The translations under genes were made by a program, and so were the position numbers. Positions 1 through 60,918 of a stretch of DNA of 60,918 nucleotides are shown one piece after another (within the stretch, counting starts at the first letter, position 1; the number at the start of each line of letters is the position of its first letter). Source of the stretch: a virus (Duplodnaviria > Caudoviricetes); the IMG/VR virus record IMGVR_UViG_3300032242_001271, positions 1-60,918 of that record, one strand, 5' to 3'. The notes beneath the pieces were generated by a model. It saw only the letters and a program-made list of their open reading frames with translations, did no database searches and was not told where the DNA came from.

Positions 1-9
1 ATAGACATG

Positions 10-36
10 AAAAAAGCCAGCATTTCTGCTGGCTTT
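10..36 (-). terminator. Intrinsic terminator ending the early-gene operon
   Basis: 10-bp inverted repeat aaagccagca(13-22)/tgctggcttt(27-36), GAAA loop on the minus strand, followed by a U-run. Confidence 0.8.
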
Positions 37-58
37 CTCCAATATAAAGTTTATTTAT

Positions 59-364
59 TTACTGGTAAGTTCTAACAAAACCGGGGGGAAAACGGTTATC
101 AACACTTGATTTATCTAACTCTACAGTAGAAATAACAAGATTATCTGGAAGATAGGTAAAGGAATAGTTAACTACTTCCCATTTTCCAAAATACTTTCGA
201 TGATGAACCTGAAACATTGGCCATTCTTCTGGAAGATCAAGTTCACCATTAGGCCAAATCAAAATGTGGGGGCTAATAGATTGTTCAGGATCATCCTGAG
301 ATACAATTAACTCATCCCATTCATTAACTGTAAGTCTAGTCTTAACATAATAATATTTTTTCAT
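59..364 (-). CDS. Hypothetical protein
   Basis: 101-aa ORF, ATGA overlap with the upstream gene. Confidence 0.7.
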   Translation of the reverse strand: MKKYYYVKTRLTVNEWDELIVSQDDPEQSISPHILIWPNGELDLPEEWPMFQVHHRKYFGKWEVVNYSFTYLPDNLVISTVELDKSSVDNRFPPGFVRTYQ

Positions 365-576
365 ACATCCAATCCTTTGGCTCTAAGTTTCATAAGAATG
401 TTTTTAAAATTTCTGGTAGAAGCAGGAGTAGAAGACATTACAATAATATCTTCATAATTATCGGGGGGATAAAACTGTAGGTGATTACTTTTAGCTTTAG
501 TTACCACCCATCCTTCCTTCCTAGCTTTCTTTACAATCTTTCTAATATCCTTGTTAGATGATAACTGGTTACCCAT
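361..576 (-). CDS. hicA: HicA-like mRNA interferase family protein
   Basis: 71 aa, basic; pattern DIRKIVKKARKEGWVV..KSNHLQF..P...STP typical of HicA-fold proteins with the catalytic His. Confidence 0.65.
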   Translation of the reverse strand: MGNQLSSNKDIRKIVKKARKEGWVVTKAKSNHLQFYPPDNYEDIIVMSSTPASTRNFKNILMKLRAKGLDV

Positions 577-680
577 ATAGGTTCACATCTGCTCCAATCC
601 CTCGCCGTAAATAAATAAATAATATTTAGATAAAGGTTAATCTAAACATTGAACTTGAACATATAGCAAAACAATGCTAA

Positions 681-716
681 CTACGTACCTTCCAACGGGT
701 ACCTCTACGTACCTTC
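681..716. repeat. 12-bp direct repeat (possible operator)
   Basis: ctacgtaccttc at 681-692 and 705-716, third partial gtacct at 699-704. Confidence 0.6.
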
Positions 717-786
717 TGATAGATATCCTTTTGGTGTCATGGATACATTTTCAGCTTATTTTGGAACGCACGTCAGCCTGTTATTT

Positions 787-855
787 TCACTTTAACATCA
801 ATATTCCTATTGTGAATAATGTTATTGCTATTAGGTTAATAATTATATCCATCAT
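787..855 (-). CDS. 22-aa hydrophobic membrane peptide (not in ORF track)
   Basis: MMDIIINLIAITLFTIGILMLK, GAGGGA RBS-like sequence, starts just after the upstream stop. Confidence 0.4.
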   Translation of the reverse strand: MMDIIINLIAITLFTIGILMLK

Positions 856-856
856 C

Positions 857-1066
857 TTATCCCTCGATTAATACTGGTTTGAAGTCATAGTTATAATCCA
901 TATCCCAAACCACACTATCAGGATCTTCTGGGAAGGTTACATATTCATCTGCTAGAAAGATAGCAAACATTTCATCATCAGCTTCTACCTTTACTGTTAT
1001 TGTTTCTATTCTAGAGATAGTAACATTATAATGATTCATAGTCTTGCCCCATTTTTTTGAAATCAT
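857..1066 (-). CDS. Small acidic protein, DpnD/PcfM-like pattern (start may be 1039)
   Basis: YNVTISRIETITVKVEADDEMFA motif. Confidence 0.65.
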   Translation of the reverse strand: MISKKWGKTMNHYNVTISRIETITVKVEADDEMFAIFLADEYVTFPEDPDSVVWDMDYNYDFKPVLIEG

Positions 1067-1122
1067 GCTAATATCTTACTCTTGTTCTTAGGATAATAAT
1101 ACCTAAAAGCGTGATAATTAAA

Positions 1123-1332
1123 TCAGCTAAGAACTAGATTATCTTTCTTCAACAAATCACGATAAGCTTGCTTCAAAGCATTCATCATATCAGAATGATC
1201 TTCAAAATCTTCCTCATCATAACCCCAAAACTGAATACTATGAAGGAACTCTAAATCATTCTCATCCACAACAAAAGCAGAAATAACATAATGTCCAGTC
1301 CCGCTTTTTCTCTCAACAGTAAGCCTATTCAT
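1123..1332 (-). CDS. Hypothetical acidic protein
   Basis: 69-aa ORF in a tightly packed operon. Confidence 0.7.
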   Translation of the reverse strand: MNRLTVERKSGTGHYVISAFVVDENDLEFLHSIQFWGYDEEDFEDHSDMMNALKQAYRDLLKKDNLVLS

Positions 1333-1520
1333 ACCACAATCCCCATTCTCTCGAAACGAATAAAACTACCATCATTAAACTCAACCATAAAATGATTAAC
1401 AATATCAAAATCACCGCCATCAGCAAACTGCTTCAAAACAGTCTTCACATAATCTGAATCATGCACAAAAGTATCATCATTAATATTCTCAGTATAAGAA
1501 ACCCAACTCATATCATTCAC
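1329..1520 (-). CDS. Hypothetical protein
   Basis: Track ORF 1329-1544 trimmed to the GTG at 1520, just after the upstream stop. Confidence 0.6.
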   Translation of the reverse strand: MNDMSWVSYTENINDDTFVHDSDYVKTVLKQFADGGDFDIVNHFMVEFNDGSFIRFERMGIVV

Positions 1521-1522
1521 CT

Positions 1523-1681
1523 TTACTTTGGACCCGGAAACCAATGACGTTCTGTACTTTCATCCCAACCCGAATCTTCAACATAATCAGACTCAGAATA
1601 TTCATCATCAAGTTCAACCTCATCATCATCAGAAATATCAGCAGGATCATACCCACCATCAGGAATATTAGGCAGAGACAT
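1523..1681 (-). CDS. 52-aa very acidic peptide (not in ORF track)
   Basis: MSLPNIPDGGYDPADISDDDEVELDDEYSESDYVEDSGWDESTERHWFPGPK; GAGGAG upstream; fills the operon gap. Confidence 0.65.
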   Translation of the reverse strand: MSLPNIPDGGYDPADISDDDEVELDDEYSESDYVEDSGWDESTERHWFPGPK

Positions 1682-1686
1682 AAAAG

Positions 1687-1878
1687 TTACTCCTCACTCG
1701 AAATCGAGACCACATCATCAAAAACAGTAATATCATGATTAGAGAATCTCCACTCAATAAGATCATCACCAAACAAAAGCTTATTACTAGCAATAGTTTT
1801 GGCTTTAAACTTATCTTCAGCCTCAATCACAAAATCAACAACATTAACCTCTCGACAAGCAACATGAAACTTAGGCAT
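1687..1878 (-). CDS. Small protein, DpnD/PcfM-like pattern
   Basis: MPKFHVACREVNVVDFVIEAEDKFKA; TGATG overlap with the upstream gene. Confidence 0.7.
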   Translation of the reverse strand: MPKFHVACREVNVVDFVIEAEDKFKAKTIASNKLLFGDDLIEWRFSNHDITVFDDVVSISSEE

Positions 1879-2069
1879 CAATCTTCCTTCTGATAGCACT
1901 TATAGATACGAACCTGATCATTACTATAATTAACAACCATACTAGAAATCTCACCAAAACGAGCAGACTCAAGAATATATTTCATAGCATCATCAATATG
2001 CATAGTCATATCAAACTCCATAGCATTAATATCAATGCCATCAGTCATAGTCCAACGATAATCACTCAT
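1878..2069 (-). CDS. Hypothetical protein
   Basis: ORF coupled to both neighbours; start trimmed to MSDYRW. Confidence 0.6.
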   Translation of the reverse strand: MSDYRWTMTDGIDINAMEFDMTMHIDDAMKYILESARFGEISSMVVNYSNDQVRIYKCYQKED

Positions 2070-2235
2070 TCTCATCAACCTCAATCAAATCCCACTCCGA
2101 ATAAAAACCAATAACATTCCACTTAAGATCAAAATGACCAACTTCCATTAAGTCAGCAAGATCACTCTCATCCCTAGCCTCTAGGATAATCTTAGCCTCA
2201 CTCAATTCCTGATATGTTACTTCATACTTATTCAT
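2062..2235 (-). CDS. 57-aa DpnD/PcfM-like paralog (not in ORF track)
   Basis: MNKYEVTYQELSEAKIILEARDESDLA...; ATGA overlap with the upstream gene. Confidence 0.7.
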   Translation of the reverse strand: MNKYEVTYQELSEAKIILEARDESDLADLMEVGHFDLKWNVIGFYSEWDLIEVDENE

Positions 2236-2468
2236 ACCGTTAAATACTCCATTCCATCTTCATATTCAACTTTATAGCCCAATCGAATCAATTCATTCAA
2301 CTCATCATAAATATCAATCTCATAATCGTCATGACATCCCCATTTATGTCTGGGAATATTATTAGCAATCTCTCCAGCCTTAACAATAGCTTCATCTTCA
2401 TTCTCCGCCTCAACCACAATAGTTGTAGAATCAGAGCGAACAACATCTACAGCATACTTTTTCATCAT
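2232..2468 (-). CDS. DpnD/PcfM-like small acidic protein
   Basis: MKKYAVDVVRSDSTTIVVEAENEDEAIVKA. Confidence 0.75.
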   Translation of the reverse strand: MMKKYAVDVVRSDSTTIVVEAENEDEAIVKAGEIANNIPRHKWGCHDDYEIDIYDELNELIRLGYKVEYEDGMEYLTV

Positions 2469-2872
2469 TCTCCCGTCTGAAGTTTACGTTGAGCAATTTC
2501 TTCTTTCCTAGTCTCACGAAAGAAGTTAATCATATCTCGCTTAGCCCAAGACCAAGCAATAGGATCATCAATATGAGTAAGCCTATCAGCAGTCATCTGA
2601 CCAACAATAAGCATTTCAATAGCATCATCATCAAACTTATGATCATAACGATTCTTAATCAATTGATCCACCGGAATGGTATTATCATAATCATCAGGAT
2701 CAGGAAGTTCAAAGCCAAACTTAGAGATAATATCTCCAGCAATACAATGAGCATATTCTACGTGTTCATCTGTATAAACACACTCACCATTATCAGAAAT
2801 AGGATTCTTACAATCATCAGCAACAAAATCCAGCATCTTATAGATATCATCCATAGTAATAACCTTATCCAT
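2465..2872 (-). CDS. Hypothetical protein
   Basis: Start trimmed to MDKVIT; C-V-Y...H-C-I-A-G motif. Confidence 0.7.
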   Translation of the reverse strand: MDKVITMDDIYKMLDFVADDCKNPISDNGECVYTDEHVEYAHCIAGDIISKFGFELPDPDDYDNTIPVDQLIKNRYDHKFDDDAIEMLIVGQMTADRLTHIDDPIAWSWAKRDMINFFRETRKEEIAQRKLQTGE

Positions 2873-3218
2873 TACTCTTCTCCATTTCAATAGTAATTTC
2901 TTTAATCGACATAACAATATCAAAAGAATCCGTAGGACTATCTCCCCACGAAAATCCACCAGTAAAAATTACAGCAGAATCTTTGACTTTCAGAAACGCA
3001 ATATCATTTGCATAATTACACACTTCCTCGAAAGCTTCAACAAGATTAAATAAGATTACTCTAGGATTATCAGCTTCGTAATCATCATCATAAAGATTAC
3101 TCATAAGTTTATCGATAACTTCATCTGAAGTATTATTAATAAAATGATTTAAGTCGTGGAGAAATGTAGGGAGATCACTACCAGTATCCACATATGAATA
3201 AATATAATCAGCACCCAT
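2865..3218 (-). CDS. Hypothetical protein
   Basis: MGAD...TGGFSWGDSPTD; acidic. Confidence 0.7.
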   Translation of the reverse strand: MGADYIYSYVDTGSDLPTFLHDLNHFINNTSDEVIDKLMSNLYDDDYEADNPRVILFNLVEAFEEVCNYANDIAFLKVKDSAVIFTGGFSWGDSPTDSFDIVMSIKEITIEMEKSNG

Positions 3219-3220
3219 TA

Positions 3221-3667
3221 TTACTTCTTCCCAAGTTTCTTCCAAAACTTCTTTGTTTGCATAGCATTCATACTTTTAGTCAACTGACTAATAGCAATAG
3301 CCTGACTATTAATAGTAGTATTCATTTCCTCAAGTCGATTCTTCAAATCTTCGCCAATAGCCTTCTCAATCTTCATCTCAACAAGATCAGCAAACTGCGA
3401 ACCTTCCATCAATGTATCTGAAATATCACCGGCAAGGTAAGTTGCAATATCATCAAGATTGTTATCACGGATCTTATCGTGAAGGGCATCTGAAATATCA
3501 TCCCAATCAATATTGTCAGCAACAACCTGAGCAATATCATCTTTGTCAATCTCTTCAGCGATATCTGAAGCAAAAGAAGAATTGTCAAAGATTGCTTCTT
3601 TTACAATTCGGGAAATAGTCTCATTCATATCATCATCATCAAAACGAATAGTAGCTTCAAAAGTCAT
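3221..3667 (-). CDS. Hypothetical acidic protein with C-terminal coiled coil
   Basis: Repeated D-[IL]-A-x-x-I-D pattern; 148 aa. Confidence 0.7.
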   Translation of the reverse strand: MTFEATIRFDDDDMNETISRIVKEAIFDNSSFASDIAEEIDKDDIAQVVADNIDWDDISDALHDKIRDNNLDDIATYLAGDISDTLMEGSQFADLVEMKIEKAIGEDLKNRLEEMNTTINSQAIAISQLTKSMNAMQTKKFWKKLGKK

Positions 3668-3680
3668 TTTATTATTCTTT

Positions 3681-3869
3681 CTAGTTAGTTGTTTCGTTAT
3701 TAAGGAATGTATCTACATTAAAGATTTCATAAAATCCAGCATCAGGACTAAATACTAGATCTTCCATATTAAAGCTTTCAGCAATATCCTTAGCTTCATC
3801 AATACTAGAAGCCTCAATATTAACTTCAGCAGAAGTTGTATCATAAAAAACAATCTTATACTTATTCAT
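3681..3869 (-). CDS. DpnD/PcfM-like small acidic protein
   Basis: MNKYKIVFYDTTSAEVNIEASSIDEAKDIA; GGAG RBS. Confidence 0.7.
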   Translation of the reverse strand: MNKYKIVFYDTTSAEVNIEASSIDEAKDIAESFNMEDLVFSPDAGFYEIFNVDTFLNNETTN

Positions 3870-3880
3870 ATTATCTCCAA

Positions 3881-4240
3881 TCATGATGGTGCAATACCAC
3901 AAAAATACCAACTATTGTCATCTACCTGCATAGCAATAGCATCATTCCACTTATCATTAAAAAGATTAGCAAACTCAGATGCCTTACTCTCATTGCCAAT
4001 AAGTTCAATTAATCTTGGAGTCGGAATCTGCCAAGAAAGATTAAGCTCATTCGCAATCTCTTCTGCTTCATCAACAGATAATTTCTTACCTAAATCCAAA
4101 AGAACATATCCAGATTTTTCACAAATAGTTCCAGTATATCCAGCATGACCATGCCAATAAAAAGCATCTTGAACACCATTACGAAAAGCCTCACCAACAG
4201 TCAAGCCATCATAAATACAATGAAATTCTTCAGCACCCAT
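3881..4240 (-). CDS. Hypothetical phage protein
   Basis: 119 aa, HGHAGYTGTICEK...DKW motif. Confidence 0.75.
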   Translation of the reverse strand: MGAEEFHCIYDGLTVGEAFRNGVQDAFYWHGHAGYTGTICEKSGYVLLDLGKKLSVDEAEEIANELNLSWQIPTPRLIELIGNESKASEFANLFNDKWNDAIAMQVDDNSWYFCGIAPS

Positions 4241-4479
4241 TACTTATTATCCTTTCTAAAGTCAAAATCAGAAAAACAAACTGCACAAATACGATTGCCT
4301 TCATACTTATAGACAGGAGAATCGCAATCACAAGGCTCGCAAAAATCCCAATCCCAATTTGGATAATGCTCATTCACATAATCATAAACATAAGATTGAC
4401 CACCAACTTCATAAAGATTAGTCAGTGTTTGAGCTAATTCATCAGTATAATTTGGAATGATAAAACTATATTCAGTCAT
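4240..4479 (-). CDS. Hypothetical protein with CxxC...CxxC zinc-binding motif
   Basis: CEPC...CAVC. Confidence 0.7.
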   Translation of the reverse strand: MTEYSFIIPNYTDELAQTLTNLYEVGGQSYVYDYVNEHYPNWDWDFCEPCDCDSPVYKYEGNRICAVCFSDFDFRKDNK

Positions 4480-4655
4480 GATTCCTCATTTATCATAACA
4501 CTAAGGACAATAGAATCATTGGGATCTACATCAACTTCATCACCATACTCTTCCCAATTTTTTAAAGCATCTTCAAAAGAATATGCGTATACTTGATAAC
4601 AAATATTCACACTCTTCTTAACAGTTACATAATAAGACTGCTCTTTGCTTTCCAT
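4476..4655 (-). CDS. 59-aa DpnD/PcfM-like paralog (not in ORF track)
   Basis: MESKEQSYYVTVKKSVNICYQVYAYSFEDALKNW...; ATGA overlap. Confidence 0.65.
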   Translation of the reverse strand: MESKEQSYYVTVKKSVNICYQVYAYSFEDALKNWEEYGDEVDVDPNDSIVLSVMINEES

Positions 4656-4657
4656 AA

Positions 4658-5104
4658 CTAAAACTTCCTAGTCTTATTGATAATCTTCTCGCTCTTATGA
4701 ACAAGAGCATGAATAGGTTTACCCCAGCAATCGAGGTTAAGACAATCTTGCATATCATTATTTACATCAAACATCATATAGCCATGCTCAATCTTTCGAT
4801 CAAGAATAAACCAAGCAAAAGATTTCTGTACAATATAATAAGGAAAATGACACTTTGCTAAAGCATCATTAATACGTCGCTTAGTAGTAGCAGTAAAGTA
4901 GCCACCATTATTGAAGAAATAACTACCATCTTCTCTAATACCGAAGATAACAGTCTTATGATACTGAAGACCATAAATATCATTACCAAACATATCTTCA
5001 GTCTTAACTACATAAGTAGCATGACATAAATGACGACTCTCATCATTACGTCCATCCTCAATAAACTTTCTTAGCTCTTCACGATAATCTTTTGAATTAC
5101 TCAT
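4658..5104 (-). CDS. Hypothetical phage protein
   Basis: 148 aa, YHKTVI...NNGGYFTATTKRRIN motif. Confidence 0.75.
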   Translation of the reverse strand: MSNSKDYREELRKFIEDGRNDESRHLCHATYVVKTEDMFGNDIYGLQYHKTVIFGIREDGSYFFNNGGYFTATTKRRINDALAKCHFPYYIVQKSFAWFILDRKIEHGYMMFDVNNDMQDCLNLDCWGKPIHALVHKSEKIINKTRKF

Positions 5105-5331
5105 TTGTTCAACTCCTGAATTCTATTTTTGCAAGCTTGACACAACGGAAACTTATGAGGATCTCTAGTAGGAATAAACCTAACACCACAAAGAGCCAAT
5201 ACCGGAACCCCATTAATATAGCCATTCATAATGTCATCCTTAGGAACAAGATGAGCAACAGAAGGCTCTTCAAAATCTAAATCCTCAACTATATCTTTGA
5301 TAATTTCGGGAATAACTTCAGTAACTATCAT
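5101..5331 (-). CDS. DUF3039-like zinc-binding protein (actinobacterial family)
   Basis: AHLVPKDDI..GYINGVPVLALCG..FIP.RDP.KFPLCQAC. Confidence 0.75.
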   Translation of the reverse strand: MIVTEVIPEIIKDIVEDLDFEEPSVAHLVPKDDIMNGYINGVPVLALCGVRFIPTRDPHKFPLCQACKNRIQELNK

Positions 5332-6065
5332 GAAAACTCCAATGTAAGTTGTCCATTTTCTTCATTACGTCGATTAATACGTCGAGACTTAGCACTAATG
5401 TTTGCTTCTTCCCATTCAGACCAAAAGATATTTGACTCTTCATCTTCACGGTTATCAAACCACAAATCATAAATAGCTTCTGTCATATCTTTCTCATCAT
5501 AATAAGGTGTACCATCATCATGATGACCAATAATGGAATAATCATTATAGAATAACCAATCCTGAACTGCTTCACCAAAACCATCTTCAACAATGCACTT
5601 CTGACCAAATGATACCCAAGAACAATTAGCCGTATCTTCGATATCAACAATAGTTGCAGCCCAAATGCGTCTTGAATAATCATCATCATCAAGAACCGGA
5701 TACACTTCTCTAATATAACTAGCAATATCTACAGCATACTTAAACCACTCAGTAATATCATCATCAGTAATACTATCGTGAGCGATAGATTCTTTTAGGA
5801 TCTTTGCACATAACTGATCACTATGACCTACAAGCCAATGACTAAGACCAACCTCATAAAAGTTCTCATCATAAACTTCATCGCCAAACTTATGTTTGAT
5901 ATCAGCAATTGCACAATCCCAATTGGAAAGGTCAACAATAGGAGAATCACGATGCTTATTGATACCAGCAAATCCCCAAGTATCGAACATCTCTTCAAAA
6001 CCAAACCAACCAAAATCAGAAGGTTTAGTCAAAGCCTGTTTCGCAAGTTTAACATAATCTGACAT
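5328..6065 (-). CDS. Hypothetical acidic phage protein
   Basis: 245 aa; RDS..SNW, HWLVG, YPVLDDDDYS motifs. Confidence 0.75.
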   Translation of the reverse strand: MSDYVKLAKQALTKPSDFGWFGFEEMFDTWGFAGINKHRDSPIVDLSNWDCAIADIKHKFGDEVYDENFYEVGLSHWLVGHSDQLCAKILKESIAHDSITDDDITEWFKYAVDIASYIREVYPVLDDDDYSRRIWAATIVDIEDTANCSWVSFGQKCIVEDGFGEAVQDWLFYNDYSIIGHHDDGTPYYDEKDMTEAIYDLWFDNREDEESNIFWSEWEEANISAKSRRINRRNEENGQLTLEFS

Positions 6066-6073
6066 TTCAATTC

Positions 6074-6310
6074 CTATTCAGTAGGTTCATCATTGTTAAT
6101 AACATTACCATAACTCTCGAGTTGCACAATAAGCTGAGAGTAAATATCACTCATATCATAACCCTCACCCATATCAATGTCATTAGCAAACTGACAAAGA
6201 CGAGCAAGAATAACTACTCCATCAATATCAGTATCAATATTAACTGATACAGGAGTACCTGCATAATTACTATCAATCTCTAAAAAATCCATATCATCTC
6301 CTATAACCAA
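6074..6310 (-). CDS. Hypothetical protein
   Basis: Acidic ORF in operon. Confidence 0.6.
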   Translation of the reverse strand: MVIGDDMDFLEIDSNYAGTPVSVNIDTDIDGVVILARLCQFANDIDMGEGYDMSDIYSQLIVQLESYGNVINNDEPTE

Positions 6311-6414
6311 ACTTTCAGTCTAATCATCTCATCCATCTTCTTATTCAACTCTTCAAGTTCAGACTGAATAAGTGCGACAAGATTCATCAACGCGACAATA
6401 TCAACATCAAGCAT
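6301..6414 (-). CDS. Possible small hypothetical protein
   Basis: 3' part of track ORF 6301-6522; fills the gap between genes. Confidence 0.4.
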   Translation of the reverse strand: MLDVDIVALMNLVALIQSELEELNKKMDEMIRLKVWL

Positions 6415-6811
6415 CAACATTCTCCAACTCTGAAATCTCAAAACTGAAGTTATGCTTCTGTTCACGATTGAAGTTGTCGATAATACGCTTACGGAAACTT
6501 GCATCTGTTTCTTTACTGACATTGGTAGTCAAACCAATATGCTTATGAACATCAACAGGGGTAATGGGAACACCAATCTTTTTCCCATCTTTCCAATAAC
6601 TAAGAATGTTACCAAAAAGCTTTTCATATACTGCAATACGAGAATAGAAGATAAACTCATTCTCTTCAGTAATACTTCCCATACCAATACCCATTGTAAG
6701 CCAAATCAAAGATTCAGTTACAGGATTAAGTTTATCTGTACCATCATCATTCTTCTCCCAACAAAGAGTTTCTTTGTCAGTAATCTTTGTAAGATCCCAG
6801 TTTAATGACAT
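6407..6811 (-). CDS. Hypothetical phage protein
   Basis: MSLNWDLTKI...HIGLTTNV; GAAAGG RBS. Confidence 0.75.
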   Translation of the reverse strand: MSLNWDLTKITDKETLCWEKNDDGTDKLNPVTESLIWLTMGIGMGSITEENEFIFYSRIAVYEKLFGNILSYWKDGKKIGVPITPVDVHKHIGLTTNVSKETDASFRKRIIDNFNREQKHNFSFEISELENVDA

Positions 6812-6824
6812 ATCATTCTACCTT

Positions 6825-7073
6825 TCAGTTAGCCTCATACATGAATACTTCAATCCAACGATTATCAATATACTTCTCAATAGTCACAGCATTATCATAC
6901 GGCATACCATCATAAGTATCACAACGGGAAAGCCAAACCTTAAAAGTATCTTCACTGATTTTCAAATCATCAGCGAAACCTTGTTCAATAGTTTCGATAC
7001 TTTCAAGATACTCTAACTTAAGATTCAAATACTTATCAGGAATCTCAATATCAATAATCAGTTCTTGTTCCAT
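6825..7073 (-). CDS. Hypothetical protein
   Basis: 82-aa acidic ORF, coupled start. Confidence 0.65.
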   Translation of the reverse strand: MEQELIIDIEIPDKYLNLKLEYLESIETIEQGFADDLKISEDTFKVWLSRCDTYDGMPYDNAVTIEKYIDNRWIEVFMYEAN

Positions 7074-7315
7074 CAGTTATCAATCCTTTCAGCTTTAAAC
7101 ATATCACTATTAATCACCAAATTAATAGCCTTACCAACACTCTCATTACAAACAACACCACCAAACGTAGCAGCAGGAACTGAATGATAATGATACTCAG
7201 CACCTGTCTTAAAACGAACAAGCATAATCTTGCTCTTAACAGAATAAGCAACAGTTTCTACATTGCTTGAATCGTAAACATCACACACACGATCATACTT
7301 AACATCATTCATCAC
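7073..7315 (-). CDS. KTSC domain protein
   Basis: SSNVETVAY...MLVRFKTGAEYHYHSVP...SVGKAIN matches the KTSC consensus. Confidence 0.8.
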   Translation of the reverse strand: MMNDVKYDRVCDVYDSSNVETVAYSVKSKIMLVRFKTGAEYHYHSVPAATFGGVVCNESVGKAINLVINSDMFKAERIDN

Positions 7316-7527
7316 TTAACTCTCTTTCCCTTAGTCAAAGCTGGAAGATCACCGAAAGGAATACCTAGATACTTAGCAAAGCAACGCTTATTACAGAAAG
7401 GACCATAATCATTATAAAAGTAATGATTACGAACTCCCGGTTTCTCAAAACATTCAAAACAATAAGCACTGCCAATTACATCTTCTTCTTGAAGAATAAC
7501 TTCTGGAATATCGACAATAGTCATCAA
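7312..7527 (-). CDS. Small zinc-finger protein
   Basis: CFEC...FCNKRC. Confidence 0.65.
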   Translation of the reverse strand: MMTIVDIPEVILQEEDVIGSAYCFECFEKPGVRNHYFYNDYGPFCNKRCFAKYLGIPFGDLPALTKGKRVK

Positions 7528-7925
7528 AATACCTGATTGAAACTTTCTTTGTGAAGTAGGAACTTAAGAGGATCGATTACTTCATACTCAAAACCACACC
7601 AATCATATTCACCACTAACTTCATCCTGAATCCAATTCTCTTCATCATTCTCAGGATTAACATCTGTAAGAAACTCAGCATCTGCACTCCAATAAAGAGT
7701 TCGAGGCATATCAGAAAGCAATTCCTGAATATCACTCACAGCTTTATCGAAACCCTGCCAAGTATAATTATCTAAAGGCTCTACATATGACCAATAATCA
7801 GAAGGTAAAGGACCATGCCAAAGTTCCCAATTAATAGCACGATCAATATCAAACATCTGCTTATAATTAAAATTAGGATATGCAGCAATAACTGCATTGA
7901 TAACTGCTTGCTCATTACTCATCAC
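7524..7925 (-). CDS. Hypothetical acidic protein
   Basis: 133-aa ORF, overlapping start/stop. Confidence 0.7.
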   Translation of the reverse strand: MMSNEQAVINAVIAAYPNFNYKQMFDIDRAINWELWHGPLPSDYWSYVEPLDNYTWQGFDKAVSDIQELLSDMPRTLYWSADAEFLTDVNPENDEENWIQDEVSGEYDWCGFEYEVIDPLKFLLHKESFNQVF

Positions 7926-8158
7926 TTAACCAACTTTCGGCAATTAATCTTTTGACCATTATCAAGAACAGCAACAGCATTATCATGACCATAACCGTCA
8001 CGGAAATACTCAACATCAACAATCGTACCAATACGAATAAGATTAGGCTTACGCAGAATCTTACCGATAAGGTAATCGAAATCACGAAGTTCATGATTAT
8101 ACGACAGACTAAGATAATCTACATTCTTAATCACATTTTTACAATCAACATTGCGCAT
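7922..8158 (-). CDS. Hypothetical protein, first gene after the promoter
   Basis: 78 aa, AGGGG RBS. Confidence 0.65.
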   Translation of the reverse strand: MRNVDCKNVIKNVDYLSLSYNHELRDFDYLIGKILRKPNLIRIGTIVDVEYFRDGYGHDNAVAVLDNGQKINCRKLVK

Positions 8159-8206
8159 TACTTCAACCCCTTTTTGTAGGTTATTGATTAGGTGCTTCTG
8201 TCAATA

Positions 8207-8235
8207 ACTATAGTCGGTTGAAGAAGTTGGGTCAA
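8207..8235 (-). promoter_or_regulatory. SigA/sigma70-type early promoter
   Basis: TTGACC-17 nt-TATAGT on the minus strand in an intergenic gap. Confidence 0.75.
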
Positions 8236-8363
8236 ATGCAATTTAATTCCTCGATAAAAGGTGTCGTCAATATTGCTCGGCCACAAATCTTTTGCTCGAT
8301 ATAAAGCTTAAGGTTGCGACCGCGCAACATTAATCATTATCTTGTGAAAGTTTAATATATGAA

Positions 8364-8597
8364 TTATTCACCATCATGCCATGAGTAAAGTTTCTCATCA
8401 CCTAATTCAAAATTGTCAAATGAGTCATCAATAATATCCGAACGATGAACAATAACTACTTGCCCATGCATTTCACCATGCTCGATTCTAATCTCAATAT
8501 TATCTTCTATAATATCTAAAATAAATCCTGTCTTTGGGATAGGATCATTTTCGAGATAAAACTCGACAGTGGTATGCAACTTAATATTCATAGACAT
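8364..8597 (-). CDS. Hypothetical small beta-barrel-like protein
   Basis: 77 aa, beta-rich pattern. Confidence 0.6.
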   Translation of the reverse strand: MSMNIKLHTTVEFYLENDPIPKTGFILDIIEDNIEIRIEHGEMHGQVVIVHRSDIIDDSFDNFELGDEKLYSWHDGE

Positions 8598-8603
8598 ATT
8601 ATA

Positions 8604-8978
8604 TCAGAATTCGCACTCACAATAATCAATCGAAGCATTGCATTTATCGCAATCATCATCAATCTCTTCTTCATCAGACATAAAGACAATGCGCATTTCA
8701 CTAATACGATCACCTTCATAAGTAACATAAACAGGATAAGAACCATCACCCCAACCTGTAGAACAAACAGCGCCAACACCATTTTTCAGAATACCTGAAG
8801 CTTTATCTGAAAGAGTGGATTGACAAGCACCAAGATAATTAAACTCACCCTCAAAAGCAGAGAGATCATTGAAATCTTTAGTGCCTTTCTTTTCCCAAAT
8901 ACTATCAATATAGCAAGGATCACATAACATCATCTGACCCGAATCTACACCAATATGGCCAATCAATTTTTCAGTCAT
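8604..8978 (-). CDS. DUF4241-like protein
   Basis: GVDSGQMMLCDPCY...STGWGDGSYPVY. Confidence 0.7.
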   Translation of the reverse strand: MTEKLIGHIGVDSGQMMLCDPCYIDSIWEKKGTKDFNDLSAFEGEFNYLGACQSTLSDKASGILKNGVGAVCSTGWGDGSYPVYVTYEGDRISEMRIVFMSDEEEIDDDCDKCNASIDYCECEF

Positions 8979-8981
8979 TAC

Positions 8982-9218
8982 TCAACCTTCGTAGAAAGCA
9001 TCTTGGTAAGGAATATCATCAATAAAAACACTTAACTCCACCATGTTTTCTGTAGTCTTACAATAAGAAAGAAGTTCTTCTCTAATAAAACTTGTGATAG
9101 TTTTATCAAAAGCTACATTATCTCTAACAATATCCAGTGGAATATCACTAATTTTTGCATCATCAATATCTACATGAACATACATAGGAATTATAAATCT
9201 AGTCATATCAATAACCAT
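8982..9218 (-). CDS. Hypothetical protein
   Basis: Acidic ORF in operon. Confidence 0.6.
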   Translation of the reverse strand: MVIDMTRFIIPMYVHVDIDDAKISDIPLDIVRDNVAFDKTITSFIREELLSYCKTTENMVELSVFIDDIPYQDAFYEG

Positions 9219-9423
9219 CTACAACAGAAGCATTAGAGAAATCAAGAAAATCTACAGGAATATGAACATGATCATTAAACAAAGGAATCTGTTCACGAAG
9301 TCGTTTCTCAATAGTACTCTCGAAATTAAACATTGTCAGGTGATTAAACTCTTTAGGAGTCATCTGAATCGTAACAGTAGTAGGAATCTCAACATAATAC
9401 ATAGTAGTTTTAGAATTAATCAT
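9208..9423 (-). CDS. Hypothetical protein
   Basis: Start trimmed to MINSKT with GAGGAG RBS. Confidence 0.6.
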   Translation of the reverse strand: MINSKTTMYYVEIPTTVTIQMTPKEFNHLTMFNFESTIEKRLREQIPLFNDHVHIPVDFLDFSNASVVDGY

Positions 9424-9574
9424 TTTCAATCTCCTCGGGATCGAATACATCACCAGCATAAATAACCATTACATTTTCTTCCAACAAAGTATCCCAATCC
9501 CACTTAGAAGGTTTAGATGAATACTCTGGATCAAACTCTAATCTCAAAGTTACATACTGAGCTTTAATACTCAT
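9416..9574 (-). CDS. 52-aa WDW-motif mini-protein, copy 2 (not in ORF track)
   Basis: MSIKAQYVTLRLEFDPEYSSKPSKWDWDTLLEENVMVIYAGDVFDPEEIEND. Confidence 0.7.
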   Translation of the reverse strand: MSIKAQYVTLRLEFDPEYSSKPSKWDWDTLLEENVMVIYAGDVFDPEEIEND

Positions 9575-9576
9575 AA

Positions 9577-9723
9577 TCACTCATCCTTATCTGAATCAAA
9601 AAACTCACTGGCATAAAGAACTTCGATATCTTCACCAAAAAGCAAACTCCAATCCCAAACATTGGGAGCGTCGATAACTTCTGGATCATATGTAACTTCA
9701 ATAACAACATACTGGCTTTTCAT
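9577..9723 (-). CDS. 48-aa WDW-motif mini-protein, copy 1 (not in ORF track)
   Basis: MKSQYVVIEVTYDPEVIDAPNVWDWSLLFGEDIEVLYASEFFDSDKDE. Confidence 0.7.
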   Translation of the reverse strand: MKSQYVVIEVTYDPEVIDAPNVWDWSLLFGEDIEVLYASEFFDSDKDE

Positions 9724-9737
9724 AATAATACTCTTTC

Positions 9738-9920
9738 TTAGTTAAATGGACTAGTCCATGTTTCATATTGACGCAAAGTAATCTGACCACTCTTACACAA
9801 AGAGTCAGTCCAATCATTCCACGCAGTTCTAATAGCAACCTTATCATCTTTTCCGAACCATTTAATTACTCCCGGAAGAATAAACTCCCGAAAATCAGCA
9901 ACTGCTGTATTCTTTTTCAT
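9738..9920 (-). CDS. Hypothetical phage protein
   Basis: DKVAIRTAWNDWTDSLCKSGQIT..QY..W motif. Confidence 0.75.
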   Translation of the reverse strand: MKKNTAVADFREFILPGVIKWFGKDDKVAIRTAWNDWTDSLCKSGQITLRQYETWTSPFN

Positions 9921-10044
9921 TTTTCACTTTCTCATTGTGAGTATCAAACTCTTTATTAACAGCATCCAAGGCAAACTTCAAAGCATCTTTGAAGCCTTGT
10001 TCATATCCAGTACGATAATCTTTATCTCTCAACTTCTTACCCAT
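9895..10044 (-). CDS. 49-aa hypothetical protein (not in ORF track)
   Basis: MGKKLRDKDYRTGYEQGFKDAL...; fills the operon gap. Confidence 0.5.
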   Translation of the reverse strand: MGKKLRDKDYRTGYEQGFKDALKFALDAVNKEFDTHNEKVKNEKEYSSC

Positions 10045-10468
10045 ATACTAACTTTCCAAATAAAGCATATTGCACCATACAATCTGCATCTGCAGCATCA
10101 TAATCTTCACAAACAATATTGTAACTCTTTCCGTGAATATCACAAAACATTTGAATACCACGAATCATAGCAGCAACTGTAAGAATATATTCTACCGGAA
10201 TACCATTCTCATCATTTTCTTCTGCATCAACAAGTGTAATATCATAACCTCTACTCAAACATTGACTTGTCCACTCAACACCTTCAGGCCACTTTTTACT
10301 GTCCTTATAGCCATAAGGATAAGCATCACAACACCAATAAGTAATACCACCTTCAAGAGCAGTAGAGATAATGTCATCCATTTCTTGAACAGTAATGCCC
10401 ATTTTTGATTCAATGTATCCAATAATTATTGACTTATCTAGATAATCGATTGTCATGCTTTCCACCAA
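10037..10468 (-). CDS. Hypothetical phage protein
   Basis: TALEGGITYWC...DAADADCMVQYALFGKLVYG. Confidence 0.75.
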   Translation of the reverse strand: MVESMTIDYLDKSIIIGYIESKMGITVQEMDDIISTALEGGITYWCCDAYPYGYKDSKKWPEGVEWTSQCLSRGYDITLVDAEENDENGIPVEYILTVAAMIRGIQMFCDIHGKSYNIVCEDYDAADADCMVQYALFGKLVYG

Positions 10469-10683
10469 CCTTCACTTTCAACATCACAAATATAAAACTC
10501 TTCAGAACAACCACAAGGACATTGAAAACCAGTAACCCAAAAACCTTGCCACATAGGTTCAAAATAACTAGCACCGTGACAATAAGGTGTACCACAATAT
10601 CTAGCGGAAGGTATTTCTTCAAACTCTCCAAGAAAATCTGGAGGATAAAAATCAGGTTCGTTAATCTTTACTTGACTGCTCAT
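10453..10683 (-). CDS. Cys-rich hypothetical protein
   Basis: CGTPYC...CPCGC; start trimmed to MSSQVK. Confidence 0.6.
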   Translation of the reverse strand: MSSQVKINEPDFYPPDFLGEFEEIPSARYCGTPYCHGASYFEPMWQGFWVTGFQCPCGCSEEFYICDVESEGWWKA

Positions 10684-10948
10684 TCTTAATAATCTCCTCA
10701 TGTTTCTGAACATTACTATCAATTAAACGAAACTTAGAACCGGCAGGATTAGAAAAATATTCAGCAATAGGGCCACTATTTTCCCCACCACCATACTCGA
10801 ATACTCTCATATACCAGTTACTAATATTTACACCATACTGATTTTCAATAATCCTTGCTGCCTTTCTTGCTGCTTCCTCAACAGAAATAGCTTCAGATAT
10901 TTGAACAGGAAGCCTGACTTCTACAACATAATATTTATCGTTACTCAT
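10661..10948 (-). CDS. Hypothetical protein with DpnD/PcfM-like N-terminus, probably leaderless
   Basis: KYYVVEVRLPVQISEAISVEEAARKA; TAGACT 6 nt before the ATG. Confidence 0.7.
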   Translation of the reverse strand: MSNDKYYVVEVRLPVQISEAISVEEAARKAARIIENQYGVNISNWYMRVFEYGGGENSGPIAEYFSNPAGSKFRLIDSNVQKHEEIIKNEQSSKD

Positions 10949-10957
10949 AGATATAGT

Positions 10958-11101
10958 CTACAGCAAAGCGATGATAAATAAAATCGGACAAGCAATTAAA
11001 ATACCAATAAATAGAGCAAAGAATCCTCCAACTCCGACTATTACGAATAGAGCGAATATACAAAAAATTAACACACGAATAATTCCGATAAAATCCTTCA
11101 A
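10958..11101 (-). CDS. 47-aa two-TM membrane peptide (TTG start; not in ORF track)
   Basis: MKDFIGIIRVLIFCIFALFVIVGVGGFFALFIGILIACPILFIIALL. Confidence 0.45.
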   Translation of the reverse strand: MKDFIGIIRVLIFCIFALFVIVGVGGFFALFIGILIACPILFIIALL

Positions 11102-11140
11102 TATTCATATCTTTCTCTTTTCTACTTTATAGTAGGGACA

Positions 11141-12535
11141 TCAAGCCTCAACTTTCTTTTTAAGATAATTCAACTCAATAAGAAGTCTGCCAATATGATT
11201 ATCAGCTTCATTTCTAAAAGCAGGATCATCATCAGTGTAACCTGAACACAAATGATCATACTCATGAATAAGAGTACCAATCAAAGTTTCCTGATTCCTA
11301 AAAGCATTAATCGAAATATAAATATTCTGCTCTTTCATATTAGCAATACCAAGAATAGAATCTTGCTCACCTTGAGGAATAAAGAACTTTGTATTATTTA
11401 CATAATGATCGTAATCAGCAACAAACTCTTTAACAATTTTCATTGACTCTTCAAACATATTGCGATTTCTGCCAGTCAAAGTCATAAACTCATACTCAAT
11501 TTCATCACCCAAAACATCTTGAGCAGAATGAACACCACAACGGATAAGAATCTGATAAAGAAACTCACTTTTAATTTCTACAACAGATTCATTACGCATT
11601 GCAAACTGTGCTTTAAAACGCATAAGCTCAGGAGTAACAGCAATAGCATCTCCATGAATATCTTTCCAAGCTTTCAAGAAAGCACTATTAGATTGAATAC
11701 CAAAGCCGAATTGACTCTCAATCTGATACTTAGGAATATTCCACTCCCAACGCTTCTTATTAGCAGCAAAGATTAAAGTCTTGGCAATTTCAACATCATC
11801 ATCATTATCATCTCTAAGTTTACGAAACATAGCAGTAACTTGAGAACCAAGTTCATAAGTATTACGAACTCTACGCTCTTCATTCAAAGTAATACTATTA
11901 AACTCATAATCAAAGATTGAAATATCACCTTGACTATCTGAATGAACAAGCACACCTTTATAGTAAAAATTAGCTTCATGATCAAAAGACTTAAAAATCT
12001 TACTACCACCATAAGAAGTCAAAAGTGGAGTACGTTTAATTGAGAAATACTTATCAAAATCTTGAATGATATCAAGGAGTCTTTTATCAGCAGTAACATA
12101 AACTGCAAACTCACCCGGCACAAACTCAACATCATCAACAACAGTTACTGAATACTCATTACCATATTCAGTAAACTCATCTAGAGCATTAGAAAATGCT
12201 TCACGAAAGATTTGAAACTCATTATCCCAAGAAAGAATACCAGCTTCAGCAACAAAAGAAGATGGTTTCAATTCTTCATCATTATAAAGATAATAAATAC
12301 TGTTAATACCATTCTCTTCTTTGATCACATATTCCATCTTATATTGACCAAGATTATCTTCACCAACATTAATCCATTGCCAACCATTACGCAATGCTGC
12401 AATTGGAGCAAACTTTGAACCTGAACCAAATTGTCCAATTGTAGATTCATTATCACGCTTAGTAGAAAGTCCCAACTTTTCCAAATACAAACGATTTACA
12501 TCTTTAGCTTTATTCGCAATACGGATAAAAGACAT
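11141..12535 (-). CDS. GHKL/HSP90-like ATPase (permuted) with C-terminal HExxH motif
   Basis: LGLSTKR...IGQFGSGSKFA (G2 box), FREAFSNALDE (N box), TLIHEYDH. Confidence 0.75.
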   Translation of the reverse strand: MSFIRIANKAKDVNRLYLEKLGLSTKRDNESTIGQFGSGSKFAPIAALRNGWQWINVGEDNLGQYKMEYVIKEENGINSIYYLYNDEELKPSSFVAEAGILSWDNEFQIFREAFSNALDEFTEYGNEYSVTVVDDVEFVPGEFAVYVTADKRLLDIIQDFDKYFSIKRTPLLTSYGGSKIFKSFDHEANFYYKGVLVHSDSQGDISIFDYEFNSITLNEERRVRNTYELGSQVTAMFRKLRDDNDDDVEIAKTLIFAANKKRWEWNIPKYQIESQFGFGIQSNSAFLKAWKDIHGDAIAVTPELMRFKAQFAMRNESVVEIKSEFLYQILIRCGVHSAQDVLGDEIEYEFMTLTGRNRNMFEESMKIVKEFVADYDHYVNNTKFFIPQGEQDSILGIANMKEQNIYISINAFRNQETLIGTLIHEYDHLCSGYTDDDPAFRNEADNHIGRLLIELNYLKKKVEA

Positions 12536-12587
12536 TTATTTTCACTTTCTAATGATTAATGTGCGAGTCGGAGTTGCGATAAAGAGG

Positions 12588-12616
12588 AGCGTACTATGTT
12601 CAACTGGTTGCGTCAA
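12588..12616 (-). promoter_or_regulatory. SigA/sigma70-type early promoter
   Basis: TTGACG-17 nt-TACGCT; flanks homologous to the 8.2-kb promoter. Confidence 0.7.
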
Positions 12617-12751
12617 ATGCACAATCTATATTGTTTTAATTCTCGATAAAATAAATCGTGCTATGTTTCGCCCCCAAAACTTGCCTGCCAATGTTAAGCT
12701 TTATATGCCCGACCGCAACATTTAGCTTAATGTTTGACTAAAATTTAACAT

Positions 12752-12786
12752 AAAAAAATGTGGGCCTTTTTGGGGCCCACATTTTT
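12752..12786. terminator. Bidirectional intrinsic terminator downstream of rpf
   Basis: aaaaatgtgggcc...ggcccacattttt inverted repeat with A/T tails on both sides. Confidence 0.8.
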
Positions 12787-12881
12787 CGTAAAAATGTATT
12801 CAATTATACTTTTATAAAACCCTAAAGATGCGACACTTTAGGAACACTTTGCCCCTTGGAGGCAAAATTTTAGAAACACTT

Positions 12882-13409
12882 TCAACGTAAACCAAGTTTC
12901 AACGAACACCCCGGCCATTGCCCCCAACCACCAGAAGCAAGAGTTTTTTCAGCAATAACTATCTGCTGTTCTCTTGAAGCCATATAAGGAAATGGAGCGA
13001 AATCTCCACCACCCTGAGCAATCCAAGTGGAAGTAGCAAACATTATTCCACCTGAAAATGTTCCATTAACTAAGCCATAACCCCAATCACCACCGCTTTC
13101 ACATTGAGCTAAACTATCCCATACAGAATCTCCAGTCGCATAATTAACAGCGACAGTAGTTTGTATAGGGGCAGGATCGACAACAACTCTCGGAACAGTT
13201 GTCGTTGTCGTGTTAAGCCAACTCAAATCAATTGTAGTCGTTGTAGCTTCCACTACAGGATCTACAGGAGCAGTCACAGCAACTATATCTTCAGATATAG
13301 AAAATTCCTTAGGACTTTTATCTTGCTCAAGAGCAAATGCAGCCGTAAGGAATCCAAAAAATAATACAACAAAAATACTACCAAATAAAGCAATCTTTCC
13401 TTTATTCAC
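12882..13409 (-). CDS. rpf: Resuscitation-promoting factor (Rpf) family transglycosylase, secreted or membrane-anchored
   Basis: N-terminal signal/TM, Thr-rich linker, WDSLAQCESGGDW...GGIMFATSTW...ASREQQI.IAEK.LASGGWGQWPGC with the catalytic Glu. Confidence 0.9.
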   Translation of the reverse strand: MNKGKIALFGSIFVVLFFGFLTAAFALEQDKSPKEFSISEDIVAVTAPVDPVVEATTTTIDLSWLNTTTTTVPRVVVDPAPIQTTVAVNYATGDSVWDSLAQCESGGDWGYGLVNGTFSGGIMFATSTWIAQGGGDFAPFPYMASREQQIVIAEKTLASGGWGQWPGCSLKLGLR

Positions 13410-13421
13410 AATACCTCTATT

Positions 13422-13646
13422 CTACGGTCCTTGCTCTACTAAGGAAATGGCTGCAAAAGGAATATAAGTTAGATCCATTTTGCTGACCCTCTGATCATCG
13501 CCCATCTCAGTAGACATAAACACGCCATCTTCATTGACGACTCGGATATACCCGGTGCATAACCTGTTTATGTGAAGGAAACTTATTTTTACTAGAACTT
13601 TCTCTTCAGAAAGATCTGCGAAATATTCAATCTGATTTTTCCACAT
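13422..13646 (-). CDS. Putative Sm/Hfq-like fold protein
   Basis: Helix, then VLVKISF...TGYIRVVNEDGVFM...YIPFAAISLV resembles Sm1/Sm2 motifs. Confidence 0.5.
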   Translation of the reverse strand: MWKNQIEYFADLSEEKVLVKISFLHINRLCTGYIRVVNEDGVFMSTEMGDDQRVSKMDLTYIPFAAISLVEQGP

Positions 13647-13816
13647 ATGAATACCTCGGATATCTAGTATATCAAATTATCAATTTTAAATCTATTTTTA
13701 AAATAGATTATATTTTTTTATTTACAATATTTCGAAGATCAAGACAAAAATCTTGAACTTTCAAACTATCAACCAATTTTTGGTTAACAATCTCTAACAT
13801 AAAACTATCAATTGTT

Positions 13817-13856
13817 TCGAAAAGCTCCCGGCAAAAGTCTGCCGGGAGCTTTTCGA
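13817..13856. terminator. Intrinsic terminator (17-bp perfect stem)
   Basis: tcgaaaagctcccggca/tgccgggagcttttcga, 6-nt loop. Confidence 0.85.
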
Positions 13857-13874
13857 TATCTTTTTCCAAAGTGA

Positions 13875-14213
13875 TCAAGCCGTAGCCTTTGTCGTGGTAT
13901 TGCGACGAACAGTGCTCTTCTTTGCATCAAGAGTGGGATCTTCAATTTCATTCATACCAACGAAATAGAGATCACCAAGAACTTCATTATCTTCATGCTT
14001 ACGATAAACAATCTTAACCTTAAGGCCCATAGCGGAAGCAGTCTGACGAATACGCTGTTGAAGTGCATTGTACTTATTACCAGCCTCAACATCACGAACA
14101 ACCTGAGTCTCAAGAGTATTCAAAGCTTCTTGAATTTGCTTACGCTCTGCTGACGGACGGCCACCACCACGGCGAACCGCAGGAAGTTCTTCAGTCTTTT
14201 CAATGTTAAGCAT
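13875..14213 (-). CDS. Small basic putative DNA-binding protein
   Basis: Start at MLNIEK with AAGGAG RBS; LPAVRRGGGRPS motif; own terminator. Confidence 0.7.
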   Translation of the reverse strand: MLNIEKTEELPAVRRGGGRPSAERKQIQEALNTLETQVVRDVEAGNKYNALQQRIRQTASAMGLKVKIVYRKHEDNEVLGDLYFVGMNEIEDPTLDAKKSTVRRNTTTKATA

Positions 14214-14345
14214 TATATGCTCCTTATTGTAGATAATTAGTCTGTGATCAGACAGCCTGACCACTGAGAGATAGTGTAGCAGAGTCTGAGCGGAAACCTA
14301 CATCATCCTAAGATTTTTTTCTGTGGACGACAATAATTACCAACA

Positions 14346-14615
14346 CTATGCCGAAGCTTTTTCAGCCTTGCTTTTCCCAACAATATTGATACGGATTGGA
14401 CGACCCTTCTTGAAGAACTGTCCACCCCAAACTCCATAAGTGTCTCGATTAGCTAAAGCATCATCAAGACATTTTTGTTTGACACTGCAACTATTGCATA
14501 ATGCAAGTACCTGCTTCTTTTCCTTGAGTGAAAGTTCTTCAAATTCCTCAAAGAACATAGACGTGGGCATATCATTAATCCTGCACATGGCAAGCTTCAA
14601 GTCTTCGTTTTTCAT
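14346..14615 (-). CDS. whiB: WhiB family Fe-S transcription factor
   Basis: Four Cys (C...CNSCSVKQKC) and YGVWGG signature. Confidence 0.9.
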   Translation of the reverse strand: MKNEDLKLAMCRINDMPTSMFFEEFEELSLKEKKQVLALCNSCSVKQKCLDDALANRDTYGVWGGQFFKKGRPIRINIVGKSKAEKASA

Positions 14616-14623
14616 TTATTCCT

Positions 14624-16408
14624 TTAAATAATCTCAAGCCAATCAGAAATTTCTTCTGGAATTGACTTTGGTTTTCCATTTTCTTTAAAGTTTCTAGAAA
14701 TCATGTCTACAGCAAAAGTATCTTCCTCAATCTCTGCCATAGCATAATTTACTTCATCTAAGATCTCGATATCAAATTCCAACTCAGAACCGAGATTTGT
14801 GATACACATAAAAGTAGAGCCAGCAACAGCATCAGCAAGATCCTTAGATCCTGAACTTGGATGGTCTACCTTTGTATTATTAATTAACTTCAACTTAAGA
14901 AGTTCATCTTCAACAACAATATCATTCCAATAACCACGGAATCTTCCATCATAAATAGTAGTGGAAAGAGTATCGTAGTCTTTCTTTGCAACTGTATGAA
15001 GATCAGCATTAACACCAATAGCTCTCAGTGACTGGATCATATCAGCAGAGTTCCACTGATCGAAAGTTACAGAGACAACAGTAAAACGCTTAGTTAATTC
15101 TGTAATCGTTGCTCTAATATCAGCGAAAGGAATTTCAGAGTTATCTTCAGCCTTCCAGCTTTGTAGATAATCCATCTCAATAATCGGTAGATTCTCTATC
15201 CCACCCATAGTCTTAATCTTCTTAAGACCCGGAGAATGCACCATGCAAAGAGCAGCACGATCTCGCTTCAAACCTAAATCGATATGAATATATCGAGGAT
15301 GAGGATCTTTTCCAAGGAACCATTCCTTATAATGTCCATCATCATCAAGAGGATTCTCTTTAAACCTAAACGCCGCCCTAACTGATTCTGGATCACGGAA
15401 ATAAGCATCAACCATCTCCGGTGGCTCGCAAGCAAAACGTGCGCGCGCCATAATAGGATCTCTTCTAAACTCATTCTCAAATTCTTCACGATGACGAGTA
15501 GGATTAACTTCCCATGTAGCAGCCTTCAAACACCACGATGTAGCCTCCCTGTAGCCCCCACGGTTGCCTACTTTCTCATCAAGCATGACACCGCCATGTT
15601 CTAAAAGATCGTCAATAACTGACTTATATCTTTGTTGAATAAAGTCGCCTTTGAATCTAGGAAAAGAAAGAAGAACCACTTTTCCAACACTGGGAAATCG
15701 AGAAGTAATAGAAGCTCTAGCCATCTCATAAATCTCAGAAGCTGAACCCTTATTTCTAAGCTGCCCCTTCAATTCACCATCAGTCTTGAAAGCTGAAATC
15801 TCATCTAGAACAACAATAAGAACTTCATAACCTTCCCAGCCTTCTGCTTCAGAGTGACCGGAGAACATTCGAACAGGACGACTAAACCAAAAAATTTCTT
15901 GCACTCTAGGTTCAAAACCAACTTCACTAGCCCAAGGGGAAGAAAGAAGAAGGTTCTTCAAAGGATCAAAGAAAACCTGCTGAGCCTGCTTAGCATTAAC
16001 AGCAAGGTTAACAAGATCAACATAAACACCGGCAGCCTTGCCAAAGTAATCTAAAGGATCTCTCAAGCAATGAAGTAAATATGCGATATAAGCTAAAGAA
16101 ACGCGTGAAACATGATCCTTGCCAGAACCTTTGCCAAGCTGGCAAATTACCTCATTGACAGTATAATTCTGATAATACTCAAGTCCCTTTTCCTCACCAT
16201 AAAGTTCCATAAGAGTTTCTGGTTTGAAGATCTGAGTAATCCTTCTACCAATCTCAAGTTGGATTTCACTCAAAGGAGGAAGACCAAGATAATGTTTATC
16301 AGTAACAAACTTCTGCAAAGGAACAGGTTCTTCGATAAGATCCTCATTCTGCAAAAGTTTATCAAAATCATCGAAATCTAAATTAGTCCCGAAAAAATCA
16401 TCACCCAT
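14624..16408 (-). CDS. terL: Terminase large subunit
   Basis: Walker A QLGKGSGKD, Walker B VVLDEIS, nuclease HIDLG...FDQWNS...VDHPSSGSKDLADA. Confidence 0.9.
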   Translation of the reverse strand: MGDDFFGTNLDFDDFDKLLQNEDLIEEPVPLQKFVTDKHYLGLPPLSEIQLEIGRRITQIFKPETLMELYGEEKGLEYYQNYTVNEVICQLGKGSGKDHVSRVSLAYIAYLLHCLRDPLDYFGKAAGVYVDLVNLAVNAKQAQQVFFDPLKNLLLSSPWASEVGFEPRVQEIFWFSRPVRMFSGHSEAEGWEGYEVLIVVLDEISAFKTDGELKGQLRNKGSASEIYEMARASITSRFPSVGKVVLLSFPRFKGDFIQQRYKSVIDDLLEHGGVMLDEKVGNRGGYREATSWCLKAATWEVNPTRHREEFENEFRRDPIMARARFACEPPEMVDAYFRDPESVRAAFRFKENPLDDDGHYKEWFLGKDPHPRYIHIDLGLKRDRAALCMVHSPGLKKIKTMGGIENLPIIEMDYLQSWKAEDNSEIPFADIRATITELTKRFTVVSVTFDQWNSADMIQSLRAIGVNADLHTVAKKDYDTLSTTIYDGRFRGYWNDIVVEDELLKLKLINNTKVDHPSSGSKDLADAVAGSTFMCITNLGSELEFDIEILDEVNYAMAEIEEDTFAVDMISRNFKENGKPKSIPEEISDWLEII

Positions 16409-16763
16409 TAATTGAAACCTTTCTTATCCACCGGACAGTAATTCCAACTAAACCAATGGGATCATATCTTCTTAAAAAATTAGGAACAGCTAAATGCTTT
16501 ACCAATACAAGGATAGTAAGCCAGATAGGCCAACGAACAATAGGATGATCAACACCGCGCCAACATCCGTCAGAGAGAGTTTCATACTTATTCTCCATAT
16601 TTTTATTCTTGTTATAATCATTGAGAGCCATAGCAACAACGTCATAACCTAAAACAAAAAGTCCCAAGATAGCCCATCCTGAAGTGGACTTCTTTGGGAA
16701 AACACTAGTCAATAATCTCTGCATCTTCAACCTCAGAATCCTCAACAATATCATCTGGAACAC
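16401..16763 (-). CDS. Membrane protein (start uncertain)
   Basis: Two hydrophobic segments; W..L...VLGYD...ETLS...HL pattern. Confidence 0.6.
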   Translation of the reverse strand: MFQMILLRILRLKMQRLLTSVFPKKSTSGWAILGLFVLGYDVVAMALNDYNKNKNMENKYETLSDGCWRGVDHPIVRWPIWLTILVLVKHLAVPNFLRRYDPIGLVGITVRWIRKVSING

Positions 16764-17307
16764 CTGTCTCAGAATCCATCATCGAGAAAGCCTCACGAAG
16801 CATTGGCCCAGCTTTCTGCTTGCACTCTTCACAATCAGCAATAACATCTCTAATAACTTTGGAAATCATTTGATTGACAGTTTCTGCCTTTTGCATTCTT
16901 GCAATATATTCGCCGTCAGTCTTAGTTCCACCCATAAGCTGATGAAGCTGGGCCTTCTTAGTTGCAATCTCAAGACAAAGCTTCAAAGCCTGATTTCTAC
17001 CAGAAACCATACCTTCTCTAGTTGCAATCTCAACAGTCTCCCAAGCTTCTTTCGAAATCTCATCGAACTCAGCCAAAGCTTTAACTGTATTGTACTGAAC
17101 CTTTTCAAGAAAGTATGGATCTCCTTCAGCAGTATCCTCAAGGAAACTCTTATATTGGTTAATATAATCTCGAACAGTCTGAGGAGAAATGCTCTCTAAC
17201 TCAGCAATATCAGCATTAGAGTAGCCTTTGAGATTAAGCAGACCAACCTGCTCAACCTTCTTAGCCTTATCAAATATGCTATTCGATTTCTCTATCTCAT
17301 TAGCCAT
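16705..17307 (-). CDS. HTH protein, candidate terminase small subunit
   Basis: GYSNADIAELESISPQTVRDY HTH followed by helical region; just upstream of terL. Confidence 0.6.
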   Translation of the reverse strand: MANEIEKSNSIFDKAKKVEQVGLLNLKGYSNADIAELESISPQTVRDYINQYKSFLEDTAEGDPYFLEKVQYNTVKALAEFDEISKEAWETVEIATREGMVSGRNQALKLCLEIATKKAQLHQLMGGTKTDGEYIARMQKAETVNQMISKVIRDVIADCEECKQKAGPMLREAFSMMDSETGVPDDIVEDSEVEDAEIID

Positions 17308-17329
17308 ATAACAATTATACCATATCTAC

Positions 17330-17644
17330 TTATTCATCTTCAGAGTCATCAAACTCAAAGTCATCGACAACTTCAATATTAAGGGACTTCTTTCCTCTAG
17401 TAGACGTTGCCCTCTTATTTACAAGAGCAGCAGCCTCTGTATCATCATCAGGAAGATTGGTGCTCATCTTCTCAATATTATGACGAAACTCAGTAGAAAG
17501 AATGACGAGCAACTTCTCGACAAGTTCCTTATCATAAGCACCGATCATATACTTTGACAGAATTGACTTTACATTATCATAAGATGAGAACTTGAGTAGT
17601 TCCTTCTCAACGATCTTAAATGCGTTCTTTGTTGTATTAGACAT
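17330..17644 (-). CDS. Hypothetical protein
   Basis: 104 aa, TAATG coupling. Confidence 0.7.
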   Translation of the reverse strand: MSNTTKNAFKIVEKELLKFSSYDNVKSILSKYMIGAYDKELVEKLLVILSTEFRHNIEKMSTNLPDDDTEAAALVNKRATSTRGKKSLNIEVVDDFEFDDSEDE

Positions 17645-18054
17645 TAATTAGACTCCAAGTCTTCTCTAGCTAAAAAGTGGAAAAACCAGTATAACTCATA
17701 TATTGACATCTCATTCAAATCACAATACTTGTGCTCCAAAGGGCTCCACATCTTGAAGAATATAGCTTCTTCTTCATTCATTCCCTGAGAATAGATCGGA
17801 ATGAACAAACCCGTTCGTATTGCATAAAGCATATCTTCAGTTGGGAAGTGCATACCACCAAGATTATAGCCATTATCATAGATATCATCTACAACATCAT
17901 TCCATAAATCTGCAAATAAATATGAGATTATAAAAATAACTCTCTGGACTTCCTGTTCCGGGGGAGACGAAATATCGTCATCCCCCGGCGAGAAATATTC
18001 TTCTTCTGGATCAGAAAAATTCTCAATCACACCGTTGAACCGCAACTTCCACAA
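17644..18054 (-). CDS. Hypothetical acidic protein
   Basis: 136-aa ORF, start uncertain. Confidence 0.6.
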   Translation of the reverse strand: MWKLRFNGVIENFSDPEEEYFSPGDDDISSPPEQEVQRVIFIISYLFADLWNDVVDDIYDNGYNLGGMHFPTEDMLYAIRTGLFIPIYSQGMNEEEAIFFKMWSPLEHKYCDLNEMSIYELYWFFHFLAREDLESN

Positions 18055-19028
18055 CGCTCATGATGAGTAAGAGTAAGATTACCACCAATCTCAAGAAGAC
18101 GTTGGCGAATCTCTGGAGTCAACTCTGTATCGTGAGAGCCAGTCCAAGTAACAAGATTAACAACATCATTCATATTCTTGATCTTCTCGCCAGTCACAGT
18201 TGCAAGAAAGTCTGGATGAACTGCCCAAAAAGAGAGGCGAGTCAGAACCTTGTTGGGAAGTTTATATTCCAGAACAATCTGGCGAATAATCTTCATATAG
18301 TCATCGACTTTCTCATCAATAAGATGAGTAAAACTCTCAAAGAGTTCAGGAATCTTCTCAATAGCAATAGCAGAAAAATCACGAATCTGTCGCATAACAT
18401 CATCATGCGATGATCCAGTAACACGGAACTTACGATTCTCAAGTTCATTGACCATTCCATTGGCACACAACTCACGCCAAATATATGAATCAATAGAAGG
18501 ATGAGTATCCCAAGCATCAGAATAAATAATCTTCACTCCACCAAATAGATTTGATCCATCAATCGACTCTTGATAGTTACTAGGAAGAATAGAAAATGAC
18601 ACCTTAGAGTCAGTCATCTTGCCATACTTAATTGTATAGTCATCACCGACTGCTTCACGAACAGAACTAAGCATCTCGGCATTCGAGACATATGGAGTAT
18701 TAACCTTCATAAAAGAACGAAGACGATCACCCTCAACAAGAGCAGCAAGATGATTGCTACGATTTCCCTTAACAAAATAGTTCATCGTATATGCAAGAAG
18801 ATCATCCGGGATACGACGAGCGTAAGGAACAGGAATATTCATCTCTCCAGCAAGATGACGGAATGAACTATCTGTAAGAGTATAAGAACTTCCTGCGATA
18901 GTTACAGAAGGATTCTTGCCAGCATTAAAACTAAGATCACCTAGTTGGAAGTCAAGATGCTGAGTAACTTCGGAACGGCGAAGGAGCTTCTCTTCGAAAG
19001 AAGTATCATCCTTAATAAGTGTAGTCAC
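18027..19028 (-). CDS. DUF932-like phage protein
   Basis: YIWRELCANGMV motif; GTG start with AAGGA RBS. Confidence 0.6.
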   Translation of the reverse strand: MTTLIKDDTSFEEKLLRRSEVTQHLDFQLGDLSFNAGKNPSVTIAGSSYTLTDSSFRHLAGEMNIPVPYARRIPDDLLAYTMNYFVKGNRSNHLAALVEGDRLRSFMKVNTPYVSNAEMLSSVREAVGDDYTIKYGKMTDSKVSFSILPSNYQESIDGSNLFGGVKIIYSDAWDTHPSIDSYIWRELCANGMVNELENRKFRVTGSSHDDVMRQIRDFSAIAIEKIPELFESFTHLIDEKVDDYMKIIRQIVLEYKLPNKVLTRLSFWAVHPDFLATVTGEKIKNMNDVVNLVTWTGSHDTELTPEIRQRLLEIGGNLTLTHHERCGSCGSTV

Positions 19029-19103
19029 TTTTATTTCCTTTCATATCCCCCATTTTGGGGCTGTCACACAGGATACCATGCTGACAGGGAATTGCAACCT
19101 ATT

Positions 19104-19400
19104 TTATATTTTTTTCTTTCTAGACTTCGCCATAGCTCTCATGCGCTCTTCTCTTGCCCTATCTGGACGCTTTCCCATAGAGCTAGCCTTCTTCTTTCCT
19201 TGAAGATTAGCACCAATTTTGCGTCCCTTTCCACGATACTTGAGAAGATCATACTTAACTAGCCAATTGTAAATAGATTGATGGCTAATCTTAATATTAT
19301 AGTTTTTTTCAAGAAGCTGAACCATATCTTTCAAGTTCATTCTTTTTTGAACATAATGAAAGTATAGCCAGTCTCTTTGTTTATAAGGTTCAAGAGACAT
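19104..19400 (-). CDS. HTH DNA-binding protein
   Basis: YKQRDWLYFHYVQKRM...ISHQSIYNWLVKY. Confidence 0.65.
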   Translation of the reverse strand: MSLEPYKQRDWLYFHYVQKRMNLKDMVQLLEKNYNIKISHQSIYNWLVKYDLLKYRGKGRKIGANLQGKKKASSMGKRPDRAREERMRAMAKSRKKKI

Positions 19401-19989
19401 CTGAATCTTCCTTGTTAATTTTATCTAAACCATAAAGAGCAATTCCAATAGAATCACAAATATCGTTGTCAGTTATATGTTTAATATTTGGAATTTTATT
19501 ATGAATAATTCTTATAGTTCTTTGTTTTCTCTCAGAAGCAGCCATCTTCTTTGATTCTTTTTCACCAAACTGTTTAGTCCAAGATTCTTTCTCAGCTTTA
19601 CTGACATTCTTATACCCAATATGACTCTTCCAATTGGCAATAGTAACCTCTGAAACATTATTACATTGCTTCAGACATTCCCCAATAAGATGTCCGGAAA
19701 CTTGAGATAAAATACGACTAGTAGCTGGATTCTGGATATAAATTGGTTGTTCAACAAAAGTATAGTCTATGTGATTATCTTTGAAAACTTCGGGAATTAT
19801 AGTTGATACTATTTTAAATTTAGCATTCATAGAAAAATTGCTAAGATTTACCTTAGCAACTTTCAATAGTTTAGTGCTATCTGCATCACTTCTGATGATA
19901 GCAAAAGCTATGACGGTAGATGAAGCATCAATTCCCATGACAGTGGCAGGCTTAGATCGCATAACTTTTAAAGTTCTAGCCAATCCCAT
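19390..19989 (-). CDS. ruvC: RuvC-like Holliday junction resolvase
   Basis: MGIDASS, FVEQP, DNDICDSIGIA acidic tetrad. Confidence 0.75.
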   Translation of the reverse strand: MGLARTLKVMRSKPATVMGIDASSTVIAFAIIRSDADSTKLLKVAKVNLSNFSMNAKFKIVSTIIPEVFKDNHIDYTFVEQPIYIQNPATSRILSQVSGHLIGECLKQCNNVSEVTIANWKSHIGYKNVSKAEKESWTKQFGEKESKKMAASERKQRTIRIIHNKIPNIKHITDNDICDSIGIALYGLDKINKEDSDVS

Positions 19990-20303
19990 TAGAAAGACCA
20001 GTCATCTCTGAGCTCATCTTCATCCCAGCCCCAAGAGGCAAGTCTTTGAATAAGACGTTCAGTCTTGCAAATCTCACAAATGTTTTCGCTATTATAAGTA
20101 GATAGAATAGTTCCACAATCTTTAGTCTTACATACTCTTTTTTTATTGTTTTTTCTAGCTTTATTTTCATAATAGCGATCTAAGACATTTTTGTTAGTTA
20201 TAATCTTTCGACAATCAATACTGCAATAGACGGCATTGTGGACCATAGGGTCAAAGATCTTCTCGCAATTTGGATTAGCACATATCTTTGGCTCTAAATG
20301 CAT
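19989..20303 (-). CDS. Zinc-finger protein, probably leaderless
   Basis: Eight Cys in CxxxxC/CxxxC/CxxC groups. Confidence 0.75.
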   Translation of the reverse strand: MHLEPKICANPNCEKIFDPMVHNAVYCSIDCRKIITNKNVLDRYYENKARKNNKKRVCKTKDCGTILSTYNSENICEICKTERLIQRLASWGWDEDELRDDWSF

Positions 20304-20327
20304 AAAATAATTATATCATATATATAA

Positions 20328-21110
20328 TTATTTTTTAAAATTAATAGCTACGCCTTCTTCTGAGTCAGCCCAGCAGTGAGCATATGCGTCGCATCTGCTA
20401 CAATTCTGAGAGGTCTGCTTATATGGTCTGACAGCAAGATCACCATTCTTAAATACTTGATAGATCTTCTTATATCTATTAAAAGTAGTCTCAATAAACT
20501 TCTCATCCCGCTTAACTAAAAGCGGAAGCAAAGCAGAATTATTCTTAGAATAGTAGAGAAGGAAACCTTCCTCATAATCCATACCATGAAGATAGAACTG
20601 AATCTGTCTAAAATGTTCATCCTTAGGTTTATGATAAGCACTTCTAAAGGCAAAACCGGCCTCATTAATTGACTTGCACTCAACAATCTTAGGGCCATTC
20701 CAGTCAATAATAAAGTCGATATAACCCTTAATCGGAACAGGATCAGTAATCTCCATAGGGACCTGAGAATCAACCAAGATACCAAGATCATAGAACATTT
20801 GCTGAACAGCATCCTCAATACGATTTCCCATATCAAAAATACGTCTAGTCTGCCCTAAAATCTCAGTAGTCTGCTGATAACCCCTCATACGATAAATAGC
20901 AAACCTAGCGCAAGTATTCGTATTAGAAGGAGCGAAGCTTTCGCTCTGCTTCCAGAAGGTTCCATTAGAAGCCTCAAGTTTAGCATCAATAGCCTTAACC
21001 AAAGAACTCTCAAGATCAAGAACATCAACAGGAGTAGCAACTCCCTCAGTCTTCTTAACAGGCTTCTTCTCAGGCTGCTGAACCTTTAACTTAGAAACAA
21101 TAGACTTCAT
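20328..21110 (-). CDS. Cas4-like PD-(D/E)XK exonuclease
   Basis: GYIDFII...IVECKS...QIQFY, C-terminal CSRCDAYAHC plus N-terminal Cys. Confidence 0.85.
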   Translation of the reverse strand: MKSIVSKLKVQQPEKKPVKKTEGVATPVDVLDLESSLVKAIDAKLEASNGTFWKQSESFAPSNTNTCARFAIYRMRGYQQTTEILGQTRRIFDMGNRIEDAVQQMFYDLGILVDSQVPMEITDPVPIKGYIDFIIDWNGPKIVECKSINEAGFAFRSAYHKPKDEHFRQIQFYLHGMDYEEGFLLYYSKNNSALLPLLVKRDEKFIETTFNRYKKIYQVFKNGDLAVRPYKQTSQNCSRCDAYAHCWADSEEGVAINFKK

Positions 21111-21472
21111 CGAACACCAGACATTCCAGCCTCAACACGGCCAAGCAACTTGAGGGTATTGATATTTTCTTCAAGTGCAGTAAACATCAACATAAGAAGA
21201 TCCTTACGACGACGCTGCAAAATAGACTTATCACTAGTCTTATAATACTGAGCCCTAGCACCAAGTTTAGTTCTAAGCGCAGCAAGCTTCGCTGCAGCAA
21301 CAAGAGCCTCAGAGCCCATCATCGCATTAGGACGATCCAAAATACGCTGAACAATCTCCATACAAGCAGCAAACTCAATATATTCATCGCCACTCAAAGC
21401 ACCGGCAACCTCATCAAGATCAACTTCAACATTACCTTCAGACATCTCTCTAGCTTGCATCATCATCTCCAA
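21107..21472 (-). CDS. Hypothetical helical protein
   Basis: 121 aa in the recombination cluster. Confidence 0.7.
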   Translation of the reverse strand: MEMMMQAREMSEGNVEVDLDEVAGALSGDEYIEFAACMEIVQRILDRPNAMMGSEALVAAAKLAALRTKLGARAQYYKTSDKSILQRRRKDLLMLMFTALEENINTLKLLGRVEAGMSGVR

Positions 21473-21734
21473 AATTCTCTAGAAAATTACTAAACATCTC
21501 TTCCTCAGTCATTGCACCAACAAACTCTCTAATTGTATCGTCAAATGTCCAATCTCGAAACTCATAAGCGTGCTTCATACACAAAGGCATAGGAGGCATA
21601 ACAAATGGCATATTTAAGCCACGAACAGTCTCGACACCACACTCAGGTTCCTGCTCACTAGACTGATACACACAAGTTGTACTCTCTATCTCAACAAATC
21701 TGCTTTCACTTCTGTTTAAGCTCAACAAAATCAT
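21450..21734 (-). CDS. Hypothetical protein (start uncertain)
   Basis: C...C...CxxH motif. Confidence 0.5.
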   Translation of the reverse strand: MILLSLNRSESRFVEIESTTCVYQSSEQEPECGVETVRGLNMPFVMPPMPLCMKHAYEFRDWTFDDTIREFVGAMTEEEMFSNFLENFGDDDAS

Positions 21735-21999
21735 CCCAATCTAAAATAGCAACCATACGGCCATCACCATAAATTACTTTAATCAAAGGTTTATAATGAC
21801 CATCATTCCAAGCATCCTTGCTATGCTTAGCCCAAGCAGTAGATTTCAACGTAAAAGTAAGTTCATTATGTTTATAATCAACAAGCCATTCACCATCTTG
21901 GATTGAATCGCCCTTCTTGAAGCCTCTACCGCTATTAGGAACAACAACTGCACCATCTTTTCGAGCAGATCTCTTCTCCCTATGATTCCAATTAGTCAT
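21706..21999 (-). CDS. Small PD-(D/E)XK endonuclease / resolvase-like protein
   Basis: REKRSARKDGA...NSGRG.KKGD...LVDYK; start trimmed to MTNWN. Confidence 0.65.
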   Translation of the reverse strand: MTNWNHREKRSARKDGAVVVPNSGRGFKKGDSIQDGEWLVDYKHNELTFTLKSTAWAKHSKDAWNDGHYKPLIKVIYGDGRMVAILDWDDFVELKQK

Positions 22000-22948
22000 T
22001 AGAGACATCTTCGCTATCAAAGACAAGGGTAATATTCTCAAGATCAGAAAGAATCTGTTCCATATCCTTATCTGAAAGAGCATTCACAAGCTTCTCAGCT
22101 CCATGATAACGCTCACCATCCCACTCAAACCATGCACCCTTCTTCACAATAAGGCCATGACGAACAGCGATATGGAAAGCCTCACGCTTTAAATCAATAT
22201 GAGCAGACTCAGGAGAAAACCAATAATCACCCTTCGTGCCCTGAATAGACTTCTGCTTAGACTTATCAATACGCCAAGTCACCTTACGACTCGTAATACG
22301 CTCATCAGTATCACGATCAACATCAGCAGAAGCATCACCGGCATTAAGGCGAATAATATTCGTAGCCCAATGAAAAGCAGCATTACCATACTTACCCTGC
22401 GTAACAAAATACTGACCCTTGGCAGCAATAGTCTGCTGAGCAATGAAGACAACACAATGATTTACACCAGAAATAAGTTCATCAGCAACCTTCTGAATCA
22501 AAACACCCTGAGAACGAGCATAAATGCCAATGCCACCCATACCATCATCATTCTTATAAAACTGCTCCATAACAATGGTATTGATCGAATCAAAAATAAA
22601 GAAATACTTAGAATCCTTCTCACGAAACATCGGCATGATCACATTCAAAATATCTTCAAGAATCGTAGAACGAATCACAATACGGTCCTCGATATCAATA
22701 CCACAATGCTCCATCCACTCATCAGTAGAAGAACCCTCAGCATCAATAATAACCGGCGTATAACCCATCTTCTGAGCCTCAGCAGCAGCATGAAAACACA
22801 TCGTAGACTTACCAGCCTGAGGATTACCCCAAACAATATGATAACGGCCAGACCACAAGCCACCACCAAGAATATAATTCAAACCAAAAGAAGGAGTTGG
22901 AATGATCTCCGGCTTCGGAATCTTTTCGCCACCTTTAACTACAAGCAT
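21992..22948 (-). CDS. recA: RecA/UvsX-like recombinase
   Basis: Walker A GNPQAGKS, IIDAEG, IFDSI, C-terminal KKGAWF; start MLVVKG with GGAAAGG RBS. Confidence 0.9.
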   Translation of the reverse strand: MLVVKGGEKIPKPEIIPTPSFGLNYILGGGLWSGRYHIVWGNPQAGKSTMCFHAAAEAQKMGYTPVIIDAEGSSTDEWMEHCGIDIEDRIVIRSTILEDILNVIMPMFREKDSKYFFIFDSINTIVMEQFYKNDDGMGGIGIYARSQGVLIQKVADELISGVNHCVVFIAQQTIAAKGQYFVTQGKYGNAAFHWATNIIRLNAGDASADVDRDTDERITSRKVTWRIDKSKQKSIQGTKGDYWFSPESAHIDLKREAFHIAVRHGLIVKKGAWFEWDGERYHGAEKLVNALSDKDMEQILSDLENITLVFDSEDVSND

Positions 22949-25900
22949 AAACTTTCCTTTCCTCATCAATATCTATCAAGTTCATCTTACACCATTTATC
23001 AGCAGAAATTACATTCGCAAGAGAATACTGCCCATTTCTGCCAGTAGAAACCTTCAACATCTTCCACTCAAAAACCTTATTCAGCTCAGCACGATGCGAC
23101 ATAACCGATGAACCAAAAATGGTCGTCTTAAGCCACCCATGATCAGGAACATAAAAATAAGACGAACACATATCCTTATCAGTACGAGTCTTAAAATGAA
23201 CCGTATTAACCAAATACGCCAACAAAGGACTCTTACCATTCGGAATAATCTCGCGCCTAATGCCCTTACCATACAGAAAATCAAACTCATCCATCGGCTC
23301 ACCAGAAATCTGATGCTGCAAAAACTTTGCAAACTTAGAATTAGACTTACCAGTCTCAATCTCATTAAAATCCTCAATATGATGAATCGTCTGATCACCA
23401 ACAATCGCAATCACATAATCACGCTTATTGATCACCGCATCAGAATCAGCAAACGAAGAAACCACACCAGTAGCATCCTCAATCTCAGCCCGGAAATACC
23501 GAGGAGTACGCTTCGTAGACTTCACAACACCACGAACAATATAAAGATTAATATCCTCCTTATTATCCTGAGCATCCGAACACGGCATAATAATACCATC
23601 AAACGGAGACTTATCATTCATCGTCACAGGATAATTCAACAACGGACCATAATAACGACGAGACTCATAAGGAGAATCAAACCCAATACTATCCAACGCC
23701 CCAACCTTCTGCAAAGCCTCCAAATTATTAACCTTCACCTTCGACTTCTGCACCGAATTAATGAAATGATCATAATCATGGAACGGACGCTTCAAAACAA
23801 TCTCATTAACAGTATTCGCACCACACCCAGCAATATTAGAAAGACCAAAACGCAACGCATCACCATCCAAAGAAAAACTATACTCAGACTTATTTACATC
23901 GGGACCGAGAATTTCGATACCAATACGTTGAGCCTCAAAGAGATAAGTCGTGATTTTCTCACCTTCTGTCTCATTCGACAAAGTAGCCCAAATGAACTCA
24001 GTAGGATAATTAACCTTCAACCACATAGTCTGATACGAAACAAGAGAATAAGCAGTCGCATGAGACTTATTGAACATATACAGAGACGCCTTTTCAATAT
24101 CAGACCAAAGGGCCTTTGCCTTATACTCTGAAATATATTGAGTTGCACCATCAACAAAGTCCTGTTGATACTTATCGAACTCAGCAGCATCCTTCTTCTT
24201 AGAAATAATCTTACGAAGACGATCAGCCTTAGCCCAAGAAAAACCAGCGAGCTCTACAGCAATCTTCATAACCTGCTCTTCAAAGATAAACGTACCATAA
24301 GTCTCCCCGAGAATATTCTCGAGAATCCTATGATCATAAGTTGTACGCTCAGTGCCATCACGACGAGCAAGATATTTCTTACCCTGAGTTACATATGATC
24401 CCGGACGTACCAAAGCGTTCGAAACGGCGAGATCATTGAAACTAGAAACACCCATCTCAGTAATGAGAGCAGCATACCCAGCCCCTTCCGCTTGGAAGAT
24501 GCCGACAACATTACCTGCTGTAAACTCGGCAAAGACTCTTGGATCTGGGTTGTCAATATCAAGGCTGTCTTTTGAAACATCAAGTCCCGTTCGTTCCTCA
24601 ATGGCATTGAGGCAGTCTTTGATAACTGTGATTGCACGAACCCCAAGAGCATCAAATTTAATAAGTCCAAATTCACCAGTCTCATCCTTATCGTAAGCTA
24701 TAACATTGATCTTCCGCTTAGTCCCAGCCTCTTCACGAACCTCAATAGGAACGATAGTGTTGAGCGGAACATTGGATACGACAACGCCAGCAGCGTGCGC
24801 TGAAGCGTTCTTGTATCGCCCTACAAGCCTCTCAGCGACCTTAATGATGTCAGGGTTCTTGTTTCTAAACTTAGCCAATTTATCTTTAGTTTTATACTCC
24901 TCGAAAGTCTCAAACAAAGGAGAAATAGCATTAGCCTCAGTATAAGGAACAGCAAAAGCGCTAGCAATAGCTTTGATAGACCCCTTAGGCTGAAAAGTGC
25001 CATAGGCAGAGATACCAGCAACATTCTCGCTACCCCAACGATTTCTCAGATATTCCTTCGCTTCATCACGCCTACGATCTTCGAAATCAAGATCGATATC
25101 CGGGAAGTCATTTCTCTCAGGATTGATAAACCGAAAAAAGAGAAGTCCATGCTTGACCGGATCGATATTCGTAATACCAAGAACATAAGACAATAAAGAT
25201 CCACCAGCGCTACCACGGGCAGGCCCACGGGCAATGCCGTCACTATCAGCCCAACTGATAAGATCCCAAAGGACCAAAAAGTAGTCAGAGAAATTCTTAC
25301 CAGCAATAACTGTAAGTTCTTCTTCAAGACGCTCAACGTAAACTGGATCATCAGAAAGTCCTTTCTGCTCCATAAGGAAGAAAGAAACATCACGAAGATA
25401 TTCATTAGAAGTCATATTGATCTTAATGTCCTTCGTGTATGAAGGAAGGAACATATTGTTCATTTTAATTTCAGTATTACACTTATCAGCGATTTCCATC
25501 GTATTCTCTAGAATATCAAGTCTAGTGATACCTGCATCACTGAAATGTTGTAATGCTTCATTCGCATCCATCATGTAAAGAGGAAGATCCTTGAATGAAA
25601 GTCTACGATCAGGATAAAGCATATCCATCTTATCAATAAGGTTATGCACGTTGCAAGCCTTATCATAATGATCTTTTGCATGACGCTTCTGGGCAGCATT
25701 CATAGAAGAACTCTGTCCAACAGCAAGAAGAACTTCCTCTACACCCCAATCTGCCGCTGTGGGGAAATGACAGTCAAGTGTGCCGACAATCGGAATGTTA
25801 TATGAATCACCATAGTCAATTAACTTGGCATTCAACTCAGGTGGATTATGAGGCTGAACCTCAAGGTAGTAGTCATCTTTAAAGATACCACGAAACTTAT

Positions 25901-26375
25901 TAAGTAATAATTCAGAACGCTTCTCGTCACCCTCAAGAATAGCCTTAGACAAGGCACTGCCCATACAACCGGAAAGGCAGATGAGGCCCTCGCCAAACTG
26001 TTCAAGATTAGAGAAGTCAATGCGAGGTTTATAGTAGAACTGCTCTGTCCAAGCGACATTATTCAATCTGAAAAGATTTTCAAGTCCCTTATCATTTTTT
26101 GCAAGGAGGATGAGATGAAAGCGTTCAGCCTTATTAGTTTCATCGTCAGTGCTTACATCATCGACAAAGTAAGCTTCAACTCCAAAGATAGGCTTAACAT
26201 TCTGATCACGACAAGCTTTTTGAAATCTGATGAAGCCTCCCATAGTCCCATGATCAGTAATAGCAGAGGCTATCTGACCATTGGTACTAGCAATATGAGC
26301 CATCTCCTCAGGCGTAGTTAAGCCATCAAGAAGTGAGTATTCACTATGATTGTGAAGATGCACCATCTCGGCCAT
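22935..26375 (-). CDS. dnaE: DNA polymerase III alpha subunit (DnaE-like)
   Basis: PHP domain HLHNHSEYSLLDG, RGSAGGS, PDIDLDF, FNKSHA. Confidence 0.95.
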   Translation of the reverse strand: MAEMVHLHNHSEYSLLDGLTTPEEMAHIASTNGQIASAITDHGTMGGFIRFQKACRDQNVKPIFGVEAYFVDDVSTDDETNKAERFHLILLAKNDKGLENLFRLNNVAWTEQFYYKPRIDFSNLEQFGEGLICLSGCMGSALSKAILEGDEKRSELLLNKFRGIFKDDYYLEVQPHNPPELNAKLIDYGDSYNIPIVGTLDCHFPTAADWGVEEVLLAVGQSSSMNAAQKRHAKDHYDKACNVHNLIDKMDMLYPDRRLSFKDLPLYMMDANEALQHFSDAGITRLDILENTMEIADKCNTEIKMNNMFLPSYTKDIKINMTSNEYLRDVSFFLMEQKGLSDDPVYVERLEEELTVIAGKNFSDYFLVLWDLISWADSDGIARGPARGSAGGSLLSYVLGITNIDPVKHGLLFFRFINPERNDFPDIDLDFEDRRRDEAKEYLRNRWGSENVAGISAYGTFQPKGSIKAIASAFAVPYTEANAISPLFETFEEYKTKDKLAKFRNKNPDIIKVAERLVGRYKNASAHAAGVVVSNVPLNTIVPIEVREEAGTKRKINVIAYDKDETGEFGLIKFDALGVRAITVIKDCLNAIEERTGLDVSKDSLDIDNPDPRVFAEFTAGNVVGIFQAEGAGYAALITEMGVSSFNDLAVSNALVRPGSYVTQGKKYLARRDGTERTTYDHRILENILGETYGTFIFEEQVMKIAVELAGFSWAKADRLRKIISKKKDAAEFDKYQQDFVDGATQYISEYKAKALWSDIEKASLYMFNKSHATAYSLVSYQTMWLKVNYPTEFIWATLSNETEGEKITTYLFEAQRIGIEILGPDVNKSEYSFSLDGDALRFGLSNIAGCGANTVNEIVLKRPFHDYDHFINSVQKSKVKVNNLEALQKVGALDSIGFDSPYESRRYYGPLLNYPVTMNDKSPFDGIIMPCSDAQDNKEDINLYIVRGVVKSTKRTPRYFRAEIEDATGVVSSFADSDAVINKRDYVIAIVGDQTIHHIEDFNEIETGKSNSKFAKFLQHQISGEPMDEFDFLYGKGIRREIIPNGKSPLLAYLVNTVHFKTRTDKDMCSSYFYVPDHGWLKTTIFGSSVMSHRAELNKVFEWKMLKVSTGRNGQYSLANVISADKWCKMNLIDIDEERKVYACS

Positions 26376-26875
26376 TAAATATTACTCCATTTTTTGCGAT
26401 TAATAATGTCACTAATATGACCGGCTGATTTTCCATATTTATTAGCAATCTCTTGCATCGTTTTCCCTTGTTGATACATACCTCTTATGCTTTGCACTTC
26501 TTCCTTAGTTAATCTATCGCTATATGTTCTTGTATTTTCAAGTTTTATTAGCATCTCATCCATCTCTTTTAATTTAATACTAGATAGATATGGTCTTAGC
26601 TTATTACATACTAATCTAATCTTTTCAGCCCCGCCACAACCGTAGTACCACATATCTTTATGAGGAGGTCTACTATAGGGGCCATTTATATATCCAGATC
26701 CTACGGCATTCATAAACCTTTTCAAAACTTCTGGATGTGCTTGACTAATCCCAATATTTGGATAAAATTTACTGCTAGACCCATTTGTCTTTCCTGTCCT
26801 AAAACATCCTTCTCCATCAAAAAATCCAGCAGCCCATGCTAACTCTATTTCTTTTTGGTGTGTAAATTCAGGCAA
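26375..26875 (-). mobile_element. Free-standing LAGLIDADG homing endonuclease with C-terminal HTH
   Basis: LAWAAGFFDGEGCF motif; TMQEIANKYGKSAGHISDII HTH; A-rich codon usage unlike dnaE. Confidence 0.85.
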
Positions 26876-26877
26876 GA

Positions 26878-27081
26878 TTATTTCCCTGTAGATTCGATAC
26901 GGCCAACGATAAGAACTTCATTTGCAGACCAAGCATTATCTTCATCACGAACAAGATCACGAATATGCTCGATATAGCTTTCTTCATTACTATCTGGATT
27001 TTCTTCCATCCACTTAGTAATATCTACCTCTGAGTAAACGAACTCACAGATCTGAATTCTTTCAAATATAACGGTTTTCAT
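26878..27081 (-). CDS. Hypothetical protein
   Basis: 67 aa, GAGGAG RBS. Confidence 0.6.
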   Translation of the reverse strand: MKTVIFERIQICEFVYSEVDITKWMEENPDSNEESYIEHIRDLVRDEDNAWSANEVLIVGRIESTGK

Positions 27082-27547
27082 TTTGGCTCCTCAAGTTTTC
27101 AGTAAAGATATCAACCTTAATCCCCGACTTAGCAAGAAGATTTAAAGAATCTCCTACAAGATAAAGGCTTGATGCAACAACCCTCTTGATTCCGGCGTTG
27201 ACTAAATGTCTAGCACAAAAAACACAAGGAGTGGTGGTTAAATATATTGTAGCGCCATTAGTGCTCACACCATTCATGGCTGCAGCGATAATAGCATTTA
27301 GTTCTGCATGGATAGCATTACACTTATCCCAATCTTTGCCTTTTTCTCTAGTTAGACAAAGTTCAGTGCAATGCTCTGCACCTCTAGCAGCACCATTATA
27401 GCCTAACGAAACAACCTGCTTTGTCTCAGGATTAACAATGACTGCCCCGACCTTTCGGCTAGGGCAGCTAGATCGCAAGGATGCAGTATCCGCTAGTTTT
27501 AGAAAATATTCATCCCATGTAGGACGATCAAGAATAAGATTACTCAT
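27062..27547 (-). CDS. dCMP deaminase (ComEB/dCD family)
   Basis: RPTWDEYF, HAELNA, PCVFC. Confidence 0.9.
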   Translation of the reverse strand: MSNLILDRPTWDEYFLKLADTASLRSSCPSRKVGAVIVNPETKQVVSLGYNGAARGAEHCTELCLTREKGKDWDKCNAIHAELNAIIAAAMNGVSTNGATIYLTTTPCVFCARHLVNAGIKRVVASSLYLVGDSLNLLAKSGIKVDIFTENLRSQNENRYI

Positions 27548-27909
27548 AATTTCTCCACAACAAAAGTAGGGACTTCTTTATACTTAAGTGCTCTATGGAC
27601 CTCATACTTATCATAACCAAATAAAAATGCTAAATCAGGTTTTGATTCTTTGACAATAGAATTACCTATGCCCTCTACATCATCACCAGACCAATGTTTT
27701 ATTACCCATCCAAGATCAAAGCAATTTTTGATAGAATGTCCGGGCCATACTTTGCTAATCCATTCTTCAACAATAGTTGATATATAACCTTCACCATAAA
27801 AAATAATACTCAAAGAATCTTTATGGCTGCTATATAATCCATCAAGAAATGTAGTGACAGCAATAGCATTAATTTTAGCTGAATCAGATCCTGCGATTAA
27901 GACCCTCAT
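27544..27909 (-). CDS. Divergent SLOG/YspA-like protein
   Basis: MRVLIAGS...GNSIVKESKPDLAFLF; Rossmannoid pattern. Confidence 0.5.
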   Translation of the reverse strand: MRVLIAGSDSAKINAIAVTTFLDGLYSSHKDSLSIIFYGEGYISTIVEEWISKVWPGHSIKNCFDLGWVIKHWSGDDVEGIGNSIVKESKPDLAFLFGYDKYEVHRALKYKEVPTFVVEKL

Positions 27910-28433
27910 GCAAGTTTGATATCCCAAAGAGATTTAATTCGAATTTTAGGATCAATATCTGCTGACTGATTATATGGGCGATCCATTAAGTATGCATTTA
28001 TACCAGCATCATATGCTGCCTGAGCAATCTCAGCATCATCATCTACAAATACATCAAGATGAAGTTGTACTAGAAATTCTACTTTATTTTTCTGAAATAC
28101 TATAAAATCAGCTGGAATATCCCAATCCATAAACCATCCCCAAGTTACTGGAGACATAATCTCAGGACGAGCAGTAAGATACATTATGTCATAGAAAGAA
28201 CTATGATAGTTAGCCCAATACCATGCATCCTCAAAAGGGATGGCATTTTTATATAGAATCTCATTATTTAAGCAATCTTCAATAATGCTTGGATCGATGT
28301 CATTGTATACATCAAACCAAGAGCTACTCTTCCAACTACTTACGTCTTTTGATTCATTATTACTTTTCTCAATTAAAAAATTTAGTTCATTAAATGGATT
28401 AGCAACAACACCATCAATATCAAGTACAATCAC
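27906..28433 (-). CDS. HAD-superfamily 5'-nucleotidase
   Basis: LDIDGV, LTAR, FVDD, RPYN; GTG start after AAGGA. Confidence 0.85.
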   Translation of the reverse strand: MIVLDIDGVVANPFNELNFLIEKSNNESKDVSSWKSSSWFDVYNDIDPSIIEDCLNNEILYKNAIPFEDAWYWANYHSSFYDIMYLTARPEIMSPVTWGWFMDWDIPADFIVFQKNKVEFLVQLHLDVFVDDDAEIAQAAYDAGINAYLMDRPYNQSADIDPKIRIKSLWDIKLA

Positions 28434-28460
28434 GTTTAGTATTAATCCTTTATAGAGAAG

Positions 28461-28486
28461 TGGTGGGGGACAAAAGCCCCCCACCA
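28461..28486 (-). terminator. Hairpin/terminator after ssb
   Basis: tggtggggg...cccccacca stem; weak U tail. Confidence 0.65.
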
Positions 28487-28493
28487 AAATAAC

Positions 28494-29159
28494 TCAGGCC
28501 CAAGCGCTCGAACCGGAATTATCATCTTCAGCAATGTAAAAGCCAGCCTGCTCTGCAGGACTCATAAGCTTGTAGGTCTTGGTAAGATCATGCATAGGAA
28601 GATCTGCAATATTTGCGTTAGCTTCCTTAGGTGCAAGAGGAATCAAGTTATACTTAGTCTGCTGCTTCTGACCAGTACGAGAAATCTTGAAGTCACGATC
28701 CATGATCGTTCCATATTCTCCCGCATAAGTCACAACAGTCTCAGCGACGTGAGCGCCAGTAAACTTCTGATCAAGAATGCGAGGCTCCCAAACCTCAGTA
28801 TCAGCATTGAATACTGCAACATTAATGAGAAGATGTTGCTTAGCCTTCCAGCCACGATCATGAACAACCTGTTCACAACCGAAGCAGCGGTATCCATAAG
28901 TCTCATTGTCTCCAGTACAAACGCCACTCTTCTTGAAGTCGTTGGGATTTGTATGAACAGAAACAACGTGGGCAACGCCCTCTGACTCTACGAAGTTTGC
29001 AGAATCTTCCGTAAGTTCCTGACGGAAACGAATGAGATATGATTCTCCTGACTTGATGGTGAAGAACCTAGAGATTCTCTCGCCATCTCCAGCAATGGAG
29101 CCACCCTTGTTATCAATAGTGTTCTTCTTGAGATCACTAAGTGTCTTAAACATACTCAT
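28494..29159 (-). CDS. Single-stranded DNA-binding protein (gp32-like)
   Basis: RFF...IRF, C..C Zn motif, FKISRTG..TKY, acidic/aromatic tail; next to primase. Confidence 0.75.
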   Translation of the reverse strand: MSMFKTLSDLKKNTIDNKGGSIAGDGERISRFFTIKSGESYLIRFRQELTEDSANFVESEGVAHVVSVHTNPNDFKKSGVCTGDNETYGYRCFGCEQVVHDRGWKAKQHLLINVAVFNADTEVWEPRILDQKFTGAHVAETVVTYAGEYGTIMDRDFKISRTGQKQQTKYNLIPLAPKEANANIADLPMHDLTKTYKLMSPAEQAGFYIAEDDNSGSSAWA

Positions 29160-29224
29160 TTTATTACCTTTATCTTTCTACGTTATAAACGTCTATTTTG
29201 ATGTAATCAAACGCACTCAGGCGT

Positions 29225-29407
29225 TCAACCATTATACCACCGATCCACCATCTCGGAAACCTCCAATTTGGCGAACCCTTCCAGAACTTCCTCAAGCAAA
29301 GAAATCTCCTTGGCATTGAGGAGCACTGAGTTTGACATAGAACCATCCATAAAGTCAAGCTGGAAAACGTCCTCAGTCAGATGTGTCAGTCGAAAATACA
29401 TTATCAA
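29225..29407 (-). CDS. Hypothetical protein
   Basis: 60 aa between primase and ssb. Confidence 0.5.
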   Translation of the reverse strand: MIMYFRLTHLTEDVFQLDFMDGSMSNSVLLNAKEISLLEEVLEGFAKLEVSEMVDRWYNG

Positions 29408-30299
29408 AACTCCAAGTGAAATAGTCTATAGATTGAAGGATATGTTCAGATATTTCTTCTTCAGTCATATCCCCCGGATCTTTTACATTAGGGTTATTAA
29501 ATTTTACTATTCTAAGATTCTTGTCATACAAATTCTTTATGATCTCAGATCTCATCGCATCTCCGGCAGAGTCATTATCTGAAAAGATAATAAGACTATC
29601 GAAATACAAAGATAATTTCTCAATATGCTCTTTTGTAATAGTTGCTCCAAGAGAAGAAACAACATTTGGGAATCCAGATTGATGAACCTTCATCGCATCT
29701 AGACTGCCCTCTACAACTACACAAGAATCATATCTCTTAGCATTATTAAGATTAAAAAGAATGTTCTTCCTAGGAAATCCTTTTGAGTAAAGATACTTAG
29801 GCTGAACATCGGGAGATATAGCTCTACCAATAAATCCAATTACTCTATGCTTTTCATTTCTCGCCGGAATAACTATACGACCCTTAGTATCTGAGAAACA
29901 GACACCAAAATATTCAAGTGTATCTATGCTAAACCCACGATCAATAAGATATTGAAGTTTATGAGATTCATTTTCATAGTCAACTTGGATAAGACTCAAA
30001 GTCTCATCCCATGAATTATCGACAGCCTCTTTATATTCTTTAAGATTCTCTTCAATTTGATCGATAGAGTAATCCTTAACTATATTGCCTTTATCACCAA
30101 AGAAAGTCATAAGATCACGAAGTGATCCAGTCTTTCCGCATGATGGATTAAAACAAATCCAAAGGCCAGTCCTCTTATTAATATAAAAGGCTGGAGTATC
30201 CATATTATTATGGAATGGGCAATAGCAGGCTAACTCTGCGCCGTCATCACGCATAACCTGCATTCCCTTAGACTCAATATAGTTAAGAATATCAACCAT
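29373..30299 (-). CDS. dnaG: DNA primase (CHC2 zinc finger + TOPRIM)
   Basis: CPFH...CFNPSC; VVEGSLD; DNDSAG. Confidence 0.92.
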   Translation of the reverse strand: MVDILNYIESKGMQVMRDDGAELACYCPFHNNMDTPAFYINKRTGLWICFNPSCGKTGSLRDLMTFFGDKGNIVKDYSIDQIEENLKEYKEAVDNSWDETLSLIQVDYENESHKLQYLIDRGFSIDTLEYFGVCFSDTKGRIVIPARNEKHRVIGFIGRAISPDVQPKYLYSKGFPRKNILFNLNNAKRYDSCVVVEGSLDAMKVHQSGFPNVVSSLGATITKEHIEKLSLYFDSLIIFSDNDSAGDAMRSEIIKNLYDKNLRIVKFNNPNVKDPGDMTEEEISEHILQSIDYFTWSFDNVFSTDTSD

Positions 30300-30492
30300 A
30301 AAATTCGATCTTAAAGTTAAAATTGCCCTTATCGTTCATATCCCAAGTGACATTAGTCTTCTTGAAATGCTTACGAAGATCATCTCGAACATACTGTTCA
30401 ATCTGAGGGCGAATACGAATGATAGCCTCTTGATCTAAAGCTTCCCCTTCAATAATATAAAAGGGCTTCTTATTCCATCGCTTCGTGCTCAT
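30292..30492 (-). CDS. Hypothetical protein between helicase and primase
   Basis: Start trimmed to MSTKRW with GGAAGG RBS. Confidence 0.6.
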   Translation of the reverse strand: MSTKRWNKKPFYIIEGEALDQEAIIRIRPQIEQYVRDDLRKHFKKTNVTWDMNDKGNFNFKIEFYG

Positions 30493-31696
30493 AAATTTCC
30501 TTCCATTCACCTGAGTCAAGATTCCAACGAAGATAGAACGCAAAAGGCGCACACCTTCTAGTTTTACGAGTTACAACCTGAAAAATATCACTGCCCATAG
30601 ACCTATGAACAGCAAGAACCATATCTGCATCATATGAAAGCTGCTTACTCCAAGCAATTTCGCTAAGTTCTGGTGGACGTTCATCGTGTCCATCATCCAT
30701 AGTGACGCCGGAAACATCAATGACAGGAACCCTGTTCCTGACAGCAATTCTCTTGAAAGCCTTAGAAAGATTCTTTGCACGTTCAGTTTCTGATCCACCC
30801 TTATTGGCATCATCAAAAAGAGTATGATAATCAAGAATCACAAGATCAGGCTTATATTGCTCAATCTTAGATTGAACAAAGTGTTGATCAGCAGTCTCAA
30901 TTCCATCTGAAGTAACAAGATGAATCGGAGGCTTACCGTCGAACATTTCCTTGGCCCAACCTTCATAATCATTCATATCAATACCCTTGCCATTAGTAAG
31001 CTGAGTATTAGTAAATACCTGTCCAGCATTAAGGATAGTATCCATGCGAAATTCTTCTTGAAGTCTATCCATCTCAAGCGAGATGATCAGAGGAACATAA
31101 CCAGCACGCCAAGCATTAGCAGCCATAAGGCGTGTCAATGCAGACTTACCGACACCAGTCCATCCAATAACGACAACAAAGTCGCCGGGTTGAAAGCCAC
31201 CGAAATGGGCATCAATAACCTTGATACCACTAGTGACACCAACAATACGATGATCAGGATTTTCGATACGATCCTTGAGGATAGATGCTCTCTCAGTATA
31301 ATCAGCAATATTCGAGTCCTTAAGCCTGCCGGATTCACGAATAAGTTGTGCTGATTCATTCTGCATAAGAGTAAGAATCTTCGCAGGATCTTCGCCAGAC
31401 TTAAGCGCCTCAGAAGCCTTAAATAAAGCAGTGCGAACACCACGATTAAGACTCTGCTTCTTAGCATCATCAATATAGAATTGAACTGGAGACTCGGCAG
31501 TATAGAAATGAAAGTCCTTAAAGTTAGTCTTAATGACATCCTTAGAAGGTGACTGTCCATATTCCGTATTAAACTGAACAATAAAGTTCCATACATCAGA
31601 GTACTCTGAGAATACATAATCAACATTCTGATCAATACAGGGAGTCAAATCCCCGGTATTGAGAATGCTATTCAATAGATTAAGCTCATAGTTCAT
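30470..31696 (-). CDS. dnaB: DnaB-like replicative helicase
   Basis: GWTGVGKS, ISLEM, ILDY, YDADMV. Confidence 0.92.
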   Translation of the reverse strand: MNYELNLLNSILNTGDLTPCIDQNVDYVFSEYSDVWNFIVQFNTEYGQSPSKDVIKTNFKDFHFYTAESPVQFYIDDAKKQSLNRGVRTALFKASEALKSGEDPAKILTLMQNESAQLIRESGRLKDSNIADYTERASILKDRIENPDHRIVGVTSGIKVIDAHFGGFQPGDFVVVIGWTGVGKSALTRLMAANAWRAGYVPLIISLEMDRLQEEFRMDTILNAGQVFTNTQLTNGKGIDMNDYEGWAKEMFDGKPPIHLVTSDGIETADQHFVQSKIEQYKPDLVILDYHTLFDDANKGGSETERAKNLSKAFKRIAVRNRVPVIDVSGVTMDDGHDERPPELSEIAWSKQLSYDADMVLAVHRSMGSDIFQVVTRKTRRCAPFAFYLRWNLDSGEWKEIYEHEAME

Positions 31697-32009
31697 CGAA
31701 AATACGCATCCTTTCCTCAGTCTCTTTCACAAGTTTATTAAATTCTTGCTTAGACTTTTGACGATCAACAATCTTCTCCCGAATCTTACTTGACTCCATA
31801 GCAAAGTCATATACAAGAATTGGGTCAGGACTGCTTTTCACAAAATCGACAATACAATCTTCGAGAATTTGAAAAGTAAAGTATTTATTATAGTAGTTGA
31901 GCAGACTCTCAAGAATCTTATCTTGACGAGGCTCAGGGATGAATAGTTTTGCGTGTTCTTCGCACGACTTCTGAAATATAAGTAGAACTGTCTCTGAAGT
32001 TTCCTTCAT
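31686..32009 (-). CDS. Hypothetical protein upstream of helicase
   Basis: Start trimmed to MKETSE. Confidence 0.6.
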   Translation of the reverse strand: MKETSETVLLIFQKSCEEHAKLFIPEPRQDKILESLLNYYNKYFTFQILEDCIVDFVKSSPDPILVYDFAMESSKIREKIVDRQKSKQEFNKLVKETEERMRIFDEL

Positions 32010-32244
32010 GACTATTGTCCACCCTCTTCCATTGCAATAAGAGCCTGTCATACTTTGACAGACCAGCGGATATAAATGTACCGTCAGATTCGGCGTTTGA
32101 AATAATGCACTCTACCTGAACTTCGCATTGATCGCAAATCGACTTTGACTCACTTACATCATCAATATGAAAAGATGTAAATTTCTTATCAAACTTGCAA
32201 AGAGCTTTTCTAGTCCAATGTATATTAGCAAGATTTCTGGCCAT
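31933..32244 (-). CDS. Divergent WhiB-like protein
   Basis: WTRKALC...KSICDQCEVQVEC; FISAG in place of GVWGG, then LSKYDR. Confidence 0.7.
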   Translation of the reverse strand: MARNLANIHWTRKALCKFDKKFTSFHIDDVSESKSICDQCEVQVECIISNAESDGTFISAGLSKYDRLLLQWKRVDNSHEGNFRDSSTYISEVVRRTRKTIHP

Positions 32245-32252
32245 AAATAATA

Positions 32253-32480
32253 TTAGCCTTCAGCCAAGCCACGATCAGCTTCAAGAAGTTGCTCTTCAAT
32301 CTGAGCTTGAATCTCAGTCCAAAGATCCTTCCAAACCTCCTGCTTATCAGCAAAAGGCTCAACATCAATTCTGGCACCAGCATCAATACGAAGACTCTCA
32401 TAATTTCCAAGATTCTTTGTGATGCCCACTGAACACCAGATCGAGTTATTATTATCCTTTGTAGGATTTAAATTAGCCAT
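32253..32480 (-). CDS. Conserved phage protein
   Basis: VGITKNLGNYESLRIDAG motif. Confidence 0.75.
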   Translation of the reverse strand: MANLNPTKDNNNSIWCSVGITKNLGNYESLRIDAGARIDVEPFADKQEVWKDLWTEIQAQIEEQLLEADRGLAEG

Positions 32481-32934
32481 TACTTTCCTTTATATATCTA
32501 GAATCAAGAATTTTCTTGATTTCTTTTTTATTTATACCAGCTAAATTAGTTACTGCAGGTCTACCCACAGGCTTCCTTCTATCAAAGAACTCAATTAATT
32601 CTTCAACATTACTAGAAGTATACACCCTCGTAAGCCGACTATTGCCAAAACCAAGAGATATTCTCCTAATTTCCGAAATAAGTCCTGACTGCTCATACTT
32701 GCGGAGTGTAGCAGGCTTCTTCCCCAACATCCTCGCGACCTCCCCAATCCGGTATGCTGGAGCCAGAATTGCTGGGGCGGTAGCATAGTCGATCGCTTGG
32801 TTGCTATGAGAGTGGTAATTATGAACTATGACACTATTACGCATCCAGTTTATCTTTACCACCCTCACAACATCACCACTAGGAAGAAAGTATAGCTTTC
32901 CAGTTTTTATCTTAGAAAACTTAGATTCACTCAT
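32473..32934 (-). CDS. MerR-type HTH DNA-binding protein
   Basis: YRIGEVARMLGKKPATLRKYEQSGLI...RVYT. Confidence 0.85.
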   Translation of the reverse strand: MSESKFSKIKTGKLYFLPSGDVVRVVKINWMRNSVIVHNYHSHSNQAIDYATAPAILAPAYRIGEVARMLGKKPATLRKYEQSGLISEIRRISLGFGNSRLTRVYTSSNVEELIEFFDRRKPVGRPAVTNLAGINKKEIKKILDSRYIKESNG

Positions 32935-33107
32935 TTTTTCTTAACTGCTGAATCAAGTTTCTTTTTAAAAACTGCCCATTCTTTAGCCTTTATATAGGCT
33001 TTATGAGAACACTGATAGCACCCTATTTGGACTATCTTATTGTTATCCTCATCATAGTAGACTTCTTCTTCATGAAGAAATCCCCCACATTTTTTGCATT
33101 TAAGCAT
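32931..33107 (-). CDS. 58-aa zinc-ribbon protein (not in ORF track)
   Basis: MLKCKKCGG...CYQCSH; ATGA overlap. Confidence 0.7.
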   Translation of the reverse strand: MLKCKKCGGFLHEEEVYYDEDNNKIVQIGCYQCSHKAYIKAKEWAVFKKKLDSAVKKK

Positions 33108-33423
33108 TCGGCGTCACCGCCTTGCCTGCACCTACACCTACATTCTCAAGCTTAGCATTCAATGCTGTGCCACCAAAGTACTGGCCATAAAAAACTTGAG
33201 CTACAGTGAAGATAACTGCAAGATTTGCTACAAGAACCTTCCAATCCGAAAGATTCACACCCTTGTCAACAACTGTAATTCCTACAGCAACAAGGATAGA
33301 AGTTCCAAGAGCGACTGCCTGCTTAACCTTCATTGACCAAGTTACATTCTTGAGAAATGAGACAAGGACAGGAACGAAAAGACCAGCGAGTGCTGCTACT
33401 CCAATATTACCCATATTATTCAC
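33100..33423 (-). CDS. Putative holin
   Basis: 107 aa, three hydrophobic helices, AGGAGG RBS. Confidence 0.65.
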   Translation of the reverse strand: MNNMGNIGVAALAGLFVPVLVSFLKNVTWSMKVKQAVALGTSILVAVGITVVDKGVNLSDWKVLVANLAVIFTVAQVFYGQYFGGTALNAKLENVGVGAGKAVTPNA

Positions 33424-33427
33424 CTCC

Positions 33428-34666
33428 TTAGATTATTTCTAAATCACGATAAGGTCTATCAGTATCGTCAATGACGAACGTGAGAGTACCCGGACGAGAA
33501 TCTACGCCCGTCAAATCCTTAAACCATTCACTACCACCATCCATAGCAGGACACTGCATATGAATGCGGTCATTGTCATGTTCAATGATAGAAAAATGAT
33601 GATAGTGGCCTGTAATCAAAATATCAACATAACCAATAGGATTATTCGAGAAATTCTGAGACTTCCACCACTCCTTGATCTTCTTCTGAGGATCAGAACC
33701 GTTGCTGGTAACGTGCCCATGAGTAAAGCCAAGATACTTACCATTAGACTCAACAATCATTGATATTTCATCCTCAGGTAAAGAAAACCTTACATGACCA
33801 TAAGCTTCAGGGTTAGATGAAAGAATCTCCGCAACCATTTCGAATGCAGCAACATCGTCGTTATCTCCGCGAGTTGTGAAAGCCTTACCAGAAGCATTAC
33901 GATTTTCACCGTGATTACCGGGGACAGCAACAACAATTACCTCATTGAACATCTTAGCCCAAGTAGTAATAGCCTTAGTCAAAAGACGACGAAGTACTCT
34001 AATCTGCTGTCTGCGGTTAAGTTCAACAGTAAACGTCTGAGAAGCATAATGTCCTTCGCAGTTCTCAACCATATCACCAATACCAGCAATAACAAGTGTC
34101 TTCATCTTTCTACCCGACTTTTGAAGTTCACGAATACGCTCAGAAACTCCATCAATCATAGTCAGAATACGCTTAATAGTGCCATCAGTGCCATCACCAT
34201 CAGCCTTACCCAACTGCCAGTCAGAAAGACAGACAACAAATGTAGAGTTACCGCCCGTAGTCTTTTCAGACATTGGGCGATGCTTCTTGATAAGGTTGAC
34301 AAGTTCACGATAATCTTCATCACGATACTGAGTATTGCGCTTAGCTCTGACACCGACTTTATATGAGTAAAGTCTCTTAGTCTCGCCTTCGCCAGCATTA
34401 GCATCCCATGAAGAAATCTTTACAGGCTCAATAACCTCATAAAGTTCAGGGTCATAACCAAGTTCAGTGAGAAGTTCATCCCAATCACGAACAGGCTCTG
34501 AGTAAACTTCAGAAGTAACCTGAACCTCTTCGCCATCCCAATCAACGCTAGGCTTAAGAGCCGCGGGAACCTTGACGGAAAGATCCTTCTTCGGAGGAAC
34601 ATATTGCCCCTCATCCATATTAGGAAGATTAAGATTTCCATCTTCCTCAGACTTAAAATGTTTCAT
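33428..34666 (-). CDS. Calcineurin-like metallophosphoesterase (Mre11-like)
   Basis: SDWQ, GDMVE, GNHG, HGH, GHYH motifs. Confidence 0.85.
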   Translation of the reverse strand: MKHFKSEEDGNLNLPNMDEGQYVPPKKDLSVKVPAALKPSVDWDGEEVQVTSEVYSEPVRDWDELLTELGYDPELYEVIEPVKISSWDANAGEGETKRLYSYKVGVRAKRNTQYRDEDYRELVNLIKKHRPMSEKTTGGNSTFVVCLSDWQLGKADGDGTDGTIKRILTMIDGVSERIRELQKSGRKMKTLVIAGIGDMVENCEGHYASQTFTVELNRRQQIRVLRRLLTKAITTWAKMFNEVIVVAVPGNHGENRNASGKAFTTRGDNDDVAAFEMVAEILSSNPEAYGHVRFSLPEDEISMIVESNGKYLGFTHGHVTSNGSDPQKKIKEWWKSQNFSNNPIGYVDILITGHYHHFSIIEHDNDRIHMQCPAMDGGSEWFKDLTGVDSRPGTLTFVIDDTDRPYRDLEII

Positions 34667-35121
34667 TTATTTTCGCCTTCCAAGTGCGTAGCATCTAGTA
34701 TATCAGAAGAGTCCGGATTTTTTACAAACTTTCCGTTATTTCCTCTTTTTCTTGTTTTTGCTGCTTTTCTAGATCTCTCGCCGGTTTTTTGTCTACGCTC
34801 CTTGTCATACTTTTTTCCTTCACGATGGATAGAACTATGTTCTGGAACAGTAGTGAGATAGAAATTCTCCCAACGATTATCGATCTTTATTTCATTAATA
34901 TGATGAACAGTCTCCCAAGGTTGCAAAAATCTTCCCAAGATAGACTCCGCAACAAGACGATGTTCATATACATACCCAGCATTGCTATAAGGGTGCTTGG
35001 GCATCAATACTCTAATATATCCCTTATCATCAATATAACGTCCACCATTAAAATTTGGATTTCTACTTCCAATATTTTCTTTAGTCCAAGTTACATTATT
35101 GCGTCTAGAAGCAAGGCTCAT
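34663..35121 (-). CDS. HNH homing endonuclease
   Basis: EHRLVAE..LGR...VHHINEIKIDNRWENF. Confidence 0.85.
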   Translation of the reverse strand: MSLASRRNNVTWTKENIGSRNPNFNGGRYIDDKGYIRVLMPKHPYSNAGYVYEHRLVAESILGRFLQPWETVHHINEIKIDNRWENFYLTTVPEHSSIHREGKKYDKERRQKTGERSRKAAKTRKRGNNGKFVKNPDSSDILDATHLEGENK

Positions 35122-35648
35122 ACTGCTCCAGTAAATATACCTTCATCTCTAACAATAAGTTCACATCTACTTGATCGACCAATTTGGATAGAACTAGCAG
35201 CATTATTTGATACAAATTGAGCAGAAACTGTATGAGATCCGGCAGTCAATGCTGTAGTAGGAAACCAAGTATATACGATAGAAGGCTCATAGGAGCCTAC
35301 AGGAAGAACTGTAGAAGAAATGTCTGAGATAGGGACTGCATCAATAAGCAGTCCAAATCTAAGTTCAACTTGAGTAGAAGGTGAGTACAGACCTCCAGAC
35401 TGGAACTCAAAGCTAATAGCCCTTCCTGATTCTACAGTAAAAGAAATATTATTAAGACCAGAAACATCTTGCATAATACCTGTTGGATTTGAGTAAGTAG
35501 ATCCTGACACAGATCTCCAAGCAATAATACCTCTCGGCGCAGGCTCTGCTAGCTGTCTAACATAATCTTCATTAAGCATCATAGCATTAAGACGCTGGTA
35601 ATCTACAGGGACACCAAGACCCCACTGAACAAATTTAAATTCTGACAT
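35118..35648 (-). CDS. Minor tail/virion protein
   Basis: QWGLGVPVDYQRLNAM N-terminus; beta-rich; follows the tail-tip gene. Confidence 0.6.
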   Translation of the reverse strand: MSEFKFVQWGLGVPVDYQRLNAMMLNEDYVRQLAEPAPRGIIAWRSVSGSTYSNPTGIMQDVSGLNNISFTVESGRAISFEFQSGGLYSPSTQVELRFGLLIDAVPISDISSTVLPVGSYEPSIVYTWFPTTALTAGSHTVSAQFVSNNAASSIQIGRSSRCELIVRDEGIFTGAV

Positions 35649-35657
35649 AAAGACTCC

Positions 35658-38600
35658 TTAGAAACCCGAAGGGAAATATATTGTACCACTATTAGTTGTA
35701 GACGGAACATAAGATCCGGAACCGAAAACAAATTTTGGAGGACTTATTGTATCAGTATAAGCCTTCAGTGATAAAGACTGCTTGATTGATCCATCATAAT
35801 CAATATCATTTTGAGTAATCCAATATTTTTCATTAGATATACCTAAATCTGAAAAATTATCTATAGTAATAAGATCTCCAAGTTGAAGGTGAGGAACGCC
35901 GAGTACTTCAATATTCAATATCCTAACAGGTTCAGTGTAGTAGCCAATTACAAAATCTGCAACTAACTGAGCATAGTTTTTATTTTGAATATAACTACTA
36001 TCTATTTTCAATTCTTTAATACCATATCTTCTAACATTTGAATTAATAGATCTAGAAATATTAGTAATAAGTTCTGAGCTTTGATTTGAACCAATAATAT
36101 CTCCGGCAATTTCGAATAATTGATTAATTTTTTCTAAATCTGTACCTTGTAATATTACATAAGTTCCAGCAGTAGAAGAAGCATTTGCAGATACAACTAT
36201 ATCTGTATAGTAACTATTACTATAAAAAAGATCTATATCTACATTTGTATTAGTAATAAATGGATATTTGACACTAACAGCTGGAGAGCTAGAATAAATC
36301 ATATTATAATATCTAGCTTCTCTAGCCAAAGTTCCGTTTTTATGCCAGACAATATCTGTTCCAAATTGTCCTCGTTCAATATCATTTAAATTATTACCAT
36401 CAAAAGATTTATATTTAATAATTTCATTATCAATTTTTACATAACCAGATCCAAGCCAAAAAATATCATCACTACCACTCAAAGAATTTTTTAAATTTAA
36501 AGATATAGAAGATGAATATGGCGAAACATCTTGAGTGATAGTTGAAACAACTAAAGAAGCTCCGCTTGGAGCAGACCAAAGAGCAGTAGTATTATTCACC
36601 TTAACTTCAGTTTTATTTACAGGCACTGTTACTTTATTACTTTGAATTTCAACATTAAATTTTCCATTTAAAATATCTGTTGAATCAGAAAAATTATATT
36701 GACTATTTTGATATCTATTAAACTTACTATCATGTAATAAATTTCTATATTCATAATTAAAAATACCATATTCATCAAAATAAAACATACCAAGATCAGC
36801 TGTTGCAATCGCAAGCATGGCATCCCAATAAGTTTGCTTAGCAGCATAAATATATTTAAATGTTGGTAATGTAACTAAAGAAGATGATATATAATGAGCA
36901 GCAATTCGATCATCAGTTAAAGCATAATTATAAAAAGATATATTGCTTATATATCCATTATAATCAAATAAAGAAAAACTATTTATAAGACCAGTTGTAG
37001 TTGTAAAAGGTATAATAGATACAGAGGGAGACATTGTAGAAACTAAAATTCCATCAATATATAAATTATAAATATTAGAAGAACCACCAATTTTTTTAAT
37101 ATCAATAAGATGAGGAATAGCTCTATCAAGCCAATTTGAGTTTATAGTATGAATAGTATTAGTAGTATCATAAAAACTCCAATAATATTTTACTTGAGTA
37201 CTTGTACATTCATACTGCAAAATATAATTTGAATTTCTAGATGATGAATTAGTTGATCTTGCTATATCATTCTTTACGCCGGATGAAGTATCATAACTTG
37301 GATCAACAAAATGAAATAATTCTGTGGACCAACTATTAGATCCAGTATCAATTGGACGAAATTCATTTCCCGATGAATTAATACTAAATACAGCATAAGG
37401 ATCTACTGTACCCGGATTTGTATTACCAACTTTATATGAACCTTCTTTATATGACGGCTCAAAAGTTGACAATATATTTTGATAATTAGGTCTATTAGCA
37501 TCATCTTGAACATCAATAATTTCAGAATAAATCAAACTTTTGTTAGTAACACCAACAATACTAGATGAACTAAATTTAGTAGAAGAATATATATCCTGCA
37601 TATATACATATCCACATTGATCTTGAAATTTACCTGAATTAGAAGATAAATAACTAGAAGTTTCATTTAATTGCATATAAACATACGGATCATCGCTTAA
37701 AATAGAATTTTCATATTTATCATTAAAAACAATTTTTCTTCTAGGAAAACCCGCAAGAAGAAGCATATCCATAATGCCACGTCCCGCAGTAATTTCTTGA
37801 CCTATATAACCGTTTAAAGTTTTTTCTTGAAGATATTTAGAATAATCTCGAAAATTAACATCAACTGTCATATTTGAATTGTTAAAAGACCATGTATCAG
37901 CATACATTTCTTGAGCAAGAACTATTTCTTCATTAGTTCCATATTCCGGGAGTTCATAATCTAACGATATAAAAAATGGGACATCTGGAGTAGCATAATT
38001 ACCATATAGAGTATCGCCAAAAATATTGAAATCTTTATTGGAATTATCTAATACAAGAGATCCATTATTAGCTGATGTAGATCCAATCGGTAATGATGCA
38101 TCAAAATTCTCTCTTACCTTAGAGACTTTATAAGAAACTACATAGTCACTTAAATCGACTTCCCAAATAGGATTGATAGTATAAATTCTTGCATAATCAT
38201 TAGGATATACTGTAGTCATTGGAATTATTCTTACACTTTTAATAATATATGTATCATCTAAATTAATATAAATATAAGAAGATCCAGCGAAACTAATTCC
38301 TACTCCCTCTATAGTAGTATTATCTGATTTAGTAATAATATAATCAATTGTATTTATTGCACTATTAAGATATCCTGTTGTAATTAAAATTTTATTACAT
38401 TTTTGATTATCAAAATCAATTTCTACATAGTCATGATAATTAAATGTCTTATCATTTTGTGATTGAACTCTAGACATCCATCCATAATTATCTTCAAAGT
38501 TTTTATCTAACTCAGTAGTAACATTTGCTTTCATACGAAAAATATCACTATTAGCACTCATGCAGTAAATATCATTATTAGCTTTGATAATATTACCATG

Positions 38601-40817
38601 AGAGTTTAGCATATTAGTAATAGCAAATTGTAATGTCTCTTCCAAAATACCATCAATAATACACTCAGCATTATAATATTTATCAATAGTTTGAACAGGA
38701 AGAGTTCCTTGATTATAAACACAGCGAAACAAAACATCTATATCAACTATAGAAAGAGCATAATCAAACATTGCAAATTCTGAAATATAACCATTCAATA
38801 ATCTTACGCCAGCAGAATCCCCTAATGATGCACCAGCACCATCTCCACCAAAAGTAAAGCAAGGATCGCTGCTACTTATATTTTTAATAACAAATCCAGC
38901 ATCAAGATCAATTGTGCTATCAAATACACTATTGATATATAAAGATAATGATGATCCATTTTTAATTATTGCTATATGATTAACTGATGTATAATCTATA
39001 CTATTTACTGATTGTAAAGTTTTAATAGTTCCAGAATTATTTACTATTTTAATATTTAAATATAAAGAGCTTGATATATTAACAATCGAAGTTCTAATCG
39101 CTGTATCTCCCGAAACACGATCACCAAGCCAAAAAATAGTTTCGTTAGTATTATCTGTATAATTTTTTTTCAACCAAAAAGTATAAGTAAAATTAGAACT
39201 ATTATTAATAGTAGAAAGTTGATCTAAAGAAGAATTTGTCAGAGTTGAAGCTACAGCATATTTATCATTATTGAAAAAATGGGCTGCAGATAAATAATCA
39301 AATCCATAAGATGCGAAATAATCAAACTGATAATACGATGTCCCACCATATGTATTTGCCCCAGAAAAACCAAGAGCAACATTCCTAGCATCATCAGTTT
39401 TAAAGATTTCATTATAATCATGATAACCAGAATATAATAATGTACCAGTGCTACTATTAGTGGGCTCAGAAGTACCCATATCATAAAAATAGTATAAATT
39501 ATATTTTGCTTGCAATCTGTAATAATGATCAGTTTGCAAGCCAAAAGACATTTGATGTGTACCAGATCCAGCAGTTGAAGTATTAACTCTACCAGTAGAA
39601 TTTGTAGGAGATAAAGAGTTTGCTCTAATAGTATTTAAATTAAATGTGTTAGTTGCTGGATTTTGAACATAGTAAGAAGTTCCAGCAGTAATGCCCGTGG
39701 GAAGTGATCCAGAAGTATAAAATTTAACAAGCGTTCCAGCAGGAAGACCATGATTATTTAAAGTAATAACACAAGGTGTACCGTTACTTATAAGTACAGT
39801 AGGATTAACAGAAATCCTAGTACTTACATTGCCATTATTCACCCAAATTCCAGTGTTAGCGCTGGTAGTTGTGTTCAAGCTGACATAATGTGTGTCATCT
39901 ACAAATCGAACATACGCTCTAGTTCCGGGGGTAGCGTTTGATTTAAAATCAACAAAATGATCTAAAGATTTAACACTACACTTCATGTAATTGATAATAT
40001 CGTCAGTATATTGATTAGTAATATATTTGGCTTGATTACTGGAAATAATCCAATTATTGTCATTAGTTTGCCAAGAATAATATCCCATAGAAGCATCGGT
40101 AGTATCTGAGCTTGTAAAAAATCCTAAACTATTAGGGCTAGTTCTATTGAAAGTATCAATTAATCTTTTAGGTTCAAAAATTTGTTTATATCTAGAATCA
40201 ATAGCATCAGATAGAATACTATAATAGCCATCTTGTGCAGCTGGAAATTTAGAAGTACTTTCGCCATAAGCAAAACTTAATTTTTGTTTTCCTTGATCCT
40301 GAAGCCTTGTATTGTACCAAGTAATATTACTTGTACCTGAATAAGTTCCGCTCAGTAAAATTTTATAAATTGAACTATTATTAAGAGCAGTTTCTCTAAA
40401 ATAGTTCAAACAAAAATAATCAGTTGCAACTTCTTGAATATAATAAACTCTTCCAGCAGTAATACCTGTTGGCAATACTGAAGTCGTAGCAACTCCTGAT
40501 GAATACGTTGTAACAGTCGAAAAACTTACTGCAGTTCCAACCTTTAATCCATGAGCAGTAACATAAACTCTTTCATTAGCTATATCAAAAGAAGTAATAG
40601 AAGTTGAACTAGAAGAAGAATCAAAATTACTTTTATCAAACTTAATATACATTTGAGGATTACGATCAACAATTTGTTTTTCATAAGAATGAGTAGTTGT
40701 ATTAACTTTAATATTATTTAAAGAACGAAGATCTGACATCCAAGCAGTTACCTTAGGACGAACAATCTGAACATCATTCGATAGACTATCTTGAAAATGC
40801 TGTGAGACAGGAATCAT
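35658..40817 (-). CDS. Large tail-tip/host-recognition protein with LamG-like domains
   Basis: 1719 aa after the distal tail gene; two LamG-like segments (NGYISEFAMFDYALS, NGYISNISFYNYALT); C-terminal GVPHLQLGDLITI. Confidence 0.8.
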   Translation of the reverse strand: MIPVSQHFQDSLSNDVQIVRPKVTAWMSDLRSLNNIKVNTTTHSYEKQIVDRNPQMYIKFDKSNFDSSSSSTSITSFDIANERVYVTAHGLKVGTAVSFSTVTTYSSGVATTSVLPTGITAGRVYYIQEVATDYFCLNYFRETALNNSSIYKILLSGTYSGTSNITWYNTRLQDQGKQKLSFAYGESTSKFPAAQDGYYSILSDAIDSRYKQIFEPKRLIDTFNRTSPNSLGFFTSSDTTDASMGYYSWQTNDNNWIISSNQAKYITNQYTDDIINYMKCSVKSLDHFVDFKSNATPGTRAYVRFVDDTHYVSLNTTTSANTGIWVNNGNVSTRISVNPTVLISNGTPCVITLNNHGLPAGTLVKFYTSGSLPTGITAGTSYYVQNPATNTFNLNTIRANSLSPTNSTGRVNTSTAGSGTHQMSFGLQTDHYYRLQAKYNLYYFYDMGTSEPTNSSTGTLLYSGYHDYNEIFKTDDARNVALGFSGANTYGGTSYYQFDYFASYGFDYLSAAHFFNNDKYAVASTLTNSSLDQLSTINNSSNFTYTFWLKKNYTDNTNETIFWLGDRVSGDTAIRTSIVNISSSLYLNIKIVNNSGTIKTLQSVNSIDYTSVNHIAIIKNGSSLSLYINSVFDSTIDLDAGFVIKNISSSDPCFTFGGDGAGASLGDSAGVRLLNGYISEFAMFDYALSIVDIDVLFRCVYNQGTLPVQTIDKYYNAECIIDGILEETLQFAITNMLNSHGNIIKANNDIYCMSANSDIFRMKANVTTELDKNFEDNYGWMSRVQSQNDKTFNYHDYVEIDFDNQKCNKILITTGYLNSAINTIDYIITKSDNTTIEGVGISFAGSSYIYINLDDTYIIKSVRIIPMTTVYPNDYARIYTINPIWEVDLSDYVVSYKVSKVRENFDASLPIGSTSANNGSLVLDNSNKDFNIFGDTLYGNYATPDVPFFISLDYELPEYGTNEEIVLAQEMYADTWSFNNSNMTVDVNFRDYSKYLQEKTLNGYIGQEITAGRGIMDMLLLAGFPRRKIVFNDKYENSILSDDPYVYMQLNETSSYLSSNSGKFQDQCGYVYMQDIYSSTKFSSSSIVGVTNKSLIYSEIIDVQDDANRPNYQNILSTFEPSYKEGSYKVGNTNPGTVDPYAVFSINSSGNEFRPIDTGSNSWSTELFHFVDPSYDTSSGVKNDIARSTNSSSRNSNYILQYECTSTQVKYYWSFYDTTNTIHTINSNWLDRAIPHLIDIKKIGGSSNIYNLYIDGILVSTMSPSVSIIPFTTTTGLINSFSLFDYNGYISNISFYNYALTDDRIAAHYISSSLVTLPTFKYIYAAKQTYWDAMLAIATADLGMFYFDEYGIFNYEYRNLLHDSKFNRYQNSQYNFSDSTDILNGKFNVEIQSNKVTVPVNKTEVKVNNTTALWSAPSGASLVVSTITQDVSPYSSSISLNLKNSLSGSDDIFWLGSGYVKIDNEIIKYKSFDGNNLNDIERGQFGTDIVWHKNGTLAREARYYNMIYSSSPAVSVKYPFITNTNVDIDLFYSNSYYTDIVVSANASSTAGTYVILQGTDLEKINQLFEIAGDIIGSNQSSELITNISRSINSNVRRYGIKELKIDSSYIQNKNYAQLVADFVIGYYTEPVRILNIEVLGVPHLQLGDLITIDNFSDLGISNEKYWITQNDIDYDGSIKQSLSLKAYTDTISPPKFVFGSGSYVPSTTNSGTIYFPSGF

Positions 40818-41230
40818 GATTCCTCAAAACTCAGACTTAACTCCCAAATAAATATACCAGTATTAGGATCTCGTCTAGTTAAAGTCTCTGAATAAGCATC
40901 AACGAATACAGTGTATTCATTATATTCCCCGTTTCTGTGAAAAAAACGGAGAGTATGAGAGTCTTTAGACTCACCGAGGAGATTGTACATCTCAACTCTG
41001 GCGGCATAACCATCAATAGTGCAGGTGCTATCATCAGGAAGATACTTCCAAGAGGTAGCAAATTTATGTTTAATAGAGCGAATATACTTTTTCTTTGTAC
41101 CATTAGCAAGATCTACAGTAGTGGATCTTTCCTCACGATTAACGACAATAGGCGATCTACCTTGATCAGTAAGCTGCATATTATCAACCCAAATAGCTGC
41201 CGGGTAAAATAAAGTATTACCTGAACTCAT
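40814..41230 (-). CDS. Distal tail protein-like
   Basis: Directly after the tape measure; LANGT...W.YLP...LSFEE. Confidence 0.65.
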   Translation of the reverse strand: MSSGNTLFYPAAIWVDNMQLTDQGRSPIVVNREERSTTVDLANGTKKKYIRSIKHKFATSWKYLPDDSTCTIDGYAARVEMYNLLGESKDSHTLRFFHRNGEYNEYTVFVDAYSETLTRRDPNTGIFIWELSLSFEES

Positions 41231-44200
41231 TTAAGACTCCATCTATCATTATAAGATGATACCACTCTTTTCTGTTGCCCCGCAATTTTGCGTTCTTGAG
41301 GGACAACAGTCATATTATATTTAGTAGCCATCTCCTCAAACCATTTCTCTTCACCAATAAAGGTTTCAACACAGATATTAATATTAGAAGATGATCCACT
41401 ACCACCGGAAGATCCAGCGGGCATAGATGGGATAGACATATTTCCAGCATATCCAGCATTTACTGCATTATTAGCTTTGCTATTCATACCAAGTTGCGCT
41501 GCAGCAGCAGTAACATAAGCCATACTTGCTGCGCGATATTTTGGATCAGTAGATATAACAAATTCATTATATCCAGCCTCACCAATTTGAGCCAAAATCC
41601 CGCCCTTTTGATGTTCAACTAAACCACCGCCAGCAAATTTTTGCATGGTCCCAGACGTAGCATCATACATACCACCTGAGGCTTGACCGATATTATTTTC
41701 TTTCCAAGTTTTACCATTCGCCTCTACAGTATTCATCCACGCAAGAGGATCAAGATAATTGGCAGCATTTTCTACTGAACCCGTCTGGGCAATCAGATCA
41801 ACAATATCAAGACCTACATAGCCATTTTGCGAATTTCTCTTGAAAAAGGCGTTAATCTTATCAATCTGCACTTTAAGTTTTGAAGTATCAGCATCAATAA
41901 CAATAGTTTTTCCATTAGGCAAAGTATAAACAGCATAGCCAAGTTCATTAATTTTAGTGACATAATCTTGGGCAGCTACAGTTCCGGGCTTAATATTATG
42001 ACTCAACATATCATCTAAAAGATCTTGAGCAGTCTTGAAAGTTTTTCTATTTCCCTCAATAATTTTGCCATTATTATCAATCAAAGTATTAGTCATATTG
42101 CCGTTTTTATCTTTAATAAATTCAGCAGTCATGCCATACTGGCTGACCATTTTACCATTATGCTCTGTCCATCTAGTCCCTTCTTTATCAACAAAAATTT
42201 CTGCTGTATCGCTGGTTTTTCTGATATCAGAAAGCTTTGCTTGATTGAAAAGATATGTAGCGCCTTCCATTTGTACTAATTCATTTTTATATGAAGCAGC
42301 TTCTTTTTGATCTGTATCATTAAAATATGCAAATGTTTGAAGTCGATCAACTTGTCTTTGAGTCATAGCTTTTTTATACAATTCTGTGCCCTGATTTACA
42401 TAATTTCCAGTGGCAATTTGATTTTTGATTATATTAATTTTATCTTGTTCAGCCTCATTTTTTGCTCCAGCTCCAGCATTTTTATATTTTTTATTCAACT
42501 CATCTTTTTTATCTTTGGCATCTTTAGCAGCTTTATCCGCATCTGCAGCAGAAGAGTCGGTAGGAATGTTACTATCTGAAGCAGCATTATCACCGCCATT
42601 TCCACCGCCGCCACCACCACCTCCGCCTCCGCCAGTAGCAGCTTGAAGCATTGCTATTGTTTCAGGAGTAGCAAATCCTTGCATCCAAGCAGTAGCAGCA
42701 TCTTCACCACTCTTACGATACTTTTCTAAAGCATCATCATTAGCTTTTTGGAAAACCTCTGCCATTCTAGCAACAGCATCCTTGGAATACTCAGGCCATT
42801 TTCCACCGTTAGTCTGAACTAGGGCATTAATCTGGTCAAGCATCGTTTGGAATTCTCCAACTGTTGCCGGGCTATATGAAGTAATCAACGATAATGCATC
42901 ATCAAATGATGCCTTTCTAATATCATATGCTTCACTAGCAGCTTGCTTTTCATCAGAAATTTTTTCTTTTAGATCATCTCTATTAATACCAACTAACTCT
43001 TTACCTCTTTGAATTTCAAGATCAGTTAAACTTTTATTGAAGTCAATAGTTCCCTGCTGCTGTTGAATATCCAGCATACGAGCATCATCATATCTTCCCT
43101 CATAAATTGCCTTGAGTCTTTCATTTTTATAATTGGTTTTATCGACTTCACGTTGAGCAAGTAACTCTTTCTTTTTAGCAATATACTGCTCAGTTTGATA
43201 GGCTCTTTCTTCATTTTTAATTTGCTTATCAATAGCTTTACTTTTATCATCAAAAGCTTTTTGCTCAGCCTTATTGGCATCTTCAACTGCTTTAGATGCC
43301 TGTTTAACAATAGTAGCTTTCTCTTTATCAAGTTCACTATAAACAGAAGTAACCCACTCTTTAACCCAACTTTTACCAGATCCACCAGCACCACTAGCAA
43401 TATTGTCGCCAAGTACTTCTCCTAATTGCTGGCCAGCTTTTTCTGCAGCAGGCTTGGATTTATCTACAGGACCTCCAGAGCCAAATGCTCCACCAAGACC
43501 AGATCTAAATGTTTTATCTAAACTATCAACTATTCCCGGATCTTTTGCAAAATCTTTGATAGCATTAGCTGTATTATTTAAAGTTTTAGAAGTACCTTTG
43601 AAAAATCCTCCAAGAAGGGGGATATCAGAAAGCGCCGAAGCACCATTGGCAAGTATTTGAAAAGCCTGAGAAACCATCCAAGCTATATTAGATACAACAG
43701 CTTGTGCTCCAATAACAACTGGTCTTACAGCTTCATAAAAATATGCAGCGAATGCTAATATAGCACCTGCGAAATCACGGTTAATTAAGTTTTTAAAAAT
43801 TAAAATACCATCTCTTATGGCGTAAATAAATCTTTCAAAAACTGGTTTCATAAAATTAATAAATTTAGCAAATTCTTGTGCAAACATTCCAATAATACTT
43901 GCAACTCCACCAATCATTCTTCCAACTACAGAGAAAGCCGAACCTGTTCCACTGGCAGCACCTTTCACTCCCCCAAGTCCCGTCATAATTTTACCGAACA
44001 TAGAGAAAACACTTGCGAAAGCATTCTTTACTTCATTAAACCCATTCTTCAATGCATCAATTCCGGGTTGCATAGAAGGTCTAATTTCTTTCCAATGATC
44101 CTTCAAAACTTTCACTGCAAGAGCAACGACAGCGATAGTAGCACCAATAGCCAACATAACTGGAATACCAATACCAGTAGACGCTATAGCTCCATCAGTA

Positions 44201-46287
44201 GCTGCTGCTGCAGTAGTAGCAGATTCTGCTTCAATATCCATAGCAGCAGCAACTTCAAGTTCTCCAGCAGCCTCTCCTTGAGAAACTCCAGCAGATCTTA
44301 ATTTAGACTGATATAAAACATTATATGCTTTATTTTCCGCTTTAAGAGAGGCAATCTTTGCATCTTCAGCAGCAGTCGATTCAGCCGAAACAATCGAGCC
44401 CTTAGTTGGTATATCTTCACCTTCAGCATGATATGTTCTTTTAAAATGAGCCCCTTTTACTGGATTATATGTTAAGTTATTTTTTACACTATAGCCAGCC
44501 ATTTCAGCAGATTGTTTACTTATAGCAGCAGTTTGTTCAGAAAATAATATTATATTTTCTTTTATTAATGTATTTTCTTCTTCTAAAGCAATGATTTGCT
44601 CTTGCTTAGATTTAACATCAGAGCTTGCAGCAACATTTGCCTCTTCAATTATTTTTATACTTTGCGTTTGAGATAGATTTGCTTGCTCCTGAGCAGTTGC
44701 TAATCTTTCAGTAGCGACAGTTTGTTTTTGAGTAGCTTCTAATTTTATTTTATCAACAGGACTTAACTTTTCTGCATCTTTCATTCCTAAATTTTTAGGT
44801 AAAATAAAAGATGCACCTTTGGCAAGAAAACCAAAGGCCATTTTCACCTGACCAAGTGCGTAGGTTATTGGACCAATAGCAGCAAGAAGAGCGCCAAAAG
44901 AAACAACAGCAATCTTTACACCTCTTGGAAGAGTATTAAAAATTTTCAAGAATGAAGCTATTTTTTCTGCTACTATAGTCATAGCGGGAGCTATCATATC
45001 TCCTAAATCTCTAGAGATTTGAGAAAATTGAGCACGCATAATTTTAAGACCCGTACCCGGATCTTTTCTAATTTCCGCAGCAGCTTTATTGAAACGATCA
45101 ACACTATTAACTGAATAACCACTAACCTGTCCAGAAGCAAGCATTGCTTTGGCCCAACCAGACTGAACTGATTCCGCTTCTTTAGTAGTAACAACACCAT
45201 CAGCAGTAATCTGATTTAGCTCTTTAACACCCTGAGACATATCTTTCAACATGGCCAAAATTCTTGGTCCCTGTCTAGGAGCAAGTTCAGACATAAGCTT
45301 AGTTTGAGATTCAGCATTTAAATTAGTAAATTGTAAAGCAGAAGCTGCAAGTCGTTTGTTACCATCTTCAGCTTTACCGCTCATATCAAAAAAATTAATA
45401 CCAAGATCTTTAATAACAGAATTAATTTTTTTAGTAGGATCATCAAGCTTCATCAAAACAAGCTTAAGTGAGTTAGCTCCTTCAGATGCATCAATACCTT
45501 GAGTACTCATAGCAGAAAGAGCTGCGGCAGTACCTGCTGCATCAAAGCCCATTGTCTTCATCAAAGCGGAGATTTGAGGAAGTGATTGAGCTAGATCTTT
45601 CATACTCAAAGTAGTATCATCAACAATAGCACTCAATTGGGCCATAATTCTACTAGTAGCATCAATGCTTCCGCCACCAAAAGTTGCCATAATTTGTCTA
45701 TATAGAGTCAAAGAAGATTGAGCATCCATTTGAGTGACCATAGAAAACTTAGCAACTTCTGTAGCTAATTTATTAATATCACTTCCATGCATACCCAAGG
45801 CAGCAGTTTCAGCCATCAAACCAGCGGCGGCATTCGTAGAAAGACCAAAAGAGTTACTTAATTGATCAATTTGATCTTTAAACTTAGCATAATCACCAGT
45901 ATATTGTGTAACTCTCTTAAGCTGAATCATTTGACTATTGAAAGACTCAAAAGCACTTACGCTTGCTTTGCCAATTCCACTCAGAGTAGCCGTCAAGGCA
46001 AGAGATAGTGACCTACCAGCATTTGACATAGTACGGCCGTCTTGCATCCATTTATCTGATGCCTTAGACATAGTATCTTTAAGATTATTTACAGCATTTC
46101 CCAGAGATGCCATACTGCTAGTAGCACTAGAGTCAATATTAGCTTTAATAGGAGGAGAATTATTGAGAGCTTTAGCAGAATCACCTATTTTTTGATATGT
46201 TGCAGCAACATTATCGCCACCACTCTGGGTAAATTCTGTATGTACACCAATTCTTACATTGTCATCAGATGCACTCATATAACTCAC
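41227..46287 (-). CDS. Tape measure protein
   Basis: 1686 aa, Ala/Gly-rich helical, TP901-type N-terminal region, C-terminal FAGGGLV...IGEAGYNEFVI. Confidence 0.92.
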   Translation of the reverse strand: MSYMSASDDNVRIGVHTEFTQSGGDNVAATYQKIGDSAKALNNSPPIKANIDSSATSSMASLGNAVNNLKDTMSKASDKWMQDGRTMSNAGRSLSLALTATLSGIGKASVSAFESFNSQMIQLKRVTQYTGDYAKFKDQIDQLSNSFGLSTNAAAGLMAETAALGMHGSDINKLATEVAKFSMVTQMDAQSSLTLYRQIMATFGGGSIDATSRIMAQLSAIVDDTTLSMKDLAQSLPQISALMKTMGFDAAGTAAALSAMSTQGIDASEGANSLKLVLMKLDDPTKKINSVIKDLGINFFDMSGKAEDGNKRLAASALQFTNLNAESQTKLMSELAPRQGPRILAMLKDMSQGVKELNQITADGVVTTKEAESVQSGWAKAMLASGQVSGYSVNSVDRFNKAAAEIRKDPGTGLKIMRAQFSQISRDLGDMIAPAMTIVAEKIASFLKIFNTLPRGVKIAVVSFGALLAAIGPITYALGQVKMAFGFLAKGASFILPKNLGMKDAEKLSPVDKIKLEATQKQTVATERLATAQEQANLSQTQSIKIIEEANVAASSDVKSKQEQIIALEEENTLIKENIILFSEQTAAISKQSAEMAGYSVKNNLTYNPVKGAHFKRTYHAEGEDIPTKGSIVSAESTAAEDAKIASLKAENKAYNVLYQSKLRSAGVSQGEAAGELEVAAAMDIEAESATTAAAATDGAIASTGIGIPVMLAIGATIAVVALAVKVLKDHWKEIRPSMQPGIDALKNGFNEVKNAFASVFSMFGKIMTGLGGVKGAASGTGSAFSVVGRMIGGVASIIGMFAQEFAKFINFMKPVFERFIYAIRDGILIFKNLINRDFAGAILAFAAYFYEAVRPVVIGAQAVVSNIAWMVSQAFQILANGASALSDIPLLGGFFKGTSKTLNNTANAIKDFAKDPGIVDSLDKTFRSGLGGAFGSGGPVDKSKPAAEKAGQQLGEVLGDNIASGAGGSGKSWVKEWVTSVYSELDKEKATIVKQASKAVEDANKAEQKAFDDKSKAIDKQIKNEERAYQTEQYIAKKKELLAQREVDKTNYKNERLKAIYEGRYDDARMLDIQQQQGTIDFNKSLTDLEIQRGKELVGINRDDLKEKISDEKQAASEAYDIRKASFDDALSLITSYSPATVGEFQTMLDQINALVQTNGGKWPEYSKDAVARMAEVFQKANDDALEKYRKSGEDAATAWMQGFATPETIAMLQAATGGGGGGGGGGGNGGDNAASDSNIPTDSSAADADKAAKDAKDKKDELNKKYKNAGAGAKNEAEQDKINIIKNQIATGNYVNQGTELYKKAMTQRQVDRLQTFAYFNDTDQKEAASYKNELVQMEGATYLFNQAKLSDIRKTSDTAEIFVDKEGTRWTEHNGKMVSQYGMTAEFIKDKNGNMTNTLIDNNGKIIEGNRKTFKTAQDLLDDMLSHNIKPGTVAAQDYVTKINELGYAVYTLPNGKTIVIDADTSKLKVQIDKINAFFKRNSQNGYVGLDIVDLIAQTGSVENAANYLDPLAWMNTVEANGKTWKENNIGQASGGMYDATSGTMQKFAGGGLVEHQKGGILAQIGEAGYNEFVISTDPKYRAASMAYVTAAAAQLGMNSKANNAVNAGYAGNMSIPSMPAGSSGGSGSSSNINICVETFIGEEKWFEEMATKYNMTVVPQERKIAGQQKRVVSSYNDRWSLK

Positions 46288-46310
46288 TCACTAGTAAAGA
46301 TCTAAAGTTC

Positions 46311-46966
46311 CTATTCAATTATAGAATAACCAAGATTTATAGGCAAGGAAGCGGCCTGTTCTTCGCCAAAAATAGGCTCTACTTCACCACCGACTTGTGG
46401 ATCAACTTGCCAAGCCTTTAGATGATGCTTATCACCAGATGAACTATCTCCATCATCACTAACATCAGCACCCATAGCGGCAGCCATTGTTTTCAATAAT
46501 CTATTATTTTTTTCAATAGTAGTTTCGTAAAGTTGAACTAATTCATCCAAAGATATACTTTCTTCCATATGAAGAAAACTAACCCATGCTCCACACTCGC
46601 AAAAAACTTCTGATTCCAAGTCAATCAGGGGGATATCATCAAAAGTCAGATCAGAATCTGACTCCCCTCCTATACGTTTGGGTCAGTACCCATTCCAGCT
46701 GCAACAAGTTGATTAAATGACTTAATATCAATCAGATCCTCAAGTGTTTCATGATCAGCAGCAAGTTCGGGCTCAATCTTTTCAAGAATAATAGCGGCAG
46801 CCTGAACCATAAGATCGACTGATTTCTCATCATCTGTTGACTCATTCATATCTTTCATGACAATATTGAGGCTCCTAAGTTGACGAAGAGATACAGGATA
46901 AATAGTTCTTGTCTTATCTGCAAAAGCAATCTCCACTCCGGGGCGGATATTGTTAAGTTTAGCCAT
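46311..46966 (-). CDS. Tail assembly chaperones G (46670-46966) and GT via programmed -1 frameshift
   Basis: Slippery C CCA AAC at 46676-46682; -1 frame is open into the 46311-46619 ORF; between major tail and tape measure genes. Confidence 0.85.
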
Positions 46967-47005
46967 ATTAAAGTGCTCCTATAGTAGAATCATATTATAA
47001 CACAA

Positions 47006-47029
47006 AAGGGCGAGCTTTCGCTCGCCCTT
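47006..47029 (-). terminator. Terminator after the major tail gene
   Basis: aagggcgagc/gctcgccctt stem, GAAA loop, U-rich tail. Confidence 0.85.
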
Positions 47030-47056
47030 CAGTATTATTAAGTTTTATTAAGTTAA

Positions 47057-47620
47057 TCAGACAAGTGAGTCAGTGATCGTACCATATTCCTTGCCAGTTT
47101 GTGACTGGTTTGGAAGGATACGGAAATCTACAGGGAACGAAACAGCCTCAGAGCGCTTCAACTTATGAGCACTTGATGAGAATTGAACTGCACGCCAGCA
47201 CTCATAAGTACGTGAGTACGTCTTAGTTGCAGTTGAATTAGGTGCAGTACCAACTACACGAATGTAGTTTTCAGCGGGGTAAACTGACTGAATACCGATA
47301 GCAAGAGTCTTGCTGACACCAGCAGTAGTGCTAATAGCGTTGGAAGAAATATAGTTCCATGATCGTGAAAGATTCTCAAGAGTAGCCTCTGCAAGACTCG
47401 TCTTAAGAGTAACCTTGATCTTTTCAGTAATAATGCGAGCAGCATCACCGAACTGATCAATTTCAATCTCAACCATCGTGGGTTCCCAAGCGATTTCGAC
47501 ACCATTCATCGTACCGCCAAGATCAACGGCGGTGCTGAAATCAGAAGAAGTTCCATAGGTATTAGGACCTAAAGAGATCTTTCCTTCGCCAGTAATAATA
47601 TTAGAAAACGTAACTGCCAT
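47057..47620 (-). CDS. Major tail (tube) protein
   Basis: DLGGTMNGVEI...SLAEATLENL; AAGGAGG RBS before MAVTF; own terminator. Confidence 0.85.
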   Translation of the reverse strand: MAVTFSNIITGEGKISLGPNTYGTSSDFSTAVDLGGTMNGVEIAWEPTMVEIEIDQFGDAARIITEKIKVTLKTSLAEATLENLSRSWNYISSNAISTTAGVSKTLAIGIQSVYPAENYIRVVGTAPNSTATKTYSRTYECWRAVQFSSSAHKLKRSEAVSFPVDFRILPNQSQTGKEYGTITDSLV

Positions 47621-47727
47621 TTTAAATGACACCTCCTTATTTAGATATAAATAAAAAACAAATTTTTAGAGCTTATATTCAAGCTTTGCTCTAGGTAAAT
47701 ATTATCCTTTACCCTCTTATAAAGCAA

Positions 47728-48141
47728 CTATAGGGGAATATATCCAACATCAAAAACACGGCTAATACAGGTCAATCCCTCACGCTCTAAAGCCGGGGAC
47801 ATCGAGCCACTATTAAGCTTAGACCAACAAAGGCGATAATTAGAAATAGGGTTAGTAATCAATGTTTTGATATATAACACATTATCTCCAATATTTAAAA
47901 ATTCTTCTATTTTATAGGCAATATTTTTCGCTCTTGAAAGATCATTATCATAAATATAATAAGTTAAAATAGAATCTTTTAGCCAATATTCCTCCGCACT
48001 TCGTGTAGAAGGAGAGTCAATCCAAGTGATAAATGGTGCCTGATAATCCCTATAAGCATTCATAGGATATAAATCAACATCAGCAAATCCTTGAAGAGCT
48101 AGATAAGTTTTCAATGCAGGGTTAATATCTAAAGAAATCAT
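47728..48141 (-). CDS. Tail terminator-like protein
   Basis: Position upstream of major tail gene; APFITW motif. Confidence 0.6.
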   Translation of the reverse strand: MISLDINPALKTYLALQGFADVDLYPMNAYRDYQAPFITWIDSPSTRSAEEYWLKDSILTYYIYDNDLSRAKNIAYKIEEFLNIGDNVLYIKTLITNPISNYRLCWSKLNSGSMSPALEREGLTCISRVFDVGYIPL

Positions 48142-48569
48142 GTAAATTTAACTACCCTTCGTGCTTCTGCTATAGCTTGTTTAATAGCTCCATCAATTTG
48201 AGGCTTCATGGCAATCTGACCGGGATGATGAACAGTATATCTAAATACTCCTTCTGCTATCGGCATTGGAGAACCACCATCAATCCAATGGGCATGAGTT
48301 CCATAATAAGTCCAGACAGCAATATAATCATTTGAATAAATATTAATTACAGCACCATTAATTGATCTTTCGACTATAATTGAAAAATGTTTAGCTTTTT
48401 TACCTAAAACTTGAGATAAATTAGTTTTAATTAAACCTTCTAGAATATATGAAAATTGAGTGGATTTATTTCTTACTTTTTCTTTATATAGCTTGACATA
48501 TTTTTCTACTTCGCCAAGTTTATCTAAGCCTTCTACATTAAATTTTGCAGAATATGCTAAGTCACCCAT
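48138..48569 (-). CDS. HK97 gp10-like neck/tail completion protein
   Basis: YIAVWTYYGTHAHWI...VHHPG motif. Confidence 0.6.
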   Translation of the reverse strand: MGDLAYSAKFNVEGLDKLGEVEKYVKLYKEKVRNKSTQFSYILEGLIKTNLSQVLGKKAKHFSIIVERSINGAVINIYSNDYIAVWTYYGTHAHWIDGGSPMPIAEGVFRYTVHHPGQIAMKPQIDGAIKQAIAEARRVVKFT

Positions 48570-48943
48570 TATTCGATCACACTCTTCGCTCTAACACCTA
48601 AATACTGAACTTTTCCAGTATAAGACATTTCTTTATCAATTTGAATAACCTGAAACCAATCAGATTCAATAACTTCATCCCCGAAAATAGTTGTGATATT
48701 TTTAATTCGAAGTCCATAATCAATAGGAGCATCATAATTGAAGTAAAGTTGGATGAAGTTAGCCTCTGTCTGAGCTGGGGAAATACGAATATTGGTAGAA
48801 GATCTACCCGGACTATAATAACATTTAATGCCCTGATGCGCTAAATTCCAATAAGCAACTTTCTGACCCATATCATTTGTAAGATATAGTTCAGAATAAA
48901 TATCGGCTTTGTTATTAAATCTTACAAGACCTCTATTAAGCAT
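48569..48943 (-). CDS. Head closure (stopper) protein
   Basis: Synteny; NDMGQKVAYW motif; 124 aa. Confidence 0.6.
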   Translation of the reverse strand: MLNRGLVRFNNKADIYSELYLTNDMGQKVAYWNLAHQGIKCYYSPGRSSTNIRISPAQTEANFIQLYFNYDAPIDYGLRIKNITTIFGDEVIESDWFQVIQIDKEMSYTGKVQYLGVRAKSVIE

Positions 48944-49805
48944 AGTCCATTATCCAGTAAACATAATCCATCAAGAGAGTATCTACGTCAATGTTTCCAG
49001 TAGTATTAAAGAAACTTTTATCAATCATAAATTTATTATTGCCCTGATCTGAGCGGGTAATACCATATCGATAATGCTCTCTTCTTGTATCATCGAGGAA
49101 ATCAATCATCAAAAGCTCTGCTGCCTGCTCAACCTCCCAAGGGACACTCATCCATCCCCAGTCACCAGTTACAGTTACCAAAGTATACTTAGGAAATCTA
49201 TCCCTGTAGACATCATCACGACGACTATCAAAATATGGATAAGAAGTATTTAACTTAATAAAATATTTTGTTTTTAAATCAATCGTGCAACGATCAGTGA
49301 AATCAGATTGATCAATAAAAACGCTAGAAAATGAATTCAAACGACTTCCAAGACTAAGCATCTCTCTGCCATTTCCATCATACGTTCGAGTTTTATTTTT
49401 AATGAACTGAAAGTTCTGTCCACAATAAGTATCAACAATTCTTCGAGCCATTTTTTCAACATTTGCGAAACGAGAATTATATTCAGGGATATCTAATTCA
49501 GGATAATTGGAAAAGAAAGTATCATATTTTACATATGTATCTTCAATCTGAAACTCTGAATACGCATAGAAAGCTGTACCAGAAAAAGTGCAAGACCACT
49601 TAATACGATACTTACCAAAAGCCCCCATTGTCTCATCATTAAGAGAGACAGAGTAAGTATTGTCGGAAACTAAAGTAGGGGTTAAAGGACCCGCTACAGT
49701 ATCTCCAAAATCGTAGTAGACAGTAGCCGAAGCAGTCCCAGAATCAGGGGGGCTAGGAAAGGTGAATTTCTCTACTACAGAAGAATAAGGAGTATAAGTG
49801 TTCAT
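48936..49805 (-). CDS. Head-tail adaptor with N-terminal Ig-like domain
   Basis: ARRIVDTYCGQNF...VTGDWGWMSVPWEVEQAA. Confidence 0.7.
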   Translation of the reverse strand: MNTYTPYSSVVEKFTFPSPPDSGTASATVYYDFGDTVAGPLTPTLVSDNTYSVSLNDETMGAFGKYRIKWSCTFSGTAFYAYSEFQIEDTYVKYDTFFSNYPELDIPEYNSRFANVEKMARRIVDTYCGQNFQFIKNKTRTYDGNGREMLSLGSRLNSFSSVFIDQSDFTDRCTIDLKTKYFIKLNTSYPYFDSRRDDVYRDRFPKYTLVTVTGDWGWMSVPWEVEQAAELLMIDFLDDTRREHYRYGITRSDQGNNKFMIDKSFFNTTGNIDVDTLLMDYVYWIMDYA

Positions 49806-49833
49806 ATAAAAAGTATATCATTACATACTTTTT

Positions 49834-50154
49834 TTAACCAAGTTGATAAAAGTCTTCAACCATCTTTTTTGTAGCAGAAACAAACTTGCTGCTATATTCA
49901 GTTAAAAGATAATTTGCTTCATGAGGATCAACTAATTGAAATGGCTCTTCTTTAGTGAATTCAACCGTAGGAGAGTAGTAGGCTTCACCAAGAACCATTT
50001 TAATCATAACTTTCTCTTGATTAATGTTGGCGATAGGGTCATCTGAGGTGTCATGAGTGGCCTCTAGAATCGTTTCTCCGGCCTTCGTTTTACGTTCAGT
50101 AGTCCTTTTGACTGCCTGCTTTTTTACACTCGTAGATTTAGTTTCTTCACTCAT
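49834..50154 (-). CDS. Hypothetical virion-module protein
   Basis: 106 aa after MCP; FTKEEPFQLV; AGGAG RBS. Confidence 0.7.
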   Translation of the reverse strand: MSEETKSTSVKKQAVKRTTERKTKAGETILEATHDTSDDPIANINQEKVMIKMVLGEAYYSPTVEFTKEEPFQLVDPHEANYLLTEYSSKFVSATKKMVEDFYQLG

Positions 50155-50177
50155 TATTTCTCCTATAAAATACTAAA

Positions 50178-50197
50178 GCCGGGGATTGCTCCCCGGC
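50178..50197 (-). terminator. Terminator after the major capsid gene
   Basis: gccgggga/tccccggc stem with GCAA loop, UUUA tail. Confidence 0.75.
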
Positions 50198-50229
50198 CAA
50201 AGTATATCACAAAATGAGAATCAAAATGC

Positions 50230-51273
50230 TCATGAACGAACTTTTACGTTCCTTACATGTACATAGGCAGCGGCATTTTCGATCTGATTGGCAACTCGGA
50301 TAAACTGAGTGTATTCAATCGTGTCCTTCTTAGGCTTGAACTCACGGTAAACCGTGATGTCACGCTGGATACCGATAATACGGTTCTGCGGGAACGTAAG
50401 TTCAACGATACCATGATTGCCTGAAGCAGCAGTATAAGTGCCAGTCTCAGTCTCAGGGTAAAGAGGAACCTCAAGAAGCGGAATACCGAACGGACGAATG
50501 CCACCAACATAGTTAGCATCACCACCGCCACCAGCGCCACCCATACCCTGATTGACGATAGCATCGCCCATCGAAGTACCGGCTGAAGCGCCATTACCAG
50601 AGCCAACGAGGTTACCGTTATTAGCGGTAGCATCGAGCGAAAGGCTCCAGATGTAATCCTGCAACAGCGAGCTAGACGTTGAGAACGCAAGCTGTGAACG
50701 ACGCTGAAGGTACTTGTTCGGCAGGGCACGAAGGGCCTTGTCGAACACTGAACGGGTAAGGTTGCCACCGGCTGCGTCAACAACAACGCCACTGGTACGA
50801 GCAAGAACCTTGAAACCATTCAGAGCCTTGAGAAGAAGATCTGCCGATGAAGTATCACCGTTAATGTACAGATCCTCAAGATCGTTAGCGGTCTGGCGAG
50901 CCATAAGCGAAGCTACATGGTCCTCCAGCGAATCACCTTCGATGTTGTCCTCAAGACCTTCAGTCGTAAGTTCCCAGTCAAGACGAAGCTTAACAGTCGT
51001 CATGGAAACCTTCGAGAAGGTAGGATCGGCATTAGATGTCGTGTCCGTACCTTCAGTAGCCTTACGCATGATGCGCTGGCCGATATCAACCTTGTCGATT
51101 TCGATGGTCGGGGCGTTCATACGAACGATACGAGCCGTCTTCATCAGGACTGATTGATCAAACAGGTAATCAATAAATCGATTGGCCTGTCGGGGCTTCA
51201 GAATACCGCCTGCACCGGCGCCAATCTGAGTTGTGTTAATAACCTTTTCTAAAAGATCTCTACTGCTCATCAT
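50230..51273 (-). CDS. Major capsid protein (HK97 fold)
   Basis: GGILKPRQANRFIDY...LEDNIEG...ANDLEDLYING; host-like GC-rich codons; GGAGG RBS. Confidence 0.92.
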   Translation of the reverse strand: MMSSRDLLEKVINTTQIGAGAGGILKPRQANRFIDYLFDQSVLMKTARIVRMNAPTIEIDKVDIGQRIMRKATEGTDTTSNADPTFSKVSMTTVKLRLDWELTTEGLEDNIEGDSLEDHVASLMARQTANDLEDLYINGDTSSADLLLKALNGFKVLARTSGVVVDAAGGNLTRSVFDKALRALPNKYLQRRSQLAFSTSSSLLQDYIWSLSLDATANNGNLVGSGNGASAGTSMGDAIVNQGMGGAGGGGDANYVGGIRPFGIPLLEVPLYPETETGTYTAASGNHGIVELTFPQNRIIGIQRDITVYREFKPKKDTIEYTQFIRVANQIENAAAYVHVRNVKVRS

Positions 51274-51284
51274 TCACCTCCAAA

Positions 51285-54200
51285 TTATGAATTATAACCT
51301 AAGACCTTAGCGATCTCAGCGGGGACAAAAATTCCGCCCCAAAAGCTTTCCGAATCAGCACTCTTTTCAAGAGCCTCTTCTTCTGCAACACCATCGACCT
51401 CTATGTCAGCCGACTTCTTTTCTGCGCCTGAGTTGGCGACCTTCTCGAGATCGCTTGAAAGCTCTTCAGCGGAATCCTTAACCTCAGAAACGGACTTTTC
51501 GATGGCATCGATCTTCCCGTCAACTTCAGCAGTGATATCAGCCTTGACCTTCTCAAGCTTCTCATCAAGAAGAGCGCTCAGACCTTCGAGTACCTTCTCA
51601 AAATCCATTTCATTTTCTCCTTCATTAATGGACTTGCCCATCATTGTGGGCTGCCCCTGATTTACTACCATGTCACTTCCATTGCCGGAGGCAACTTCTT
51701 CGAGGGCATCCTCACCCTGACCTGCGCCATTATGAGGACCACCATCTCCCTCTTCAACTGTAGAGGGAGTAGCGTTGATCATAGGCTGACTGGAAACATT
51801 TGCAATTGAATTATCAGCAGGGCTTGCATTAACTGCTGCAGCAACCTGCGGATCTCTAATTACATCACCAAAATCAGCGCCACCAACATTTACAACAACA
51901 TGAGGTGCTTGCGACATATTTCCATCGGAAACAATTCGAAGCATATGATTCATATTGTTAACATCAACAACCTGTCCCTTTTCAACAGTTTCCTTACCAA
52001 AAAGGAAATTGCCGAACTTTGACAGGATAGTTTGCTTTTGAGTATCAGTTAAATCTTCATGAGACATATCATTGATATTATCATAATTATTATTTGTTTG
52101 CAAATTCTTTGCAAAATTTGCATTTGAGTTTTTCGAAACCATATCCATCCCTTCATTTGAATCGGGCATTTCGTAAATATCATCAGATACTTTTAATTGC
52201 CATGCCCACTTTTGATGCTGATCAATTCGCTCAGCAATAAAATTGCAGACACCTTGCTGATTGGCAGCATTAGCAATTTGAAAAACATTATTCAAGCTAT
52301 CGATAACAGCATCATTATCTTCAGCAAGATCAGCAGCAAGAATTTCGGGATCAACATCCATTACCGGATCATCGTCAATAGTAGCCATAGCTAAAAATTC
52401 ACTAATTCCCCTTGGAGCAGTTCCACCCATCTTAAGAATATTTTCAGCAAGAGGATCAATGCTTTCGTAAACATCAGTATAAATAGCTTCAAAAAGAGCA
52501 TGATACTGAGCAAAATCGCTACCACGGACATTCCAATGATAGCCATGAGCGTGAGTGTACATGACAGCAACATCACCAACAGCCTTACGAAGTGCATCAA
52601 TCACCTGAGCCTGAGCGTAATCAGGAGAAGGCATAATCTTAATAAGATCGCCAGCATCAAATGCAGTCTTCAAGACAGCAGGAAGAGGGCGATCAGGACC
52701 ATTAACACGCTTCCAAGCAGAACGAATCTTTGCCTTTACACTAGCAAGATCAGCAGAAGGAATCTGAACCTTATTGCCTCTAAAACCGGCAGAAGTAAGA
52801 GCAGTTGTTGCTCTAGAAACCTGAGCAACAGTTTCCTTCGTAGTAGGAGAATCCCAAAGACGAAGCTTCCAAGTAGAAGGAGTATTAGGATCTGGAACAT
52901 AAGCAAAAGCTGCAGCAGGATACTGCTCCCCACCTTCCATCTTCATAGGAGCATCCTTCTTCATCTTCTTCCTTTGCGGAGGAAGACCCTGTTGAGGCTG
53001 AAGTAGACCACCACCAGCAAGAGCGGCAGTATCAACTGCTTTGCAGTAAGAGCAATCCATTCCTTCCATCAAAGTACCAGTAGAATCGCAATGACCACAA
53101 TCTTGATTATCGGAAATAGCTCCAGCACCTTCGCAATATGGGCAAGTCATATCTTTCATGACACTGCCAGAATCACCGCAAATTTTGCACATATAATCTG
53201 ACTTATTCATATTAATATCTTTCTTATTCAAATCACCAATCTTAGAAACAGTGGACATCTTGTGTCCAACATATGTTTCAGTTGCAGCCCAACCTTTAGC
53301 ATTTTTATGCCAAACTTGAATAAGTAATGCAGGATCTTCTTTAGTTCCAGTAATATTGAAACTAGAATTAGGAACCTCAATACTCCCATTTGCTGCAATT
53401 CTAACAACCTTGCCTCTGGCTTCTCCACCAGAAGAATTCCAAGAAACAAAATCACCGCGCTGAACTGCCGACTTATAAGTTTCCGATATCATTTCATCAG
53501 GACCATCGATATTCATACCGTGAACATCTGTCCCGACACCTTTTTCCATATTTTTCATACGATTAACAATAGCATCAGCCCAAGACTTACCGGGATCTCC
53601 ACCCCACAAAGCCCAAGCAATTCTTCCAGCAGAAGGATAACCTTCACCCTGAGAAAAACCTTTACCCTGCTTATCAACCTCATGACGAGCAAAAAAACTG
53701 TGCATTCTGCGAACAGTTGAGAGACTCAACTGTCTTTTGCCCATGATATCCCTAGCTCTAGCAACACCAACTGAGGTGCCACCGCGATTAAATTCTTTTC
53801 TCCAATCAAGGCCGCGCTTTGCTTCTGCAGCCATAGCGTCAGTAGGAGTAGTGTTAATATCAGAAAGAGCCTTCTGAAAAGAATCATTCAGAGTTTCAAT
53901 AAATTTATTTATTAAAATATCATCATAATCTTCAGATTTTCCGATAATAACCATTTCATCAAAACAAGTTGGGCAGACACTATCTGCGCCAACTGAAACA
54001 TAGCCATCATCTTCACAGTAAAAAACATCTTGCATTTGATCAGCAACATACTCAAGCTGACCATTAACACTCTTGATCATAGCGAACATCCCTGCAGGAT
54101 TGCAGGGATTGTCAACAACACTAAGTTCGCCAAGTGTATATTCTTGGATTTCACGAACCTTACGTCCATGACGCTCCATAAATACATTATCAGCCTTAGA

Positions 54201-54545
54201 GACGCTTCCACCAATAGAAAAACCACGGAGCGTACCATCTAAGATCTTCTGCCAAGTAGACTCAGCACCCTTAGAAATATAAACAGAAACTTCAATACCT
54301 TGATACATCTGACCATCGTAAGAAACTGGGACAGTTTTCCAATCAACCAGTTTTCCTACAGCAATAGGGGAATGCATCTCACGAATATTTCCCACCCAAC
54401 TAGAAAAAGCCTCAACTGAGGCATCAAAATTTACAACATCATCTACAAGATCCGGGTTATCAGCAGTAGCAATACCAGTGACAACTCTTTGTTCTTTATT
54501 GATCTTTTGAAATGGGAATGTAAAATTCAGGTCTGATGAGTGCAT
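51285..54545 (-). CDS. Prohead protease-scaffold polyprotein with inserted Dps, DnaJ-type Zn finger and other domains
   Basis: N-terminal HK97-type protease (IREMH, GFSIGG, ELSVVDNPCN); internal HWNVRG...D..AE Dps motif; 4x CxxC; C-terminal acidic coiled coil. Confidence 0.88.
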   Translation of the reverse strand: MHSSDLNFTFPFQKINKEQRVVTGIATADNPDLVDDVVNFDASVEAFSSWVGNIREMHSPIAVGKLVDWKTVPVSYDGQMYQGIEVSVYISKGAESTWQKILDGTLRGFSIGGSVSKADNVFMERHGRKVREIQEYTLGELSVVDNPCNPAGMFAMIKSVNGQLEYVADQMQDVFYCEDDGYVSVGADSVCPTCFDEMVIIGKSEDYDDILINKFIETLNDSFQKALSDINTTPTDAMAAEAKRGLDWRKEFNRGGTSVGVARARDIMGKRQLSLSTVRRMHSFFARHEVDKQGKGFSQGEGYPSAGRIAWALWGGDPGKSWADAIVNRMKNMEKGVGTDVHGMNIDGPDEMISETYKSAVQRGDFVSWNSSGGEARGKVVRIAANGSIEVPNSSFNITGTKEDPALLIQVWHKNAKGWAATETYVGHKMSTVSKIGDLNKKDINMNKSDYMCKICGDSGSVMKDMTCPYCEGAGAISDNQDCGHCDSTGTLMEGMDCSYCKAVDTAALAGGGLLQPQQGLPPQRKKMKKDAPMKMEGGEQYPAAAFAYVPDPNTPSTWKLRLWDSPTTKETVAQVSRATTALTSAGFRGNKVQIPSADLASVKAKIRSAWKRVNGPDRPLPAVLKTAFDAGDLIKIMPSPDYAQAQVIDALRKAVGDVAVMYTHAHGYHWNVRGSDFAQYHALFEAIYTDVYESIDPLAENILKMGGTAPRGISEFLAMATIDDDPVMDVDPEILAADLAEDNDAVIDSLNNVFQIANAANQQGVCNFIAERIDQHQKWAWQLKVSDDIYEMPDSNEGMDMVSKNSNANFAKNLQTNNNYDNINDMSHEDLTDTQKQTILSKFGNFLFGKETVEKGQVVDVNNMNHMLRIVSDGNMSQAPHVVVNVGGADFGDVIRDPQVAAAVNASPADNSIANVSSQPMINATPSTVEEGDGGPHNGAGQGEDALEEVASGNGSDMVVNQGQPTMMGKSINEGENEMDFEKVLEGLSALLDEKLEKVKADITAEVDGKIDAIEKSVSEVKDSAEELSSDLEKVANSGAEKKSADIEVDGVAEEEALEKSADSESFWGGIFVPAEIAKVLGYNS
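52075..52103 (-). promoter_or_regulatory. Internal promoter within the protease gene
   Basis: TTGCAA-17 nt-(TG-A)TAATAT, in-frame ATG 7 nt downstream at 52067. Confidence 0.6.
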
Positions 54546-54564
54546 CTAAGCCTCCAATCATATA

Positions 54565-54593
54565 ATCGTACACCAACTATTTCATAAAGTCAA
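54565..54593 (-). promoter_or_regulatory. Promoter of the head operon
   Basis: TTGACT-17 nt-TACGAT, followed by GGAGG RBS. Confidence 0.7.
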
Positions 54594-54605
54594 TTTATGC
54601 AAAAA

Positions 54606-55463
54606 TTAGATACCTACATCTTCAAGAGTAAATGTAGCTAAACGTCCATCTCCAGAAACTGGCTGACCAAAGTGGTACACATTACCAGTTCCACCGTTAC
54701 GTTTTATAGATATTTTACGAGTTACAGTAGAGGCATTAATGGTTTCATAATATACAAAACTATATGCAGTTGCTACCGTTGTTCCAGAGTTTAAAATATC
54801 AATAGCCTGTAAAACAGTGCCTCCAGAATCTCTTAAAGCTACTTGAATTACCGCGGAAGCTGTATCACCGTATACATGGCCAACTACTGTCCATTTATAT
54901 TTACGTCCACTAGTCACTGCTTGACTGTTAAATAATAAAGCTGTATCTACGAAAGTTGTTGTAGCAGCAGAAGATCCTGCATTTGAAGTAGTTTGGGCAA
55001 CAAAGCCGCGTGCATAAGTAGCCCATATCGGAGTACCTGTTCCAGCAGATTGTAAAACTTGTCCACTAGTACCCGCAGCTGTATAGGCATGTGCAGTACC
55101 AGTTCCGTAACCTACACCGCCTGAGGTTGCAGTGGCTGTAGAGTTAGTTCCACCATTGGCGATAGGTAAAGGAGTAGTAAGCCAAGTGGTGTCGTAGTTA
55201 GTTCCGCTATTTTTTACAAGAAACTGTCCTGTTGTTCCACCAGTCACAACTCCAGCACCCTGCGGACCAGTTGGGCCTTGAGGACCTTGAGAGCCCTGCG
55301 AGCCAGTTGATCCCTGAGTTCCTTGTGGACCAGTTAGGCCTTGAGGGCCTTGTGGTCCTTGAGATCCTTGAGCGCCAGTCGCTCCCTGAGGACCGGAGTT
55401 CCCCTGAGCACCAATCGCAACCTCTGTCCAAACTCCACCAACATATTGCTTTACAACTGTCAT
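54606..55463 (-). CDS. Collagen-like fibre protein
   Basis: About 18 Gly-X-Y triplets, LPIANGGT and GTSGQVL fibre motifs, beta-rich tip. Confidence 0.8.
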
Positions 55464-55485
55464 ATCAAAACCTCAATTACGTAGA

Positions 55486-57531
55486 TCATGCGCTCAAATC
55501 TCCAACTGCAACCCAAGTATCAGTGCCACGCTTAATAAGCGTAACTGCAGACCACTGCGCCCTAGTTTTTAACCCCGGAGTTCCATTTATAGTTACGCCT
55601 GATATCGGGGTGATAGTTACTTGACCAGCACCAGATTGCAATATATTAATCTGTGTTCCTATGACATAAGCAACGCTACTATTCAATGGGACATTTAAAG
55701 TGAATGATGTTGCATAATTACATTCAATTAATTTTTGTTCATCACTAAGGATAAGTGTGTAGCTTGATCCCGTTTGAGCATTAGTAGATAATCTTCCCGG
55801 AGCGAAAAGAGTTCCTGTAGAACTAGTATCTGCCCATAGAACTGTTGTATCTACGGGAGCTGTCGCTGAGGTGATAATACCTTGAGCACCAGTTGGACCT
55901 TGAGGCCCTTGAGGACCCTGTGGTCCTTGAGGTCCTTGATAACCTTGAGGGCCTTGGGGACCTTGAGGTCCTTGATTACCTTGTGGACCCTGAGGGCCTT
56001 GCGGACCTTGACTGCCTTGAACGCCTTGAGGGCCTTGAGGGCCAAGGTCACCTGATCTAGCAGCACCAATAAGAACTGTCTCTCCGCTACTTGGATAAGA
56101 ACCGGAAAGAGCGACTACATCAAAAGCAGTCCAAGTAGAACTTGTAGAAGATCCAGTGACTTGAAAGGTACAATAAGTAGATGAAGATGAATCTTGACCT
56201 ATCATTGTTATAATATTTTTTATAAAATTAGTAGAGTCATCCCAAGTAGCCATATAATCTGTAATATCATTTGAATTATTGGCAGTATGACTAATATAAA
56301 ATTTAGTTATAGATGAAAATAAATTAACGCCACTGGATTTATTGAATCTTAAATATCCAGCTCCGGGATCAGCATTGGAAGTAGAAGTACTGAAATAAAA
56401 AGGAAATCCTGTACTCTTTGCTGCACCCTGAGCACCCTGAGCGCCTTGAGGACCTTGTGGGCCTTGATATCCCTGAGCACCTTGCAGACCTTGAGGTCCT
56501 TGATAGCCTTGCGGACCTTGTGGGCCTTGAATTGTAGACTGCGCACCTTGTGGACCTTGAGCACCCTGTGGGCCTTGAGGTCCTTGCGTACCTTGAGTAC
56601 CAGTGTCTCCAATAACAGCAAAATCCCAGCCAGAATAAGAACCAGATCCAGAAGTTTGATCTACAGTTATCTGAGCACTATAATTTGGATATCCAGAAGA
56701 AGAGAAGTTAGTCAATAACCCCTTCATCCAAATAGATGAAGTATTGGATAGTATCACACGCTGTCCCGCAACATAATTAAGAGGGCCAGTAGAAGATGTC
56801 ACTGTAACAGTTTTAGCTCCAGTAGAAATAGTTAAAGAACCAGAGACTGATCCACCATAACCAGACCCAGTAGATCCTTGAGGACCTTGTACTCCTTGAG
56901 GACCTTGACTGCCTTGGACACCTTGAGGGCCTTGACTTCCTTGAACGCCTTGAGGACCTTGCGGGCCTTGACTGCCTTGTGGGCCAGTCGGTCCTTGAGT
57001 TCCTTGAGGTCCTTGAATAGTAGACTGAGCACCTTGCGGACCTTGTGGTCCTTGATAGCCTTGCGGACCTTGAGGGCCTTGATTGCCCTGTGAGCCTTGA
57101 GCACCCTGCGGACCTTGTGGGCCTTGAGAACCTTGCGGGCCTTGAACAGAGGATTGAGCGCCCTGAGGACCTTGAGGGCCTTGAGGGCCTTGAGGGCCCT
57201 GAGAACCTTGAACACCGCTGGGAACAGTAAAGTTGAAAATAGCAGCAGTCGAAGTTCCGCTATTTGTCAAAACAGCAGAAGAGCCGGGAGATCCGGTAGT
57301 AGTAGTTCCAATAGTAACAGTCGCAGAGCCCAATCCAATAGGACCCTGAGGACCTTGAGGACCAATAATACCAGTAGAAGCCTCTGCAGCAATAGCTGAA
57401 GGACTAACAGTAATTCCCTGTAAGCCACGATTAACAGTAACATTAGGGCCAGCAGCAGTAGGAGTAACACTAACTGTAGTATCAATACCACTTACAGTGA
57501 TTTCGTTAGTGGTTTGATTAATTTCAGTCAT
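55486..57531 (-). CDS. Collagen-like fibre protein
   Basis: Several (GPQ)n blocks separated by beta domains; ends [10 protein letters not shown]. Confidence 0.85.
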
Positions 57532-57971
57532 TAGTAGGTGATCTCCTGCCTAACCTCAAATAATCCACGAATAATTTTAATTACATCACCTGAAGCACCC
57601 ACGCCGGGAGAAGTGCCAAGAGTTACTTCTAAATCATAATCATAAATACCGGCAGGGGTTGCTGCCATATTAGTTGCAGGAATTTTGATATCAATAATTC
57701 CTGAAGCTGGAGTAAGTACAAGAGCAGTAGTAATAGACCCAGTGATTCCGGATGTTCCTAGCCATAAGACAGCAGCATCTCTGTACGCTGCTTTCATAGA
57801 AGTTGCGGGATAAGACTTGCGAATCTTCATCTGAGCAGTGGCACCAGTGCCAAGATTAATTGCCGTCCCCGCGGAATTCTTATAGACAATTTGGCGGATA
57901 AAAGTAGTCCCCTGATCTGCCACAATATTATAAATACCTACATCAGAAACATCATTAACAATAGTAGTCAT
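57531..57971 (-). CDS. Virion structural protein (BppU N-terminal-like)
   Basis: [11 protein letters not shown]...YDYDLEV...IIRGLFEV. Confidence 0.6.
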
Positions 57972-57989
57972 TTTTCCTCCAACTTAACC

Positions 57990-58018
57990 ATTTTAGATCA
58001 AATAGACTTAAAACTCAA
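57990..58018 (-). promoter_or_regulatory. Putative promoter
   Basis: TTGAGT-17 nt-TAAAAT upstream of a GGAGG RBS. Confidence 0.55.
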
Positions 58019-58033
58019 GAAATAATGATATTC

Positions 58034-58585
58034 CTAAAATCTCTTCAAGTTTGGATCAATCGTAGATGCAGCAATGATTGGATCAATCGGCCACCCCGAC
58101 GACGCGAGATCAGCAAAGACCGTCTCAGGGGTGAAAACCAGATTATCAAAAGAGACTGTTGTTATCTCAATATTTGGGTCACTAGCAGCAAGGGCCAAGC
58201 CGACTTCATATTCGGAGATTTGTTTCTCTGGGAATGGAGTTCCAAATGACTTTTCCCACGAAAGAATCATTTCTTGAGTGTTTCTTCTGGTGACAATCAT
58301 TTTGCATGGTGGCATTGATTCTGTTGTTAGGAGATTTGCAACAGTCGCTTTTGTTACCCCATTTTCAGGGACAAGAGGTAACCATTCAGAGAATGGACGG
58401 AGGGGAAAGTTTGGAGGGTAATAGCCATTGGGGTTGGGATCATGTGTTTCGTCAACCTCTTTGCTTCTGATTATTTGCTCTGCCTCAAGGCTGTAATAGC
58501 CCACAAGGGTGTCTGATGCAGTTAAGCAGGCGTGCATGAGGCTGCTTGTTCCTGTTCGATACATTCCAGCTATTATGTAAATCAT
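58034..58585 (-). CDS. Sulfotransferase-like P-loop protein
   Basis: IIAGMYRTGTSSLM (PAPS-binding loop), RRN...SW, VSFDNLVFTP. Confidence 0.65.
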   Translation of the reverse strand: MIYIIAGMYRTGTSSLMHACLTASDTLVGYYSLEAEQIIRSKEVDETHDPNPNGYYPPNFPLRPFSEWLPLVPENGVTKATVANLLTTESMPPCKMIVTRRNTQEMILSWEKSFGTPFPEKQISEYEVGLALAASDPNIEITTVSFDNLVFTPETVFADLASSGWPIDPIIAASTIDPNLKRF

Positions 58586-60159
58586 TTAATAATCACCGAA
58601 GTAGCCCATCCTGTTCCAAAGTTAGATCCAGTCGTTGTTCTGGTTCCCGTAGCATTTTGGTTTGCTAGAGATATGTAGCCGGAGCGATGACGCTCATTGC
58701 TAAATGATGTAGCAAAGTTTGGATCAAAGAAATCGGCGTGCAACTCTGGATAGGGCGTACCAGAAGCAGCGGTGTAGAAACCACCGATCCACAAACTTCC
58801 ATTGCCCGTTGGGGTTATTGTTGGCACGTTTATGGTACTTGCAGCAGTTGCTGTTGCTGTTTGAATACTGTCGTAAGCCGTGGCATTTGCGACAGAGTAA
58901 ATGATTGCACTTGTATAAGTCGTGGTTGTAAATGAGAAGGTATAAGTTGACCCTTCTGATGCGGCGGTTCTTGTGTAGACATGATATTTCCTATTGCCAT
59001 TACTTAGTGAAGCCCTATTAGTCCATCCGCTTGGCGGAGTAATAGTGCCGGTTCCGTTGGTTGCAAAGAACATGACCATGATGTCACCATCTACAGTTCC
59101 TGAAGGTTTATTGATTGTTATACTGGTTCCACCAGTAACGCGAGAATCTGCATATGATCTGACATAAGCGCCGGGAGAAACATCAACCGCAGTTGAAGCA
59201 GTTCCATTACCAGCGCCATTGACTCCTCGTAACTGCAAAGAGTAAACCTGTCGATTAGTTAGTCCAGTAATCCCAAAGCGAGCGTCAAGCCAACTGTAGC
59301 CATAACTTGAATACATAGCAGGCGTAATAGATGTCCATGCTCCACTGTCAAGTTTGTATTGATACTCCACCAAATCACCGCCATTAGTTGATCCGGCTGT
59401 AAATGATGGCAAAACAATACCTGATGTGAAATGAGCGTGCTTGACGGATGTGGGCGCATCAGGAACGGTAGCGACAGTGTTGTTAATTGCCATTGCAGCA
59501 ACCAATCCCGATTCAGCAGAACTCAAGGTTCCTGTTTTCGTGTAACTGGCTGCACCGCTAGCCACTTGGAAACCTGCATAGACATTTCGAGCGCCCGTTT
59601 CTCGGTGCATTTCTGTCATCCCGCTTGGAGCCGTAAGCGTGGTTGTGGCGCTATTTCCATCCGACATGAAATAAAGGATCGCATCAGCATTACCTGCGGC
59701 GGCAACAGCAGTTGATGTTGCAGATGTTGTTAAAACGAAAACCGCTGTAGAGGAAGCGTCGTGTTTGTAGGCACTTCTCAATACAAAAACACCAGCGGTC
59801 CAAGAATCAGCGTAAGAAAGACCCGATGGGGAGGTATAAGTGGATTCCGATGCCGAGGCCACTCTGGTACACAGGCGCATGATGGTAGTGGTTGATCCTT
59901 CGCCTATGGCACTGCCGTTAACTTGCTGCCGAACCCATCCATCAGGTACAGCCGTGGGATAGTTGCCCGACTTGTAATCAATCGTGTAACGCTCAAATAG
60001 AACTAAATAATCTCCCGCCAAAATGGGATTAGAAAAAGATGCCTGAGTAATACTCCAAGGTGAATCCGAAGTACCCGTAGTAACTGACTTACTTGCAAAA
60101 GTAATACCAGAAGCAACTTCAAGGAAACCCGAAGCCACGATGCCTAAAATGCTAGGCAC
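58582..60159 (-). CDS. Fibre-associated receptor-binding protein with Fn3-like domain
   Basis: [12 protein letters not shown]-terminus; PDAPT...YQY...[16 protein letters not shown] Fn3; two related flanking beta domains. Confidence 0.7.
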
Positions 60160-60918
60160 TTAAATCACCTACAAGGATATAATTATTTGTGGAAGTGCAA
60201 ATAAGTGTTGCAGCAGAATACTGTGCTCTAAACTTCTTTCCCGGCGTTGCGTTTGTTGTTGCCGTTCCGGCCACAGTTACTTGACCTGATCCTGTTTGGA
60301 CCATATCGATTCTCTGACCAGCAGAAAGACCGATGCCGGTGTTTACATTGAGAGTCATTGCAGTAGAGCTATTATTGAGAAGAAGAATCTTTCCGTTATC
60401 CCCGGAAACTACAGCGTAAGCATTAGCCGTGATTGTAGGAGTAGAAACTGTTTGAGCAGTTGTCCAATCTCCAGCAGCACCCTGTGGTCCCTGCGGACCT
60501 TGAGAGCCTTGAGAGCCAGTCGTGCCTTGCGGGCCTTGAGAGCCTTGCGAGCCAGCAGCACCTTGCGAACCAGTTGGGCCTTGAGGACCTTGCGTGCCTT
60601 GAGAGCCAGTTGGGCCTTGTGGGCCTTGAGAACCTTGCGAACCAGTTGGGCCTTGAGGACCTTGCGTGCCTTGAGAGCCAGTTGGGCCTTGTGGGCCTTG
60701 AGAACCTTGCGAACCAGTCGGGCCTTGAGGACCTTGCGTGCCTTGAGAGCCAGTTGGGCCTTGAGAACCTTGAGGGCCAATCGGGCCTTGAGGACCTTGC
60801 GTGCCTTGAGAACCAGTTGGGCCTTGTGGGCCTTGAGAACCTTGCGAACCAGTCGGGCCTTGAGAGCCTTGCGAGCCAGCAGCACCTTGCGAACCAGTTG
60901 GGCCTTGAGGACCTTGCG
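60152..60918 (-). CDS. Collagen-like fibre protein, 5'-truncated by the window edge
   Basis: The frame of track ORF 60152-60358 stays open upstream as Gly-X-Y repeats to the window end; ends YILVGDLSA. Confidence 0.8.
60480..60918. repeat. 9-bp (Gly-X-Y) tandem repeats with 72-bp higher-order unit
   Basis: gagagccagttgggccttg recurs at 60601, 60673 and 60745. Confidence 0.85.

Follow-up and report, generated by a model that had tools for sequence, protein, structure and literature searches.

The C-terminal third of the phage dnaE gene carried an island in which nearly every codon ended in G or T on the sense strand, and this anomaly was both real and extreme. The bias was confined to synonymous positions, occurred in several related lineages with an extent that varied among them, and was associated with no distinct protein clade. 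As the best explanation we propose, tentatively and with somewhat less than even confidence, that weak selection at synonymous sites, acting on the nucleic acid itself and not on decoding, maintains the island.

The window, that is, the whole stretch of DNA analysed, was an entire phage genome of 60,918 bp, in which nearly all predicted genes (77 of 78) were on the minus strand and the mean third-position G/T was 0.68. The island, the zone surrounding it, and the genes involved were as follows:

23043–23894, minus strand: core island, dnaE codons 828–1111 (C-terminal third of dnaE), G or T at 275 of 284 third positions
20433–24387, minus strand: wider zone of raised G/T, about 0.81–0.82 outside the core, from dnaE codon ~631–663 and ending some 35 codons short of the Cas4-like stop codon
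22935–26375, minus strand: dnaE, DNA polymerase III alpha type, with PHP, polymerase, finger, and HhH domains
21992–22969, minus strand: RecA/UvsX-like recombinase gene, G/T 0.87–0.89, with a 90-codon run lacking A-ending codons
21706–22083, minus strand: Holliday-junction-resolvase-like gene, its 5′ part overlapping the 3′ end of recA, with a local dip to 0.63 over 21889–22078
21107–21734, minus strand: two small genes of 94 and 121 aa, third-position G/T 0.72 and 0.83
20328–21110, minus strand: Cas4-domain exonuclease-like gene, third-position G/T 0.77, declining toward the 3′ end

Only two A and seven C interrupted the G/T third positions of the core (0.97), and the third-position composition of the patch counted (22974–23894) was A 0.02, C 0.03, G 0.36, and T 0.59. 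A first-pass annotation made from the sequence had described about 188 consecutive dnaE codons without an A-ending codon and with few ending in C; codon-by-codon reading gave a run of exactly 188 from 23894 to 23331, with just four C-ending codons, and the depletion of A and C on the sense strand was in the direction described. This run was the longest of its kind in the genome, followed by the 90 codons in the recA-like gene, while the longest outside the zone was 53. Optimal segmentation over the 18,441 third positions of the genome isolated 23043–23892 at G/T 0.97 and gave 0.65 and 0.54 for the segments flanking the wider zone. When the island protein was recoded 2000 times with genome-wide codon usage, G/T was 0.683 ± 0.026 with a maximum of 0.768, and the binomial tail for the observed count at the genome mean was 5e-35. 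The skew was a genome-wide outlier.

Within the island, T and G were both used in every four-fold family and only the T or G member in two-fold families, while the choice of Leu codon moved from CTT to TTG. Compared with synonymous shuffles, no words were enriched except GATCA, at low counts. Spacers between predicted genes had a sense-strand G+T of just 0.46–0.65 genome-wide, and in the early region A made up 0.22–0.35 of the spacers versus 0.17 of third positions. The zone itself held no non-coding DNA, since an apparent 257-nt spacer (21735–21991) proved to be the resolvase-like gene. No tRNA genes were present in the phage genome, no Rfam families were matched in it, and no near-identical phage DNA was found in the phage collection searched.

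The upstream edge lay at 23895/23894, exactly where it had been placed at first reading, and the codon immediately upstream (23897–23895) was GTA. The island began at the start of the HhH domain (Pfam match to residues 819–899) of a protein whose matches to PF02811, PF07733, PF17657, and PF14579 all exceeded the cut-offs and followed the domain order of DnaE. From the edge downstream, G/T stepped through 0.97, 0.88, 0.63, 0.81, and 0.59, the dip to 0.63 coinciding with the overlapping genes; the profile was stepwise with dips, not a smooth gradient. As reported earlier, the bias ran through recA and faded near 20.4 kb, the downstream change point of the zone being at 20430/20433.

Extension of the analysis to relatives, as the first-pass annotation had suggested, revealed the same island in 8 of 13 dnaE loci from metagenomic relatives, with an edge that varied in position. 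The upstream edge was at codon 828 in the window and its sister L005 only and at codon 918 in four other lineages; L002 was weakly raised from codon 638, and L024, a syntenic relative at equal protein distance, had no island. Edges at 630/631, 827/828, and 917/918 were each common to a subset of lineages and sharp within a few codons. Four-fold identity between the window and L005, L003, L002, and L001 was 54–66% in the island and 56–59% outside, against saturation values that we estimated at about 0.5 and 0.42, respectively. The window, L005, and L003 nevertheless each retained 0.92–0.96 G/T in the island. As the island was kept despite near-saturated four-fold sites, the bias is actively maintained and is not a relic. 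Homing endonuclease genes and an intein were observed in and around the region in the window, L005, and L026; the endonuclease genes of the window and L005 had only a C-terminal helix-turn-helix in common.

Under the proposed selection on the nucleic acid, a fixation bias would act weakly against A and C at each free sense-strand site, and the physical result would be a C-poor, G/U-rich transcript and a complementary (plus) strand barely able to pair with itself. The target would be the single-stranded or transcribed form of the region, for example a recombination or replication intermediate beside the recombinase gene. We infer both that selection rather than mutation is the keeper of the island and that its target is of this single-stranded or transcribed kind. 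Maintenance through near-saturation supports this, as do the spacers being less biased than third positions, and the obedience of every codon family to one nucleotide-level rule points to the nucleic acid. Support also comes from poor folding of the plus strand, which as RNA reached −15.9 versus −25.3 kcal/mol per 150 nt in same-protein recodings (z +5.2), that is, folded far worse; as DNA, both strands folded somewhat worse than the recodings (z about +2). On the other side, we know of no function for an element of this kind, and the literature searched yielded no earlier case of selection keeping 97% G/T across 284 codons. That L024 manages without the island also counts against selection, and the deamination-like direction of the bias, the same but weaker in the rest of the genome (0.68), makes an intensified mutational process a natural reading.

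Mutation and fixation could be compared in L004, L008, and L025, the only unsaturated trio, which represents one sublineage with a weaker island (0.81–0.83). Synonymous transitions, which swap G/T for A/C or the reverse, numbered 125 in the zone versus 177 expected from the background (0.71-fold, Poisson P 2e-5) and fell to 0.62-fold in the strong part of the zone, while G<->T and A<->C transversions at four-fold sites were at 1.08-fold; with only 24 such transversions in the zone, the ratio of the two ratios was 0.65 (95% CI 0.40–1.07). Polarised rates in the zone versus the background were 0.079 versus 0.096 for T>C, 0.047 versus 0.077 for G>A, 0.25 versus 0.18 for C>T, and 0.125 versus 0.12 for A>G. 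Changes away from G/T were slowed and those toward it slightly accelerated, as expected of fixation bias, and fewer instead of more transitions in the zone argue against simple extra deamination, within the scope of one trio with a weaker island. The 0.71-fold value is, however, fitted equally well by a lowered mutation rate of the template strand, which counts against selection. Codon positions 1 and 2 showed no shift, a comparison of low power in which 10–25% of residues had changed since the split from the island-free relative, and ten conservative residue pairs (including I/V, K/R, N/D, and T/A) showed no change of ratio across 8 lineages, again at low power. As selection on composition should tilt neutral amino-acid exchanges, this result also weighs, at that low power, against selection.

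The first-pass annotation had read the region as a hidden origin, with a fixed replication start, nick, or R-loop near 23.9 kb and a TATAGT hexamer at the edge. The promoter-like features considered were:

23877–23882, minus strand: TATAGT, 12–17 nt inside the edge, codons Tyr832–Ser833, in the window and L005 only
20310–20318, minus strand: extended −10 promoter-like site TGATATAAT, within an AT-rich palindrome (20295–20343) just beyond the downstream end of the zone

The hexamer was indeed present at its position, but it had no TG in the extended −10 register and no −35 match, and amounted only to a Tyr-Ser codon pair shared by two genomes. A sigma-70-type consensus scan gave no good promoter-like site at the 23.9-kb edge. 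The TGATATAAT site occurred in the window, L005, L003, and L026 but not in L002, L008, L025, L024, or L007, and therefore does not track the island. Nine extended −10 sites were located on the minus strand, eight of them preceding genes, and no rise in G/T was seen behind the nine. The fall in G/T at the junction between the Cas4-like gene and the next gene also occurred in relatives with no promoter there. A reset of the bias by promoters was accordingly rejected as its cause, G/T being not raised behind promoters and the junction fall being seen in promoter-less relatives. No iterons were found in the window, where repeats were short two-copy chance matches only; the GC fraction at the edge was ordinary (0.405–0.411 at 22–24 kb), and the cumulative GC skew fell near-monotonically until ~55 kb and did not change course near 23.9 kb.

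The main competitor to selection is a local mutational asymmetry, in which the sense strand of this segment would stay single-stranded for longer as part of an R-loop, D-loop, or intermediate of strand displacement or recombination. Deamination (C>T, A>G) would push free sites to T and G while the protein was preserved by purifying selection. We regard this as a serious rival, somewhat less probable than selection on the nucleic acid. The direction of the bias is that of deamination on an exposed strand, the background of the whole genome has the same sign (0.68), nearly all predicted genes sharing a strand, and the sharp upstream edge is followed by lower values downstream (0.97, 0.88, 0.81, 0.59). 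The use of both T and G in each codon family is what a nucleotide-level process would yield, and some animal mitochondrial genomes have a comparable G+T excess on a single coding strand. However, exposure predicts synonymous transitions in the trio at no less than ~1.1-fold, and they were at 0.71-fold, C>T being up just 1.4-fold and A>G 1.0-fold. Also unfavourable are the stepwise, dipping profile in place of a smooth gradient, the lack of drift at codon positions 1 and 2 (at low power), and an edge that shifts between codon 828 in two lineages and codon 918 in four, with L002 weakly raised from 638 and L024 without an island. A narrower form of this model, with a unidirectional origin or nick fixed at 23.9 kb, is improbable: the moving edge, the lack of iterons and of a promoter, the skew without a turn, and the 0.71-fold transitions left it without support.

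Open reading frames on the opposite strand also bear on the choice of explanation; their codon-aligned placement follows from our own arithmetic on the start coordinates:

23139–24131, plus strand: antisense ORF of 330 aa, codon-aligned frame, no Pfam match
22199–23047, plus strand: antisense ORF of 282 aa, codon-aligned frame, no Pfam match

Over 22974–23894, TTA and CTA were absent and the single TCA sat between the two ORFs; the antisense frame is open because these sense codons are missing, and the earlier attribution of both ORFs to the wobble bias, as by-products of the missing TTA, CTA, and TCA, held. The reverse proposal, that both ORFs are genuine genes and that their requirements dictate the sense wobble positions, is close to refuted and scarcely credible, even though the ORFs do exist in the window and similar ones lie over recA in L001 and L008 (351 aa). 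An open antisense frame requires the loss of those three sense codons only, not of all A- and C-ending codons, the limits of the longer ORF (23139–24131) differ from those of the island (23043–23894), the products would have only residues of codons starting with A or C, and Pfam matched neither. Tuning of decoding, fast or slow, by G- and T-ending codons is very unlikely. It would suit a bias limited to synonymous positions, and the capsid gene, too, rarely encodes Lys or Gln with an A-ending codon (AAG 14:1, CAG 12:1). The capsid gene, however, favours C-ending codons (AAC 12:9, TAC 7:3, TTC 7:3, ATC 14:9), whereas the island favours T-ending ones (AAT 19:1, TAT 14:0, TTT 14:3, ATT 20:1, GAT 23:0), and for Leu the capsid uses CTT/CTG and the island TTG. 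Translational optimisation is thus not supported by codon usage, and it does not sit well with the interchange of T and G between relatives in each four-fold family, with an edge inside a gene, or with a phage that carries no tRNA genes. Homologous recombination from an unsampled relative with a G/T-rich genome or replication module, its breakpoints forming the edges, is likewise improbable. Sharp edges common to subsets of lineages (630/631, 827/828, 917/918) would fit it, and the homing endonuclease genes and intein nearby (window, L005, L026) make double-strand breaks and gene conversion likely there. This alternative had been raised at first reading together with separate trees as the test; trees of DnaE residues 1–827 and 828–end agreed in their supported clades, and the anomaly survived that refutation test. 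Block-wise protein distances were equal with or without the island, with no outlier in identity (for block 918–1111, 0.69–0.77 from L024 to island bearers and 0.73–0.81 among bearers across lineages), and four-fold sites had diverged as much in the island as beyond it. In all 9 diverged full-length relatives compared, G/T was ≤0.71 over the N-terminal portion of dnaE, scans with the recA and Cas4-like genes returned only the same contigs and three fragments, and the donor's own bias would still require a cause.

A more specific form of selection on the nucleic acid, which we consider rather improbable in its details, is that the island is a cis-acting element written in free coding positions. 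Its unwound strands would be unfoldable, and the G/T-rich strand would be a favoured substrate of the adjacent RecA/UvsX-type recombinase. A preference of RecA for G/T is reported in PMC3763553. The region might then serve recombination-dependent replication as a built-in zone for loading or initiation, which some lineages gained and enlarged step by step (edge at 918, then 828) and which others can do without.

Among known systems, vertebrate mitochondrial DNA accumulates C>T and A>G changes on the strand that stays unpaired. Its strand-displacement gradient resembles the island in having the same direction on one strand, a mainly synonymous effect of comparable magnitude, and edges expected at start sites, but the island occupies 0.85–4 kb of a 61-kb phage genome, is stepwise, has an edge that moves among relatives, and showed fewer transitions in the trio. 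Strand-biased composition usually arises across a whole genome, as a slight by-product of replication or transcription. In the leading-strand G+T excess of bacterial chromosomes and phages, G exceeds C and T exceeds A on one strand, most strongly at third positions, and the window shows this weakly (0.68). Known skews of this kind extend over genomes or replichores and are much weaker, unlike an island that is local, reaches 0.97, has its edge inside a gene, and shows no cumulative switch. Transcription-associated asymmetry in mammals has step-like edges at gene ends and an effect of a few per cent. It shares with the island a coding-strand G+T excess over a bounded unit with a sharp start, but the island is near-absolute, with no promoter at its edge and no rise in G/T behind recognisable promoters. 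Phage origins can lie inside genes, as do lambda ori in gene O and the R-loop origins of T4. Like the role considered for the island, these are cis-acting replication elements within coding sequence beside replication and recombination genes; what defines them, however, is either iterons or a promoter together with an AT-rich unwinding element, no such feature was found at the island, and we know of no wobble-position bias at intragenic origins of either type. The closest cultured kind, Streptomyces phage Samisti12 (Stanwilliamsviridae), had the same gene order (helicase, primase, DnaE, RecA-like, resolvase, Cas4 exonuclease, RuvC-like) without the island, third-position G/T being 0.49–0.60 in 15 of 15 genes examined. 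Compared with Streptomyces phages, DnaE was ~40% and the capsid protein ~51% identical.

The bias of the island is local and near-absolute, its edges are sharp to a few codons, and it is inherited while differing among close relatives. Should selection be the cause, essential phage genes would carry, at several hundred of their synonymous positions, a second message on the behaviour of the nucleic acid, which would bear on the reading, recoding, and engineering of phage genomes. If it is mutational, the island marks a fixed single-stranded zone and offers a sequence-only means of finding start zones of replication or recombination in uncultured phages. Either way, it provides a clean natural test case of mutation bias versus selection at synonymous sites. 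Among public runs, examined as assembled contigs, one run reproduced the stretch analysed here and two carried fragments of relatives.

In dnaE of the window, synonymous sites formed an island of G- and T-ending codons (core at 23043-23894, minus strand, dnaE codons 828-1111, within a more weakly biased zone at 20433-24387) that is real, extreme and heritable. The genome, assembled whole as one contig of 60,918 bp, was that of a tailed phage with 77 of the 78 selected ORFs on the minus strand. The block containing the island encoded DnaB-like helicase, primase, SSB, dCMP deaminase, DnaE, recombinase, resolvase-like, Cas4 and RuvC-like proteins in the same order as in Streptomyces phage Samisti12, which, unlike the window, lacks the island; the capsid protein and DnaE were about 51% and 40% identical, respectively, to those of Streptomyces phages.

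22935..26375, minus strand, dnaE
21992..22969, minus strand, RecA/UvsX-like recombinase gene
between the recombinase and exonuclease genes, resolvase-like gene and two small genes
20328..21110, minus strand, Cas4-domain exonuclease gene
same replication/recombination block, RuvC-like gene

Reading of dnaE codon by codon from 23894 down to 23331 gave 188 codons with no A and 4 C at the third position, directly preceded by a GTA codon. This A-less run was the longest in the genome, followed by one of 90 codons in the recombinase gene, the maximum elsewhere being 53. Third positions in the patch at 22974-23894 were A 0.02, C 0.03, G 0.36 and T 0.59 versus A 0.14, C 0.17, G 0.20 and T 0.49 in the rest of dnaE, with hardly any difference at codon positions 1 and 2. 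Segmentation placed the core above all other segments, with G or T at 275 of 284 codons, whereas 2000 recodings of the same protein with genome-wide codon usage gave 0.683 ± 0.026 (maximum 0.768). Thus, the wobble anomaly, its sharp edge at 23895/23894 and its fade toward about 20.4 kb (0.82 to 0.54 at 20433/20430), all described in the first-pass annotation, were confirmed.

Optimal segmentation over all 18,441 third codon positions of the genome (G/T, fraction of third positions with G or T on the sense strand)
62-12942, G/T 0.76
12945-19741, G/T 0.69
19744-20430, G/T 0.54
20433-23040, G/T 0.82
23043-23892, G/T 0.97
23895-24387, G/T 0.81
24390-52212, G/T 0.65
two more segments beyond 52212, G/T 0.74 and 0.55

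The small-gene block at 62-12942 had raised G/T of another flavour than the island, with C very low (0.07) and G ordinary (0.18 versus 0.27-0.37 in the island). A second, milder rise (0.74) was located at 52215-54477 inside a 1086-aa protease-containing fusion gene, where 100-codon windows reached 0.85 near 52.6-52.9 kb. Fifty dnaE codons at 24486-24633 (codons 581-630) had the reverse tendency (0.38), and at codons 625-634 or so (GGC ATC TTC CAA GCG GAA ...) third positions were kept in most lineages, in contrast to near-saturated synonymous sites elsewhere; they may represent a nucleotide element under conservation or the target of an endonuclease.

Related metagenomic loci (those with L numbers) were gathered by scans with DnaE, recombinase and exonuclease and by DnaE alignment. 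Among the 13 dnaE loci including the C-terminal part, the island was present in 8 and absent in 5.

Island and upstream edge in related loci (G/T over the patch columns; edges from change-point analysis in alignment coordinates)
L005 and L003, island present, 0.96 and 0.92
L001, L004, L006 and L008, island present, 0.85-0.86
L025, island present, 0.85
L002, island present, 0.80
L024, island absent, 0.66
L026, island absent, 0.53
L007, island absent, 0.61
L009 and L027, island absent, distant loci (32% identity)
window and L005, edge at codon 827/828, 0.97-0.98 afterwards
L003, L001 and L008, edge at codon 917/918, 0.89-0.99 afterwards
L025, edge at codon 912/913, 0.88 afterwards
L002, rise from codon 638, 0.79 afterwards
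L024, L026 and L007, no upstream edge

L001 and L004 were identical across the aligned 11.6 kb. Island bearers likewise had raised G/T through the recombinase gene as far as the exonuclease gene, followed by a drop. The most telling island-free relative was L024, close and syntenic yet unbiased: its N-terminal DnaE identity was 0.88-0.91, at the same protein distance as the island bearers, and G/T was 0.61-0.67 both in the C-terminal part of its dnaE and in its recombinase, small and exonuclease genes. At four-fold sites sharing the first two bases, the window was 54-66% identical to L005, L003, L002 and L001 in the island and 56-59% outside; since unrelated sequences are estimated from base frequencies to share about 0.5 and 0.42, respectively, both regions are near saturation and about equally diverged. 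In three separate lineages T and G were freely swapped at these island sites while A and C were kept out; hence this is a bias under active maintenance, not the fading trace of one event.

The candidate explanations of the island rank, in descending order, as selection on the nucleic acid itself, single-strand exposure, recombinant import, translational tuning and an antisense gene, the leftover confidence going to causes outside this list. Selection on the nucleic acid itself is favoured tentatively, at somewhat short of even chances. Exposure of the sense strand, leading to C>T and A>G changes as first proposed, is possible but doubtful. In L004, L008 and L025, a single sublineage with a weaker island (0.81-0.83), few transversions and 5-8% DNA divergence, at which changes are countable, synonymous transitions (swapping G/T with A/C) in the zone numbered 125 versus 177 expected from background (0.71x, Poisson P 2e-5; 0.62x in the strong part), four-fold G<->T and A<->C transversions, blind to the bias, stood at 1.08x (24 events), and the transition/transversion ratio of ratios was 0.65 (95% CI 0.40-1.07). 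Per-site rates polarised on the two short branches of this trio were, in zone versus background, 0.079 versus 0.096 for T>C, 0.047 versus 0.077 for G>A, 0.25 versus 0.18 for C>T and 0.125 versus 0.12 for A>G. Deamination of an exposed sense strand predicts a transition rate of about 1.1x or more, as estimated from base frequencies, contrary in direction to that observed; the trio rates fit either fixation bias against A/C or a lowered mutation rate of the template strand. Across 8 lineages with zone G/T of 0.585 to 0.88, position 1 shifted just from 0.52 to 0.55, mostly at Leu TTR, and neither position 2 nor ten conservative residue pairs shifted, a weak test of mutation versus fixation because little protein change has occurred since the split from the island-free relative. 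Spacers between predicted genes had sense-strand G+T of 0.46-0.65; in the early region A was 0.22-0.35 in spacers versus 0.17 at third positions, with C low in both, and therefore genome-wide A avoidance, a part of the bias, is codon-specific. The form of the exposure model with a fixed origin, nick or R-loop near 23.9 kb is improbable: the sharp edge stood, but no iterons, turn in cumulative GC skew or Rfam matches were found, and GC was 0.405-0.411 across 22-24 kb. The TATAGT reported at the edge was indeed located there, as a Tyr-Ser codon pair common to the window and L005 only (Ala-Ser, Pro-Ser or Ala-Ala in other lineages), but was not promoter-like: it lacked a -35 match and an extended -10 TG, and was not among the sites listed by the promoter scan. 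The extended -10 motif TGNTATAMT, probably a host-type promoter class of this phage, occurred at nine minus-strand sites (8598, 13666, 17314, 20310, 29231, 34697, 46994, 49812 and 50201), eight directly before genes and none at the island edge. The site at 20310-20318 lay just past the zone within an AT-rich palindrome; L002, L008 and L025 lacked such a site at the same junction and G/T still fell, and L026 had the post-zone site without the island.

Import of the island by recombination, the alternative in the first-pass annotation, is unlikely. Maximum likelihood trees of DnaE residues 1-827 and 828 to the end agreed on supported groups (window with L005; L001 with L008 and L025; the rest star-like), and block-wise identity matrices gave no block with island bearers as a separate protein group; over residues 918-1111, L024 was 0.69-0.77 identical to bearers, themselves mutually 0.73-0.81 identical across lineages and at least 0.84 only inside two close groups. 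N-terminal dnaE G/T never exceeded 0.71 in nine of nine diverged full-length relatives compared, leaving no visible candidate for a G/T-rich donor genome, and simple gene transfer is not supported. Tuning to translation is very unlikely: the capsid gene, the reference as presumably most expressed, favours C-ending Asn, Tyr, Phe and Ile codons and CTT/CTG for Leu, whereas the island has almost solely T-ending Asn, Tyr, Phe and Ile codons and TTG for Leu, T and G are both used in each four-fold family, and no tRNA genes were found in the phage genome. The rule of the bias concerns nucleotides, not tRNAs. An antisense gene shaping sense wobble positions is scarcely credible; by our own arithmetic, start coordinates place the two antisense ORFs in the codon-aligned frame, which stays open for lack of TTA, CTA and TCA among the sense codons, so that codon bias explains them as supposed, and neither had a Pfam match.

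Watson-Crick pairs always join G or T with C or A, and a strand pushed to G/T is therefore poor at self-pairing. Folded as RNA, the plus strand of the island averaged -15.9 kcal/mol per 150 nt, compared with -25.3 when this protein was recoded (z +5.2), while the sense RNA was slightly more structured than recodings (z -2.9) because of G-U pairs; with DNA parameters without G-T pairs, both strands folded somewhat worse (z about +2). Among the entries that full-text literature searches listed, none described a comparable local G/T island in a phage.

Several possibly mobile or exchanged elements were also observed. Immediately upstream of dnaE, 26375-26875 (minus strand) encoded a homing-endonuclease-like protein (PHROG HNH, Pfam LAGLIDADG at threshold, C-terminal HTH; G/T 0.54), replaced in relatives by a 67-71-aa gene; it looks like a mobile insertion because a contig of run X3 bypasses it, joining 26358 to 26859. 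In L005, an HNH-type endonuclease gene (9401-9913, weak Pfam hits) with G/T of 0.63 amid flanks at 0.9 formed an insertion separating dnaE from the recombinase gene, and in L026 (9429-11396) and L016 the recombinase gene itself contained an intein that has LAGLIDADG and Hint domains. GC fell to 0.27-0.32 at 36001-41000 (a 1719-aa tail gene and its neighbour) versus 0.35-0.42 around, which may mark an exchanged host-range segment. The contigs of L003, L005, L024 and L026 were 96-97 kb versus 60.9 kb for the window, a difference that may reflect larger genomes or assembly of concatemers.

Follow-up and report, generated by a model that had tools for sequence, protein, structure and literature searches.

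A Dps (mini-ferritin) domain within a phage prohead protease-scaffold gene as candidate capsid cargo

Knowledge of the proteins enclosed within phage capsids comes largely from a small number of model phages, in which they serve as anti-restriction or host-takeover factors. In encapsulins, an HK97-fold shell holds a ferritin-superfamily protein by means of a C-terminal tag. In the tailed phages lambda (gpC/Nu3), P2 (gpO) and Mu (gpI/Z), the protease and the scaffold share one gene, of which the scaffold forms an in-frame nested part; for lambda and P2, the coding of both proteins by one gene is outlined in PMC8508860. In T4, as summarized in PMC7697877 and PMC3012670, a targeting sequence gives internal proteins entry into the prohead and is then removed by the head protease. 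Polyvalent proteins are long head-associated multidomain proteins that mix unrelated activities on a MuF or portal anchor (Iyer et al. 2017, outlined in PMC5512222), and engineered P22 virus-like particles enclose, during capsid assembly, a cargo placed N-terminal of the scaffold domain (as presented in PMC9962691). With regard to the ferritin superfamily, a ferritin-like protein is reported among the proteins detected in phage G particles (PMC12484599), and stand-alone Dps genes occur in Lactobacillus plantarum myophages, Clostridium tetani phages and the 'Gratiaviridae', such genes being interpreted, in the account of PMC8008677, as aids to host stress tolerance.

The locus described here lies on the minus strand of a 60,918-nucleotide stretch of tailed-phage DNA, the whole of which is referred to as the window. 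It resembles lambda gpC/Nu3, as outlined in PMC8508860, in its N-terminal prohead protease, its C-terminal scaffold, its place just 5' of the capsid gene and its internal start signals before the scaffold. Unlike the lambda gene, it carries about 580 extra residues (X1, Tudor-like, zinc finger, X2 and Dps) between protease and scaffold; its protease is of the S78-like kind and not of the lambda gpC kind, and its internal starts are candidates. The Dps domain would resemble the T4 internal proteins and Alt, as these are summarized in PMC7697877 and PMC3012670, in being a non-structural protein that is loaded by way of an assembly tag, released when the maturation protease acts and retained alongside the DNA. 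However, the tag would consist of an entire scaffold domain carried by the protease chain, as opposed to the N-terminal peptide of about 10 aa used in T4, and we found no ferritin-like internal protein described in the two T4 papers. As in polyvalent proteins, several unrelated domains are present in one head-module protein; the anchor here is the prohead protease-scaffold instead of MuF or portal, and the main text of PMC5512222 mentions neither Dps nor ferritin.

The sequence-only reading had also drawn a parallel with encapsulin cargo loading. The functional likeness stands, in that a ferritin-superfamily protein is proposed to reside in an HK97-fold shell. Membership of the encapsulin cargo system, for which the shell would be non-viral, tail genes would be absent and the cargo would end in a short C-terminal loading peptide, was rejected: this is a tailed phage, with genes for a tape measure, tail-fibre-like proteins and a head-tail adaptor, its cargo would be Dps and not an encapsulin ferritin-like protein, its shell would also have to hold about 97 kb of DNA, and its C-terminus is a scaffold domain of about 107 aa. 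The stand-alone phage Dps proteins belong to the same superfamily, but they are unfused, lie outside the protease gene and are 23-30% identical to this domain. Finally, the P22 particles are man-made, and the gene described here would be their natural counterpart, that is, a natural case of the scaffold-fusion cargo loading hitherto known as an engineering trick. The fusion of Dps with a head protease is apparently undescribed, as we found no account in the literature of Dps fused to a head protease or to MuF, with the reservation that the supplementary domain tables of PMC5512222 might list such a fusion.

The head polyprotein gene and its internal start signals

The head polyprotein gene (51285..54545, minus strand, like all the features below) is a single ORF of 1086 aa that comprises a protease, a variable cargo block and a scaffold, with GGAGG located 5 nt 5' of its ATG. 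The prohead (capsid maturation) protease domain (53901..54545, aa 1-215) matches phrog_9427 at aa 4-212 (E=1.2e-63) and shares 44-45% identity with Streptomyces phage proteins annotated as capsid maturation proteases (tblastn E=4e-40). H58 and S110 do not vary among 15 homologues; since the match to Pfam S78 is weak (19 bits, cut-off 21) and aa 1-215 have no significant PDB sequence match, the catalytic residues of the protease are candidates only.

The protease is followed by X1, a phage-specific domain (53526..53873, aa 225-340, phrog_2859) that is found in 61 of 90 long Dps fusions, and by a Hva1_TUDOR-like domain (53211..53483, aa 355-445; PF11160 match at aa 364-410, E=7.7e-7), which appears as a whole-domain indel in the alignment of the 15 homologues. 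Next come a Cys-rich, DnaJ-like zinc-finger segment with four CxxC motifs (53031..53204, aa 448-505), whose match to DnaJ_CXXCXGXG lies under the cut-off (E=8.6e-5) and whose Cys columns are at least 90% conserved, and the X2 domain (52650..52973, aa 525-632, phrog_19463). X1 and X2 are both basic (pI 10.2 each) and unassigned in function: a search of the protein-cluster Atlas returned viral hypothetical clusters only, bar a weak DUF6582 lead for X2 (0.82), and Pfam at E<=1 gave no usable match for either. The Dps domain then precedes a conserved low-complexity region (51609..52142, aa 802-979), which opens at the invariant M802 (MVSKN), and the gene ends with an acidic, helical/coiled-coil scaffold domain (51288..51608, aa 980-1086) with weak matches to coiled-coil families at aa 982-1058 and a conserved tail (ESFWGG..VP.E..K.LGY). 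The placement of Dps in frame between protease and scaffold, claimed by the sequence-only reading, was accordingly recovered within one ORF, with the phrog_9427 match before the domain and the coiled-coil region after it. Across the alignment of the 15 homologues, no defensible cleavage motif shared by the linkers was found.

M980 (ATG at 51606-51608), preceded at a distance of 8 nt by an AAGGAG Shine-Dalgarno (51617..51622), is, among the in-frame internal starts of the 1086 codons, the sole one whose Shine-Dalgarno is strong, and it heads the last 107 codons or so. A strong start signal (ATG or GTG with AAGGAG, AGGAGG or GGAGG, 100-116 codons before the stop) is found in 18 of 19 relatives, these being few, mutually related sequences from the 35 loci, with near-duplicates, cut genes and 3 distant loci set aside. 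The conserved internal start spans three sublineages, with GTG in place of ATG in four relatives. At M802 the Shine-Dalgarno is weak in this gene (AAGGGA) and strong in some relatives (GGAGG). Residues 980-1086 are a candidate for both a nested scaffold protein and a capsid-targeting end, and the region opening at M802 could form the N-terminal portion of a longer version of that nested scaffold. The overall organisation seems to be of the lambda C/Nu3 type, with the scaffold nested inside the protease-scaffold gene and the internal starts probably used for scaffold synthesis.

Directly downstream of the polyprotein gene lies the major capsid protein gene (50230..51273, 347 aa; phrog_1623, E=9e-85, and a weak match to the phrog_10 major head protein). 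Of 35 related loci, 26 have a capsid homologue directly 3' of the protease gene, and the others are too distant or cut by contig ends. A consensus scan for internal promoters was uninformative (16 sites vs 11.8 +/- 3.4 expected), no tRNA genes were found in the window, and no RNA runs holding this stretch were listed.

Identity and conservation of the Dps domain

The Dps (mini-ferritin) domain occupies positions 52191..52601 (aa 649-785), where Pfam Ferritin PF00210 matches with E=3.8e-17 and 63 bits, against a cut-off of 24.5; a genome-wide scan places a ferritin match at the same positions with 67.3 bits and zero internal stops. The Dps call made earlier from the sequence alone at 52184-52615 is therefore borne out, its peptide corresponding to aa 652-784 and the Pfam match falling inside its limits. 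The 52 PDB sequence matches with E<=1e-3 are without exception Dps-type proteins or Dps-like ferritins (the best is 8ff9, 1.5e-18), and the nearest solved structures are those of Dps and not of 24-mer ferritins or bacterioferritins. Scores against the NCBIfam Dps equivalogs fall far under the cut-offs (NF041388, 50 vs 170 bits; NF006975, 41 vs 114), which points to a divergent, phage-borne branch of Dps.

The His, His, Asp and Glu ferroxidase ligands, previously called intact, are all present when read from the DNA: H670 (52536-52538), H682 (52500-52502), D697 (52455-52457) and E701 (52443-52445), with the second His at +12 from the first, and Asp and Glu at +15 and +19 from the second. In an alignment of 93 fused Dps domains, H670, W671, H682 and D697 are each conserved in 93/93 and E701 in 92/93; the fifth ferroxidase position, which is E686 in this gene (52488-52490), is Gly in 59 of the 93. 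Alignment with solved structures (query 17-99 with 1qgh chain 13-93; query 32-83 with 1dps 48-98) puts these residues on what we take to be the ligand positions of Listeria (1qgh) and E. coli (1dps) Dps. In comparisons of few and mutually related sequences, the dN/dS of the Dps segment is 0.069 against one close relative (L004) and 0.059 against another (L002), the lowest among 8 segments both times, and 0.20 against a third (L010), where it is not the lowest. As judged from these ratios, the Dps segment is under strong purifying selection.

A variable interval and the recurrence of the fusion

Thirty-five loci with the protease domain were found, including 20 complete genes without Dps and 7 with it, two of the latter retaining a C-terminal remnant only. 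The genes without Dps include minimal protease-scaffold forms of 457-497 aa. In two loci (L003 and L009) Dps is cleanly absent, and in a 96.7-kb contig (L013) the core of the domain is deleted and only the edges of the Dps block are left. Among the best 120 of 210 long protease relatives, 29 carry Dps, which is the last recognised module in 29/29 of them and stands directly before the scaffold in 28/29. Judged by these comparisons, the interval from protease to scaffold acts like a cargo slot in which optional domains can be exchanged.

The fusion is not restricted to the close relatives of this gene. In all, 45 of the 150 nearest Dps clusters, drawn from 1.84 billion representatives, are fused to a prohead protease, with three protease types represented, the protease being N-terminal of Dps in 26 and C-terminal in 19. 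Some fusions with the protease C-terminal of Dps have no recognisable scaffold. One locus (L051) shows the gene order TerL, portal, X1-Dps-S78 protease, major head protein. Members of this Dps clade are joined in other cases to MuF, ADP-ribosyltransferase, Zeta-toxin kinase and HAD phosphatase, and unfused genes of the clade are also present in phage contigs (L043, L044, L046, L047 and L049). No cultured phage record with the fused form was found, and a search across 185,579 species genomes yielded only 5 loci, all on MAG contigs. Many other uncultivated phages share an intact Dps inside a protease-scaffold protein, and this recurrence suggests that such phages probably load a mini-ferritin into their heads.

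Proposed loading of Dps and alternative explanations

The explanation that we favour, and that we hold as a whole to be moderately probable, is the following. The gene would be of the kind seen in lambda (C/Nu3) or P2 (gpO), in which protease and scaffold are nested, with optional globular domains inserted mid-gene, Dps being the last of these before the scaffold. The bulk of the scaffold would probably be made from in-frame internal starts, at M980 and perhaps also at M802. The full-length protein of 118 kDa, since it shares the scaffold C-terminus, would co-assemble within the procapsid, bringing along the protease and the inserted domains; given the nested gene, the number of Dps copies taken in would follow that of the protease and not that of the bulk scaffold. 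After assembly, the protease would be expected to cut the polyprotein and to leave a free, acidic Dps of about 16 kDa inside the shell. Because the four canonical ferroxidase ligands are kept, this Dps would most likely act as a mini-ferritin, oxidising and sequestering Fe(II) with H2O2 or O2, and its place of action might be the virion, the next host cell once Dps has been ejected there together with the DNA, or both. Dps is most likely an accessory cargo taken into the procapsid, its encapsidation, oligomer state and activity being inferred.

The fusion partners of Dps match the make-up of head-packaged polyvalent proteins, as given in PMC5512222. The proposal that the scaffold works as a packaging tag, already advanced from the sequence alone, is consistent with the comparative data, because the protease-scaffold interval acts as a swappable slot and because one Dps clade is joined to three prohead protease types and to MuF. 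Scaffold-derived pieces often leave capsids, and consequently a helical bundle of 16 kDa might likewise escape before DNA packaging. A bolder picture is on balance doubtful: in widespread, uncultivated and apparently freshwater phages, virions would hold working Dps cages beside the DNA, which would guard the genome against H2O2/Fe(II) chemistry in sunlit water and then be ejected with it, giving the host an antioxidant or an iron parcel.

If the favoured explanation is true, a conserved iron/peroxide enzyme attached to the machinery of capsid maturation would represent a new class of virion content, recurring in dozens of protein clusters and in three prohead protease types, and would establish a functional link between phage capsids and ferritin-loaded encapsulins. 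If cages in virions were also true, these virions would be the natural viral counterpart of such encapsulins, and phage particles would hold a real pool of protein-bound iron in aquatic systems and act as its vector, a sort of internal 'Ferrojan horse'. Enzymatic protection of packaged DNA in environmental phages and stored iron in virus particles thereby become testable questions, and the variable slot is a place to seek further virion cargo, for example the X1 and X2 domains.

A different role for the fusion, which we consider unlikely, would be merely to ensure late, strong co-expression, with Dps protecting the replicating DNA or the host from oxidative stress instead of becoming a capsid content; Dps would then be freed in the infected cell, or be active within the unassembled polyprotein. 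Prohead proteases work inside procapsids, and this counts against such a role, as do the presence of this partner in 81 of 90 long Dps proteins, the position of Dps between the protease and the capsid-binding end in all Dps-bearing relatives (29/29), and co-fused domains typical of injected head proteins. On the other hand, the stand-alone Dps genes of gut phages are interpreted in terms of host protection in the account of PMC8008677, and the existence of unfused genes of the same clade in viral contigs, one of which (L046) adjoins the large terminase gene, indicates that tethering is not needed for function.

It is quite improbable that Dps is mainly a 12-mer or dimer core that clusters protease and scaffold arms and nucleates or sizes the procapsid, with its iron chemistry being incidental. 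Dps proteins are very stable dodecamers with both termini outside, a geometry that would suit a tethered hub, and the location of Dps directly before the scaffold in nearly all Dps-bearing relatives agrees with it. However, close relatives assemble without Dps (20 of 27 complete genes, besides the core deletion in L013), and some of the fusions with the protease C-terminal of Dps lack a recognisable scaffold; moreover, an oligomerisation-only role is disfavoured because it would not demand metal ligands that are invariant in 92-93 of 93 domains.

Very little probability is assigned to a DNA-coating role, in which Dps, in the manner of E. coli Dps on chromosomal DNA, would bind and condense the packaged genome or protect incoming DNA against nucleases. 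PHROG 3636 bears the label 'DNA binding protein', and three domains nearby, X1, Tudor-like and X2, have a basic pI (9.4-10.2) and could provide DNA contacts if left uncleaved. Nevertheless, X2 is missing in 5 of 15 close homologues, all of which keep Dps. A direct DNA-binding role is further weakened because the fused domains are acidic (pI 4.34 in this gene, 4.05-5.13 across all 93, 0/93 above 7) and a basic tail is absent, the flanks of Dps not being Lys-rich; Dps proteins that lack such a tail are not known to bind DNA.

The idea of a chimeric assembly, or of two genes joined by read-through, draws on the source being a metagenomic contig of 59% estimated completeness and has a practically negligible probability, in view of the ORF free of internal stops, the GC of Dps (0.397) resembling that of the window (0.380), the strong purifying selection estimated for Dps and the architecture common to the 15 homologues and many further assemblies. 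Neither a stop nor a misassembly separating the domains, which had been named as a possible refutation of the fusion, was seen. Specifically, a 57,070-base Logan contig produced by a different assembler (run X1, probably the source sample) covers 51200-54700 with 0 differences, a relative's contig in another run (X3) bridges 52535-53694, and 15 full-length homologues from other assemblies have an identical domain order; on these data, the fusion is no assembly artefact.

Composition of the polyprotein and identity of its Dps domain

The window, which corresponds to the entire viral record (60,918 bases, with an estimated completeness of 59%), carries on its minus strand a single open frame of 1086 codons (51285-54545), whose ATG is preceded by GGAGG at 5 nt. 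Profile searches and alignment A1, which comprises the encoded polyprotein and its full-length homologues, divide this product into a series of modules. Specifically, a head maturation protease (aa 4-212; phrog_9427, E=1.2e-63, with Pfam Peptidase_S78 slightly below the cut-off) is followed by domain X1, of unassigned function (aa 227-335, within 53526-53873, minus strand; phrog_2859), a Hva1_TUDOR domain (aa 364-410; Pfam E=7.7e-7), a DnaJ-like zinc-finger segment with four CxxC pairs (aa ~448-505; 53031-53204, minus strand; weak match to Pfam DnaJ_CXXCXGXG, E=8.6e-5, below cut-off), domain X2, also functionally unassigned (aa 529-629, within 52650-52973, minus strand; phrog_19463), and a Ferritin/Dps domain (aa 649-785; 52191-52601, minus strand; Pfam E=3.8e-17; phrog_3636). 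In alignment A1 the remainder is a conserved low-complexity region (aa 802-979) and an acidic helical tail (aa 980-1086) ending in ESFWGG..VP.E..K.LGY. The sequence-only reading had proposed an intact Dps domain at 52184-52615, in frame between protease and scaffold, and is borne out on each point: the Ferritin match falls within that interval, the profiles give this module order in one frame, and the ligand codons can be read directly in the DNA.

Every one of the domain's 52 PDB sequence matches at E<=1e-3 is a Dps-type protein or a Dps-like ferritin; the NCBIfam Dps equivalog models score far under their cut-off. In the matched ranges of Listeria Dps 1qgh (query 17-99 on chain 13-93) and E. 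coli Dps 1dps (query 32-83 on chain 48-98), residues H670, H682, E686, D697 and E701 fall on positions 31/43/47/58/62 and 51/63/67/78/82, respectively, which we take to be the ferroxidase ligands of these two proteins. Among 93 fused Dps domains, H670, W671, H682 and D697 are each found in 93 and E701 in 92; at position 686, 59 domains have Gly and 16 have Glu. Moreover, in a comparison of 3 loci the dN/dS of the Dps segment was 0.069 and 0.059 in two close pairs, each time the minimum of eight segments, and 0.20 in a distant pair. Where it is carried, the domain is under tight constraint, that is, purifying selection.

As for the other modules, the DnaJ-like segment varies among close homologues by presence or absence of the whole domain. 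Domains X1 and X2 are both basic (pI 10.2 each) and share with Dps the cargo block, the optional domains between protease and scaffold; their matches in the Atlas are viral hypothetical clusters only. Domain X1 is seen, in addition, alongside ADP-ribosyltransferase, HAD and Zeta-kinase domains.

An optional and recurrent module

Because the protease domain was the sole query, a set of 35 viral loci retrieved with it is unbiased for Dps. The domain is absent from 20 complete genes, including minimal protease-scaffold forms of 457-497 aa, and present in 7 loci (5 full, 2 with the C-terminal half only), the rest being truncated by contig ends (5) or too distant for judgement (3). In an alignment of the Dps block from 6 loci, Dps is cleanly absent from L003 and L009; L013 (5959-8634) has lost the Dps core and keeps only the block's C-terminal flank and initial ~26 residues, and L014 (4798-6504) and L015 retain the C-terminal half, with the ligand helices gone. 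The last three are natural Dps deletion derivatives. Among the best 120 of 210 long protease relatives in a larger protein collection, 29 carry Dps, always as the last recognised module and in 28 directly before the scaffold; the commonest forms devoid of it are protease-X1-Tudor-X2-scaffold (41) and protease-scaffold (25). Dps is optional, constrained and constant in position.

Searches of the kind that the earlier reading had called for returned many fusions of Dps with head proteases, a trait shared across the family. When proteins of 597-1901 aa were queried with the Dps part, 90 of 531 candidates matched, and small HMMs built for this analysis located a prohead protease domain in 81 of these 90 and domain X1 in 61. 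In 1.84 billion cluster representatives, HMMER found 4306 matches at E<=1e-3 (106 at E<=1e-30). Among the best 150 of them, 95 measure at least 300 aa and 45 at most 230 aa; the protease domain is found in 45 (N-terminal of Dps in 26, C-terminal in 19) and another head-polyprotein module in 16 further clusters. Pfam architectures of ten example proteins include S78 with two tandem Ferritin domains, AAA_33-Ferritin-S78 and HAD-Ferritin-S78, in addition to MuF-Ferritin, ADP-ribosyltransferase-Ferritin, Ferritin-Zeta toxin, Ferritin-WGR and DUF6321-Ferritin. Locus L051, with the gene order large terminase, portal, X1-Dps-S78 protease and major head protein, repeats the theme in another head module. 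A rough tree built with FastTree from 232 Dps domains, indicative only because its alignment has 145 columns, needs 59 architecture-label changes, and its well-supported branches force at least two, four and five changes for three protease types, which would suggest that the domain moved repeatedly between head polyproteins.

Some head polyproteins bear tandem Dps pairs (P0009, aa 416-552 and 576-710; P0010). On another viral contig (L045:1383-7648), separate neighbouring ORFs are ADP-ribosyltransferase-like, X1-bearing, Zeta-kinase-bearing and Dps-bearing, and this cluster resembles the polyprotein toolkit in unfused form.

Stand-alone phage Dps genes have already been published (PMC8008677). 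Dps-domain matches occur in 21 of 50,697 phage records, all unfused and with 23-30% identity, and genomes of 185,579 species yielded 5 loci only, all on MAG contigs. Full-text literature searches found no description of a prohead protease or MuF that is fused to Dps or ferritin, and the main text of the polyvalent-protein survey, supplements aside, contains neither "Dps" nor "ferritin" (PMC5512222).

Nested start signals and the possible role of the fusion

Within the 1086 codons, one site only combines a strong Shine-Dalgarno sequence with an in-frame ATG, GTG or TTG, namely the internal codon M980 (ATG at 51606-51608, AAGGAG 8 nt upstream). Starts were examined in 19 of the 35 loci, after exclusion of near-duplicates, truncated genes and the 3 distant loci: 18 of these 19 related genes have, 100-116 codons before the stop, a start codon accompanied by AAGGAG, AGGAGG or GGAGG, across three sublineages with protease identities of 77-88%, 50-54% and 45-47%. 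The codon is GTG in four of the 19, so the conserved feature is the start signal and not the methionine. Another conserved start is located 203-278 codons from the stop, where it immediately follows the protease (some minimal forms) or the cargo block (long forms); its counterpart in the window is M802, with a weaker AAGGGA. By these putative signals the gene would be a nested scaffold gene, the same layout as lambda C/Nu3 and P2 gpO, where protease and scaffold derive from one gene (PMC8508860). We file the system as a probable capsid-targeted cargo and polyvalent head protein on a lambda C/Nu3-type gene; as such a gene in a tailed phage it is not classed as an encapsulin system, the parallel drawn by the sequence-only reading.

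The nested layout predicts abundant free scaffold and fewer full-length chains, held in the core via the shared C-terminus. The full-length chain would enter the procapsid by its scaffold end and then be cleaved by the protease, and the freed Dps domain would remain inside the capsid. There it might dimerise, building the inter-subunit iron site, perhaps form 12-mers, and consume Fe(II) with H2O2 or O2. Precedents are known for capsid contents freed by the protease, in T4 (PMC7697877, PMC3012670), and for a ferritin-like protein in particles, in phage G (PMC12484599). A role in the cell just after infection and protection of the resting virion are equally plausible, because the ADP-ribosyltransferase, kinase and phosphatase domains co-fused in sister proteins belong to a class presumed to be injected along with the DNA (PMC5512222).

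Less probably, Dps would serve as a cytoplasmic helper or an assembly hub; stand-alone genes of the same Dps clade exist, one adjoining a large terminase gene, and count against the capsid-cargo reading. A coat on the DNA would require direct binding, which is unlikely since all 93 fused domains are acidic and without a tail (in the window, 15.8 kDa and pI 4.34). An artefact is contradicted by a 57,070-base contig of sequencing run X1 from a second assembler, independent in method only as run X1 is probably the source sample, which spans 51200-54700 with 0 differences; in addition, the N-terminal junction of Dps is bridged by a contig from a relative in run X3, and two identical 151-base contigs come from a run of another study.

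Surrounding genome

The gene next after that of the polyprotein encodes the capsid protein (50230-51273; phrog_1623, E=9e-85); a head-tail adaptor-like gene comes after it. Elsewhere the record carries genes for a tape-measure protein, a large fibre-like protein, a DnaE-type polymerase, a DnaB helicase and a primase, and the source virus is a tailed phage. The DnaE-type DNA polymerase III alpha subunit is full (22935-26375, minus strand), with PHP, NTPase, finger and HhH domains, and the DnaB-like helicase and DnaG-like primase genes adjoin it. Three collagen-like fibre proteins with G-x-y repeats (54606-55463, 55486-57531 and 60152-60916, minus strand) are encoded immediately upstream of the protease gene and lie between this gene and two ORFs devoid of any family match, one of which (525 aa, 58582-60159) might be the portal. 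Finally, a strong terminator-like hairpin (50177-50198, minus strand; 9 pairs, 7 of them G-C, with a T-rich tail) comes after a 106-aa ORF downstream of the capsid gene and may be where the protease-scaffold/capsid transcription unit ends.
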